Assembly (NCBI GenBank): GCA_958009085.1
Contig: OY253672.1
Coordinates: 744,001-808,000 of the forward strand
Length of the DNA stretch: 64,000 bases
Direction of reading: 5' to 3'
From: Protoeuglena noctilucae
Taxonomy: Eukaryota
Position numbers and translations under genes: made by a program. Positions 1 to 64,000 of the stretch are shown one piece after another. How positions within the stretch are numbered: the stretch's first letter is position 1; every line of letters starts with the position of its first letter. The notes beneath the pieces are model-generated. The model did not search any database. It saw only the letters and a list, made by a program, of their open reading frames with translations, and was not told the DNA's origin.

Positions 1-568
1 GCGTCACCGGGAAGCTGCTCATGGGCCTGAACAGCCGGGAGATGTACATCTTGGACGAATACGAGGACGACGACTACGACCGCGTCGAGACGGTGGCGGT
101 CGAGGCGAGGGGCGAGCAGCCGAGGGTGCTCCTCGGCTCTGGCTCTGCAGGCCTTACCACGCTCCGCGTCGACGTGCAGCTGGTTACGCATCGTCGCTCC
201 CCTGGGTCCCTCCTGCCTGCAGGAGGGCACGGGACAGGAGCACCCCGCTGCCATTTACCTCTGGGTGGACCGCCTCAAGTCTGACCTCGAGGGCGAATGG
301 GACTACGACACGTTCAAGCGGGTGAACAAGGCCAGGTGCGACTCTCGCGGGACCGTACCGTGCTGTGCCCCAGTCGCACTACTGCCTCACATCCACCCCA
401 CTGCTCGTCAGTACATTGCCTCAGAGATCCAGCTCAGCATTGCAAATGGTCATAAACCTTGCCCGCAGTTACGTCGACATGGTGTCTCGGTTCGTGGCGA
501 AGGACCTCCCGGGCCTTCTGGAGCGGCGCAGGGCCGGTGCAGCAGCGGGCGCAGCAAACAAGAACTAG
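1..568 (+). CDS. AIG2-like / gamma-glutamylcyclotransferase-fold protein, 3' part (5' end outside window)
   Basis: Exons ~1-104, 223-335 and 469-568 give VTGKLLMGLNSREMYILDEYEDDDYDRVETVAVE..AIYLWVDRLKSDLEGEWDYDTFK, matching the AIG2 pattern V.G..L.G....E...LD.yE...Y.R...Y.W......G.WD. Confidence 0.75.
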
Positions 569-673
569 GGGGCTTTAGACCTGTTCTGCGACTACCCCTG
601 CAACTAGACACGCTATTGCTACCGATTAACTAACACGGCCAAGCATGCTGCACGTGAGCTAACACAGTTGCAA

Positions 674-2513
674 TCACTGTCGTGTACGGTGCAATGCGCG
701 GATGCCAGGCATGCCCCGGCCCTCAATCAGCTCCAGGCTCGCCCCGCCGCCCGTGCTGATGTGGCTGAACTGCCTGCCGCACCCGCACTGCTCGACGGCA
801 GCCGCGCTGTCGCCGCCGCCGACGATCGTCACCGCTCCCCGCGCCTTGCCCTCCGCCACGGCCCGCAGCACCGCCTGCGTCCCGCCCTCATACACCCCCA
901 CCTCAAACTTGCCCATCGGCCCATTCCAAAAAATCGTCCGGCTGCATGAGACGAGGACCTCCTCAGTCACGACCCCACCTGACGATCGCATCCAATGAAC
1001 CCTAGTAACCCTTGCAGCTCCCCTCACCAGGTCTGCAAGCTGCGTGCGTACAGCTCTGCCGTCTCGGGCCCCACGTCCCCGCCGTAGAGCCCCGGGCGCA
1101 CGCATGGGCTGTCCGGGCCGCAGCAGCCGGGATACACGCGGACGACCTCCGTCTTCGCGCCCTCTTCAAGGGTATCCCCGGCCATGACATCCACGGGGAG
1201 GAGGAAGCGCACGCCGCGCTTAACGGCCTTGTCGAGGATCTCCCGGGCCAGGCCCACCTTATCGACCTCCACCAGGGTCTGCAGAAAGAGTGGGTGGGGA
1301 TGACTAGGATGCACGGATGACAGTGGCATGGGCTCCGCTGCAAGATGGCAATCGCAGTGTGTCTGCCAGCTCACTGCCTCATGCCCGCGTGTCTGCAAGT
1401 CCCACCTGGCCGACATGGATGCCCTCGGCTGCAAGGAACGTGAAGGCCATGCGGCCGCCCAGCAGGATGCAGTCAGCGATGTCAATCAGCGCCTGCAAGG
1501 TCGAGGTGGATGGAATCATCTCACACCCCGGCGTGTCTGCGTGACTGCCCGCAGTGGCTCAGGAAAGCGCTGCCTCAGTCACACAGCGAGCAATTCGTCA
1601 CTCACTTTGAGCACGCCGATCTTGTCGGCCACCTTGGCGCCCCCCACGACGCAGCAAAAGGGGCGTTGCGCCTTCCACATGGCCGCCGTGAGGAAGCGGA
1701 CCTCCTGCCGCAGCAACAGGCCCGGGTAGGCCTCCGCGGCCAGGGATGCGATGCCGCTGACGGACGCATGGGCGCGGTGGGCGGCCCCGAAGGCATCCAG
1801 CACCACCACGTCGGCGCGGCTGGCGTCGAGCAGGGCACGCGCGAAGGCCTCGTCGTTCGCCTCGTCGCCTGCGTGGAAGCGGGTGTTTTCCAGGACGACG
1901 AACTCGCCGGCCTGCAGTTGCGTCACGGCCGCGTGCACCGCCGGGCCCACGCAGTCGTCCACGAATCCCCGGAAGGCCGCCGGCCGCTCGCGCGCGAAGA
2001 AGTCCGCCACCGGCCGCAGGGAGAAAGCCGCCGCGTGCGTCCCGGGCTCCGGACGGCCCAGGTGGGAGAAAACAGCCACCCGCGCCCCCCCGTGCAAGAG
2101 GCAATCGAGGGTGGGGAGGCTGAGCCGGGCGCGCGAGTCGTCACGGATGACGAAGCCTCCCTCTGGGCCCTCCCGGAGAGGCACATTCAGGTCGCATCGC
2201 AGGAGAACGTATCGTCCATTGAAATCAATCTTGCTGATGTCTGCATCTTCGCTGGGGTCGCAGGAAGAAGCGGGGGCGGTGATAGGGAGTGCTGCGCAGT
2301 TTGGCGCAGTCTCGCCGCGACCGCGCTCAGTTTTGCTGCTCACCTGAGAACGTGTTCACAAGCGGTCACCAAATCCTTGTCCGGGCCCGCTGGAGCCGCC
2401 TCGCTGGGAGCAGCGCTGGCAAGCGCAGCCTGTGCTTTGGCCAGGACTGGGTGCATCGGCAGCCCCCTGGCCAGGTGGTCGCATCCTCCGCCGCAGCAAC
2501 TCATGCCGGGCAT
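674..2513 (-). CDS. PGK: Phosphoglycerate kinase-like protein (arsenic-cluster associated), ~5 exons, Cys-rich N-terminus
   Basis: Motifs [65 protein letters not shown]; start at ATG 2513 or 2504 ([10 protein letters not shown]). Confidence 0.92.
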
Positions 2514-2824
2514 CCCCTTGCCAAGCCAAGCAACTTCAGCGACTTGCGTGGACGCAGAAGTGGGTGCAGCGATGGTCACAAGCTTCAAGCTTGACGGCTC
2601 TGCGCAGTTTAGCAGGCGGCTATTCTCCCGATGACTCACTGCATCAAAAACACACACGTGGAAGTGCCACCCACGGTGAAAATAAAAAAAACGCTAGCAA
2701 ATCACGCCGCACGCCAGCAAAACACTGGCAAGGCTGGGCGCATCTGCGATTCCTTGCAGACATCAACGCTTCAAACCTGTGCATTTGCATCTTCCTTACG
2801 GTGATCTCCACGCAGCGCCGCGAG
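2514..2824. promoter_or_regulatory. Putative bidirectional promoter between divergent PGK and GAPDH
   Basis: ~310 bp between head-to-head start codons; AT-rich tract at ~2680-2691 and CACGTG box at 2655-2660. Confidence 0.45.
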
Positions 2825-4334
2825 ATGCCCAGCTCCGGCAGCAGGCCCATGAGGGTCGGGATCAACGGCTTTGGGAGGATCGGGAGGCTCGCGTTTCGCT
2901 GCGCCTGGGAGCACCCAGAGGAGGTGGAGGTGGTGCATGTGAATGAACACCCTGGCGCCCTTGAAAGCAGCGCCTACTTGCTAAAATTCGACTCGGTGCA
3001 TGGTCCGTGGGTGAGGCATCGGCCCCGCGCGCTTGTGGGCCCGCTTTGGGCCTGTTTATGATGCACATTCAGCGCATCTGCACGTGTACCGCAGCGTCCG
3101 GCGGTGGAGGCGGAAGGGGGCTGCATGGTCGTGCGGGATGGCTCCCGGACGGCCACCGTGACGTACAGCCAGGCGCCCTCGCCAGGCGGGATCGACTGGG
3201 CCGGCAAGGGCGTCGACATCGTGCTCGAATGCTCCGGGGCGTTCCTCACGAGGGACGAGCTCCAGCCTTTCTTCGACAAGGGCGTGCGCAAGGTGGGACC
3301 TTGCGGTGCTGGATGGCGACGCAGGGCTGATGCGTTGCCAGTGCGCCCATCTACAAGCGCCGATCGTATTCATAACACTCGCGCTGGCAGGTGGTCGTGT
3401 CGGCGCCCGTCAAGGACCCCAACCCGGTGCTCAACATCGTTGTCGGCTGCAACGACCACGCCTACGACCCCGCCAAGGACCATATCGTCACTGCGGCCTC
3501 GTGCACCACCAACTGCCTGGGCCCGGTCGTCAAGGTGAGAACCCCTAGGACCCTCCGCGCCGCTTCACGCAAGCGCGGCTCTCCTTAGCTCTTGCGCGGC
3601 ACGATGCCTTGCACCTCGACAGGTCTGCAGGTCCCTGCAGGCTGCCCGACGACTGCCCTCCCCGCAGGTGATCCACGAAAAGATCGGGATCGTGCGTGGC
3701 AGCATCACCACGGTGCACAACGTGACCAACACGCAGACGATCGTGGACGCCCCCAACGCGAAGAAGTCCGATTTGCGACGCGCACGCTCGGGCCTGGTCA
3801 ACCTGGCCCCGACCACCACGGGGTCCGCCACTGCCATCACCCTCATCTTCCCGGACCTGAAGGGCAAGCTGAACGGCCACGCCATCCGCGTGCCCTTGAT
3901 CAACTCTTCCATCACCGACTGTGTCTTTGAGGTCAAGGTAAGGCGCCCTGGGTTGCATTCAAGGCGCAGCGTCGGCCGTTGTTGCTCTCAACGAGAGGGG
4001 CGCGTTGCTTTGCATGCATATGGCGCCCGGCGGCACGGGCACACATGTCGAGGTGCGCCGTGCTCCTTCGCAGAGGCCCGTGATGGTGGAGGAGGTGAAC
4101 AAGCTTTTCGAGGAAGCATCGAAGACGTACCTCCGCGACATCTTGGGCTACGAGACCCGCCCGCTCGTCTCGACGGACTTCGTCAACGACCCCCGCAGCA
4201 GCATCGTGGACGCTTTGTCGACTATGGTGGTGGACGGCACGCACGTCAAGGTCTACGCGTGGTACGACAACGAGTTTGGATACGCGAACCGCATGCTCGA
4301 CATCTGCCGCATGGTGGCCAAGAGCCTCGCGTAG
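2825..4334 (+). CDS. GAPDH: Glyceraldehyde-3-phosphate dehydrogenase, ArsJ-associated subtype, 5 exons
   Basis: [10 protein letters not shown]; catalytic ASCTTNCL; subtype-like stretches [79 protein letters not shown]. Confidence 0.95.
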
Positions 4335-4420
4335 CGGCGCAACTAGACACGGGGCGGAGCGTCCTGCATGCTTGCGCACTAGATGTTACTCGTTCAAACA
4401 CGACTGATTTATGCGCAACG

Positions 4421-6906
4421 TTACGAATCTGCACCGTCCGCGGCGCCCTCTGCCACCTTGCCGCCCTCCTCCTCCCCTTTCACAAGGGGCAGCGCGCCGC
4501 AGTAAAGGCCCCCGTCATCGTCTCCTGGCACGAAACGCACCAGCACTCTGCAAACATGCGGACATCCAGGTCAGGCGGCGAGCAGTCAAGCTTTGGGTGG
4601 GACAGGCGGGAGGGCAGCTGTGAAACGTGGAGCGAGGGGATGGAGCCTGCTCAGGGTGAGCCTTGCAGGACCGCCCGCTAAGTGCTCATGACCGCTCACC
4701 CTGCAAGGACGCTCGCGACGGAAGCGGCCCAGAAGCACGCAGCGAACCCGTCCACCGGGCCGTCGCCCACGGACGAGTAGAGGGCGCCAGAGACGAGCGT
4801 GCCAGTGAAGCGGCCGACGGCGTTGGCCATGTAGTAGAACCCAACGTTCATGGCCACCTTGTCCCCGTCGCTGTATTTGACGATGAGGTAGGAGTGGATG
4901 GCGCTGTTGACGGCGAAGATGAGCGCGAAGAGCACTGGGGGCGGGAGCAGGTACGGGCGAGTTGCCGGCACACTGCTACCTTCAAGAGACCCGCAGCGGA
5001 GAGCGAGTGCTGCTGCCTGGCATTGGTCAGGAGATACCTGACTGGGTTGGGAGCTAGAATGCATCATAAAGACTGCTATAACCGAGTCAGGAAGCCGCGC
5101 GTGGCTGTCTCACCGAGGGAGGCGGCGAGGACGGCCACCATGGCGGGGATCTGTCGGTCGTGGAAGATGCCGCTCCATTGGAGGAAAGACCCCGCGAAGA
5201 GCGGGCATGCGACGAGGAGCAGGGCCCACAGCATGGCGTGGTGCTTGTTGGCGGGGAACTGGCGGAGGGGCTGGAGGATGAGGTGGGGTGACCAGGACTG
5301 CACTTGGCCGTACAGCACGATCCACCCGGCCAGGAAGGCGCCGACGGCTTGGCGGGGCCAGCCGAGGCCCACGAGGCGGTCGCGGAAGAAGAAAGGGAGC
5401 GGGACTTCGAACCAGAGGTCGCGGGACATGAAGAGGAAGGCGCGGGCCTGCGGGGAGACAGGGCGCGACAGGGGGCGGTGAGCAACGATAGGGGACCGTG
5501 AGCGACAGCATGGAGCAGCATGGAATGGAGCGGCAGGGTCGCGGCCGGCGCCACGGACTCGCCAGGGACAGCCAGTTGACGCGCGGGTTCTTGCGGAAGA
5601 TGGACGAGAGCCTGAGGTTGTCCTTGCGCGTGCGACCGAGGTCGCGGCTGAGGCCCAGGGCGGCCCAGGGGATGGCAATCAAGATGAGGATTTCCAAAAA
5701 GACGAGGGCCGCGGTGTAGGACCACAGGAGGAAGGCCGAGCCGAGAAAGTAGCCCAGTCCCTTGAGACTGTTCTTCCACCCTGTGATGAGCGACACGAGC
5801 TTGAACAGCCGCCCCTGCTTCTCCTCCGGCGTCACGAGCTTGGTCACCGTCTTGCCGCCCAGCTTCGTCAGGTCCTTGGCCACGCCCGACAGCATCTGCG
5901 GGGGCGGGGAGGGTTTTGGTCCGCAGCCGCCACTTGCGCATCCGGTGATGAGAGGCCCGGGCGCCACGCCCCGCACCTGCGCGATCGTGACGTACAGGAT
6001 GGCCGTGCGCTTGGGCCACCCGTCGTGCCAGCCGAAGAGGAGGCCGATCCCCGCCAGCTGCAGCGTCAGGCCCGTGAGCAGCGTGGACTTGATGCCCCAG
6101 TTGGCGCCTGCTATCCCGGCAAGCAGGTTCGTCACGACGCCCGCCGCTTCGTAGAGCGTGAACATGACGGCCACCTGCCACGCCGAGAAGCCCTGCGGTG
6201 ACGGGCGGGGCACAGAGCCGTCAGGGCTGGGTGGAATGCTGGTGCGTGTGTTGTACACAGCCGGTATGGTGAGATTCCCACCTTGTTGTAGGCATGCAGG
6301 AGCACGATCATGCGCAGGGCGCCATCGGTGATGGTGAAGAGAAGGTAGGACAGGCTCATGATGACGAACGGCATCAGCGCCTTCCGCCTCGCCTGCGAGC
6401 GTGACAGGCGGAGACGTGGCGTGTTTGCGCACGTGATCACGACCTGCGGGAATGCCCGTCGTCGAAAGAACTCGCCTCCGCTGCCCCGGGCTCCCTGGCC
6501 TTCTTTGCCGACGGAGAAGGACAGTCAGTGGGCGGGCGCTGCGAGGTGCTCCTCCGCCGCACGACCACCACGGTTTTGGTGAGCAGGGGGACCTCGGGAG
6601 CGTTGGCTTGGAACACCCGCACTTCCACTTGGCGCTCGCCCTCGCTGTCGCGGAACTGAGGGACAGCAAGGCAGACAAATTGGCCTCCTTGCCGCGCGTT
6701 ACGCCTGGCTTGCAGCGCCTGACGTAAGTGCAGCTTTGCGTCACCTCTATGGCGGGGACGATGCACTCATATTCCCCGTCCTCGGTCCGTTTGGCGGGGA
6801 CGGATGCGCCATCGAAGTTGCAGAGGACTGCAGACCCGGCCGCCACGCTCGCGGCGCAGCGGCAGCTAGACCCCGGCGAGAGCACACTCTGCGCCGCGGG
6901 CGGCAT
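4421..6906 (-). CDS. arsJ: ArsJ-family organoarsenical efflux MFS transporter with N-terminal extra domain, ~8 exons
   Basis: ArsJ signatures [90 protein letters not shown]; last exon ends ..GADS* at 4421. Confidence 0.92.
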
Positions 6907-7872
6907 TTGCTGGATGCAGATGACGGTGGGGGGCGCCCGGATGTGTGTAAATGCTATTTTCCCCCGTGTTTGGAGGATATTTCTCGGGTGGAAGGATGCC
7001 GGGCGGTATCTTGCTTTCCTAGCAGCCGCGCGGGAGGAGGTGCTAAGCCAAATCTTGCCATCCGCGCCTTGGTCAGGTCAGACAGTCGGACGGGTACGGC
7101 AATTGCCAGCGCCCTCAAAGCGCCCACGACCCGGGCGACGTGCTCATGTATCTCCATTCGCGTCGTTGAGCGTCGCTGGACCGCGGGAGACGACCCTCGC
7201 ACGGCTTTCGGCCACCTACCAGGTGAAAGGCTAATGGTCGCATGCCGCCACCTTGCATGTCCCGGCCCCCGTCTCGTCGCCGCGGCTGCTTTACGACATA
7301 TGTGCAAGGCCTGGGGGCGCCCCCTATGGTAGCCTGGCGTGGCGCCTGGGTCAACAGCATGTCTGCGCCTGGGACGGCCGCTGGGCGTCACGGGCCGGCG
7401 GACTCCGGGGTCGGGGCCCATGCCGCCGTTTAAATTGACGTTTAGCCCCACTGCGCTCTCTTGGGGGGGCGATCGCTGGCCGTCGCATGCGGGGGGACCC
7501 GACATGTGGCACCTGCCCGGGGAGCATGTGCAGCCGCCCTCTCGCGTCTAACCCGGCTTGATCGGTTTCGAATTTCCTAGACTATTCCGCTCGGGTGTCT
7601 CATTTCCCCTGAGCGCCCGCGGATGAGCTTCCCCCGCGTTTCCTTGCTTGTGCTCTTGACCTGGAGCCACGGCCCGCGCGAGGGGTTTCCGGCGCGTTTG
7701 CGCGGCACATTCGCTTGTGGATGTGTATTGCTACGGCATGCTGGTGTCGAACGCCGTGGGCGGGCCGCCGGAGCGCGTGGCGGGCTCGCGCTGCGACCAA
7801 ACCGTGCCCTCTGCCCTCGCCATCCCGCGGGATCACGCCTGCACATCCCGCTGCCGCAGGAACACGAGCAAG

Positions 7873-9287
7873 ATGACGAAGGTCGTCGAGGAGGGCACGG
7901 CCGACATCCAGGCCCGCTACGACCAGGTGCATGGGGGAAGGGTTTTGCACGCTTTTTTTGGCCGCATGCGATCTGCCGACTTCGCCAGCCCTCGCCACGC
8001 TCCCGCTGCATCAGCATTCCCATGACAATGTGGCGAATTGCGATCCGGCGAGGGGCTCCGGTTTGCTCCAGCCGCACCCGCCATGTCTGTACAAGGCTGA
8101 CCTCCGTCCCGCCCCCTTTTGGCCCTGCAGCTCCAGACGACGGAGTCCGTCAATGAGCGCATCGACCTCATCAAGCCCAACACGGGCTGCAGCTGCTGCT
8201 TCAAGGCGAGCGCATGCCCGGGCACAATAGAGCACAGTCCCTCTGCGGCGTCCCTAGAGCACACGCCCAAACCGCCGCCACCTTCCCGCCCCTCGCAGCA
8301 CCCGACCAACAACTTCTACAACCAGCACTTCCTCCGGGGCCTGTCGATGGAGAAGCTGAACCTGCCGGCCACCATCAAGGACGAGCGCCTGCTGGGGCAG
8401 TTCAAGGGCCAGGACATCAACGCCATCCTGGGCTGCTGCGCCAAGTTCTGCTGCTACACGAACTTCGCCAACACCAAGACGGTCGGGATCCTCGTGACGA
8501 CGCAGCGCATGGTCATCATCGACGACAACCTCGTCGAGATCGGCTCGAGCTGCTGCAACCTCTCGGACATCTACCGCTCCGCGGGCGTGAACGAGACCCG
8601 GACCATCCTCTGGCAGGACGTGAGCGCTGCGCCAGCCCTGCGCCCCGCAGCCGCCTGCCACGCTCGCCCGACGCGGCCCAGCCCGCAACGAAAAACGTCC
8701 CCCGCCGCCCTCCGCAGGTCGAGTCGATCAAGCGCTACAGCGCCCGCGCCCGGGAGATGCGCGGCATCTGCTTCGGCTGCTGCCGCTCGTGGGCCTCGAA
8801 CGAGTCGGTCCGCGTCATCATCAAGCTCCGCAGGCCCAAGAACCTCATCAACGACCTCTGCGGCGCCCTGCCCGCGGTCCCCGTCCCCGGCTTCCCCGAC
8901 CCGTACACGATCAACCTCTCCGTGCGCGCCAGCGAGTCGGACGACCTGCTCAACGCCGTGTACGAGGGCCACAGGCACTACTGTGAGTGCCTGCATCCGC
9001 GTGGGCGGGCGTACATGTTCACGATGCGCATCTCGACCACACGGCGAGTTTCATCATGCCAAAACCTCCCCTGCCTGCAGCTTACCGCCCGCCCATGTTC
9101 AACATGCCGCTCAACGACAACCTCCCCAAGCCCCTGGTGAGGCACTTGCGCCCCACAGCGCCGGGGCAGGCCATTTCGCGTGCATGGGGCACACCGTCAC
9201 TCCTCCTCACCCCCGTCGCGCTCGCAGTCCGAGCTGCCCGTCAGCGGGTCGGCGCCCTTCCTGCTGTACATGTCCCGCCACAAGTGA
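7873..9287 (+). CDS. Hypothetical protein with several Cys-Cys clusters and a possible PH-like core, ~6 exons
   Basis: High-GC3 codon-biased exons joined by canonical or GC-AG introns: MTKVVEEG..GCSCCFK..GCCAKFCCY..ILVTTQRMVIID..SSCC..ICFGCCR..LYMSRHK*. Confidence 0.7.
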
Positions 9288-9694
9288 GCGGCTATCAAGG
9301 GGCGTGGGTGCCCCGGGGGGTCCGCGGCAAGGGATGCCGTGCAACGCCGCGATCGCATGCACACGTTAAGCTACGTTAAGAGGCTGAGCTAGTGTGATCC
9401 GTGATAGTGTGCTACAGATATCGGTGGGAATAATCGGGGGTGTGGCAGATAGGCGACGCGGCGCGTTGAAGTATCAGGCGCAGGCTTCTGTGCTTGTCGG
9501 TCCTTCAACTCCTCGGGTCTTGTCCCACCGGGAACCTGCTGGTACCAGCAGGCGCACATGTTATGCTCCCAAACGGAGGGGCACCCGCGACGCGCGGCTG
9601 CGGGGCGGAACGCGAGCGCAAGGCCCGCGCCCTCGCCGGGCAGTCGTCCCCCCTTGGTTTTCACATGCTGGAAGCCACCGCCCCGACCGCCAGC

Positions 9695-11010
9695 TCAGTA
9701 GATGCGGATGGGCTCGCCCATCGTGGACTTGATGTACAGCGACCGGACGTTCTGCCAGTTCTTCTTGAGCAGCGAGACCAGGAAGTTGACGGCCATCTGC
9801 AAGAAGCGGCACGCGCCGTTGTGTCAGATGCGGACTGCGCAAGGGTCAGGTACCACCCAACCCTAACCGGCGACGGGTCGTCACATGCACGTGCGTGGGG
9901 AGGGGGCGTCCGAGCAGGCGCCCCGGCGGCTGCTGACGCGCTCGTCACCTGGATGTTGACGTACAGCTGCTTCTCCTCCATGTTGACGTTGCCGACGGCC
10001 ACGCCCAGGCAGAGGACCTTCTTCAGCTGGTACTTGATGGTGGCCTTCATCGTCTCGACGGCCTCGTCCATGCTCTGCCCGTGCGCGATGAGCGTGGGGA
10101 ACTTGCCGGCCTTGTTGAGGCCGGGGCCCAGCAGACGGGGGATGACCTTGATGACGCTGTCCGAGGCCAGGAAGCCCGCGTACTTGTCGGCCAGCTTCTT
10201 CACGAGCTTCTTGTTCTTGTTGAGCTGCGAGGGTCAGGAAAGCGAGCGCCCTTCAGCACATGCCCGGAAGGCGCCCGCGGGCGAGGGCAGCCGGCAGCCA
10301 GCGCCGTCCCACACCTTCTTGAGGTCGTCCACCGACATGGCGTCGACGCCAATGGCCGCGGCCTGCTCGCAGTGCTTGACATCGCCCAGCACGCAGATCT
10401 TCAGGTTGGGCCGGGGCGTGAAGGGCAGCTTGACGGAGCCGGAGAAACGCTTGTCCTTCTGCGGGTCGTAGTTCTTCAGGCCGATCTGCAGCTCGATGGT
10501 CTCCACGAACTTCCTCGGCTTGTCCTTGGCCTTCTGGAGCAGCTCTGAGGGAAGCGAAGGCGAGGGACCCGGTCCGCGCGGAGCCCGGCGCACTTTGGGC
10601 CTCCCTGCAAGGCCCCGCGCCCGAGGCAGGCCCGTTCGGCAGGCGCCTGACCCCGGCCTCGACAAAACCAAACGTTCGCTTCAGCTCGGAGGGCTAGGGG
10701 CGCGAGAGGACGCGCGACCGAGATGCGGCAGCGGGTCGCCGTCGTGGGGGGCCGCTCTCGGAACACGGAGCCCCGAACCGCGCGCGCCTGGCACCGCAAC
10801 CAAAGAAACAATGCGCTTGGCGCAGAGGAGCGCTCGGCGGCCATCCCGCTGCTCCGGGAGGCGCAGCGCGAGCCGACTGCCGGCGCCAGCTACGGGGGAC
10901 CAGCGCGCGGGCCATCTGAGGCACTAACGTCGGCAAATGACCCCCATGACCCGCCCTGGAGCCTCACCCAGGATCTGCTCGCGCAGGTTATCGGGGTTGA
11001 TCTTCGACAT
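9695..11010 (-). CDS. RPL10A: Cytosolic 60S ribosomal protein uL1 (L10a)
   Basis: [75 protein letters not shown]. Confidence 0.97.
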
Positions 11011-11385
11011 GGCTTTTCCTCCTCAGGTGACCCGGTGTGGACCCGACACGACCCCCCCGAGAGAAGAGCGAGGGCGAAGGGGCGCCCGCGCTCTTGGCGG
11101 CCAAAACTGCAGGGGCAAACCCGCCAGGAGACGCAAATCGCGAAGCGGCTGGATTATGTGCCACTGGGCGCGCATCCCCTGTCAGCGTTGAGCTGAGGAA
11201 CGTGAGGCTTTCACTACTTCCGTGTTGGGAGCTGTCACGGAGCCCGAGAGGCACGCTCACCCGTAGGCCCAGGCAAAGTCCGGCTCTGCGCTGCGGATTC
11301 TCACGCGCAAGGCTTTAGCCCCCTTCGGAGTTACGCGCGGGCAGGGCAGTGGGGTGGGCCACGTCGCCCACCCCGGCGGGCGGCC

Positions 11386-12168
11386 ATGGCGGGAGCGGCC
11401 GGAGCGGCGGGCAAGCAGGTCGCCAGGCGCATGAAGCTCATCGTGGGAGCAGGTGCATGCCGTTGCCGCGCTTCCAACCCGCCGGATGATCCGCTTGCTG
11501 CCCAGGGAACGCAGCGCGCTCATCCAAGCGGGCTCCCTTTGCCCACACAGGGCAAGCGAAACCAGCTCCGCCCGTGGGCCCGGCCATCGGCCAGGCGGGC
11601 CTGAACCTGATGATGTTTTGCAAGGACTTCAACGCCCGCACGGCGCAGTTCGCGCCCGACACGCCCCTGAAATGCTACGTGACGGCCTACACGGACAAGA
11701 CGTACGACATGAAAATCCTCCTGCCGCAGGCGCGTGGGCGAGGGCCACCGTGGCGCAGGTCATCTGCTTGCCAGTCCATGTCGCGTCGTCACGGTGGATG
11801 GATGTGACTGCATTCCCAACGCTTGCCTTCCGCAGACGTCCTGGTTCATCAAACGGGCGGCAGGGCTGGACCTCGGGGCGGCCACCCCGGGCCGAGAGGT
11901 GAGGGCCGTGACTTGCTATGTGGCACCGTGCCCTCTGTCCTGTAGCGGCACACCGCCCTCGTGCCTCGTTGACCCCCTGCAGACGGTCGGCGTCGTCACG
12001 CTGAAGCATGTGTACGAGATTGCCCGTGCCAAGATGCCCGAGTTCCCCAAGCGATTCACGCTGGCTACCGTGTGCCGCACGGTCATCGCCCAGTGCCGCT
12101 CGATGGGCGTCGCTGTCGTGGCGGACGAGGAGGCGGCCGTGGCTCGGTATCCGCAATGCAAGGGTTGA
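11386..12168 (+). CDS. RPL11: Organellar (probably mitochondrial) ribosomal protein uL11
   Basis: KLIVGAG|QAKPAPPVGPAIGQAGLNLMMFCKDFNART..TSWFIKRAAG..VTLKHVYEIARAK..CRSMGV. Confidence 0.9.
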
Positions 12169-12383
12169 ACCAAGGCTGAGGGCCGCCGCGTTTGTAGAGC
12201 TAACGCCGACGAGCGTGGCGTATATGTCGCAAAGGTGCGATGATCCTGAACGAGGACTCATGCGATGGGTGCCACCGCTCAGGGCAGGCAGCTGGGTAGA
12301 GGACCTATGCGGGGCGCCAACAGCGCTTGGCTTGCTCTAGAGGACCTAAACTGGAGTGGAAACCGATTGGCTTGTGCCAGAAA

Positions 12384-15208
12384 TTACGAGCGGCTCGACC
12401 TGCCGGGGGAGGAGCGGGCCCCGCCGCCCATGGGCCGCCCGTCCGAGCCCCACTTGGGCACGTGGATGGACGCGAGGGTGCGCACCCGCTGGAGGATGTC
12501 CGCCGGCACCCCCGCCTTGCGCCGCGAGCCCGTCAGCCCGTCACCCCCGTGCGACACCGCCAGGCGCGCCAGGTTGCGCCACTTGTCCTTCAGATCTACC
12601 GGCGAGCGTTCCTTGAGTACGCTGCCGCCCATCTTCTGCAGCACAAAAGATCACGTCGACACCGTCGGCTACCCCGCAAGGACAGCCTTCCTGGCCAAGA
12701 CACTGCCAACACAGTGCGCCCGTGTGCAACTTGCCTTTATCTCGGCCCACTTGCCGCCCCCGCACGCCTCGACGCCGTCGACGAGCGCGCGCGTCTCCTC
12801 CTCCGTCCACTGCCGGTGCTCTTTCTTGTCCCTCGGCGCTGCCCCGGTCAAGTCGACCGTCACTCGGTGGCCGCTCGCGTACTCCGCCCAATCCACCTGC
12901 AGGTGACCGGAACGGAGGCAGCGTCGCTGGCGATGGCACGAAACGAATCGGGCTGCCAGCGTCCCCCTGCCGCCGCCGGCGCTCACCTGGGCCAGGTCCC
13001 ATGGGTGCAGCACCCGAGGAGGGGCCCCGCCCCTCCCGCCATCCCCGTCGCCCTGCCCAGCGTCCGTGGCCGACGCGGCCGGGGACGCCTCTGGCGACAC
13101 GACGAGCTGAAGCGGCCGAGGCGCTGCGTGCGACTGGCCCCCGCTAACCAGCGCGGCGGCCGCGCCCAGCCCTGCCATGATGATGTCGGATGCCTGGCGC
13201 TTGGCTGCGGGGGCGGGTGCAGGGGCCCCGGTGAGCTTCTCGTCCCGCTTGCAACTTGGCAAACGCGCGCAGAGGGTGCCGCTCGCGATCGCCAGACACA
13301 CGCCGCACCTTGGGGGTCAAGCGGGACTGAGACGGCCCCTCCCTCTCCGGCCTTGCACGCCCGCGCCCGGCGAGCCACTTCCTCCGTGATTGCCGTCAGC
13401 GTCGCCTCGGCGGCCACCACCTGTACAGAAGAGAAAACACACCTGAGCGTTTGCTACCGTCAAGCTCAAGGCCACCCCCTTGCTGTCTAGTCCCGACGGC
13501 AGCCCCCGCACCTGCTTGACCAGCCACGTGCGGTTCTTGGAGCGGGTCTCCTGCCCGTACAGCTGCACGAACATGGAGCGCAGGTCGCTGAAGGCCGCAT
13601 CGGCAAACCGGTCCACGGCGGGGTCGCGTCCGCGCGCCTGGCCCCGGCCAGACGTGCCCGGCGCAGAGTCGGCGGGAGCCTCCCACGTGGGGTCCCCGAG
13701 GAGGGCGAGGGCAGCCGCGCCCAGCAGGCCGGTGGGGAGGCCCGGCAGAGGTCCGGCCGGCAGGGGCGGCAGGGCTGGCAGGGGCACGCTGGGCCCAACG
13801 CCGGCGTCGAAGGCGGGCATGGACGCGGGCTTCGCAACGCCTCGACTGCGGGCAGGTGGGTGGGCGTGGGTTCAGTGGGCGATGGGACCGGTCACCTGGT
13901 TCACACAGGCAAGCAAGTCAGGCACCCTTGGGCCTCACCGGGACGGGCCTTCCGAGGCGGGCTCGGGATGCGCGTGCGCCGCCGTCGGCACGCGCTCCTC
14001 CTCCGCCACCACGGGCACCATGCCGCCCGGGCACATGCGGGCGCCGGCCGGGGAGGCGGGGCCCTCGCCCAGGGCGCGCTTCCGGGTCCGAGCCATCCAG
14101 GACTCCATCGTCAGCTCGGGCACGTGGGGGGAGTCAGGCACGTCGCCCCGACGCGGCGTCAGGCCCAGGTCCGCGGCCAGGTCGGTCTCAGCCGTGGGCG
14201 GGCCTCGGAGGTTCGTCCAAATCAACGAAGCACGGCGCTTCGGGTCCGTGGGCAGATCCAAGCTGCCGCGACCCTGGCCCATGACGGCCGAGACGCGGCG
14301 GTCGGGGAACTCGTCGGGCCTGCGGGGGTGGTGGCACAGCCGCCGGTGGTGCGTGACGGGCGTCACGGGGGGCATTAATCAAGCTGGTCGGCCAAACAGG
14401 CAGCGTTTGCTCATGCGGCGAGGCACACATGGCGTCACCTTCCGAGAATCTCCGAGAGCCCCTTCTCTCGGAACGCGGCGAGTGCGCCGTCCAGGCCCCC
14501 CGACCCTTGCGACACAAGCGGGGGTCCGCCCGCCAAAGGATCCACGCCGCCAAAGTTCCCGCTGAGGCCGCGCGGCGAGAGGAAGGTCCCATGGGCAAGC
14601 GAGCGCATAGGGGAACCGATCCCGATGCCCAGCTGCGGGGACCCAAAGCCCCCCGCCGGACCGTGCGCGGCGTCGTCGGCAAAGATGCCGCCCGCGACGA
14701 TCAGCGACGTCTCGGAGCAGTTGGAGGTAGCCCGCGCGCGCTTTTGCATGCGCGAGGGCTGCGGGTGCCATCGCGCGTGGTCGTCCCTGTCGAGGTTGTG
14801 CGCTGCCCGCGCCAAGCCATCGAGCCCTGCGGGCGCGACAGGTGGCGCGACCGATGGGGGCGCGAGCAGCGTGGCGGACAGGGCCCAGAGGGACGCAGGC
14901 GGTATAACCAAGGATATTGCGCAGATAGCGACGGGCGCAGGCGGGGACGCGGGGTGAAGGCTGCGGGGCAGCCCTCGCCCACCCTGCCTGCGCATGTGAA
15001 CGGGCCGCGCGAGGGCGAGACGCGCACACCGGGCACCCCTACGCCGCAGACGATTGCAAAGGGAGCGTCGATAGTGGTTGCGACTGGTTTTCGATGAGTT
15101 TTGGGAGAATCCCGGAAGAACTGTACGTCCGCCGCGCAAATCACCTTGGGAGTCCAGGCGACTGCGCTTGCGGGTGGGACTGAGTCCCAGGAGTTGAGTC
15201 TCAAACAT
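12384..15208 (-). CDS. Myb/telobox (TRF-like) DNA-binding protein with long low-complexity N-terminus
   Basis: C-terminal QWTEEETRALVDGVEACGGGKWAEIK..RSPVDLKDKWRNL telobox motif; 5' exons and start uncertain. Confidence 0.75.
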
Positions 15209-15691
15209 CGTACTTCGAGCGCTTCGGGTTAGGGCAGCACAACCACGGGGTGGCTGAGAACGCGCGAACAGGCGTTAATCGCGAGGGAAAGCGACGTGGA
15301 ACGACAGTCACGAACCTGCTTGCTTGATAACATGGCCGGGGTGATCGCTAATCGCGCGATACGACGCCCCGAGACCCCGCGGCCCCGCTGCCTGACGTGC
15401 CGCACGTCTGACATGGGAAGGGTTGCAAATTTGGCGCATATTGAAGCATCCGGGATCAGTCTGCGACTGCTAGCATGATAGATAACGGGGCCTTTGCCCT
15501 TTCCTTCGAATATTAGGCACACCCAACTCTGAGCACTCACACAGAGCTACACAGGCTAAAAAAGCCTGTCCCCGAGTTGTCTGTGGCACATCGAGACCCG
15601 CTTGCGAAGGACGGGCGGATTGGTGGGACGGGATTCCCGTCGGGCGGCTCCGGGCACGCATCCCCGCAACGGCAGCGCCCCCGTCGCCCGT

Positions 15692-16472
15692 ATGAGCACG
15701 TTCTCCACGAGCCAGAGCCCCCTGCGGCTCTTGCTACCTGACTCCTTCTTCCGCTTCCTGGACGAGCGAGGGAAGGAGTACGGATGCATGTTGTCCGGCG
15801 CACTCTTCGGCGCAGCGTGGTGGTTCTGGGTGGACGCCGTCTCCACGTCAGCCAATAAGATACCGTTCATTCAGGTAAGCATCACTGGTACCACAGGGAC
15901 CCGCTCCACGGTCCCGGGACGCCTGCCCTGCCCGCTCCACCCCGACGTGCACCGGTTGAGGACCCGTGCCCCACGCCCCGCAGTTCCTGCCCGGTCTTTT
16001 TGCAACAATTGCCATCCTCATGATCAACTTGACGAGCCAGGGGGAGCTGTACAGCTACAGCAGCATGGACGACTCCGCCGACTGCCGCGCCAAGTTCTGG
16101 CTCCTCCTATCCTACCTGGTGCGCAGACGAGTGCCTCCATGGCTCTCGCGACCGTCGATACAGACTTAGTGTCGGACGCCGCACGTATCTCGTGCCCGCA
16201 GGTCTCGTTCGGGTCGGTAGTCGCGGCAGTGTTGGTGCTGGTCAAGGACTATGCACAGGCGAGCCGCAGACGCGGCGTGAGCTCCCCTGTGCGCCACTGC
16301 GGGTCGGTGACGCGTCAAACGTCTTCCCACGACCCCTCCCTCGCAGGCGGACCGCACGGTCGTGCCGTCCGTGTGGCCGGGGGTCGCCTGCGTCGTGCAG
16401 ACCCTTCTCATCCTCGGCAGCGGCTTGGCCCTCTTCCAAGCACGATCCCAGGAAGAGGGCCTTGCACTCTAG
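15692..16472 (+). CDS. UPF0220 / TMEM50 / Vps68-like membrane protein
   Basis: SGALFGAAWWFWVDAV..LPGLFATIAILMIN..AKFWLLLSYLVSFGSVVAAV..WPGVACVVQTLLI. Confidence 0.85.
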
Positions 16473-16505
16473 CAGCACTCCCGACCCGTTTTTTAAAGAA
16501 CTCGC

Positions 16506-19500
16506 TCATTCAACGCCATCCACCCGCACCCTAGCCTGCGCCTCTATGCGCTTGTCCTCCACATCCACCCTCGCGATCACCGCATACTCCCCGGGGTACA
16601 GAAACCGCGCCTTGCATCGCAGTAGCTCGAGTGCCTCCCCGCCATTCGGCGACCCCCACCCCGCGTCGGGCTGCCCCTCCCCACCGCCGCCGCCATGCAA
16701 GACCCTTTGCGTCTGACCCGCCAGCACCCACGGCAGGGACCCGGCTCCCCCGTTCGACGGCCCGAGGGCAGATATGCCCACAGACGCGACCACGGGCCCC
16801 GCCGCGTCCCACGCTGCGGATGCAACTCCCACCGCCGCGCCCTGCCTCCACAGACGCACGCGGATGCTCCACCGCTGGCACGCCGGGATCTTTTCGGTTG
16901 CCCGCGGCCCTTCCCGCCCGGCCGCGACCCCGTTCTCCGCCCGCGCCCCCAGCAACCCTCGAGCGTGCCCGTCAGCCGACGTCAGAGACCCAGCCTCCTC
17001 CCGCCACACCTCCACCTCGACCCGCCACGGGCACGCCGACGGCGACGCCTCGTCCTCATCGCCCTCGCTGTCCACGGCCAGCTCCCGTCCTGCCGTCCCC
17101 GGCGTCCCCGCCACCTCCGCCGCGCCACGCCCACCGCCGGCCCTGTCCCTGTCCTCTGGTGTGCCTAGGAAGCCGTGCCACGCAGAGGGCTCCGGCGTGG
17201 CGGCGGGCGGGTGCGCGTGCGACGGCCGCACGACCAGCGGCGGGCGCAGCGGGACGAGCAGGTTGAGCCCCGCGCACACGACGGCCGCGTGCGTGGCGGC
17301 GGGGCCCGCCTGGGCCGCCCCAGGGAGCACCGACACCGCAGCGCCCTGGGACGGGTGCTGGTAGGTCCCGCGCGTGGACATGCCCGCGGGCGGGGGCCGC
17401 CCCCCGACCCCACCACCCGTCGCGTGCGTCCACCACGTGCCTGCCCGCCTGCGAGACCCCTCGCGGTCGCGACCCCCCTCCGCCGCCCGCGACGCCTCCG
17501 CCTCGCCCGGCCAGCTCACGAGCTGAAGGCTCCACGGCACCAGCACGGCGTCCAGCCCGCTCACCACGCTGACCTGCACAGTGGCGCCCTCGTCCGCCGA
17601 CGTCCCCAACTCCCGTGGGGCGTCGTCCCGCTTGCCCCCGACCTGCCGGAGCTTGGCGGGGACGAAGAGGAATGGCCCCATGGCCGCGCTGTCCCGCGTG
17701 TGGCTCGTCGACCGGTTCAGCTTCGCTGATGCGCTCCCCGTGCGCTCCACCGTGCAGAGAGCCGTGAGGAAGTCGCAAGGCACCGCGAGGCCAGGCAGGG
17801 GTTCGCCGGCGCCGGGGACGGCCGCGTCCGCGGAGCGCGGCGCGAGCGCCCGGGAGAGGTCCACGGCGCAGTCGACGAGCTCCTGCTGCACGTGGGTGCC
17901 GAGGTGGGCGTGGTCGCGCTGGAGGGCCCCCACGAGCCGGTGGCAGATCTCGGCGCACGCAGCGGGCGGGTACTGCCCCGGCTGCTCGGACACGACGCTG
18001 AGGACCAGCGCCAGCGCCTCGGGCCACATGGGAGGGGGCACCGCGGTGGAGGCGGGGCGCGGCGGGCGGCGGTCGCGGCGGTCGGTCCGAGGCCTGCGGG
18101 GCGCGGGCAGGTCCGCGGCCGGGGCGAGGAGCCCGACGGTGTCGCGGAAACCCAGCCCCCATGCGGCGGCGACAAGTAAGAGGGGCCGGTCGAAGCGGCT
18201 GGCCGTGAGGGAGTCCGCGAGCGAGACGTACAGCTCGGCCAGGGTTCCCGGGGGTATCGGGGATCCCAGGGCGGAGCAGACGACGCCGGCGGATGCGCAG
18301 GGAGGCAGCGGCGAGGGTCCCGAGTCGAGGAGGACGCTGAGGGCGTGGTGACGCACGAGGGAGGAGAAGCGGGGGCGGCGGGCCTCGACCGCGGCCGCGG
18401 ACAGGGAAGCCAGCTCGGAGAAGAGCAGGACGGGGTCGGTGATCTCGCGAGCCGCGGCCCATGCGCGGCTGAGGGCCTCGGAGGACGGGCGGCCGTGGGA
18501 GGGGCCCAGGGGCGTACCTGCGCACAGCGACACGGTGCCCTGAGTGTTGTGGCAACTCGACACCCGATGAAGCTCGCCCCAGCCGCGACCGCATGCACTC
18601 ACCGGTCGCGCCCGGCGCCGCGTTCGCTGGCGCGCCCTCGCCCTCCTCCGCCTCCTTCCCCACCTCGCCCGGCACCGCGGATGTCACGCGGAGGGCGCGC
18701 GACCGCACCGCGGCAGCCCTGTCCAGGAATCCGAGGCGCTGATAGGCCGCCGAGCACGCGTGCGCGGCCGTGAGGGCGTCCGGGGCGTTGCCGGAGAGGA
18801 AATGCGCAGCCGCCACCCCCTCCAGCGCCCCCGCCGCCCACACGCTGTCGCCAGAGTTGCGCGCCAGGTCCAAGGCGTTGTTGTAGTGCTCGAGGGCGTC
18901 GCCGTGCGCACCGCAGAGAAGCGCCGCGTCGCCGATCGTCTTGCGCACGCGACCCATGCGCTTCTTGCTGCGAGGACCGCGGCAGTGGAGACCGTGACAT
19001 GCGGCGGGGTCGGATGCAAGCAGGCGCGCTACAGCTGCTACAGCCAGCTACCCGGAGCGCACCTGAGACCAGCCTCGTCTTTCCCCTTGATCTGCAGCGC
19101 CTGCAGAGGGTCCAGGCGCGCGGCAGCATCGAGTGGTGTCGTCAGTGACGTGGCAGACGGGGTCTGGCTAAGAGCGAGGGACTCGAGCGCGGCGACGAGA
19201 CCGGCCGTGAGGCGGAGAACGACTGCGGGCAATGGAAGGCACGGGCGTTCAGCCGGGCATGTGCGTGCACTCACTGATGATTGGGCAAGGGTGTGCTGCC
19301 ATGTGCCCCTGGAGAGTCCCCAACCCAGCCTAACGCGGGCGGCACTCACATTCCCTGGCCTCGTCCTCGCCCGACACCGTTGCTGCCTGCGCCTGCACGA
19401 GCTCTGCCTTGTTCGCCATCTGCGTGCCGCAAGGTCCCCACGATGAGAGAGACGCAGTGGGCGCACAGCAAGGGCACACCGAGGGACACTCCGTGAGCTT

Positions 19501-20246
19501 TACTGAGCGACCCTAGACTGCCAGCATGCAAAGGCAGAGCCTGCACAGGTCCCGGCACCCTGGGCTGCTCGTTATTCCACACCTGGACTTCAGTGGGCTC
19601 CAGCACGACCAACCGGTGGAGCAGGGGTGCCTGGGGCCCGAACGTCGTGTGCAAGCGATCGTCGGTGGCTGCTAATGCCTCGGAGCACAGGCGGGCGCCC
19701 GCTGGGCCGATGGATGGGCCGTGGGCGACCGCCACGATGGCCATCAGGCGCAAATGAGTGTGGATGCACAGCCAGTCTGATGCGAAGAGGGCACCCACGG
19801 ACTCGAGAGGGAGGGACGAAAAACTGTTGGCGCAGAGAGGGAGGGGCATGATGGGGCATCTCGCGTTCGACTCGCGATACGGAGACAGCAGCGCTCGGAG
19901 ATGAGGGCCCGATGCCCACCTACACGTCGTTCGACATCAGGCAATCGTCGTCGAACACGTGGGGCTGCACGGGCGCACCTCGGCGGGCGCTGGGCCCCAC
20001 GAACCCGCACCTGTACTTGATGTGCCCCGTCTCCCACGGGATCCCGGGGAAGGGGGACTTGTGGTCCGGAGAGTAAAACTTCCTCGCATCTCGCAGAGGC
20101 ACGCGCGTGAACTTGGCAATTTGAGGGAGCAGGGGCATCGCAGCTTGGCACGCCGTCGCTGTCGGGCCGACTGGGCAGAGGACGACGCTGACCTCCGCAT
20201 TCTCGGCAAACGGGGACGATAAATAGGAAGCGGGCAGCACTGACAT
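16506..20246 (-). CDS. TRS120: TRAPPII subunit Trs120/TRAPPC9, divergent C-terminus
   Basis: FYSPDHKSPFPGIPWETGHIKY and KKRMGRVRKTIGDAALLCGAHGDALEHYNNALDLARNSGDSVWAAGALEG match plant TRS120 motifs. Confidence 0.8.
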
Positions 20247-20761
20247 CGCGCCCGGACGGCCCTACGCTATGACATGGTCCGCTCACGCCCAACGGACCTG
20301 TGACAACCACAGAGAGCTCGGAGTCCGGGAGCGCAGGGTCCTCACGTCGCGGTTCACGAGCTCTTATGCCTCAGGAAAGGGGTCGCCGGCCTCTTCACGC
20401 CTACGCTGGGACGAACCCGCGAGACTGGCGCCCGAGCGTATTGTTTGCTTGAATTTCGACCAACTCGCGCTCTCAGTCTCTTGCGGTCGATACGCAATCG
20501 AGAAAAGGGGAAGCAAGCGCACAGTATCGGCGGAGACCGGTCCGGAGGGGGGCAAGCTGGGAAGCGAGGGCCACGATGCGCTCCGTGCTGCCGGCCTCAG
20601 CCAATGCGACGCCCTGCGCATGCTCGAGTGGGCGCAGCGCTGGCGGGGTCGTCGTCGGGAGGCCGCTTGCGAGATGCTTCCTGCCCCAACAAGCCAGGTG
20701 GGGGAGATGGACTGTTGACTTGGACCCGCGGCGACCTCAAAAGCTCGTTCTGTCGTCGCCG

Positions 20762-23700
20762 ATGCACGCGCGCGGGGCTGGGCGCGCGATTCGGCCTCCG
20801 CGAGCGGCGCCGAGTGGGTGGCTGGGACGGCTTGCGTCTCCACGGCCCGTCGCGCCAGCTGCGTGCGCCAGGCCCGCATCCACTCCCGCGGATGGATGGT
20901 GCACCTGCATCGTGTCGTGCCGTTCGTGCAGGTCGGTCGGCTGCGCCGCCGCCAAGAAGAAAGGGTCCTTGCCGGCGGAGTTCATGGATGACGGTCCGAA
21001 GCTCACGCCAAAGCAGCTCCGGAAGATGAAGGACGAGGAAGAGAGACAAAAGGTGAGCCGTGTAACAGCGCAGTGGCCCGCTGAACCGCGTTGCGGCCGG
21101 ACACGCGGGTGCGCCAGCACCGGCTCGCTCCAGAGGTGTCTGCAGTCTCGCCGACCCTGGCAGTCGCTTTCGACCGTCTTCGCAGAAGCAAGCGGAGAAG
21201 CAGGCTCAGGAGCAGAAGCGGAAGCGCGATGAGGAGCTCCGAACGCGCGCGGGAGCGGAGGCGAGGGGCAGCGGCGCTCCACAGGACGCAGGGCGAGCCG
21301 CCCCGGCAAGCTCGAGCGCCGCTGCTCCGGAGAAGGGTGCCGGTGGCGCTGGTGGCCGCGAGGTGGCGCTCGAAGAGGCGGATGAGCGGGGGAACGAGAT
21401 GGTTTTCACAGGTGAGAGTCGGGACCCTGGAGTGGGCGCCACGTGCGCGCCCTGCAATTCACCATTCGTATTGCGCGACGATCGCTGCCGAAGGGCAACG
21501 ATGGCATGGACGGTCGCCTGGGCACCTGGGCGACGGGGCTGATACGGGGCAGAGCAAGGTCCCGATTCGTCTTTTGCAGAGGGCCTGGTGGGCTCCACGT
21601 CCGGCATTCGCCTGACGAACGTCTCCATTTCCTTTAGGAACCAGAAGGTTCTCAAGGACATCAGCTGGGAGGTCAAGAAGGGCGAGCGCGTGGGGCTGGT
21701 GGGCGTGAACGGCGCGGGCAAGACCACGCAGCTGCAGATCATCATGGGGAACCTCACGCCCGACAGTGGGGAGCTCGCGCGGGCCAAGAACAACATGAAG
21801 ATCGCGTACCTGCGCCAGGAGTTCGACGTGGAGCCGACTCGCACGGTCCGGGAGGAGTTTGCCAGCGTCTTCAACCGCACGCAGCTGACCCAGGCCAGGA
21901 TCGAGAACATTCAGAGGGAGCTTGAGGCAAGTGGACATGTCACCCATCTCTGGCTCGACAACGCATCTGCCTGTTCTCTGGCAGCTCGTCCCTGCGTGCC
22001 GTTGCCCCATCGCACAGCTGCGGTTTCTCGTCTCCAGTCGCGCTGTGTCACAGCCTCGCTGTCCCTCTCGCCCCGCAGTCCGACGAGGCGCAGTCGGACA
22101 TGGACCGCATGGCTGCGCTGCTGGACGACCTGGACAAGCAGCAGCGCCAGTTGGACGCGCTCGATGCGGGCACGATCGACGCGCGCATCGACAAGATGAT
22201 GCCGGAGCTGGGGTTCTCCCCGGAGGACAACGAGCGGCTCGTGGCGTCTTACTCGGGCGGCTGGCAGATGCGCATGATGCTCGGCAAGCTGCTCCTGCAG
22301 GAGCCGGACCTGCTGCTGCTCGATGAGCCCACCAACCACATCGACTTGGACACGATTGAGTGGCTGGAGCGGTACCTCAAGGCCCAGGACATCCCCATGG
22401 TCATCGTGTCCCACGATCGGGAGTTCCTCGACAACCTCAGCACCAAGGTGAAGCGGCAGTCTGATGCACTGGGCCGCTTGATGCCAGGGTGACTGGTGCG
22501 CATGGCCTCGAGTGTGCTGAGGGCCACGGTGGGCGTGCACTCGGTTGCTTACGCGTCACAGTAACAGTCACTGGCACTTGCGTTCACACTGGCATTCGCT
22601 TTCCCACCCAGATTGTGGAGACGGAGCGTGGGGTCAGCACGACCTACTCTGGCAACTACACGGCTTACTTGCGCCAGAAGAGCGAGCGGTACGCCCAGCA
22701 GCTGGCGGCTTACGAGAAGCAGCAGAAGGAGCTGAAGAAGCTCAGGGAGCTGGTGCAGAAGCTCAGCGGGGGCGCACAGAGCGGGCGTGCGGCACAGGCG
22801 CAGAAGCAGGCGAGGGGCTCTGGGGATCGGGCATCGCACGTGTCGGTAGCTGGTGGTGTGCTAGACTTGTTGAGGGGTCAGATACACGACATGTGTGTCA
22901 TGCGCACACTGCAACGATGGCACGGGCGGCGTGCCCGGAGTGGCGCATGCTTTGCTGTGTCAGTGCCCGTGATAGCAGCAATAAGAGAGCCGACCGATGC
23001 TTTGCGTCTCGCAGATTGAGCGGATGGAGGCGGAGGGTCTGGTGGAGAAGCCGTTTGAGTTCAAGCAGCGTCGGTTCCTCTTCCCGTCCACGGAGGAGCG
23101 GTGCGGGCAGATCGTGGTCGAGTGCGAGGGCCTCTCGCACGGCTACGACGGACGCGGGACGCTCTTCGCCGACGTCGACCTCGTGGTGCAGCGGGGCGAG
23201 CGGGTGGCGCTCATGGGACCCAACGGGGCAGGCAAGTCCACGCTCCTGCGCCTCATCCGAGGCCTCGAGAAGCCCCTCGCCGGCGTGGCGCGCTTCGGAC
23301 CCCACAACGTCGTCCCCAACTTCTTCGGTGAGTGTGCGGCAGGGGTGCGCGGCGGTGCAGGTGGCGGGGCGGCGGGGGTGCAGCACTGGTGAAGTGGCGT
23401 TGGAGCGAACCGGGGATTAGAACCGCTCCTTGCTTTTGTCGCTTGCGCAGAGCAGAACCAGGCGGAGGCGCTGGACCTGGACCTCACGGTGATGGAGACG
23501 CTCGTGCGTGCCGCTCCGGACGCCAAACTCAACGACGTCAAGGCTCTGCTGGGGCAGATGATGTTCTCGGGGGACGCCATGGAGAAGAAGGTGCGGATCA
23601 GAGACGGCCTTTGCGGGCCATTACGCAGCTTTTGTGCCAAAATCTGAAAAGCAATTGCATGCTTGACCCGGCAGGTGGCTCGCCATGCGTAGGCCTTGCA

Positions 23701-24306
23701 TCAGCTGACTTGGCACCCTGGCCCTTTCTGCCTGTGATCAAAGCCGCTTCCGCGTTTCCATTTCAGGTCTCCGTGCTGTCCGGCGGGGAGAAGGCGCGGC
23801 TGGCCCTGGCCAAGTTCATGCTGACGCCTGCCACGCTGCTCATCCTCGATGAGCCGACCAACCACCTGGACATCCCATCCAAGGAAATGCTGGAGGGCGC
23901 GCTGCAGCAGTTCGACGGGGCCGTGCTGGCCGTGTCTCACGACAGGTACTTCCTCCGTCAGATCGCCACGCGTGTCTTGGTCGTGGAGGATGGGGAGCTG
24001 ATCGACTACGAGGGTGACTACGAGTACTTCCTGGAGAAGGACGAGGACGCGGCCGAGAAGGACAAGGAGCGCCTGCAGGCGCGCAGGGAGGTGGAGAAGT
24101 CCAACATCAAGGCCAAGAGCAAGATGAGGTGAGAGATGCGGGAGGTGGGGCCCGTGCGCCGTGCATCATTGATGCAACAGCGATGGAACCCGCATCCTTC
24201 GTGCGCCGCACGCAGCAAGGCAGAGAAGATGCTTATGAAAAAGCAGAAGGCCAAGGCATTCAACGAGGAGGCGGCTGGGAAGGGGCGCAGTGCTGGCGGG
24301 GCGTAA
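20762..24306 (+). CDS. ABC-F family ATPase (plastid ABCF5-like)
   Basis: Two NBDs ([43 protein letters not shown]), no TM segments, C-terminal KSKMSKAEK; Arg/Ala-rich transit-like N-terminus; start approximate. Confidence 0.92.
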
Positions 24307-24877
24307 TCCATCGCCTTGTATGCTTGTCTCCCTTTGCCCCTGCCACGCTCGCTGTCGCCATTGCCCTCTTAGCAAGCGCTTCCCCTGTCCTCTGTGCTCT
24401 TCCCATTCGCCGTACGCCCCTCGCCGGCTTCATTTAGATGCGACCGCCCGTGGTCAGAGGCGGCCAGCGTCAGCGCTGGCCCTTTCACTTGTTGCACTTG
24501 TTTCACTCGCTCCCTTCTAGGGACGTTTTCAAAAATCACTCGATGACCAATTCCGTGCAAGTGAAGGTACAAATGGCATCAAAAAAGTGCCAGTAAGCTT
24601 TTCATGTTTGGGCTAAGCAAACGTGACGTGCTGTGTCAGGAACCTCAGCACCGCGGCCTGCTGGACAGGGCGTGCCATCCCCGGTCTGCGGCTGGCTGCG
24701 AACAGGTCGCCCTCTGCCAGCCCCGACGTGAGATGATTGCTCGTGAGTGCCTCCAAGGTGCAGTCGCTCCCTGACTCCTGCATGAGAGAGGGAGGGCCTT
24801 CGCACTTTTGACCGGTGGCATCGACACATCATCGAGGAGAGTCTCGTGGAATTCATTCGTATGCATTGTTGCTGCAT

Positions 24878-26827
24878 TCAGCGTGCAGCATCCCTCTCTC
24901 TTACCCGCACGGTGAGCGTGGCGCCCCGTAACCGCGTCTCTCCCTGCGCCTTGCCCACGCGCTCGTGCGCCACGAGGGTCAGAGACGCGCACCGCGAACC
25001 CTCCGCCTTCGTCGTCGCAGCGCCGCTCTCGCCGCCCCGCTCTGCCTGGGTCCCGTCCCGCTCCAACACTGGCGCTATTGGCACGGCGACCTCGACCTCC
25101 ACCGACGACGGCGCGCCCCGCACGTGCGGGCTCAGGTGCAAAGTGCACACGCCCCTCGCGACCGCGTCCGCAGCCCTATCACTGACCGGGACGACCCACC
25201 TCGCCCGCAGAGGTGCCGTGGCTCCCAAACTGGCGTCCCCCAGACCTCGGCCCGCCCAGGGTTCCTCAAATGCCACCCTCGCCGACTCCACCATGGGTAG
25301 AGGACAGTCCCGGCCGTGAAGGCTGAGAATCTCCACCGTCACGCAGACGCGCTGCGCCGATGCCCGGGGCCGCTTGGCAGGCCGTTCTGCCTCGACGCCC
25401 TCCCGGCCCTCTCCCACGTGCCCCGCATCGTCCTTCTTTAAGCCAGCGGTGGGCATGGGTCCCGGGTCTCCCACCTGCCGGCCCTCAGCCGCGGCCCGCA
25501 CCCACTCAACAGGCCAGGCCACGTCCACCGCGACCATCACGCAGTCGTGCCGGCGGTAGTCAGGCACCGGCAGCTGCAGCTCCCGCATCACGACGCGCAT
25601 GACTTGGTCGACCCTTCCCCGCACGAGCAACGCCGCGCTCTTGTCCTTGGGCGTCTGCTGCAGGTTGACCACGACCATGCGGCCCCCGCGCCGTGCCGTG
25701 CGCTCGGGCAAGGCGTTCGCCGGCTGCACCTGCAGCGACGTGCCCAGGCATACGCTGAGGTCCGCTGCGTCCGCATGCCGCTCCGACGCCGACAGCTCGT
25801 CCTCTGCAAGCGTGGCTGGGATCCATGCTGGGGGCGAGGCGTGCCGCACGTGACCCATAGGGTCAGTCACACAGCCGGGCACTAGCTAGTCCCAGAGATG
25901 CGAATGCCGACTTACGAGCTATCCAATACGTAACATGTCCGTAACATCTCCCTCACCTGGCAGTGCTTGCTCCCAGTCCAGGATGTGGTCCCTCAGCCGA
26001 CCCCGGCACCCAGGACGCGTGCACGACCTTCCCGTCTGCCTGAAACCCACCGTCTCGATCTCGAAATCCCGGATGTGCTCCTTCTTGCAGCTGGGGCACC
26101 TCTCGCAGAAACAGTTGCCGTGAAGCTCAGCTGCGGGGTATGCACCAGGCTCGTCACATCAAACACCGTGCGCTGGAAGCTGGGGGAGGCATCACAGCTG
26201 TCAGGCACGATCAACGCACAGGTGGCCGCGACGCGTCAGTCACCGAGGTTGGCGCGGGGCACGCCGCTGCGTAGGTGCAGGCCGTCGACGTTCTGAGACA
26301 CGATGTAAGGGCACTTGCCCAGGCGCACCAGCTCCGCGATCGCCATGTGCGTCAGACTGCGACGAGGAAGCAGACCGAGCGCTGCGTCGCAATCAGGGAG
26401 GCGTGCGTCTTGCAACTGCACGGTCGCGGTCACTAGTCTCACCTCGGCACCGCATGAGCGAGGGTGGTCGTGGACTTGGGCACCGGCTTGCCCTGCTTTT
26501 GGAGCGTCCACACGCCATTGGGCCCGCGGAAATCGCTGATGCCGCAAGCGGTTGAGATGCCAGCGCCCGTAAAGAAGACAACACCCTTTGCGTCACGAAT
26601 CCACTGCAAGGGCACGAGCAATGCATAAGGTCGAAGCAGGGGGCGGCGGCAGGAGCCCCACACAGTCCAGCGCGATAACGGGCCGCTGTGGGAGGCGCGC
26701 AAGTCACGTGGGCGAGCTGCAGAGCCTTGGCGGTCAAGGCCGCCTCGTCGTCGAAAATCTCCGGGTCCCCGAGCTGGCCCCCGAGGTCCTCTCGAAAGGA
26801 GAGTTTCTCTGCGTATCCTAGACTCAT
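24878..26827 (-). CDS. SRT1: Class IV sirtuin, NAD-dependent deacetylase (SIRT6/7-like)
   Basis: [56 protein letters not shown]. Confidence 0.93.
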
Positions 26828-27280
26828 TGGTGCCAGCCCGCACGTCCAACGGGGGGTCAATTTCACTCCGCGAAGGACCCTCCCAGCTTCCCCGACACGT
26901 GCAAGTGGTGCAGGGCCTGCCACTGCCCGCTGACAGTCGCTGACAGAGTGAGGGACCTTGCCAAGCAATCCAATCGCGACTGATCGCCCGGGGGTCGGAA
27001 TCGTGTGCGGCTGGCACGCCGTCACTGGCTTTGACAGCGCCAATTCCAAGCAAGAGGACTGCACCCTCTGCATCCAGCTGTTTGGCACCTCTCCGCCCCG
27101 CCCACTGCGAGGTAGCTGCGACAAGCCTCTCGCTTTCGCACACGCGTGTCCGTTCCCGTCATGTTTGGGGTCCTGGGAGCGTCCGTTCCCCCCGCGGGGC
27201 CTTCCACTTCCTCTCTAGCCCCGCGCGGTGTGGGCCACGCGTCGACGGCGGACAGGGAGAGGGACCCTTTGTCGCGCTCC

Positions 27281-28072
27281 ATGGGTTTCGTGCTGAGGGG
27301 TTTCCGGGGCCGGTGGAAGGCCGCGACGCTGTCCACGCCAGGGGTGCCCGTCTACGTGGACGTCGAGGCAAAGAAGCCGATGTCTGCCGCCGGAGGGGGG
27401 ATCTCAAAGGTGCCAACTTGGCCGCGCATCTTCGGTCCCCTTCCCACGCCTTTTTCCAAATCGCAAGCGAGTCCCAGTGACTCATCGACTGACCATGTTC
27501 GTATGTTCGATCAAGTTACCCGTCCAGAGCCATGGCGGACCTCTCGCGGGCGCAGGAGGACCTGGGACGAGCGACGTGGACATTCCTGCACACGTTGGCC
27601 GCGCAGTATCCCGAACGGCCGACCGGCAGACAGCAAAAGGTGCCTGATGTACAAAGCGCGTCGTGGGCGGGGCGTCGTCGCTCACAGGGCTCTGCACGCT
27701 CGCTCCTGACCCTTTTCTTGGGCGCAGGACGCACGCGAGCTCGTGTACATCCTCACTCGGCTCTATCCGTGCGCGGATTGCGCCAAGCATTGGGAACAGC
27801 TGGTTCGAGACTTCCCGCCGCGCGTCTCCTCGGGCCCGGAGTTTCGGCAATGGATGTGCGAGGCGCACAACATCGTTAACCGGAGCATAGGTGCAGCAGC
27901 CAGGCCTCGCCCCTACAGGGGCGGCCTCGGGCCAGAGCGGGATCCGAATTCCACGCAAGCGCGCCGCGCCCTCTCTGCAGGAAAGCCTGCCTTCAACTGC
28001 GACTTCGTCGAGTCACGGTGGGGCGCTGTCGAGTGTCAGGAGTCCCTCTGTGATCTACGCGGCAGGCACTGA
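27281..28072 (+). CDS. ERV1: FAD-linked sulfhydryl oxidase Erv1/ALR
   Basis: EDLGRATWTFLHT, YPCADC, WMCEAHNIVNRSI|GKPAFNC, plant-type C-terminal CQESLC; start uncertain. Confidence 0.9.
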
Positions 28073-28124
28073 GGCGGACACGCCGCTGTATATTGCGGAC
28101 CATTCCTACGCACGTGCGCCTGGT

Positions 28125-31115
28125 TTACGGATGCTCGGCCTCTTCCTCCGCATCCCCATCGCCGGCGTGGTCGCCCTCGTCAGATGACATGCTCACCGTC
28201 GCCAGGGACTCTGCGGCCAGAGGTCCCAGAGTGACTCTGCGGGCCCTTTTGGAATGTGCAGCGCGTTGTTTCGGCTGCATGCGTGCTGCACAACCGACAC
28301 GTGTGACTCACCCAGCGGCGCCTTGTGCACGCGGATCTGGTGGTTCCAGCCCAGTTTCTCCGTAATGCCCGAGTACCAGTCTTGCTCCAGCGCTGCCGGC
28401 GTCACCCTGCGTGCAGGGGTGGAGGCCGCGTGGCGTTTTTCATCGCATGCAAAGCCTGCTTACGGGCGAAAGCCAGGCAATAGCGCCCGCCACACGGTCC
28501 GCTGCATCCTTTGGCCAAGTGCTGGCACAGATGCTTTGAATAGCGTCAACCGTGCCCAGTGGCGTTGGGCCTCACATGGGAAGCGGGAAGGCGGCCGTGT
28601 AGCAGCGGATGTAGGAGCCCTGGGCCATCCTCACGCGCCGGCGACCGTCAAAGCTGGCGCGGGGCTTGGTCCGGATGTCGCACGGGGCCCGGATGTCTAC
28701 CACGGACGTGTCTGGCACCACGACGGGCCTGCGTGTGCCGCACGTGGGGTGGCGCAGCGCTCAGAGCCAGCCGGGGTGCGGGGTGCGGGTCGCGCTCTGC
28801 TTCGGCGCATGCAGCGGGTGGGCCGCCGCAGCAGGTGGGTCATCGTAGTACCACCCAGTCGCCTCACCGGAAGGACAGGGAGTGGGGTGCGACGGGTGTG
28901 ATGAGCATGCACGGCACGCTCGGCGACACGATCGGGCCGCCTGCGCTCATGGAGTACGCAGTGGAGCCCGAGGGCGAGCCAATGATGATGGAGTCGGCAC
29001 GGATGTTGGTGACGTGCATGCCGTCGACCCACAGCTCGACCTCAAGGGCGTGCATGGCCACGCCTCGGTCCACGACGCACTCGTTGAGCACGTGGCTGCG
29101 GGCGCGACGGCAGCGCGAGGCCGATCCGCAAAGGCACACACACACAGACTTGTCACGCAGCGCAGCGGCTGACGCACCGCGTGCCGGTCCTCAAAGCAGC
29201 GCAGCGCTCACTTGACCTCGACCACCTCGCCGCCCTGCCAGACCTCACAGACGAGGCGGGTGCGCAGGGTGCATGGCACGGAGCACGCCACCACGCGGTC
29301 CCCCGGGTGGTGCATGTGGTCCAGAATCTCCTCGCTGTTCACGTGCGTCCCCAGCCCCGCGCTGTCCCCCTTATCCCGCCCCGACGGCTGGCCCGGACCG
29401 CCCGCCCGCCCGGCCTCGTCGCTCGTTAGGGGCCGCTCCGCGGGTGACTCCCTTGGCCGCTCAAGCACCGCGGCAGGCATGCCGGCCTTGCCACTTCCGT
29501 TGCTCCCGCCGCCCCCAGCGCCCACCTGCGCCACGAAGGCCTTGATTCGCTGCACCCGGGCGGCGTCCGTGCTGCCGAGGGCGTCGCCGTCCTCACTCGA
29601 GTCGGGGTCCACGAGGCACGTGTCGTCTATCGGGGCTCTGCGTGGGGCGACGAGACCAGGGCGAGTGCTGACATGCAGTCACGCGACTCTGCCACGCTGC
29701 CACCTGTCCGGGGGGGGGCCCTGGACCAGGGATGGTGACGCTGGGCAGTGCCGGTAGGGTCGAGCAACGCCTATGCCAAAGCCACATCTGCCTATGACAG
29801 CTCGGCCATCTCGTGTCACCTCAGGGCGTTGCCGGCCTCGGCATCCTGGATGACGTTGCCTGGCTTGGACAGCCGCGACGCTCCCTGCGCCTGCAGGATC
29901 CTTCCCAGTGCATCGCGGAAGTGCTTGACATCATACGGCGTCAGGAAACCCAGCGTGCCCATCGAGAAGCTGCGGTGAACACAAGAGAGGTTTAATGACG
30001 CTGCACATCTCTGGTCTGCTTCACCCTGCTGTTTGTTGCCTGGGGTGGATGCGGGCAGGCCTGGATCGTCACCGCCCAGGGACCCGCACCTTACAACAGG
30101 CGGCATCGGGGCGTCTTGGGGAAACAGCGAACCCATGAAGAGGACGGTGCCGTCGCCTCCCAGGGTGATGCAGAGGTCGACCTCCGCTATGCGCGACCCC
30201 AACGGGGCCACGACGCCCCGCATCTCCGCCGATATTTCCTTCGCGTACACCTGCAGAAGAGAGCACGATGCGTCTAGGATCGGGCGGGGGCCGCAGACGG
30301 CGCGCGTCGTCGGCGGATGCGCAAGACGGCCCCACCTCGTCTTCCACCAGAGTCTGGAGGCCCCTCTGGTGCAGCCAGGAGGCAATCTCCTCTAGATACC
30401 TCGTAGCCAAATCATTCTTAGGTTTCTTCACGATCATGGCGATCTGGCGGGCACGGGGAGCGAGTCATCTGTCGGAAAGGGGTTGGCCGCGCTCGGCACG
30501 TTTGCAAGGCCCGCCGCGGCGCACACCTTCGGTGGCCTGTCGAAGCTGATTCTCGCCCGGCGATTGTTACGAAACGCGTCAAACTCGTGCCAGTAGACGG
30601 AGGCTCCTCGGACGATCTCCGCCGAGATATCCGGGTGGTCCTTCCACGCCTGCGGCAATCCAGGCTGTCGCGACATTCGCAGCTGCTGAATCAGCAAGCA
30701 GCGTGTAGTCACACGATCGCAGCGTTGGCATTGACGATGAATGGCGGTGTCGCAAGCCAGCGAGCGGGCCAAACACACTCGCCTCCACAGGACGGGCCCG
30801 CATGCGGGGACGGGGCCGATGCATCTCGTGGAAAGGCCTGCACGGCTGTATGTTGCGCATGTGGTTGCACGTGCCGCCCTTCACGGCGGGAGAGAGCTCC
30901 GGACGCCCCAGCGCCATGGCGCGCGAAAGCTGTCCACCCGGCCCCACGAGCCCCGCCATCGCGCGCGGCCTCTGGCAGGCGCAGCGCACGCCTCTCAGTC
31001 CGATAGACAGGCCACAGCCAGGCAAGATCGTCTCGCTCGCGGTCCGAGCGCGGGGGACCGGTCCGCGCGTGTGCAGGAGGGCTCGCCGCGCCAACCACAG
31101 CGAGCAGGATGACAT
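28125..31115 (-). CDS. NAD(H) kinase
   Basis: [59 protein letters not shown]; organelle-targeting-like N-terminus. Confidence 0.9.
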
Positions 31116-31368
31116 CGAGCGCTGTGAGCGGTTTGGAACACGTCAAAAGATCAACGACGCCCGGCTTGGGCGGATGACACCCCCAGACCGTTCAACACGC
31201 TCCGCCTGAGAAGATATAGACGCCCACGCGCGTTGTTGCCGCGCAAGGTGTCTCTCGCGCATATGAGCAGCGGGGCTAGGGTCAGGATCACCGAAACTCT
31301 GCCCCTCCGGGCAACTTACACCCACGTCACGACACGCCAGTGCTGTGCGCCTGTCCCCCCGTCCGTGC

Positions 31369-34055
31369 TCACCACGAGCCGACCCCGTCGCTGTCGCCCT
31401 GGCGCGCTGCGTTGCTCTCGAGGTAGGCCCGCATCTTCTTCACCTGCTCCAGCACGCTCCGCGAAGACGTGCCGCCCTCCGCGTCCCTCGACTGCAGGGG
31501 TACAGACACCGCATGCATCACTAGAGCAATCGTCATGTCGTGTAATGTAAGCTGAACCTCACCGAGTGGCTGAGAGCCTCACCTCGGCCGACATCTGGAA
31601 GTCGAAGACCTTGGTCACGTCATCACCAAAACGCTCGTCCACCGTCTTGAGGTCCGCTGCGGTCAGCTGCGACAGGCTGCAGCCCTTGTCCTCCGCCAGC
31701 TTGACGCAGGCCCTGCATTTCATGGTTGGGTCGTCCCCGTTTAAGCAGGGTGACCACAGCACGTTTGCGACCCCCCGAAGGGTTCGCCAAAGGGCGCAGA
31801 GCAAGCCGGGTCGCGCCGCCAGCGGCCTTGCCCGGAGATGTGGTGCGTCTCGCGAAAGGGCACCCCCTTGCGGACCAGGTACTCGGCGAGGTCCGTGGCC
31901 AGCATGTCTCCCGACAGCGCGGCACGCATCCTGTCCGGCTTGATCTTGAGCGTGGACAGCACCCCTGCGGGAGAGGCACGACTGTCGGCACTGTGCGATG
32001 CAGCATCGCCCACTGCCGCCATCGCAGTGCCTCCAGCGAACCCGCACCCGTGGAGATGCGGAGGACGTCATGGGTCGTGTCGATCGAGTCGAACAGCAGG
32101 TCCCAGCACTCCTGGAGGTCCTTGTTGTACGTCGTGGGCGTGTTCTTGACCACGGACAGGATGCCCGCCAGGTTGCCCTGCATGCGCCCCGCCTTGCCCC
32201 GCACGAGCTCCAATGCGTCGGGGTTCTTCTTTTGAGGCATCAGCGAAGAGCCCGTCGCGTACGCGTCGCTGCACTGGACCATCGAAAAGGGGCCGGACGA
32301 GTAGATGATGAGGTCCTCCGCCCAGCGAGAGAGGTGCGTCAGAGTCAGGGCGCACCTGCGGGCGAGGAGGCCAGCAGCGCACGCCCTCGCAACGTGATCC
32401 TCCGCAACGAACGCAGATGCGTACGTGCCACGAGCAGCAGCTGCAGTTGGCGTCCCAGGCCGGGAGCACCGCGTGCTGAGTAGTCAGAAACAGCTAGCAG
32501 CACTGCGCACTACTTGCCAGAACACCGTCTCGATCGCGTAGTCCCGGTCCGACACGGCGTCCATCGAGTTGGGGCACACGCCGCCCTCGAATCCGAGCTC
32601 ATCGGCGAGGAACTGGCGGTCGACCTTGAAGGGGTTGCCTGCCAGGGCGCCTGACCCCAGCGGCAGGGTGAGGCACCTGCGGGGGCGACAGCGGTGCTGG
32701 CATGGAGGCGCGGAAAGCTCCGTGCTGCATCGACAGAGCGTATGTTCGTGACAGGCTCTGGGGTCCTCCGCATTCAGGCGTCGCACCTCGGGATGATTTG
32801 CGCCAAGCGCATGTCGTCGCGCTGCCACGACGCCGCGTGCGACATGAGCCAGTGAGACCACCGGACCGCCATGGCCGATTGCAGATGCGTGAACCCCGGC
32901 ATCAGCACGTCCACTTCCGCCTGCGGCAGGATCGCGAGCTGTCATGCCGCAAGCAGTGCCAGGCACCATTTGCATCGTCCACCCGGCGCTGCGAGCGCCG
33001 CCGCACCTCAGCTCGGTTGGTCGCCACAGCGATGAGCTCCTGCAGGGTCGCACGCAAGATCCGCAGCCGCCTGGCTAAGTACAGCCGCGTGTCCGTGGCC
33101 ACCTGCGAGCGAGCCACCAGGCGCCAATCCGTGACAGGGGTCGCTGAAGTTGTCATCCCCAGCCCGGCTGTCGCAGCCTCCACGTGCGTGCCCCATCGCC
33201 GGACCCGCACTGCCAGGACATGAGCGAGCCAGCACCGACAGCAGGCGCAAGTGCAGGTGGGTGTCAGGCAGTCTTTTTAATTGTCACCTGGTCATTGCGG
33301 GAGCGTCCCGTGTGGAGCTTGCCCCCGACGGGCCCCACGATCTCTGAAAGCCTCCGCTCGTTCGCCGTGTGGATGTCCTCGTCTCCCTGCTTGATCTGGA
33401 ACGTCCCGTCGGCCCACTCGCGGCCCACCTGGGTCAGACCGTCCACCAGAGTCTTCGACTCCACCTCCGTCAGAATGCCACTCTGCGGGGATCGAAGGCA
33501 GGAGACGCGCGTCATATGCTTCCGCGGCTGCGTCAGAGCCCCGCAACTGCGCTCGCCTCCAGCTGCACGCGCCTTGGCAAGGGCCTTGGCGTAGGCCTGC
33601 GAGCCCTGGATGTCCTCCTGCGCCATGCGCTTGTCCACGCTCAGCGACTCGTTAAACTTCTCCATTAGCGGGTCCGTCGCGCCCGTGAAGCGCCCGCCCC
33701 AGAGCTTCTTGGCCTCGGCGGCGTGCATTGTCACCGAGACACGCTGGGAACAGAGGATGGGAGGGGCAGATAAAGCTTCCACGTACCTTTTGGCGGTCCC
33801 TGGCACTCTATGGCATTAAATCTCTTGGATGGCCAAGCGCCATTACCATCGCCGCACGCGGCACCGCTCCCCGGGGTGGCCAAGTGGCGTGGCGGGTCCA
33901 GGCGCCCGGCGGTGAGCTCGGTCGCGATACCCGGACGCGCCACATGCGAGCGCGGTCGATGAAAGTGTAGGACTCACCCCGCGATGAGAGACCGGCGGGA
34001 AAGGGCGAGGGGCCGCGCCGGCTCGCGAGCACACCGCCACGCTCGATGCTGCCAT
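31369..34055 (-). CDS. argH: Argininosuccinate lyase (plastid-type), many exons
   Basis: [77 protein letters not shown]. Confidence 0.96.
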
Positions 34056-34452
34056 CGCAACCCGCAATAACCCCTGGTGTAAGCCCCAACGTTTATGTTT
34101 CAAGCTCCACAGAGCAATGCGCGCGTCGACGAGCGCGCTGGGCGATCCAGGAACCCGCACGCCCGCGCCAGTGCAGATGTGTACCAGAAACCATACTCTG
34201 CTGTGCCCTTCAGGCTCCCTCTCCGCGCTCGCCTGCACCGCTGTCGATCGGATCGGGCGTCACGGACATCGCGGGTATCGGGCGAGCCCGGGCAGTGTTC
34301 GCCACGGGGCACGTTTCCCGGCGCGCCCTCGATCCACTTGCCCAGGCCCAGCGGCAGTCCGTGCGCGCGAGTTCTGTCCCCGGAGCCAGAAACTTATCAT
34401 TTTGCATCGATCTGTGGCCCTATCCTGACCATATTGCGCACACGGACCAAGC

Positions 34453-36048
34453 ATGGCTGGCTTTACCTGCCTTGCTGCCGGTGCGCGCGAATTCGCCGGG
34501 TTTCCTGGGCGCGCGCGCCATGGTGCGCCTTCGTTAGTAGTCGGAGGTTGCGGGGGAGTCCATGCGCCCGGATACCGGCCCGGCCTCGTGGAGTCTGGCC
34601 ACCGCTTCCGGATCCGCGGCGTCCGTGGCTGCCGCTGCGTGGCGGCCGCCATTCGCGCGCGGTGGATGTTCGATGTGCGCTTCGGCTGCAAGACAGATGC
34701 CATCGGCCTCCTGCTCGAGTGGGTATCTTCGGTGGGCGCGGAGGCTGGCCTGACGGCACGTAACACCCACATTGGCAGCGGCCTGGTCGGGTCCCCAGGT
34801 GAGGTTGCGAAGCGACCGCGCAAGCAGCGCGTGCGCAGCAACATCTTATGCTTGCTCGGTTCTCAAAATGCGATTTTGGGCACGCACTCATGGTGACAGC
34901 ACCCTCAATGTGCCCTGCTGACACTCCAATGCAGAGTCGAGACTGGAAATGGAGGTAGAGTTTCCAAGCCTTCAGGAGCTTGAGGCCTTCTGGCAGCGCA
35001 TTCCGGGGGCGAAGCACCGGGCATGGAGCGAGAGGGCCAAAGAGGTAAGAGAGACCAGGGATGCTTGGTCAGCCCTGTGGTGGACTATGTGCATCTCCCA
35101 ACCAACCCAAGTTGGTTGTGTTGCCCTATTGACAATCCTACTTTGGACGCAGGTGATCGTGGACGCCAGCCCGCGATGGGAGGTGCTGGCGAGCGTGCCT
35201 GTCGGACCCGCCTTCCCGCAGCCACCCGTCCGGGGGGGCGCAGACGCACTTGGCTGCGTGTCGCAAACAGAGACCCCGCCGGGCGTCTCCTCCGACATGC
35301 GCGACGCGGTGCGGGACGTGGCAACCTCGGGGCCGCGCTTCCGCCCCGTCGCGACCCGGTCCGGTGCCAGCGGAGCGACGCTGCTGTACAACGGCCCAGA
35401 CGGCGCCCCAGAGTTCCTGGACCTCCAGTTCGGGTCTGACGAGCAGCTCTCCCTGGGGCCGAGTGAGGAGACGGAGAGCGGGCTGGCGCTCGTGCGCCGG
35501 GGCGACATCCCGCCCCGGTCACGCAGCCGGCAGGAGGGGACCCCACCCTTGGGGTCGCCCGGAGACGCGGGCGTCGGGGACAAGGCGGACGGGGGAGCGG
35601 AGCCGGAGCGGCGACGGCAGCAGGGGCGCGACGACAACGAGGCGACGACCGGCGAGCGGCGTGGGCTCCGGACTCCCGGGGGCGGCCCTGCGACGTTTTC
35701 GGAGATGCTCCGGGACGCTGGGGCGGACCTCGGCGCACCGAGCAACTTGGAGGTGAGGAGATGGTGTCTCTCTGGCGACGCGAGCGGGGCGGCTGCGGGC
35801 TGCCGGCCGTGAAGTGCGCCGGGAGTCCTAGGGTGCTGGGAGATGGCGAAGCGGTTACTGTGACTGCGCACTGCGCGCAGGAGGAGGTCCGGCGGGACCG
35901 CCGCGTGATCGAGCAGTCGCAGGGGGGCGTGGCAGAAGGGGGCCCAGTGGACTGGAAGGGCGACCCGATGGTGATTAACCCAGGGGACGTGCTGCCGTTC
36001 GTGAAGAAGCCTAAGGATCCGCGGCGCGACGGCAAAGGAAAGCGATGA
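34453..36048 (+). CDS. Hypothetical protein (transit-like N-terminus, small alpha/beta domain, C-terminal DWKGDPMVINPGD motif)
   Basis: Spliced ORF ARWMFDVRFGCKTDAIGLL..ESRLEMEVEFPSLQELEAFW..HRAWS..VDASPRWEV, a low-complexity linker and a compact C-terminal motif. Confidence 0.65.
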
Positions 36049-36126
36049 AAATCCAGGAGGCCCTATGGGGTGTCCAGTGGGAGTCGATTGACGCGGCAGG
36101 CGTGGGAAGCGCTAAGCCGGCGCAAG

Positions 36127-37912
36127 CTAGCTTGTATCATCGGCTTCTCCGCCGCCGCCGTTGAACACACCCAACTTATCCAATGGCCCTCGAGGCGGCT
36201 GGCTCGCATCGGCGGGGGCGTAGACGTCCCACAGCGCAACCGCGTTGTCCCTGCGTATGCACAAGGCACGCCACTCGCTGCCCCGACACACCATGGATGT
36301 CCTCGCGCGTTTGCGATGTCGCAGCGTCCGAGCGGCTCACCTGCCGCTGGACGCCAGCAGACGGCTATCTGCTGTGTACGCCAGGCCCGTGGCCTGCTGC
36401 GAATGGTACGCAAGGACCGCCAGAGGCTTGAGGGTCTTGGCGCTGAAAACTCGAAGCCGGCCGTCCCACCCGGCGCATACGACCAGCCTGCGGGAGCCGA
36501 GAATGGGTGCGCTCCACGGGATGCGGTGGGCAACCGCACAGTGCAGCACGGGCGTGGGCGGCGCAGGCCCGCACCGGCCATCCGGGCGGATCGTGACGTC
36601 GTTGAGCCCCGCGCGTGGCAGGATCTCCGTGCGCTTGACGACGACGGACGCCCCCTGTGCGCCCGCCGGTTGCCCTGAGGGCCCTCTTCCTCCCAGGGAG
36701 ACCCTGCTGAACACCACACGGTCGTCGGCACTCCCCGTCACGAGCAAATGCGACGCGTCCGCGCCACCGTGCGACAGCGCCACGGCGAGCAGAGGCTCCG
36801 TGTGCACCTGCGGGACACGATACTTGGAACGCGGGGTCGCGGGGAGTCACGCTGCGTACTTGGTGTGCAGGTCTGTGCAAGTGGTGGGTGCATGAAATTG
36901 TAGCTTTGCTGGTTAACGTTGATGATTGAACCGAAAATCCTTGTGACATTGACATGTGACATTGACATTGACTCGCCCGGGCGTCGAGGCAAACGTGGCT
37001 TGTCACGCACCTTGACGGTGGCGAGCTGCGCCCACACAGGCGCTGAGGCGCGGCCGAGTTGGAGGTACCACAGGACCACTGCGCCCGACTCGAAACCCCC
37101 TGCCAAGAGGGCATCTCCGGTGGCACCTGCGCCTGTGGTGCTGGCGTCACCGGCATCCGGGGCGCGCGTCGGCACGAGGGCCAGGCTGGACACCATGCCG
37201 TGCTTCTCCTTCCCCTCGGCAACGCGCAAAGAGCAGACGGGCTCGCAGCCGGGAATGGACAGCACCTGCACCGCCTCCCCCTCTTCCGCCGGGGCAACCG
37301 CAAACCACCCTGCCTGAGGCAGGCCCGCCGCACTGCAGGTGCGAGGCGGCGAGTCCAGATTCCGGGAGAAGCTTGCGAGACGCAAACATGGCCTCCATAC
37401 AACATGCTTCACTCGCCTGAAGCGGCAGAAGGTGTACGTCTGGGCCGCCCATGTCGCTGTGGCCGCGTCGCTTGGGGGCTGCAGCCTCCACTCGCCGGCC
37501 GTCCAGGTGCTGGACAGCGTCCAGACCTTCATTTCACCGTCCCGTCCTTGTGTCACGAGGTGAAAGGCGACGCTGAGCTGGCCCGCGGAGGCATCGGGCT
37601 TGGTTGCGGCATCCGCAAGTGGCAAGCAGCGCAGGCACAGCACTCCGGCGTGCGCCTGGTAGCAATGGTGCGCCCAGACTCGCCGCGTAGAGATGAGGTT
37701 CCACGCGGAAACCTGGGAGAGGAGCGAGCGCGCGCGATCGCGGAGGAGCCACGGACCGTGCAGGATGGTGTTGCTGCCGTTGGTCCCCGCCGCACCTCTC
37801 CGTCCGCGTCGCCGGTGAGGAGGTGCGTTGAATCGGGTGCAAAGTCGAGAGTCTGCACGTCCTTGCGATGGCCGCGGAGCACCGTGACGGGCCCTGGCGC
37901 ACGCTCGGTCAT
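36127..37912 (-). CDS. WD40 protein of ASA1/GNB1L/DSE1 type
   Basis: PVTVLRGH..LLTGDADGE, TQGRDGEMKVW, IRPDGR..AGWDGRLRVF..LAVLAYH..LLASSG|RDNAVALWDVY. Confidence 0.85.
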
Positions 37913-38590
37913 GAATCACGTCGACTCGCCAACGGTGATATCCTGGGATCGGCCAGGGCCAGGGCCAGGCACGCGATGGAAGCTGCGTTCAGGTCGCCGC
38001 TAGCGAACAGAGCCGGCAAGTCGTGGAGAGCAACGTCCACCCGCGTCAGGCCGACCTCCTCCTCGTCCCTCGCTGCGCAAGCCAGGGGCCTCGTCCATCA
38101 ACCTGCTGGCCTCACGCAGCGCCACAGGATGTGTGTCGAGGCACACCGGCTCCTCACCTAAAGGGGCCGGGTCCTCCTCGGGATCGAGGCAGAGGAAGGG
38201 GTAGATGCTGTTCCCGCTCCACTTGAGCTCTGGGAGCGCACGCCCGCCCATCAGCGCGTGGAGCGTGCCGCCCTTGAGCCTCGCCTCTTCCGACAGCTCG
38301 GCGCGCGCGCAGCCCTCGAGGGTGTCGTGCTTGCGCCTGGAGAACGCGCCGGCCACGCAGCCGAGCATGAACCGGCCGGGGCCCTGGTGGTACTCGCGAA
38401 TCAACGTCACCCGCGGTGGCTGCTGCTTAATGTGGACGGGGACGACGTACACCGCGGACCACTCGGCGTCCGGGTGACCGGCCACGTCGAATTCCACGCG
38501 CGTGGCAGCAGGGGCCGCAAACTCCACTGCACGGGACTCGATGGTCAGATACCTGCGGAAGACGACCTCGCTGGCAACGATGCGCGCCAT
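37909..38590 (-). CDS. NUDIX hydrolase, 2 exons
   Basis: Nudix-box-like AGAFSRRKHDTLEGCARAELSEEARL preceded by LIREY; intron ~38073-38157; second exon ends ..ASRRDS* at 37909. Confidence 0.8.
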
Positions 38591-38902
38591 CCTCCAGGAG
38601 ACGAGGAGCCGGAGAATGCTCAGGGCGCTGGCCGGCGAGCTGAGTTTGGCACGGCTGCGCTGCTGGCACGGCAGTTCCGCCGGCAAAGACGTGCCAGATA
38701 CTTGCTTTTAAGCGATGTTTCCCGGTGGGCTGCACTCTTCGTGCCACACGCTACAACATCATCCTGCCGCGCCCGCCATCGCCTTCGCGGCGCAGTGTGT
38801 GCTTCACAATCTTTGCTGAAGTGTGTGGAGCTTGTGCCGCCATCAGGAAGCGCAGGGGGACCTGATTAACCGGAGTGGAGTTTTAACTTGGCCTAGCCGA
38901 CC

Positions 38903-39678
38903 ATGGCGGCGCCACGAGTGGAGCTGAAGACGACCATGGGGACCTTCACGGTGCGGGCCGGTCTGCAGCGAGCAAAGGGGGCCCGCCCTGCTCCGATCCG
39001 CGATCCGCCGGCGTGGGACTGGCCGAACCTTGCATGTTGTAATAGCGAACGTGTCGTTTGAGCCGCAGGTGGAGTTGTACGTTCAGCACGCCCCCAAGAC
39101 GGTCAAGAACTTCGTGGAGCTGTCCGAGCGGGGATACTACGACGGGACGCCTTTCCACAGGATCATCAAGGACTTCATGATTCAAGGGGGCGATCCCACG
39201 GGGTCAGGCCGCGGGGGCACGTCTATATACGGGTGAGAGCGCCGTCTTGGGGCGAGCGTCGTTTGGGCTTGCGATTGGGGGGGACGTGAGGCCCGGTTGT
39301 GTCGTCTACTATCCGCAGGGGCAAGTTCGAGGACGAGATACACCCGGAGCTGAAGCACACGGGGGCGGGCATCCTTTCCATGGCGAACGCTGGGCCCAAC
39401 ACGAACGGTGGGCGCTGGCTCAGCGCTGCCCGCCATCTCCGGCCGGGTGGTCGCGGGCCTGAGTGTCGGCAACGTTACAACGTCCCTCGCTGTGCATCGC
39501 AGGCTCGCAGTTCTTCATTACGCTCGCGCCCACGCCCCATCTCGACGGTAAGCACACCATCTTTGGGCGGGTAGCCGCAGGCATGGGGACGGTGGAACGC
39601 ATCGGCAACGTGTCCACGGATGCGAGCGATCGGCCGGAGCAGGAGATTAAGATCGTGACGGCCACGGTGCTCCGATGA
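38903..39678 (+). CDS. Cyclophilin-type PPIase (PPIL1-like)
   Basis: [65 protein letters not shown]. Confidence 0.96.
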
Positions 39679-39696
39679 TGAAGAGAGTGCCGACCG

Positions 39697-40607
39697 TCAC
39701 TTGTGGCCGACCACCTGGATGCCCACGGTCCTCCTCCGGGGCCCGTCGAGCTCGACGAGGAGGACGCTCTGCCACGTCCCGAGCGTCAGCTTACCCTCAT
39801 GCACAGGGATCGTCTCCGTGTTCCCGAGCACCATCGAGAGGAGGTGGCTGTGCGCGTTGGCGGGCTCCTGCGTTAGCAATCGAAGAAGGCTCGATCTGCA
39901 CCGGTGTCGCAGCCTGTGCTGGAGCTGCTGCCCCGCCGTGCCGCACCTGCTTGGCCCATGCCTCCCACCCGCCGGGCCAGCCCTCCGGCGCCTCTCGCAT
40001 GTGAAGGTCGTTGTGCAAGTATGGCATGGTCGGCGGTGCGAGGCGCGCCAGGAACTGGCGCACGTCGTCCACGAGCCGCGGCTCGTCTTCGTTGATGGTC
40101 AGCGCGGTTGTGGTGTGCCTAGACACGACGTGGACGAAGCCCTCGCGCACGCCAGCCTCGGCAATCGCCTGCCGGATGGTCGGCGTGATGTTGAAGAGCG
40201 CGATTCCTGCGGGCCGGGTTGGAAAGTGAGCAAGAGGGATCGTCGTGATGTTGAAGAGCGCGATTCCTGCGGGAAGGGGTGGAAATTGAGCAAGTGCGTG
40301 AAAAATCCGAGGTGACGCTGCTCAGACTCGGCAGAGAGGTCCAACCTGGCTTGGTGTCGAGCTCGACTTGCGTGTACTTGAAGATTGTCTGCTGGTCGGA
40401 CGCCATCGCGACGCCATCGCGCGGAGGTGAGGCTGCGGCGATCGTACCACGCATGCATCCTCGGCCACAGCCATCCTGAGCACGTGCGCCGCTGCTGCTG
40501 CAGCTTGGTCGCGGAGCTCTATCATGCTGGAAGCCGATTACAGCGTGGCGCGCCGTCGCCGAGCACATTGGGCGCGCATCGGGGGTCGAGCTGAGGAGGC
40601 CAGCCAT
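39697..40607 (-). CDS. YjbQ / UPF0047 (secondary thiamine-phosphate synthase family) protein
   Basis: [44 protein letters not shown]. Confidence 0.9.
40184..40294. repeat. Imperfect tandem duplication with 60-bp period covering an intron/exon junction
   Basis: cgtgatgttgaagagcgcgattcctgcggg...ggaaa.tgagcaag at 40184-40234 and 40244-40294. Confidence 0.9.
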
Positions 40608-40878
40608 GAGGCCTATCACGGAAAGACAGCCTGCTAGGAGTTACTTAAGAGACGATTTAGAGCTTTCAGACCGTCGGCCTGGAAGTTGATGGCCGCAGGC
40701 CGATTGGCTGGCAAATATCCGTGCCAGCAGAGTGTGCTCGTCAACTTTGGGCGCCCATCAGAGGCTCCTTGTCTCTTGGAGAGCACCTATGCACCCAGAA
40801 GTTTGCGCTGAAAATTCACAACCGCTCTGTCGTCCACTGAACATCGAGCAGTAGAGCTTTGTGCCCCATTCTCAAACC

Positions 40879-42040
40879 ATGCGGGCTTGTGGGAGGATCC
40901 GATCGCTGGCGGCCGTAGCGTCCGCACAATGGGCTGCCAAGGTCCCAGCAGGGGAGGTTCTTGGCCGCAGATTTCTCGGGGCGACCACCGAGGGCGTTGG
41001 CGTGCCGACGATATCCACGGAGCTCCCCGGCGAGAAAGAGAAGTTTTCCAAGCTCGCGGACAGATGGTGGGATCGCTGGGGTCCCTTCCGGTGCGCGGCA
41101 ACCGCTCGAGATCTTTGGAATTCGCTTCAGGTCCGCGTCGCTGTCCCTCCCGCACCTCGGCCCGATCGCCTGCCCGCGCAGAGCCTTGCACACAATGAAC
41201 GAGGTGCGCTGCTCGTTCATCCGAGATGCCATCCTCGCCGCGCGGACCGAGCAAGGCCAGGTCGGGTCGGGGAAGGTGCGTTGGCGAGACTCCCTTTGCT
41301 GCAGCAGTGACACCCAGCCCCGTTCCGCCCGCGCGCCTGCCGACCAAGCGTCTCCGGCGCCTTTCGCAGGAACCACTGCTCGGCGTTCGCCTCCTGGATG
41401 TCGGGTGCGGTGGGGGCCTGCTGGCCGAGCCCCTGGCACGCCTGGGGGCGACCGTGCTGGGCGTGGACATGGTAGAGGAGAGCGTGCGGGTCGCGGCGGA
41501 CCACGCTGCGCGGGACCCCGCGCTGGCCGGACGCCTCTCGTACCGCGTGGCCCGCGTGGAGGACCTGGCGGCCGAGGAGGCCGGCGCGTTTGATGCGGTG
41601 GTGGCGTCGGAGGTCGTGGAGCACGTCCGCGACCCGGCCGCGTTCATGGGGCACCTGGCTCGGGCGTGCGCCCCGGGCGGCACCGTCACGATCTCTACCA
41701 TCAACCGCACGGCCGCGTCCTGGGGCGCCGCGATTGTCGTGGCGGAGGGGGTGCTGGGCCTGGTCCCGCCCGGCACGCACCGCTGGGAGGCCTTCATCCG
41801 GTGAGCTTGCGGGACGTGCTGGCTGGCCGACGCCGCAGGCAGCGGGCGTCTGCAGCTCCTCGCCGCCCCCCTCGTCGCCTGTGCAGTCCCGAGGAGCTCG
41901 TCCTGATGGCGGAGGCGGCGGGCCTCGAGGCGCGGACTGCCACGGGCCTGGCCTTCAACCCATTGACGCAGCGCTGGGCGCCCACGGACGACATGTCCAT
42001 CAGCTACATGTTGGGCTTTGGGAAAGGGCAAGGAGGGTAG
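40879..42040 (+). CDS. COQ3: Ubiquinone biosynthesis O-methyltransferase (UbiG/COQ3)
   Basis: KFSKLADRWWD..GPF..LHTMN..R, LLDVGCGGGLLAEPLARLGA, FDAVVASEVVEHV, STINRT, PPGTHRW. Confidence 0.93.
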
Positions 42041-42346
42041 AACCCTACCCTTGCCCTCGGTCCGACAGCTGATGAGCGCCAAGACGTCTCCGTGTCGTTT
42101 CTCGACAATCAGGTGTCGATCCTGACGGCCACGCATCCGGGATCAACGACCTGGCCACCCAGTCGCCCAGACAGGTGACGACTCGCCGGGCGCGCCGTGG
42201 GATCGCGCCGCACCGAAGCTCGCATCGACATAGACATCGTTTAGTGTCGAGGGGCGACGGGGCGAGACGGGGCCGACGGCGGTGGCGAGTCGGCCAAGTG
42301 CCGGTCCCAACGACCTGCTCCCAATCCCGCTCGATCGCAGGCGGGA

Positions 42347-44431
42347 ATGTCGCAGCATCAGGAAGCGCCAGCTGGCGCCATGAAGTCCGTGGTGAGCTTC
42401 ATCGAGCCGCGCCTGGCCCAGAGGGGGAGCCCTCGCGACAGGGTACCGCCCGCCTGTTGCGCGCGTCATGGTGCCCCAGCCCTCAGCCCCAGCCCTCCCC
42501 GCAGATCGGCGCCGGCGAGCTCGGCGCCGACGAGCTGCGGAAGATCGGGAACATGCACCTGACCCGCGCCATCGAGCACTACTCGGACTTCGTCGTCGGC
42601 CGCGGCGAGGGCTCGTGGGTCTTCGAAGCGGGCGACACGGGGCGGAAGGCACTCGACTTCTCCACCGGCTACGCCACCGCCAGCACCGGGCACTGCCACC
42701 CCCGCGTGGTCCAGGCCATCAGCGAGCAGGCCGGGCGCCTCATCCATGGCGAGACGCGCGGCCCATGCATGCTCGACGCCCTCTGGGCATTCGTGTTTGC
42801 TGAGCTCTCCCCAATGCCATTTCATTTCTCTCGCCCCCGCCCCCTGCAGGCAACCCCCAGGTCTTCGCTCTGAACGAGCCGCTGGGCCTGCTCCTCTGCA
42901 AGCTGGCCAAAGTGATGCCGGAGGGCCTCGACAACTTCGCGCTCGTCAACAGCGGGTGAGCTCGCGGCGTCAGTCGGCCTGGCCGACTCGCGTGGCCGTG
43001 GGTCGCCCGCAAGGCATGCCTGCTCCTTGTCCGCAGCTCGGAGGCCGTCGAGTTTGCCGTCAAGACGGCGCGCATGCACACGGGCCGTGACGAGGTCATC
43101 TGTTTCCAAGGTGGCTACCACGGCCGGACGTTTGGCGCGTCGGCCTTGAGCTCATCGGAGGCACGCTTCCGGATGCGCAGCGGGTGAGTCGCGAAGGAAG
43201 AGGGTCGCGCGTGCCGTCATCCCGCCGCCCCCGCACCCTGTCATGTTGGTGCGGCCTCGTCCCTCGACCCAGGCCCAAGATGCCCGGGGTGCACACGGCG
43301 CCCTTCTCGCACTGCATGTGCTGCTCCGCATCCTCGGGCACGTGCTCCCGCGGCTGCTGCTCGTGCACCAAGGCGGACTGCTGCGACTGGTCGCTCCGTG
43401 AGCTGCACTGGATGCTCAAGACGGAGTGCGACCCGTCGGATGTGGCCGCCATCATCATCGAGCCCATCCTCGGGGAGGCAGGCGTCCTCGAGGCCCCCGA
43501 GGTGCGGCCACGGCTTTGGGGCGGGGCGCTAGCGGCCACTGCGTCGTCGCGACCTGGTGCGCGTTCACTGACGGGACGGGTGACGGGTGATGGTGCCGGC
43601 GATGCGCCTTCGGTCAGTCCCGCGACCTCGCAGGGCCTGCTGGACGGCATCCGCCAGATCTGCTCAGAGCACGGCATCATCATGATCGTCGACGAGATCC
43701 AGTCGGGGTCATGCCGCACGGGGAAGTGGTGGGCGCACGAGCAGATGATGCACGACGGCATGCCGGACATGATGCTCTTCGGCAAGGGCATTGGCTCCGG
43801 AATCCCCATCGCCGGCATCGCCACGCGCAAGGAGGTGTTCGACTCGTGCCACCCGGGCGCCATCGGGGGCACCTTCGTCGGCAACCCGATCGCGGCCGCC
43901 TGCGCGTGTGCGACCATCGACGTCCTGTGCGAGGAGAACCTGTGCCAGAACGCGTGCGAGCGCGGGAAGCAGATGATGGAGGGGCTCATGAAGCTCAAGG
44001 ACAAGAACATGGGCATCGTGGACGTGCGGTGAGCCCGTTGCCCTGGCCAGAGGGCAAAATGCAGCATGTTTCGAGCGCGGGGCAGGTGGCTGCAGCTCAA
44101 CGCGGTGGCTCGTCTCTGCCTCGCCTGCAGCGGCCGTGGCCTCATGATGGCCGTGCAGTTCTCGGACGAGTGCCCTGGCATGAAGCTCAAGGTCATGCAG
44201 GAGGCCCTCAACCGCGAGCTGCTCCTCCTGCCGGCGGGGCCGCCGGAGATCCTCCGCCTCCTGCCGCCCCTGGTGAGGTCCTCGCTGCTGCGCGGGCGGG
44301 CGGGCGGCCAGGTGCGTACGAGCCAGGTCATCTGATGTCAACCTGCTGCCACCTTCGCGCAGACGGTGACGGCGGAGGAGGTGGACATGGCGCTGAGCAA
44401 GTTCGAGGAGGCCATTGCGGCATGCAAGTGA
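42347..44431 (+). CDS. Class III PLP aminotransferase (4-aminobutyrate aminotransferase-like)
   Basis: LDFSTG..TGHCHP, NSGSEAVE, GGYHGRT, IIEPILGE, IVDEIQSG..RTG, FGKGIGSG (PLP Lys), GGTFVGNP, VR.GRGLM. Confidence 0.9.
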
Positions 44432-44771
44432 GCTTGTGCGTGGCGCGGCGCGGCGTGCAAGGCTGTATGGCGCAAGCGGCTGAGCGAGCGCGGTTAGCTG
44501 CATGAATGGCGTTGAAGGCGCAGCATTCCGATGATAAGAGCTCGGGGAATCTTATAAGCAAGGCCGAGTCAGTCCCTGTCCCGAGTCAGCCAGTTACAGT
44601 CCAAATCCAGGCCCTCTTCAAGCCTGGCGGGGACATCTTGACGCCGTAAACGACTCTTTGCATGCGATTGCTGTGCACAAAGGGTTTGTGCGGTTCCCCC
44701 TTCCGTCGCACTTGACGTGACATCCGCGCCCCGTTGAGAGCCGCTCGGCGCCGTCCCAGCGACGGGCCGGA

Positions 44772-47700
44772 ATGCTCCGGCTTGCGCGTAAAGTCGTCGA
44801 GTCGCGCGGTCTGGCGCACCGGCCCCAGGCGGTGGCGCGGAGCGGAGAATGGGCCTCGTGCAGCACCTCGGGCCGCAGCATGGGCGACTGGGTGCGTGCG
44901 GCCCCGCGAAGCGCGGCGGAGTCCGCACAGCATGCTTATCAGACGATTGTCGATGTCCTAGTGCCACTTGCTGGCCCTGCCGCCGCTCGCCGCGCCGGCG
45001 CAGCCCCACGCGTCGCGGAGTGGATTGCCGACGCCCCCCGCTCGGCCGCCCGCAGCGGGCGGGCCTGGAGTCGCACGAGACGGAGGAGGAGTCGCATCAG
45101 CTCAGCAGTCCGTACGGCGAGAGCCGTGCCGCGACGCCGTGGGTCCGCAGCGTCATCGTCGGGGCGCCGCTCATGCGCAATCCCAAGTACAACAAGGGCC
45201 TGGCCTTCTCCGAGGTGGAGCGGGACCGGTTATACCTCCGCGGTCTCATGCCGCCGGCCGTCATGACGCAGGAGGTCCAGAAGGAGAGGGTCCTGGCCAA
45301 CCTCAACGTGATGGAGACCGACTTTGAGAAGTATCTCTACCTGTCGAGCCTCCAAGACCGGAACGAGCGCCTCTTCTATCGGTGAGGGTCAAAACGCGCC
45401 GCGTGCTTCCGCTCGCGCTGGCCCGCACGCCGCGACGCGCGACGCTGTCCCGCTGGCACCCAGGGTGCTTACGGATCACATTGAGGAGCTGCTGCCGATC
45501 GTGCACGAGCCGACCATGGGCCGCGCGTGCCTCAAGTACGGCCTCATGTTCAAGAACATGCCGCGGGGGCTCTTCATCAGCCTCAAGGACCGGGGCTACG
45601 TTCGTGGCATCTTCAAGGCAAGGCATGGCGTGCCTAGCCGCACCCTAGACTCTCCCCCTGCCGCGCCCTCCGCCACCGCCTCGCAGCTTGAGCGCCTGCA
45701 CACGCACAGATGCGCGTGCCCTCGTCGCCCACCTGCAGAATTGGCCCGAGAGGCGGGTGCGTGCCATCGCCATCACTGACGGCGAGAACATCCTGGGCCT
45801 CGGGGACCTGGGCATACAGGGCATGGGCAGCAGCGTGGCCACGCTTGCGTGCTACACGGCGTGCGCAGGGTGGGTGCAGCGACGCTTTGCGCGGAAGCGG
45901 GGGCTGCGCTGGTGTACGGGCGGCCCAACGGGGCAAACTGCACGCCCCTACCGTCGACGCCGGTTTGTCAGAGAAAGGCTCCTTGCGATGCTTGCGCGCA
46001 GGGTGGTCCCGCACTTCACGCTCCCCGTGACGCTGGACGTTGGGTGCAACAACGACGGCCTGCTGAAGAGCCCGTTCTACGTGGGCCTCAAGCGCCGCAG
46101 GGCCGTGGGGGAGTCCGTCACGCTCCTGTGGGACGAGGTCATTGGCGCTGCCCAGGTTAAGGGAAGGCCGGCTGTTGGAGAGCAGCTGGGCGACTGCGGT
46201 GGGGGTTGCAGCATTGGTGGCCATCAACGGTAGCCATGCATGAGGACGCACAGCTGCGTGTACCCAATCAATGTCCCTGTGATGTCCCAGCTACCCTGTG
46301 GCTGCTTCCGTCGTCCTGACAGGCTGACGCACCCTGCACGCCCCGCCCTCTCTCCCCGCCCCCAGCGTCGCTATGGCAACTCGGTCGTGATCCACCTCCA
46401 CCACATGGAGCCTCGGATGGCCGAGCGCATCCTCGCGAGGCACCGCAGCACCGCATCCATCTTCTCCGACGAGATCCAGGCAAGCCATTGGGAGCATTTG
46501 AATCTGGCTGCCGAGAGGCCCGGGGAGGGTGGGCTGCGAGGCAGATGCCATGGTGTGGGGCCTCGCCCGCAGGCTTTCCCGGCGACCGTGCTGGCGGGGC
46601 TGATGGCCGCGGCTCCTCTGACGGACCGCACGCTGGAGAGCCACACCTTCATGGTGGTCGGGGACGGCGACATGCCCGCGCACTTGGCGGAGATGATCAC
46701 GTACCACTTGGCGAGGACCAAGGGCCTCCCGGCCGCGTCCGTGCGGCAGCAGGTCTTCCTGGTCGACAGCGGCGGCGTCCTCAACCGCGCGCGCGCCAAC
46801 ACGCTCTCCGAGGCACAGCTCCTCTACGCCAACGTCGGGGAGTCGGGTGAGAGGACACCTATCATATCTGCCGACGTGCCGACGTTTGTGACCTTCTGTG
46901 CCCTCTGCCGGGTGCTAGACATGCCGCTGGCATCTCGTGGTACCGGCCCCCGGTCCCACCGTATGCATGTGAGCCCCGTCCCACATCACTTGCGCGCCGC
47001 CACCCGCAGCGGCGACGCTGGAGGAGGCCGTCAAGAAGTTCAAGCCCTCGGTGCTGATTGGCTGCTCGCTCAGCAACCGGGGCGCGGGGGAGTCGCCGTC
47101 CAACCTCCTCTTCAACGCGACCATCTGCGAGGAGATGGCGGCCCTCAACCGACGGCCCATCATCTTCTCGCTTTCCACCCCCGAGCAAGACGCCCTCGCC
47201 GAGGTGAGCCGACGACGTATTCGCACCAACCACATGAGTCAGCGCGCCCGATGCCGTCACGCCCTCGGTCACGCCCTGTCCCGACTTAAAAGGTCTCAAG
47301 ACTCAATGCCCGATCTAAAAGAGAGCCACGGTGACCCCTCGTGCATGCTCCCCGCAGAACGTCTATCGCTGGACTCAGGGGCGCGCCGTCTTTGCCGGCC
47401 GCGACCACGGCGTGTCGGTCAAGCTTCCCTCCGGCGCCGAGCTCGCCCCGCGCCCCTGCCTCTCCGCCCTGGTCTTCCCAGGCATCGTCCTCGGGTGCAA
47501 CGCCTCGGGAGCCGTCCGCATCCACCAGGACATGTTCCTGGCAGCCGCTGAGGTGGGCGCTTTGCTTTCAGCATGCACCTGGGACTGCACGAAGCATGCA
47601 CGTGGAGTGAAAGCGACCACCCCATGTTGTGTCCATCCCTGCCACTCACAACCATCGATGTCCACTCCACATCCGTTCTACTCCCACCCGTGCTCCTACC

Positions 47701-48116
47701 TGTCGTGCCCACTCCGTGCCCCTCCACACCCTGTCATGCCCCTCCCCGCCCACCCCAGGCCGTCGCGAGCTTCGTCACCGAGGAGGACCGCGCCCGGGGG
47801 GCCGTGTTCCCGTCGCTGTCCAAGTCGAGGGAGCTCGCAGCCCACGTGACCCGCAAGGTGGCGGAGATCGCCTACAAGGACGGCGTGGCCTCCAACCTGC
47901 CCAGGCCCGTCAACCTGCTCGAGTACGCCAAGCTCGTCATGTACGACACACGCTACAGGTGAGCGACGGCATGCTGGCAGCGCTCCATGGCAGTGCTCCA
48001 CGCTTGGCATCGTGTACAGCGGGACTCACACGACGGTTCAGACGAGAGCCTTGTCCGGGGACTTGCCATGTGGACGGTGCCTTGTCGCCTCGCTCCCTCG
48101 CAGGCCGTACCGATGA
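44772..48116 (+). CDS. Malic enzyme homologue (NADP-ME-like) with degenerate active site
   Basis: PKYNKGLAF..LRGLMPP, LQDRNERLFY, TDGENILGLGDLG, TLDVGCNN, RPIIFSLS; catalytic positions substituted (see findings). Confidence 0.9.
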
Positions 48117-48204
48117 GGCCCGGGCTGGCTGGCCGAGGAGCCAGGCACGACGTTCCGACTCTATGAGAATGCCGATGCTTCGAGCCACCATGAAACACCG
48201 CCAT

Positions 48205-49470
48205 TCAATCGCCGCTTTCGTCGATCGCAATTGCCGCTCGCGTTCGCCTCTGCCGCCGCGACAGCCGCAGCACCATGATGTCGTCAGCGGTGAAGCGCGG
48301 GTGCCACTCCTCTCGCCCCAGCCGCTCCGTCGTCAGCCCCACTCGCTCGCATTCCTTCTCAAACATGTCCTGGGCGCGGTCGTTCCGCCCATGCGCCACT
48401 AGGCACTCGGTGCTTGCGCCGCAGCACCCCGCCAGCGTCTGCGTGCGTGCGAGAAGCACAGGACCACCTCAACAGCCACGCCATATTTTCCGAAGTCCAT
48501 AGACGGTTTTGGGCTAAACACCGCCTCACCTTGACGAGGGCCTGCATGGTGGCTGTGTCGTCCAAATACATCACGTCGCATGCCACCACGAGGTCCAACG
48601 GCGCGCCCTGCGTCAGGACCTCGACGCCAGATCCCCAGGCGTGCTCCACCACCGTTACCGTGTCAGACAGGCCGTTGACCTGCACGTTCTTCCTGCGTGG
48701 GGACCCGAGATGGGGCATGCCTGTCGACCGTCGCAAGAGGGTGCAGCAGTCGGGCAGTACAGGGGAAGGATCAGGAGCTCAGGTATTGACCGCATACAGC
48801 AGCCACGTACCTGAGCAAAGTGAGGTTGTCGCCCAGGTCGGAAGCGACCACAGATGTCGCTCCCAGGGCGGCCATGACGATCGCCACGATGCCACACCCG
48901 GCAGACAGGTCCAGGCACCGCCTCTCCGCGACCTTGGCAGGATGTGCCTCGAGGAGTTTGCTGGCGTGCAAGAGGTGCTGAGGGCGCTTCAGTCTCCACA
49001 GCTGGGGGTCGCGCCCTGCCAGGGGCGCTAAGCCTCGCCGAGCCCCACCTGACGGCGATGGAGGAGTCCCAGACGGTGCTCGCAAAGCCCTGAGCCGAAA
49101 AAGACGCTTGGTGGACGAGGAAGGTGCGCGAGGGCAGGGAGGGAGGCCCAGGGCTGGGGTCCATGCTGTACTTACACGGCCGCTGGAATCGCAGCTTGTC
49201 CGGAAGATGCTCCCGCTTCCATCCCCACGCCGACAGCCACTCCTGGGCTTCCCCCTCGTCCCTCGCCGCCGGCCCCGCAGTCCGGTGCGCAGCTCTCCTC
49301 GACGCATCCCCGTCTCCCTCCGCCCCTGCAACAAGGCGATGCGATACATATCAAGCTTTGCCTCTGTGACACGGCGATGCGATACATGTTAAGGATAGCC
49401 GCCTTTTGGCTGGGCTGCAGGGGGTGCTCTTGCCTGGACCCGAGTCTGCCTCCCTCGCGCGTTTGCGCAT
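48205..49470 (-). CDS. METTL21-like (Methyltransf_16) protein methyltransferase
   Basis: STVWDSSI, CLDLSAGCGIV, VASDL, HAWG, DLVVACDVMY. Confidence 0.85.
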
Positions 49471-49845
49471 GATGGATGGTGAAGAGGATGCACAGAGGCT
49501 ATTAGCACGGTAAGGAAGATGCACAGAGGCTATCAGCAAAGGGCCAGAATGGGTCGGTGTGAGGAGGCTTGGGCCACAACTTCGCGACGCCGTGTTCCAG
49601 CAGGAACAGCTGACGCAATGCTTGCTGCTCGCTCCGCTCGTCCGAGTCCCCGGCACTCTCTGGTCACGGTTCCATCCATCCTGGCCTCGTATTCTCCATC
49701 GCACAAGGCGCAGGCGTTTTGTGCGTTGCACGTTCAAAGTAACGAGGCGGATTTCATCACCTGACAACGATACAGTCTGAGTGGGATTCGCGAGCTTTGT
49801 GTGTGCATCTCGATCCCTACAGGGCCGCAAAGCGTCGGCCGGGAG

Positions 49846-51494
49846 ATGGCGGAGAAGGCGCTGGCACGCCTGCACGAGGTGGTGAGGCCATTGCCGCAGG
49901 ATGCGCGTGCCGGGGATGCGCCGATGGAAGCGTGGGGGTTCTTAGGTCAAGCGAGCATCGGCTTGCTTTCGCGGCCGCGACCCCAGCTGCGCATCTGCCT
50001 GCCTCGTGCACCAAACGCATCGATGCCGTGCTGGGCGCGCAGGTGCTCCGAGAGTACCACGCCGTGAGTTACAAATGGCTCTCCCGGGATCAAGGCATCA
50101 GCCCAAACCAGGCCAAAAGGTGCTTGGGGGCGGGGGGACCTCGTGCTGAGCCACGCTTCGCGCGCTTCGCATCGCCCCAACCCCCGCGCTCGTCAAAAAC
50201 TACCCCGCCGCGCAGATGCCTGTTCAAGTTCGCGCGTGACGCTGGCGACAAGGTCATCTGCACCTACTGCGTCACGGGGCGGCACCTCTCGGGGGTGGGC
50301 GTGACGCTGGTCGTCGGGGCCGACCGCCTGGAGGAGGCCAAGCGGAGCCTCGAGCACCTCACGGGCATCCATGTTCACTGGTGAGCGACGGCGTCGCGCA
50401 GTCTCGCTCTTTCATGGCCCCCAGCGACCCAGGGCATGGCATCCGCCGTCTGCGGCCCTGCCCGCAGTGTCCATCCTCGCGCCGCGGGCGCCCTCGGCTC
50501 CGCACCGCACCTGGCCCTCGAGCTCGACCAGGCCGAGTCGCTGTACCAAGACCTGGTGGCTCGCAAGCGGCCCAACGCGCTCGTCGCCCCCACAGCCCGG
50601 GACGTGGCCTTTGACCCTCACTGGGGCTCGGCCGGGACCCGCCCAGCCGCTCCCTTGGCGCCGGAGCACGTGGGACAGGCGGCGCCGGCACCCTCGAAGG
50701 GAGCGGTGGCCAAGGAGGCACCCCACAAGCCGGGGAACGCACCTGCCCCGGACGCCGGGCAGGGCAAGGCCCCCGTGACGCAGCCCAAGGGCGAGGCGAC
50801 GAAGGCGGCGTCGGGCAAGGTCGCTGCCATGTTCGGCGCGGCGCAGCGCAAGGCTCCTGCCAAGGACTCGGCCGCTCGCCCTGGTCAGGGAGGGGCAGAG
50901 CCCAAGGCCGGTGCGGTTGCGCCCGGCAAGGAGTCGGCTGCAGGGCCAGCGTCCCGCGCGGCGATGGAGGACGAGGAGAGCGAAGAGGACGAGATGGCGC
51001 GGAGCAAGCGTTGGAGGGCCGCCGTGATCGACTCCGAGTCGGAGGACGAGGCGGGCGCGGCGGGGCCGGCTCACGCAGGCGGCGGCGGCGGCGCGGCGCC
51101 GGCAGCGACCGGGGGGCGGCAGGGCCGCAAGCTGAGGAAGGAGGAGCGCGTGACGCTGGACGACCGGGGGCGCGAGACGGTCGAGGTGGTCTGGGTGGAC
51201 GCCGTGACGGGCGAGGTGGTCAGCGAGGGGGCGGGCGCTCCGCGTGAGGCCGGGGATGCGGCGGGGTCCGGGGGTGCGCAGGCCGCGGAGGGGCCCCGCG
51301 AGGGCCCGGCGCCGGCGCAGGCGGGCAGCACCAAGGGTGGCGCCGGACCCAAGGCGGGCTCCGAGCCCTCCCTTCCCAAGGGAGGACCCGGACGGCCGGC
51401 GAAGGGCGGCGTCGTCAAGGGGAGCGGGAAGGGTCAGGCCGCTCAGGGAGGAAAGCAGCAGAAGACGGTCCTCAACTTTTTCCAGAAAAAGTGA
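49846..51494 (+). CDS. POLD3: DNA polymerase delta subunit 3 (Cdc27/Pol32)
   Basis: N-terminal VSYKWLSR..ISPNQAKR.LF, low-complexity middle, C-terminal PIP box QKTVLNFF. Confidence 0.88.
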
Positions 51495-51943
51495 TGGGAC
51501 TTTCGTTTTCCAGGCCCCCATGCGTGCAGCACCCGCGGCCTGTAGGCGCAGGATAGCCTTGGCGGCCGCCTCTGCCGTCGCGGCGATTGAACCACGCGCT
51601 CTGGGTCGGGTGTGCCCTGCCAGTGTGCAGCTTGCTGGCGGGGACCGCAGGGGCCCCCTCAGCGCTCCCCCGCGCGCGCGCCTGCCAGTGCGCGCTTTGG
51701 AGGGTTGTCGTTTGCGCGGCACAGGGCCGTTGCTCCGCTGCCTCGTCCTGCCCCGTCTGTCCCCTCAGCCCGGCCCCCAGGGTCCGCCGAGCGCCGCTTG
51801 CCCTTCGAGCCCGCGCCTCCGACGCCTTCCGGGCTCGAGGAGGGCGGAGCAGGTCTCCGGGCCCGCGAATTCTCGCGGGCGCTCGACTCCTCGGCCAAAC
51901 CCCGGCGCACGGGCCCCGCGCGCAGCGCCCAGGCCAGCCCGGG

Positions 51944-54010
51944 ATGTCCGTCCCCGACATTCGCATCGCCGGGAAGTACCGGCTCGGTCGGAAGATCGGG
52001 TCGGGCTCCTTCGGCGACCTGTACCTGGGTGAGGCGCGCCCGGGCCCGTCGTGCTCCGCCTAGCGTCGCTTTCGAACGTACTGATCGCGGTGCGATCCCG
52101 CTGCGGCTCCCCCGACCCGCCAGCCCGGCGAGGTCGCCTTGCCGAGTGCTTTTCGCCCCTCCGCGTCTCCCGGCGCCGTGTCCGGCGCGCATGGCCTTGC
52201 GATGCGGACTTCCGACGAGTCCCTCGATCGGCTGCCGCGGCGAGCGGCCCGGGGCAGGGGGCGGGTGCGCGGGGGACGGCCGTCCCCTTTTGACTCGCAA
52301 GGCTCCCTCCCGCGCGGCGCCTGGGCCGGTCTCAAGTGGCCCGTCGTCCCCGACGCCTTTCCACTGGCCGCGGCAAGCGCTCGCGGGCCGCGCTCGGGCC
52401 CGTCCGGGGTGCGGCAGGCCAAACAGCCTGCGTGACCGGGCTCCGCGGGCGCCGGGCTCGGAGGGTGCCCTTGACGCGCGCTTTTCGACGGCGTCGTTTG
52501 GATGACGGGCCCGACACGCCTCGCTCGCCGCGGGCCCCGCAGGGGGGCTCGGGGACGTGCTCCCGGGCCCCCGCGCCTCCGCGGCGCCCCCGCGGCCGCC
52601 TCACCAGCTCGTTTCGTTCGTTTTTTGCGGCGACCGCGCCTCGTGGCTCGCTGCCGGGGCCGTCGCGACGCCCGACCGCCCTGGACGTGTGACCCTGTCC
52701 CCCGGCCGCAGGCATGCACCTCCAGACGGGCGAGGAGGTGGCGATCAAGCTTGAGTCCATCAAGACGCGGCACCCGCAGCTGCTGTACGAGTCCAAGGTG
52801 CGCCGCAGGCCACGGGGGGGCGACGCAGGCGGGCGCGTCCGTCTGGGTCCGCGAGCGACGCGCGCCCCCGGGTCTCCCCCCCCCCCCCCCCCCCCCCTCG
52901 CAGCTGTACAAGATCCTGCAGGGTGGGCCCGGCATTCCCAACATCCGGTGGTTCGGCGTGGAGGGGGACTACAACGTCATGGTGATCGACCTGCTGGGGC
53001 CGTCGCTCGAGGACCTGTTCAACTTCTGCAATCGCAAGTTCTCGCTCAAGACGGTGCTCATGTTGGCGGACCAGATGATTTCCCGCATTGAGTACGTGCA
53101 CTCCAAGTCCTTCATCCACCGGTGCGTCCGCGGTGGCATCCGCGGGTGGGAGGCGACGCCCGCCGCGTGCACGACATAGCGCCCCGCCGAACCCGCCCCG
53201 CCTGCCCTCCCCGCGCAGAGACATTAAGCCCGACAACTTCCTTATGGGCCTCGGGAAGCGCGCCAACGTGGTCAACATCATCGACTTCGGCCTGGCCAAG
53301 AAGTACCGCGATCCTAAGACGCACATCCACATCCCGTACAGGGAGAACAAGAACCTGACGGGCACGGCGCGCTACGCGTCCATCAACACGCACCTGGGCA
53401 TCGAGCAGTCCCGCCGCGACGACATGGAGTCCCTGGGGTACGTTCTCATGTACTTCCTCCGGGGGTCGCTCCCGTGGCAGGGCCTCAAGGCGGTCACGAA
53501 GAAGATGAAGTACGAGAAGATCTCGGAGAAGAAGATCTCCACGCCCATCGAGGTCCTCTGCCGCTCGCACCCCTCCGAGTTCGTCACCTACTTCCAGTAC
53601 TGGTGAGCGCGCGTGCGCGGCCTGGGCTGGAGTGGCGGGCGCGTCTGGCCTCCTCCCTCGGTGGCTCGACGCCTTCCCGCCTCTCTCCCCCCCGCAGCCG
53701 GTCGCTGCGCTTCGACGACAAGCCCGACTACGCGTACCTGCGCAAGATCATGCGCGAGCTCTTCGCGCGCGAGGGGTTCGCCTGGGACTACCTGTTCGAC
53801 TGGACCATCCTCAAGGCGAGCGTCGCGGAGCGCCTCCGGCACGTGGCTGGCGGTGGCTGGCCGCGAGCCGCAGCTGTCGCGAGCTCAGGCAGCCTCCCCG
53901 TGCCGTGCCCGCAGTACCAGAAGAGGCAGGCCAGCCAGGGGCCGTCGCGGGGGACGCCGATGGGCGAGGGCGGGCAGGACGAGCAGCAGCCCGCCGACGG
54001 GCTGCTGTGA
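51944..54010 (+). CDS. CK1: Casein kinase 1
   Basis: [62 protein letters not shown]. Confidence 0.97.
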
Positions 54011-55080
54011 GCGCGACGGGGCGTTGTGCATGCACACTGTGACGGTGTGACGGGCCGCGGCTACCACGAGATGCCGCCCGTCACACGCGCACATCAGTCA
54101 TCACGCGGTCGCCGCGACCCCTTTGTATGCTTGACTACGACCAGGACAGGCCGATCCCGCCGTGGTGCGGCCTCCCGCTCTGGGAGCACCGCCCTCCGGG
54201 CAACGCGCGCGATTCGGCCGCGGGCTCGGCGCATCCGCGCGCGTAGATATCTTGAACGTCATCGCAGCTGTCGATCGCCGAAGCCGTCGTCGCCAGGGGG
54301 CGAGGGCACTCCTGACCCAGTGCCCTAGCCGAATTGGTGTCCCAGCTGCCCATCCCCCGCACAGCCACGCGCCGCCGCTCCACATTCGACGCATCCGCAG
54401 CCATCTCGTTTCTAAAGACACCCGTTCCGCAGACCAGACAGCGCAGGCGAGTCGGGACGGGCGTTAACGGCTCCCCGGTGGCTTCCCTCCCCTCTCTGCA
54501 GCCGGCAGGCGGGCCGGGGATGCCTTGCGCTAGAGCATCGATTCCTCTGTTCCGTGGGCGGCTTGGGGCGGGCGGGCGTGTCCCCATTTTGCCCGGGGAC
54601 GCTGATGCCTTCCGGTCCCCGCGGGGTGCCGCTCCCCCGCCTTGTCCGCCGGTCCTGCGCCCTTGCCCGCCCCCGAGGCGGTCGTATGGTGGGAAACCGA
54701 GCTGGTTTTCGCTCCTCCGCGCGCAGGGCGCAGACGCTCGCAAGGGAACGCTCCGAGACCCGAGACCGCACCGGAGAGGGGCGCGGCTGCGACAGGAGGA
54801 GGCTAGCTTACGATTTTACCCTCTCTTCTTTGGATCGCGGAATCGCTGGAGAAGAATGGTGAGCGGGGTGGGGAAATCGGGGGTGGCGACCGTCGCAGGG
54901 CCGCCGGCGGGGCTTCGTCCGGGGCTTTGGACGCATTGTTCGGCGATATGTCGGCTGGCGGCATCGTCGGCGCGCGAGCGCGTCCCGGGGGATCGGCCGC
55001 GAAGTCAACCCCCTCCCCTCCCGCAGTGCTGGGGGAATGCGGCGACGGCCGGGGCCGCCCGGCCCGTCCAGGAGGTGGAA

Positions 55081-55988
55081 ATGATGATGGACCTCGAGTC
55101 CCTGCTGGGCGGGGACGGGGAGGCCTTCGCGACCATCGACGACCTCGACGGCCTGCTGAACGACTACGCGGCCGCCCCGGGGGCCGCGGTGGCGCCTGGC
55201 GCGCCGGAGATCGCTTTCCCAAAGGCAGTGCTCAAGGTGGGTCGCCCGAGGGCTTGGCCGGCCGCGTCTTGCGCCTGGGGCGGCCCGGCAAGGTCCGCTG
55301 CCCTGGCCCACGACCCTTTTTTAATTTGCATCCCCGCCTACGGCCCCCGTCCCATCCCGCCCCGCGCAGGAGTCGGCCTCGCGTGACACGAACACGTACT
55401 CGCACGACAGCTCGTGCGCGAGCCCCCAGTCCGCCTCGGACGCCTTCGCGCCCAAGGCCACGCTCCCGCTCCTGCCCCCCGTGCTCAAGATCGAGCAGCT
55501 GTGGCAGGCGGGCCCCGTGAAGCAGCAGAGCTCGGAGGAGGCCCCCGTCAAGCAGCAGAAGAAGCGCGGGCGGAAGGCCAAGGTGACGGGCGTTCCTTGC
55601 CAACACGCACGGCATGTGCCGCCCGCGCGCGTGGGGCCTAGCGTCACCGTCACCCCCGCCGCTCTTCGCCCGCAGCCCGTGGTGGACCTGAATTCGATCA
55701 CCGACGAGCGGGAGCGCAAGCGCCAGCGCCGCCTGATGAAGAACCGCCTGACCGCGGCCATGTCGCGTGAGGCGTGAGCGCCGCAAGGTGCAGTTCAGCG
55801 AGCTTGAGACGACCGTGCAGCGCCTGCAAGAGGAGCGGGACGAGCTGCTGGCGGCGCTGCATGCCCGCGACCTGGAGTTGGCCGAGCTGCGCAACCGCCT
55901 CCAGGACGCCGAGCTCGGCCTCCTGGCGGCCACCCTCGGGGGCGCCCAGGGCCAGGCCCCCCGCTTCGGCGGGCTGGCTGCCCTCTGA
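55081..55988 (+). CDS. bZIP transcription factor, apparent frameshift in basic region
   Basis: RKRQRRLMKNRLTAAMSRE|RRKVQFSELETTVQRLQEERDELL; the two halves are in different frames because of a 7-bp duplication at 55765-55778. Confidence 0.8.
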
Positions 55989-56531
55989 CGCCCCGGCGCC
56001 GCCCCGGCGCGCACCCGTCCCGTTTCCCGTTTCTCTTGCTTTGCGTTCCAGTGACCTCGTCCCAGGGAGCACTGAGCATCAGCGCGTGCGCCGCTCGCTG
56101 CACGCGGTGCGCGGCTGCGACAATACCCTTTCACCACGCGGTCTCCTGGCGTTTGCGAAACAAGACTTTGGTTTATAGGCATCCCCGCGACTGCTTGTGC
56201 CCGTTTCTGTGCCTTCCAACCCACGTGCGATGCCCCGAGCGCGATGCTCGGGACGTCGGGCGCGTACGGTTCGCATTTCTGCTTCTCGAATGACGCGTTT
56301 GGGCGTGGCGCAGGAGCTTCGTAGCCGGTGGCACCGGCATCCGTCCCATTCTACCCCGGCGGCTGTGGCGCTGTGGTGCCGTGGAGGGTCGGGAAGCAAC
56401 ACGCGTGGGCGGCGCACTGCGCCATCCGTCTACACCCGATCCCGCGTGCCCAGAGCAGCAGGGCTGGAGGCGGCTGGGTTTCCGCCGCTCGCGCAGCCCG
56501 TCCCTTTGAAACACGCGCCATGCTCGCCGCT

Positions 56532-59500
56532 TCAAAGCTCCTCGGCCGTGACGGGCTGCACGCGCTCTAGCTCGTCGCGCCACGCGTTAGACAGCCACGC
56601 CGCCAGCCGGCCCAGCGCGTGCACGGGACACCGCACGGAAAGCCACTGGGGCGCTTCGGCGGTCCCTGCCGCCTCCCCCGCCCGGCAGCCGTGCAGCGCC
56701 ACCCCGGGAACACGCTCAGAGACCATTCGCAGGCACGACGCCACGTCCTCCGGCAGGCCGGTCGGCGCAGGCGCGCCGCCAGTGCCGTTGGGCTCGGGGT
56801 TGGCTGCGTGCCTCTGACGCTCCCGGCGCAGCACGGGCCCCACTGCAAACGCCACCACAGCTGCGGGCACGAGAACAGGCCCTGTGTGAGTCGGCAATCC
56901 GTCTTTGCGAAATGGGATAACTGACTGCTTTGGCCCATGCGGGGGTTCCTGCGAACCTGTCACAGGGCGTGGGTGGCAAGCCCACGTGACGCACTCACCC
57001 GCCTGCCCGGCGAAGCAGTGGAGGTGGGCTTGCAGGAGTGGGAGGAGATCCTTTGCCTCGGCAGTCTGAGCGAGCTCGGCCGCAGCGTCGGCGCCCTTCT
57101 GGCTCGGCCGCAACACCCACGTCAGGGGCAGCGCGGTGCCGTGCATGGTCACCGAGGTTGGCCAGCTCTCCGACAGCAGCGCGGCCCACGCGGGCGCGCA
57201 CGCGCTCACCGCCTCTAGCATGTCGCGCACGTGCCCCCGTGCCAGGAAGCCCGCCAGGGAGTCCAGGTCCACCGACCGGCCCCTGCACGCCACCCTCGCC
57301 GACAGCCCCACGCGCACCGGGCCGTCCCGGAGCCCCGGCTCCACCCGCGGGGTTATGGTGACCCTGCAAACTCATTGGAGCAGATGAGTTTTGGCAGAGG
57401 CTGCGGCAGCATGCCGTGAAGTTGGACCACACTCTGCACCGAACGGCCACGGGTGCCTCGAGACCCCGTGAGCGTGAAAATGGGGTCGGTATCTGCGGCA
57501 CGTGAAATGCCATTACAAGAAATTACCAATGTTGTCCCCATGCGAGGGAGTCAGTCGTCACCTGACCGCCTCGGCAGAGTGGCACGCCCATCCGTCCTCC
57601 GCGCGACCCAGGCCTGTGCCTCTGACATCGCCGTTCACGCCCGCCGACGCCGGCTCCTCTCCGCCACCCGCCGTAATCGTCACTCCCGCGATCCCCACGT
57701 GAGACAGGACTAACGGCACACCGTGCCGACAGACACTGCCGAACCCCTGCATGCAGCGGCACATGGCACACGTGCTCTCACGAATGGATGCAGGCGCGTG
57801 ACGCGCTCTCGTCAGGCCGCATGCGAGCGCCCGCCATTCTCAACCCACCACCGTGGCCCGCACCTGCAAGGACCTCTCGAGGGTCGCAGCGACCGCCCGC
57901 GCCTGCGCCATCGCCGCCAAGTCGCACAAGAGGGCCTCCAGTCCCTGGCCGGTCGCCAGGTCAAACTCGAGGTCCACTGTGCCCGGCGCGCCCGCCATGA
58001 ACCGACCCCGCAGAGCCTCACCGTCTCGGGCCCCGTACCCCGTCTGCCCCGCCTGACTGGCCTGACCCGCCTGCCCTGCTTGGAGCCCCATAAGGCGCGC
58101 CGTCCACAGTCGATCCCCCCGAGACGCCGTGACCACCACCTCATCGCCGCCACCCCTGCCATCCACACACGCGGCCCCTTGCAAGGCCAGAGACACACTG
58201 CTACGGTCCTCTCGCAACGTACGCCATGCCAAGTCGAATGACCGGGCGTCCGCATAGATCATCTGCAGAGGCGCCTCGGACCGCACCCACTCCAGGGCTG
58301 CGCGGACGACTTCTTTCAGATCCCGCTCCTGTGGCGTTTCGTCGGCCCCCGGGCAAGGCACGCGCGTGGCAGGGTCGGTGAGGCACGAGGCGGCTCCGGG
58401 GGGAGAGAAGGCGGCGTGCAAGGACCGCACGCGGGCGGGGCCTTGGGGCGACGGTGCCAGGCGCACGTGCAGCGCCACCCGGGGGGCCGACCCGGGGGCG
58501 TCGGCAAACGCTGGCGCCGTGAGGACCCCTGCATAGGGGCAAGGGGTCGTTGAGTGTTTGAAAAGATGCAGTCAGCTTCATCACGTTGCTCACGACCATC
58601 AGCCCCGGTCACGACGCAATTGTGCCAGATGTGAGGCGCGCCATGAACAGCCACGTGCACTGTGAGAGACCCTCGCCTGCCAGCTCGACGCCTCGGGGTC
58701 CTCTCTCCACGCGCACTCCCTCCACCCGCGCCCCGACGTCCTCCGCGACGTCTTCCAACTCCCTCAGATGCCACAGCGCCCCCAGGCGCTCCATCGCACC
58801 CACGATCGCCTCCCCAGCCGCTGCCAGCCACGCGCCTTCCCAGCCCTTCTTAGATTCAGAGCCGCTTACATTCGACGTCTCCAGGACCTCCACACGCCCC
58901 GCCGCCTCCGCCAAGTCCCGCCTCAGCCCCGTCACCACCGTCTCTGCCGCCGTCTCTTGCCACCGCGTAGTGAGCAGCGCCCCACCCATCGCCACGGTCA
59001 CCTCGCCGGTCAGCGGGAGGCACTCCAGTTCCAGAGCCACGCCGCGCCCCGCCCACGCGACGCTCATCTCCGGCTTCCCGTCCAACTCCAGCCGTAGCCC
59101 CTCCGAGGGGCCCAGCACCACCGCAGCACCCGCGCCCCCACCGCGCTCCCCCGCCGGCACCACCCGCAAGCCCCGCACCCGCACCGCCATCCTGCCCGCC
59201 CCGTCCTTCGCCGCCGCACCCACCGCCTCCCCCAGCCGCCCCAGCCGCTCCACCGCTGCCACGTGCGCAACTGCCTCCACCGCCCCCGCCACATCCACGC
59301 TCGCCACGTCCATCACGACCGTCACGTCCGCGCCAGACGGCGCGCGGTCGGCGCCAACCCCGGACTCGTCCGCGAGCAGGGAGAGCATGGGCGTCGACAG
59401 GCGCAGGCGTGGGCTGCACATGCACGTCAGGCGCCCCTCAAAAGAGACCCCGACCAGCGCGGCCAGCCCCGGCCCGCCCTGCTCGCGCCGAAGTCGAAGG

Positions 59501-61178
59501 GCGAACCCGGACGCGAGCGGCGAGCCGGGAGGGAGCGCCTCCACCCGGGCCACCGGCCCCAGGCGGCCCGTCGCGCTGATCGCCTCCCTCGCCACGCGCA
59601 CGGCGACGGAGAGCGCCACCCCGCCGGAGACTTCCCCGAGCACGGCGTGCATCACGTGGAGTGGCCCCTGGCGCATGGCCGGGCCTACCCGGGACGCCGC
59701 CCGCGTTGCCTGTGCCTCCCACCGTGCCACCGCACCCGCCACCGATGTGGCCTCGCCCGCCGCGGAGGACTCCGCCCCGTCGCGCGCCGAGGTGGTCGCG
59801 GATGCGCCGAATTCCGGGAGACTGGGCGCCGAGGGCCGTGGTCGTGCGGCGTCCAGGTCGTCAAAGCCGAGCCCGAGCGTGTGACGAATGTGACACTCTG
59901 AGGAGAGCAGGGTGTGAGGAAGTGGTGAGGGAAACAGTCGTAGTTACGGGGCGGCGGATGCCGATGACTCGGCAGGGGGGGTTAGTGGACAGGAGGGCTG
60001 CCATTGGCCATAGGCCCCGCGCGCCCAACCATGGCAGCCATGCCATGAGGAGCTGAGCTCACCTGTGATGTGGCCCTGCAGCATCGCCACGAGGTCGGCC
60101 GCCTGGTCCGGGAAGACCTGGGCGCCCAGCGCGGCGCCCGGACTGACGCTCACATCTTGCACGACCCAGTGCCAGACCATCCGCGCGCCATCGCTTGGCT
60201 CTGCGTCCTCCCGCGTCGAGGGATTCCGCTGGGCAGCCGCGCGCCGCCGCATCCGCACCAGATCGGCGCTCAAGTGCAGCGGTGCCAGGGTCAGCGTGGC
60301 GGTGTAGAGACCGGGGCAGGCGATCTCCGCGGTGCCATCGCCCAGTCGCGTCACCGCCACGCCCGGGGGCAAATCCCGCGAAGAGAGTTCCCGGGCGATC
60401 AAGGTATCCAGGTGGCTCCGGGCCGCGGCCTGCGTCAGGGGCGAGCGAACGGCACAAGATGAGCCGCTGGGGCGACCAACGCGCCCCCGAGGGGACGACC
60501 CATCGGCCTGCACTCACGCGGCTCCTGTCGGACGGCGTCCGTGCTCCTAGCGCGGAGGCCACGTCCGGGACGCAGGGAAACTCGGAATGGGCCAGCATTG
60601 CCCACGCGGTCCCGGCGGCGAAGGGCGGGGCCGAGATCCAGCGGTGGACGCTGTCCACGAGGACCGTCCTGTGCATCGCAGCCGCGACGCGATTCATGCC
60701 CATCACGTGCGACAGCGCCCCCTCCATCGCGTCCGTGCAGCCCGAGAGGGCCCGGGCTTTGGACGACCATCGCACGAGAGCCAGCGTGTGCAGCAGCCTG
60801 CGTCGGTGGCGAGGAGTTGCGCTCGCAGGCGGACGCAATCGCGACACTTGCGTCGCATGCGCAGGGCGACGTCGCTTGCCTCTGGCGGGTCTGGTGAATG
60901 TAGGACAGGAGCGCGGGCGGGTCGATGGAGCCGTCCTCCAGCAGGCTCTGAAGGCCGTCATGCGCATCCTCCGCGACCTGCCGGGGATACAGAGGGTAAT
61001 TAGCACGAGGACGGACGCCAGGCCACGCGCAGTAGGCAGCTGGGGCTCCCTGCCCATCGCTCGCCTGCGTCACGATGTCCCTCAGGGGCCGGGACTCCGT
61101 GTAGCCGGTGCCGAAAGGATCCTCCGGCACATTGTCGACGAACGGGACCTTGGATTCATCTCCGGGCGCCCCCCCCAT
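56532..61178 (-). CDS. MED14: Mediator subunit 14 (Rgr1/SWP)-like, divergent C-terminal part
   Basis: LLSYIHQTRQRLLHTLALVRW..SAPPF and LDTLIARELSSRDLPPGVAVTRLGDGTAEIACPGLYTATLTL match the MED14 N-terminal domain; 3' exon structure uncertain. Confidence 0.65.
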
Positions 61179-61684
61179 GTCGTAAGCGACGCTGGCCGAC
61201 GGGCTCGCGCTTCGGTGCCCCGCGCGTCCGCAGCCGCGCCTGGGCCCCGGCGCTGAGCTACGTCACGCTACACTCATACGCAGCAAACCATCGGCGGAAG
61301 CGATGCGATGCCAGGGCTCGCGGATGCACGGGAATTCAGGAAACAAAAGCCAACGCTACTTCCCCGAGCAATCGCGACCGCAGGTAGACTTCCTAGTCAC
61401 CCAGAGCAGGTAGGGTTGGCAGACATGCATGTCATGAGGCCACGTCTCCAGCGCATGGCATGATGGGCGCCAGCTTGTCGGCGCCAGTCGCTGGCAGTGA
61501 CGAGCGCCTGTCCTCTCGGGCAGTTGGCGAGTCCGCCGACCTCCAGTCGATCACCACACATCACTTCCTCGCGGACTGGGATCCCACCGTCCCTTGTACC
61601 GACGCTAAGGCTGAGAATTGGCCAAGCCAATTCTTGAGGCTCTTACAAGCCATCGCATTTGCTCCCTGGCCTCGCTTTCAGGTC

Positions 61685-62630
61685 ATGATTGAGAATTGCT
61701 CGATCAGCGCCAGGGGGGACATCGTCACAAGGAATGGAGGGCGCTGGCGACGGCAGCAGGCTCGCGTACGTGACGCACGTGAGGGGACCCGATGCATATG
61801 CTGCCGCGTGCTGCGCCCCTGGCCGGGAAACGACCGTCAAGGCGGTGACGTTCCGGGCGACTTCGAATACGGAAGCGATCGGTGACCGCTGCGTCTGCGT
61901 GGGCTCCTGCTGGTGGTGTTCCCGACGCTCCGTTTTGCAAGGCAGTTACCGCGTGCCCGCAGGAAGCCAAAGTTTGAGTTCGACGCCGAGCAGGCATTCT
62001 GGTTTCAGCTGAACAGCCTGCGAGACAACAACAACCCGTACGTCGACGCAGGTAAGCTGAAGCGCTCGCGCGCAGGGGCAGGGCTCCTCGCTTGATTCCG
62101 ACGCCGTTGCTCCACGCTATCCGCAGGCATCGAGGGCCTCTACAGTTTCGCTGAGATGGACCCATTCGAGAGGAGCACGTACTTTGGGTGAGAATGCACG
62201 GCAACCGGGGCCGACGCAGTTTGTGCGTGGCGAGGGTGGTCCGACGGTGCTCTCTGGACTCTTCCTGTCTTAGGAAGAACCTGGACCTGGGGCAGTTCGA
62301 GCGGTTTCGGCGAGTCCTGCACACGCCGCCATACCGGACGTTGCTCGGGTGGACGAAGCTGGATGTCCTCTCGACCCTCGCGCCGACCGAGCGAGACGTC
62401 TTCCGCCGCTTCCAAGTCGAGGTGCCACGGGGTCCCTTTTTCGAGCTTTTGGGGTGGCCTGTAGCGAGATGCAGGGCACGATGCTATCCCTGGCACCCTG
62501 CATGCAGGGCACACATGTTTTCCTCATGCACCAGCGGCAGCGGCTGGGAGGGCAGCGGGACGGGTATTGGTTTACCGTGAGTCTGCAGGTGGAGGCGCCG
62601 GGGTTCGACGTGGGCGGGCTCGCGCTCTGA
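61685..62630 (+). CDS. Conserved green-lineage hypothetical protein (probably plastid)
   Basis: QLNSLRDNNNPYVDAG|IEGLYSFAEMDPFERSTYFG|KNLDLGQFERFRR..GGQRDGYWFT; start uncertain. Confidence 0.7.
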
Positions 62631-64000
62631 GGCCGTCTGGCCAGTGAGACGGCCCACAAAGTCGCCGCCCCACCGGCCGCCCAGCGACGCGATGACGTCG
62701 CGATCGCACCCATCGCGTCCTTGTCGTTTTGGTGATAAGTCTTTGCAATTTCGCGGGGGTTATACGTCGCAGTTGGGGGGAGGCCGCACCTGGTGCTGCT
62801 GGGGACGCGCGCTGACGATTCTTCGCGCGGACTTCAATCAGTGCATGGCTCTTCGCATTCTTGGCGTCGTGCCCGGCCGCACCCTCGGCTCGCATGCCAC
62901 AGGACGAACACCGGAGCTTCGTAGCCAGCGCTGCCCCACCAGGTGCGTCGCCGGCCTCTTTGCGCGAAGCAGATTGTTGCTGTCACAATGCCGCCGGGGG
63001 GGGGAAGCCGCCGTCGCGGCCCGCGCCTCCCCTTGGGGGGCGCTGCCCCGGTACCGGTGGGGGGCCCGTCCTCGCTCTTCGCGGGCCCTCCCCTTTCCAT
63101 ATCCGAGTAAATGCGATTGTGTCTTTCCTCGCACGAGGACGCAACGCGACGGCTGCCCGCTGCGCCAGGCCGCGCGGACATCTCCCCGACCAGGCCCCCC
63201 ACGATTTGCGAGCGTCGCGGTGATCGCGGCGGGCGAGCCATGCAAGAATGTCCACGATTTGCGTCGTCGCATCGCAGGGATGTCCTCTCCGCGCTCTTCG
63301 GCGCCCGCGTCGGCCGGCGTGCTGGTGCCCCCTCCCCTGATGGCGCGCCTCGGCGGCGGCGACGGCGGCAGGTACGCGGCGTTTGGCGCGCACATATCCA
63401 TTGTTGCAGAAGTGGCATCATACAGACGCCCGCGCCGGCCCTGGCGACGTCCGCGCGAGGCGGTTGCCACGCGGATCGATCACATGCTGCGCGGGTCCCC
63501 CGGCCTGCGAGTCGCCCCGCGCCAGCGACAGCTTGGTTCCTGCGCATCACGTCCATCGCACCGTGCGCCACGTAGATGTCGGCACCGTGAACCCCAGCGC
63601 GCGGGCGAAGGCGCAAACTGGACCGTGCCCGTATGTGCAGGCTCCCGTCACAACCCGCCGGCTTGCCAGCTGGGCCCAACGAGCGCCATTCGCTGGCGTC
63701 GAACGGTCGTGGTCCTGCTAGCTACGCCGATGGCGGCGACTGCGACAGCATCTGGGCAGACATCGTGGAGGCGTCGCAAAAAGCCACGTCAGAGGAGCGC
63801 CTTGGCCCGGGAGCCCAGGAGGCCTTGCTCCGGCGGTGCGACGAGATCCAAGAACGCCTCGTGTGCCTGGGGAGCGCCGTCGGAGTCGCGGGGCCATCCG
63901 GGGCGACATCGGGGACGTGAGAGCGCCTTCGTGCGTACCAGTAGACGAGCCTCAGGTCGCGTTGGAGCTTGGTATGCCACGCCGCCGATCCCGCCACTTG

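Follow-up and report, generated by a model that had tools for sequence, protein, structure and literature searches.

A probable ArsJ-type arsenate-resistance neighborhood in Protoeuglena noctilucae with a PGK3-like protein from a distinct clade

The stretch of DNA analyzed here (the window, 64,000 nucleotides of Protoeuglena noctilucae contig OY253672.1) carries three adjacent intron-containing genes between positions 674 and 6906, encoding a PGK-like protein, a GAPDH, and an ArsJ-like MFS transporter. Gene models were built from stop-to-stop open reading frames and homology-guided splice models, and they reproduce to the base the gene limits given in an initial annotation of the sequence. The PGK3-like gene lies on the reverse strand, and its coding part (674..2513) comprises five coding exons for 473 amino acids (2513-2344, 2251-1606, 1492-1406, 1278-1028, and 941-677, with the ATG at 2513 and the stop codon at 676-674); its splice models were guided by P0002 and an RNA joint. 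The GAPDH3 gene, of the ArsJ-associated type, lies on the forward strand (2825..4334) and encodes 352 amino acids in five exons (2825-3010, 3095-3292, 3391-3534, 3668-3937, and 4074-4334 including the stop codon, with the ATG at 2825), with all introns in phase 0. The transporter gene, again on the reverse strand (4421..6906), encodes 565 amino acids in eight exons (6906-6745, 6655-6476, 6392-6282, 6192-5977, 5895-5563, 5447-5114, 4934-4700, and 4547-4424, with the ATG at 6906 and the stop codon at 4423-4421).

All three genes are transcribed and spliced. In contigs assembled from four metatranscriptome runs of one study, 15 of 15 predicted introns (four in PGK, four in GAPDH, and seven in ArsJ) are bridged as joints, which, together with the reading frames and splice models, confirms the gene structures and gives spacings of 311 and 86 nt, in line with the ~310 bp and 86 bp of the initial annotation. 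The four GAPDH joints are each present in all four runs. Homology alone missed the first exon of both PGK and ArsJ, which emerged from RNA joints, and the PGK 5′ intron (2343-2252) was detected solely in this way. Thirteen introns have GT..AG borders and two have GC..AG borders, both in ArsJ (after 6476 and after 5563).

PGK and GAPDH are arranged head-to-head, with 311 nt between their start codons (2514..2824), and this spacer is presumably a shared bidirectional promoter. GC content falls to 0.57 in 2501-3000, an A-rich run occupies 2679-2690 inside the spacer, and repeats within it do not go beyond short chance-level matches. An RNA contig extends the PGK 5′ leader up to 2649, where the listed contig pieces stop on the PGK side; on the GAPDH side they stop at 2784, and contig ends of this kind cannot define transcript starts. 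GAPDH and ArsJ are tail-to-tail, with 86 nt between stop codons (4335..4420). GAPDH RNA contigs reach 4404-4411, while X11 record 1, a single contig, continues into the ArsJ exons, so the 3′ ends of the two genes abut or overlap.

Judged by its sequence, the GAPDH belongs to the subtype that is linked to arsJ in bacteria, as had been proposed. Its family assignment is far beyond chance (best exon E-value 1e-43), and NF033735, the NCBIfam model of ArsJ-associated GAPDHs, ranks first on exons 2-5 and second on exon 1 (59.5 versus 61.9). Summed over exons, NF033735 scores 440.3 bits, ahead of NF006512 (379.7, four exons) and TIGR01534 (318.9). The curated cut-off of NF033735 is 450 bits, and the window GAPDH was scored exon-wise, each exon paying local-alignment costs; the orthologs P0121 (517.3), Chlamydomonas reinhardtii CHLRE_07g354200 (P0155; 458.7), and bacterial P0240 (555.4) lie above that cut-off. 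In a quick 47-row tree, built without plant GapC or GapA rows, the window GAPDH falls within an algal GAPDH3 group of 14 rows (SH-aLRT 97), and this group joins 13 bacterial arsJ-linked GAPDHs with a support of 100, against 20 GAPDHs from gap-pgk operons. This placement and NF033735 as best model speak against an operon-type GAPDH. The window GAPDH is 65% identical to P0155 and 56-61% identical to its bacterial ArsJ-associated counterparts, compared with 37-50% over long matches to operon GAPDHs; the closest named relative is from Pedinophyceae sp. YPF-701 (74%). Against PDB chains, the ortholog P0121 scores about 278-280 bits with GapA, 265-268 with GapC, and 324.5 with the best bacterial chain. 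The protein contains SCTTNC (residues 165-170; 3499-3516, forward strand) and TTVHN (residues 190-194; 3707-3721, forward strand), which we take to be the catalytic Cys and catalytic His motifs of phosphorylating GAPDHs.

The transporter, assigned to the ArsJ family in the initial annotation, is best named ArsJ-like on sequence grounds. The ArsJ model NF033734 is its sole NCBIfam match, spanning model positions 3-382 of 392 over exons 3-7 (best exon E-value 4e-26), and Pfam MFS_1 gives weak matches on two exons. Scored exon-wise, the match sums to 331.9 bits, under the 400-bit equivalog cut-off, which eukaryotic relatives straddle (384.6, 410.1, 379.8, and 399.2). The closest named relative is again from Pedinophyceae sp. 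YPF-701 (66%).

Algal ArsJ proteins have an N-terminal extension of ~120 amino acids, and the NF033734 match starts only at the first transmembrane segment. This N-terminus is likely a TIG/IPT-like domain, a prediction from marginal sequence and structural-model scores. The candidate region covers residues 14-72 of the window protein (6602..6867, reverse strand) in exons 1-2, with an intron inside, and its core motif, [23 protein letters not shown], maps to 6822-6754 on the same strand. An HMM derived from the N-termini of 11 homologs matches the window ArsJ (E 4.5e-6, 19.9 bits), and the N-terminal profile has one PDB match at E≤10, the CAMTA1 TIG domain 2cxk (E 0.012). Pfam TIG matches are below threshold in three of eight homologs (E 0.095-0.17). 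The predicted structure of a homolog is all-beta with a mean pLDDT of 62.5, and the top Foldseek rows for that model—BCAP DBB, plexin IPT, and CAMTA1 TIG—are weak (E 0.015-0.1), none reaching 0.001.

The PGK belongs, by its sequence features, to a distinct, signature-bearing clade. Exons 2-5 cover positions 1-379 of Pfam PF00162 with 199.2, 22.9, 31.4, and 96.7 bits (sum 350.2; best exon E-value 1e-58). In a tree whose rows were first chosen by motifs, with the partial P0398 and P0059 and the near-duplicate P0040 left out, the 11 clade rows split from 39 other PGKs with an SH-aLRT of 100, and Haematococcus lacustris P0016 is among the 11. The label PGK3 is provisional, suggested by this clade-mate (Chlorophyceae) and by the gene linkage. 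The best match of the window protein is a metagenome protein (63%), and a Pfam scan found a PGK-TrmB fusion (the PGK4B architecture) in none of the 14 top profile matches.

Located by motif, Lys215 and Asp374, which we take to be functional residues of PGKs, are present in the window protein. Asp23, Asn25, Arg38, His62, Arg65, Arg122, Arg170, Lys219, Asn336, Glu343, and the STGGG hinge, from the list of functional residues in PMC3900376, are also present on the same basis. The proposal that this PGK retains the canonical catalytic motifs holds for the bisphosphoglycerate-binding and phosphoryl-transfer residues, every one of which, among those checked, is kept in the clade, but the window protein departs from it at Gly238, at Val341, and in a Cys-rich insertion before Gly312 (human numbering). 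Arg286, in the sequence GGR (residues 284-286; 1451..1459, reverse strand), occupies the position of the adenine contact Gly238, a position filled by Gly or Ala in canonical PGKs. All 14 clade rows carry Arg or Lys there, whereas the 231 motif matches in the 255 other PGKs include a single Lys and not one Arg. Lys396, in GPMGKFE (908..910, reverse strand), occupies the position of a further adenine contact, Val341, at which 11 of 13 clade rows carry Lys or Arg; Arg also occurs here in 10 of 238 motif matches among the other PGKs, so ordinary PGKs tolerate this change by itself. The insertion, CCGPDSPC (residues 353-360; 1102..1125, reverse strand), lies just upstream of the GxDxGP strand that contains Gly312. 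Its pattern, CCxxDxPC, recurs in 12 of the 14 clade rows, the clade member P0366 being without it, and is absent from all 255 other PGKs; a fourth Cys, before TIFWNGP, is almost invariant in alignment A6. Three clade members begin with MG or MGC and the window protein begins [11 protein letters not shown], starts that may be acylation signals.

The locus, from a marine green alga to which no named organism in the searched databases is close, very probably belongs to a published green-algal neighborhood of ArsJ, GAPDH3, and PGK3-like genes that confers ArsJ-type arsenate resistance. The initial annotation had pointed to such a chlorophyte neighborhood together with arsenate-sensitive Chlamydomonas mutants and had cautioned that the system may not be new; both points are borne out by PMC7826186 (Foflonker and Blaby-Haas 2020), which describes the ArsJ-GAPDH3-PGK3 neighborhood and reports arsenate sensitivity of Chlamydomonas arsJ and pgk3 insertion mutants, and PMC9812998 lends further support. 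In C. reinhardtii, the same families occur in the same order, PGK-GAPDH3-ArsJ (Cre07.g354250 for PGK3 and Cre07.g354150 for ArsJ; PMC7826186), and CHLRE_07g354200, whose product is the 65% identical GAPDH noted above, has a locus number between these two. The cluster itself is therefore of an already published kind, to which the window adds another member from another organism, its PGK likewise in a non-canonical clade. What appears to be new is in the detail: a PGK clade with Arg or Lys at Gly238 and mostly Lys or Arg at Val341 in which the BPG site is kept, its conserved CCxxDxPC insertion, and the putative TIG/IPT-like N-terminal domain of algal ArsJ. The main text of PMC7826186 mentions neither the PGK residue features nor the ArsJ N-terminal domain (the words cysteine, active site, catalytic, residues, motif, and insertion do not appear in it). 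These features of the PGK and the exporter may help explain how the arsenate-resistance cluster works.

Comparison with bacteria qualifies the suggestion of a bacterial-derived module, since PGK is no part of that module in the bacteria sampled. The gapdh-arsJ pair of bacterial ars operons, known from Pseudomonas aeruginosa DK2 (Chen et al. 2016, cited by both PMC7826186 and PMC9601151), likewise consists of an arsJ-linked GAPDH gene and a neighboring gene for an ArsJ MFS permease. At 79 of 80 loci sampled in Rhodobacterales and relatives, the two genes share a strand and are no more than 500 bp apart, and a PGK was found within 10 kb of the pair at 0 of 80. Unlike this co-directional pair, GAPDH and ArsJ in the window are convergent, contain four and seven introns, and are joined by a PGK, and the algal ArsJ has its N-terminal extension. 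The Vibrio cholerae var operon (PMC9601151) also combines a GAPDH (VarG, which prefers arsenate) and ArsJ with a third component working on 1-arseno-3-phosphoglycerate (1As3PG) or downstream of it; there the third component is VarH, a Cys-based phosphatase with a tyrosine-phosphatase fold, whereas in the window it has a PGK fold. In the fern Pteris vittata, GAPC1 and OCT4 cooperate in arsenate tolerance as a GAPDH and a transporter of a photosynthetic eukaryote, a system that the discussion of PMC7826186 treats as convergent, with plant GAPC and OCT4 families in place of GAPDH3 and ArsJ.

In the literature, bacterial arsJ-linked GAPDH converts glyceraldehyde-3-phosphate and arsenate to 1As3PG, and ArsJ clears arsenic either as 1As3PG (the Pseudomonas model) or as arsenate freed from it (the Vibrio model). 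By analogy with Chlamydomonas, Pseudomonas, and Vibrio, GAPDH3 at the window locus would arsenylate triose phosphate, ArsJ would export the arsenylated product, and the PGK3-like enzyme would act on 3-phosphoglycerate or on the acyl-anhydride side of the cycle. We tentatively prefer a recycling role, itself a possibility rather than an expectation, in which the PGK3-like enzyme would convert the 3PGA left by 1As3PG hydrolysis to 1,3-BPG, and GAPDH3 would then re-form its acyl-enzyme and reload arsenate. Arg286 and Lys396 at the adenine contacts put ordinary use of ATP or ADP in question, and with it an ATP-driven recycling role.

The same two substitutions favor a somewhat unlikely alternative, in which the locus would operate in the manner of Vibrio: 1As3PG would be a transient intracellular sink, ArsJ would export free arsenate, and the PGK3-like protein, as the counterpart of the VarH de-arsenylating step, would use its intact bisphosphoglycerate site to bind 1As3PG and would discharge the acyl-arsenate beside the exporter, with water or something other than ordinary ADP as the acceptor, yielding 3PGA and arsenate. 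The retained BPG-site residues agree with such binding, and among the 140 longest open reading frames of the window no VarH-like phosphatase was seen. In V. cholerae, 1As3PG was found only inside cells, extracellular 3PG did not increase, and 1As3PG rose in a varH mutant (PMC9601151), and that study argues for export of free arsenate, so ArsJ may export either 1As3PG or arsenate. Weighing against a de-arsenylating PGK, Arg at 341 is shared with some ordinary PGKs, and 1As3PG hydrolyzes spontaneously, so an enzyme for that step may be unnecessary. It is quite improbable that the PGK3-like protein instead serves as a sensor or scaffold, its CCxxDxPC cysteines and the Cys before TIFWNGP binding arsenite or sensing redox to tune or localize the pathway, with the TIG-like domain of ArsJ perhaps docking the soluble enzymes at the membrane. 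The occurrence of CCxxDxPC in clade rows alone, the almost invariant fourth Cys, the MG or MGC starts, and the TIG-like domain itself would suit such a role, but the conservation of all catalytic residues checked argues for catalysis, P0366 lacks the insertion, and the TIG assignment is marginal in sequence, fold comparison, and model confidence alike.

Highly improbable is a carbon-metabolism neighborhood that handles triose phosphate or 3PGA alongside a metabolite transporter, with no dedicated arsenic role, a reading that PMC7826186 weighed and rejected. Two of the three genes are from glycolytic families, the transporter's exon sum is under the equivalog cut-off, ArsJ-like proteins are widespread in eukaryotes, including diatoms, red algae, and hemichordates, and bacterial gap-pgk operons are common, with a gap match at 47 of 80 metagenome pgk loci, several of the matches being partial at contig ends. 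These housekeeping operons do place GAPDH and PGK genes side by side; however, they are co-directional rather than head-to-head, their GAPDH is of the other type, their PGK is without the Arg/Lys238 and Cys signatures, and ArsJ occurs at 0 of 80 of their loci. The arsenate sensitivity of the Chlamydomonas mutants also speaks against this reading.

A more speculative and distinctly unlikely proposal, drawn from the sequence features of both algal proteins, is that the PGK3-like protein and the ArsJ extension turn the bacterial gapdh-arsJ pair into a membrane-bound arsenate-handling complex. With its nucleotide pocket rebuilt by Arg or Lys at Gly238, Lys or Arg at Val341, and the CCxxDxPC loop beside Gly312, the PGK3-like protein would no longer be an ordinary ATP:3PGA kinase and would process 1As3PG or exchange arsenate with phosphate at the acyl anhydride, possibly under control of its Cys cluster, while a cytosolic TIG-like domain of ArsJ would hold the enzymes at the exporter. 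Were this so, freed arsenate, or the short-lived ester itself, would leave the cell at once.

The gene cluster at 674-6906 comprises a PGK3-like phosphoglycerate kinase (PGK) gene on the minus strand, a GAPDH gene of the ArsJ-associated type (GAPDH3) on the plus strand and a gene for an ArsJ-like MFS transporter on the minus strand. It belongs to a known system and is not a new one. Foflonker and Blaby-Haas (2020; PMC7826186) already describe an ArsJ-GAPDH3-PGK neighborhood, name the subfamilies GAPDH3, PGK3 (Chlorophyceae) and PGK4A (Mamiellophyceae), and report that insertions in C. reinhardtii Cre07.g354150 (ArsJ) or Cre07.g354250 (PGK3) impair growth on arsenate. They give the enzymatic role of PGK3 as not known, with 3PGA recycling as one hypothesis, and the main text of their paper holds no residue-level discussion. 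‘ArsJ-GAPDH-PGK’ is cited as an established cluster of green algae in a 2023 paper on a red alga (PMC9812998), and a literature search on algal ArsJ/GAPDH and PGK3 with arsenate returned no further paper on algal PGK. The initial annotation, which had read three adjacent intron-containing genes as an arsenate-detoxification cluster, is confirmed in its observation and supported in its interpretation by the gene models, the GAPDH type and the linkage, for a system itself published in 2020. The value of the cluster lies in being a distant, naturally expressed marine-alga member of that system, with residue-level and domain-level leads on the role of its PGK.

The first 7 kb of the window are GC-rich (0.57-0.69), and their stop-to-stop open reading frames (ORFs) hold pieces of a phosphoglycerate kinase (minus), a GAPDH (plus) and an MFS transporter (minus); in the initial NCBIfam scan, these pieces already matched the ArsJ-associated GAPDH and ArsJ models. 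For the splice models, combinations of GT/GC..AG sites were scored against the nearest homologues, namely P0002 (a metagenome PGK), P0121 (a Pedinophyceae GAPDH) and P0241 (an ArsJ-like protein), and contigs from four metatranscriptome runs, which count as one source because all come from one study, were placed on positions 400-7400. All predicted splice junctions are present as joints in these contigs, and the joints 2251/2344, 6387/6471 and 6655/6745 added the 5' exon of the PGK and exons 1-2 of the ArsJ-like gene. The resulting PGK (473 aa, minus) is encoded by 2513-2344, 2251-1606, 1492-1406, 1278-1028 and 941-677, with its stop at 676-674; the GAPDH (352 aa, plus) by 2825-3010, 3095-3292, 3391-3534, 3668-3937 and 4074-4334, with its stop within the last exon; and the ArsJ-like transporter (565 aa, minus) by 6906-6745, 6655-6476, 6392-6282, 6192-5977, 5895-5563, 5447-5114, 4934-4700 and 4547-4424, with its stop at 4423-4421. 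Introns across the cluster measure 81-179 nt. All four GAPDH introns are in phase 0, and two of the seven ArsJ introns (6393-6475 and 5448-5562, minus) have GC..AG ends with an identical donor, GCGAGT. These final models recover the outer limits originally assigned to the cluster, 674 and 6906, as well as the 86 bp between the GAPDH and ArsJ stops, and the head-to-head spacing of PGK and GAPDH, put at ~310 bp, is 311. A search of this spacer for repeats yielded nothing beyond short low-identity matches.

These contigs, which carry no information on expression levels or transcript ends, demonstrate transcription and splicing of all three genes in natural marine samples. One RNA contig (466-941) connects an exon boundary at 466 with the final exon of the PGK, and its loose end encodes a plus-strand peptide, ...YDTFKRVNKA, located at ~300-340. 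Another (4072-4547) joins the last GAPDH exon to the last ArsJ exon. Transcripts of convergent neighbors thus seem to overlap or abut at their 3' ends in both places.

The cluster is set among ordinary nuclear genes. The 140 longest stop-to-stop ORFs outside it (at least 184 aa, Pfam E<=1e-5), a survey that would miss short-exon genes, contain no further arsenic genes. Pfam identifies a ribosomal protein of the L1/L10a family (9664-10233, minus), TRAPPC9 (17059-19047, minus), an ABC ATPase with an ABC_tran_Xtn domain (21543-24129, plus), an NAD kinase (29819-30391, minus), argininosuccinate lyase (31562-33074, minus), a class-III aminotransferase (42076-44029, plus) and malic enzyme (45649-47548, plus). 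The SAM methyltransferase at 41199-41801 (plus) is of the UbiG/COQ3 type (NCBIfam TIGR01983, 173.7 bits against a cut-off of 102.95); its candidacy as the arsenite methyltransferase ArsM, at 24-29.5 bits, was rejected.

The GAPDH is of the ArsJ-associated type, as had been proposed from its signatures. Its five exons score 59.5, 32.7, 68.9, 149.7 and 129.5 bits on NF033735, the NCBIfam model of ArsJ-associated GAPDH, and the sum of 440.3 exceeds those of NF006512 (379.7) and TIGR01534 (318.9); this sum was obtained exon by exon rather than from one spliced protein, against a curated cut-off of 450 bits. That cut-off is passed by the Pedinophyceae orthologue (517.3) and by the C. reinhardtii CHLRE_07g354200 product (458.7), to which the window GAPDH is only 65% identical, too little for the window to be C. 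reinhardtii chromosome 7. Among the best 120 relatives of exon 4, the named ones are all green-algal proteins or bacterial GAPDHs, one of them annotated as ArsJ-associated GAPDH and none as GapA or GapC. A quick tree of 47 rows, among which plant GapC and GapA do not figure, groups the window GAPDH with 13 named algal GAPDH3 proteins (SH-aLRT 97), with Pedinophyceae sp. YPF-701 as nearest neighbor, and separates the algal GAPDH3 group plus 13 bacterial arsJ-linked GAPDHs from 20 GAPDHs of gap-pgk operons (SH-aLRT 100). With the orthologue P0121 as proxy, comparison with solved chains gave about 278-280 bits for GapA and 265-268 for GapC.

Bacterial loci link the same two genes. The bacterial sample, 80 loci centered on near relatives of an ArsJ-associated GAPDH, is taxonomically narrow and mostly from Rhodobacterales; in 79 of the loci an ArsJ homologue lies less than 500 bp away on the same strand, and none of the 80 has a PGK within 10 kb per side. 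These counts agree with the published proposal of a GAPDH-ArsJ unit of bacterial origin, joined in algae by a PGK. A metagenome-contig scan with a PGK3-like alignment retrieved 80 bacterial-looking pgk loci with unbroken matches at 37-46% identity, which have no bearing on eukaryotic synteny; a GAPDH match occurs in 47 of them, ArsJ in none, and GGRM without the Cys motif in one. A genome-contig scan with a eukaryotic ArsJ-like alignment gave 53 pattern matches, none of which was confirmed. Among algae, the GAPDH3 and ArsJ locus tags of Parachlorella kessleri are consecutive (N2152v2_006744 and N2152v2_006745), and in Chlorella variabilis the two genes lie on contigs equally long. In Pedinophyceae sp. 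YPF-701 and Nannochloris they apparently lie on contigs of unequal size, and the linkage may therefore be lost there.

PGK3-like proteins share a distinctive pattern of conservation. PF00162, the Pfam PGK family, covers positions 1-379 of the window PGK, which is 63% identical to P0002, 50-51% identical to P0003, P0363 and P0016 (the last from Haematococcus lacustris) and 42-47% identical to bacterial and plastid-type PGKs. Among 1.84 billion representatives, a profile search based on five such proteins and inspection of its matches recovered 13 relatives with common signatures, which form with the window PGK a clade of 14 rows; a protein cluster look-up of P0016 returned generic PGK clusters only. 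Ten relatives and the window PGK fall on one side of a branch against 39 other PGKs (SH-aLRT 100), a check and not an independent discovery, because the rows were picked by motif. Residues were placed on human numbering through motif spacing, using published lists for the BPG site and hinge (PMC3900376) and for nucleotide contacts (PMC2441801, Table 2). The window PGK keeps Asp23, Asn25, Arg38, His62, Arg65, Arg122, Arg170, Glu192, Lys215, Lys219, Asn336 and Glu343, along with the GGGDS and STGGGAS motifs. Lys215 and Asp374 are positions that we take to be functional.

Two positions at the adenine differ. In the human ADP complex (PMC2441801), Gly238 is 3.6 Å away from C6 of adenine. Arg (Arg286) takes its place in the window PGK, and Arg or Lys does so in all 14 clade rows; in 255 other PGKs, 231 of them motif matches, this position is G in 122, A in 106, S in 2 and K in 1. 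Lys (Lys396) replaces Val341, and 11 of the 13 motif-bearing clade rows have Lys or Arg there, against Val in 172 and Arg in 10 of 238 motif matches among other PGKs. Directly before the Gly312-bearing strand, 12 of 14 clade rows carry an insertion of ~9 residues, CCxx(D/E/Q)x(P/A)C, that none of the 255 other PGKs has, and an extra Cys ahead of TIFWNGP is nearly invariant within the clade. Our reading is that the PGK3-like enzyme has an intact acyl-phosphate side and a putatively rebuilt adenine subsite. The N-terminus of the window PGK is encoded at 2513-2480 (minus), and the relatives P0003, P0364 and P0368 begin MG or MGC. These starts could, we presume, be acylation signals tethering the enzyme to a membrane.

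The sole NCBIfam family match of the transporter is the ArsJ model NF033734, covered by exons 3-7 over model positions 3-382 of 392, with an exon sum of 331.9 bits (cut-off 400). Eukaryotic ArsJ-like relatives score 379.8-410.1 bits, which places the eukaryotic branch on the edge of this bacterial equivalog model, and ‘ArsJ-like’ is a safe name for the window protein. A crude hydropathy count of its helices (8 peaks) was set aside.

No family matches residues 1 to about 120 of the transporter, which exons 1 and 2 encode, and part of this region (6602-6867, minus) is likely a TIG/IPT Ig-like domain, judging from remote similarity and modeling. The window transporter shares a pattern, C-x-F/W...V-P-A...C-x-x-P, with 12 of 47 other ArsJ-like proteins with long N-termini, including those of Chlorella, Micractinium, Chlamydomonas incerta, Volvox and Tetradesmus. 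A profile from 11 such N-termini matches the window protein (E 4.5e-6) and, in all, 18 of 121 ArsJ-like sequences searched, and its single match at E<=10 among all PDB sequences is the CAMTA1 TIG domain (2cxk, E 0.012); Pfam TIG gives sub-threshold matches in three of eight ArsJ homologues. For one homologue, AlphaFold models the N-terminus as all-beta (mean pLDDT 62.5). Foldseek ranks BCAP DBB, plexin IPT and CAMTA1 TIG domains highest for this model, at E 0.015-0.1, and no match reaches E<=0.001. Under the usual MFS topology, the domain would presumably lie in the cytosol. One relative, P0252, has two copies of the TIG/IPT-like domain. In one RNA contig (X9, depth 5.1), 7 nt are missing at 6778 in exon 1, which would break the frame; this gap could reflect misassembly, variation between strains or some transcripts that do not encode the N-terminal domain.

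An arsenylating GAPDH, a role of ArsJ in arsenic efflux and arsenate-sensitive algal arsJ and pgk3 mutants are drawn from the literature (PMC7826186, PMC9601151), and the same pathway of arsenylation and ArsJ efflux would operate in this alga too; a cluster without any arsenic role is highly improbable. Within such a pathway, the PGK would turn the 3PGA that remains after breakdown of 1-arseno-3-phosphoglycerate (1As3PG) back into 1,3-bisphosphoglycerate (1,3-BPG) or triose phosphate, a regenerating role that we propose tentatively. We put no higher weight on simple ATP-driven recycling, mainly because the adenine contacts are changed in this PGK.

A Vibrio cholerae study (PMC9601151) challenges 1As3PG export and proposes that the phosphatase VarH releases arsenate for ArsJ. 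A comparable role for the algal PGK, discharging 1As3PG so that free arsenate is then exported, is conceivable, if rather unlikely, and a PGK that is mainly regulatory or scaffolding, acting via its cysteines, is improbable. Leads on the regeneration role and its rivals are the two basic substitutions at adenine contacts, the clade-specific Cys motif and the probable Ig-like domain, a candidate docking domain on the exporter. Solving the role of the PGK would also inform the debate on the species that ArsJ exports, 1As3PG or free arsenate.

ArsJ-like proteins extend to hemichordates, where P0244-P0246 (Glandiceps, Saccoglossus and Ptychodera) are 55-58% identical to the core of the window transporter and the ArsJ model gives the protein of Saccoglossus 399.2 bits. 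Such transporters are also found in diatoms and red algae.
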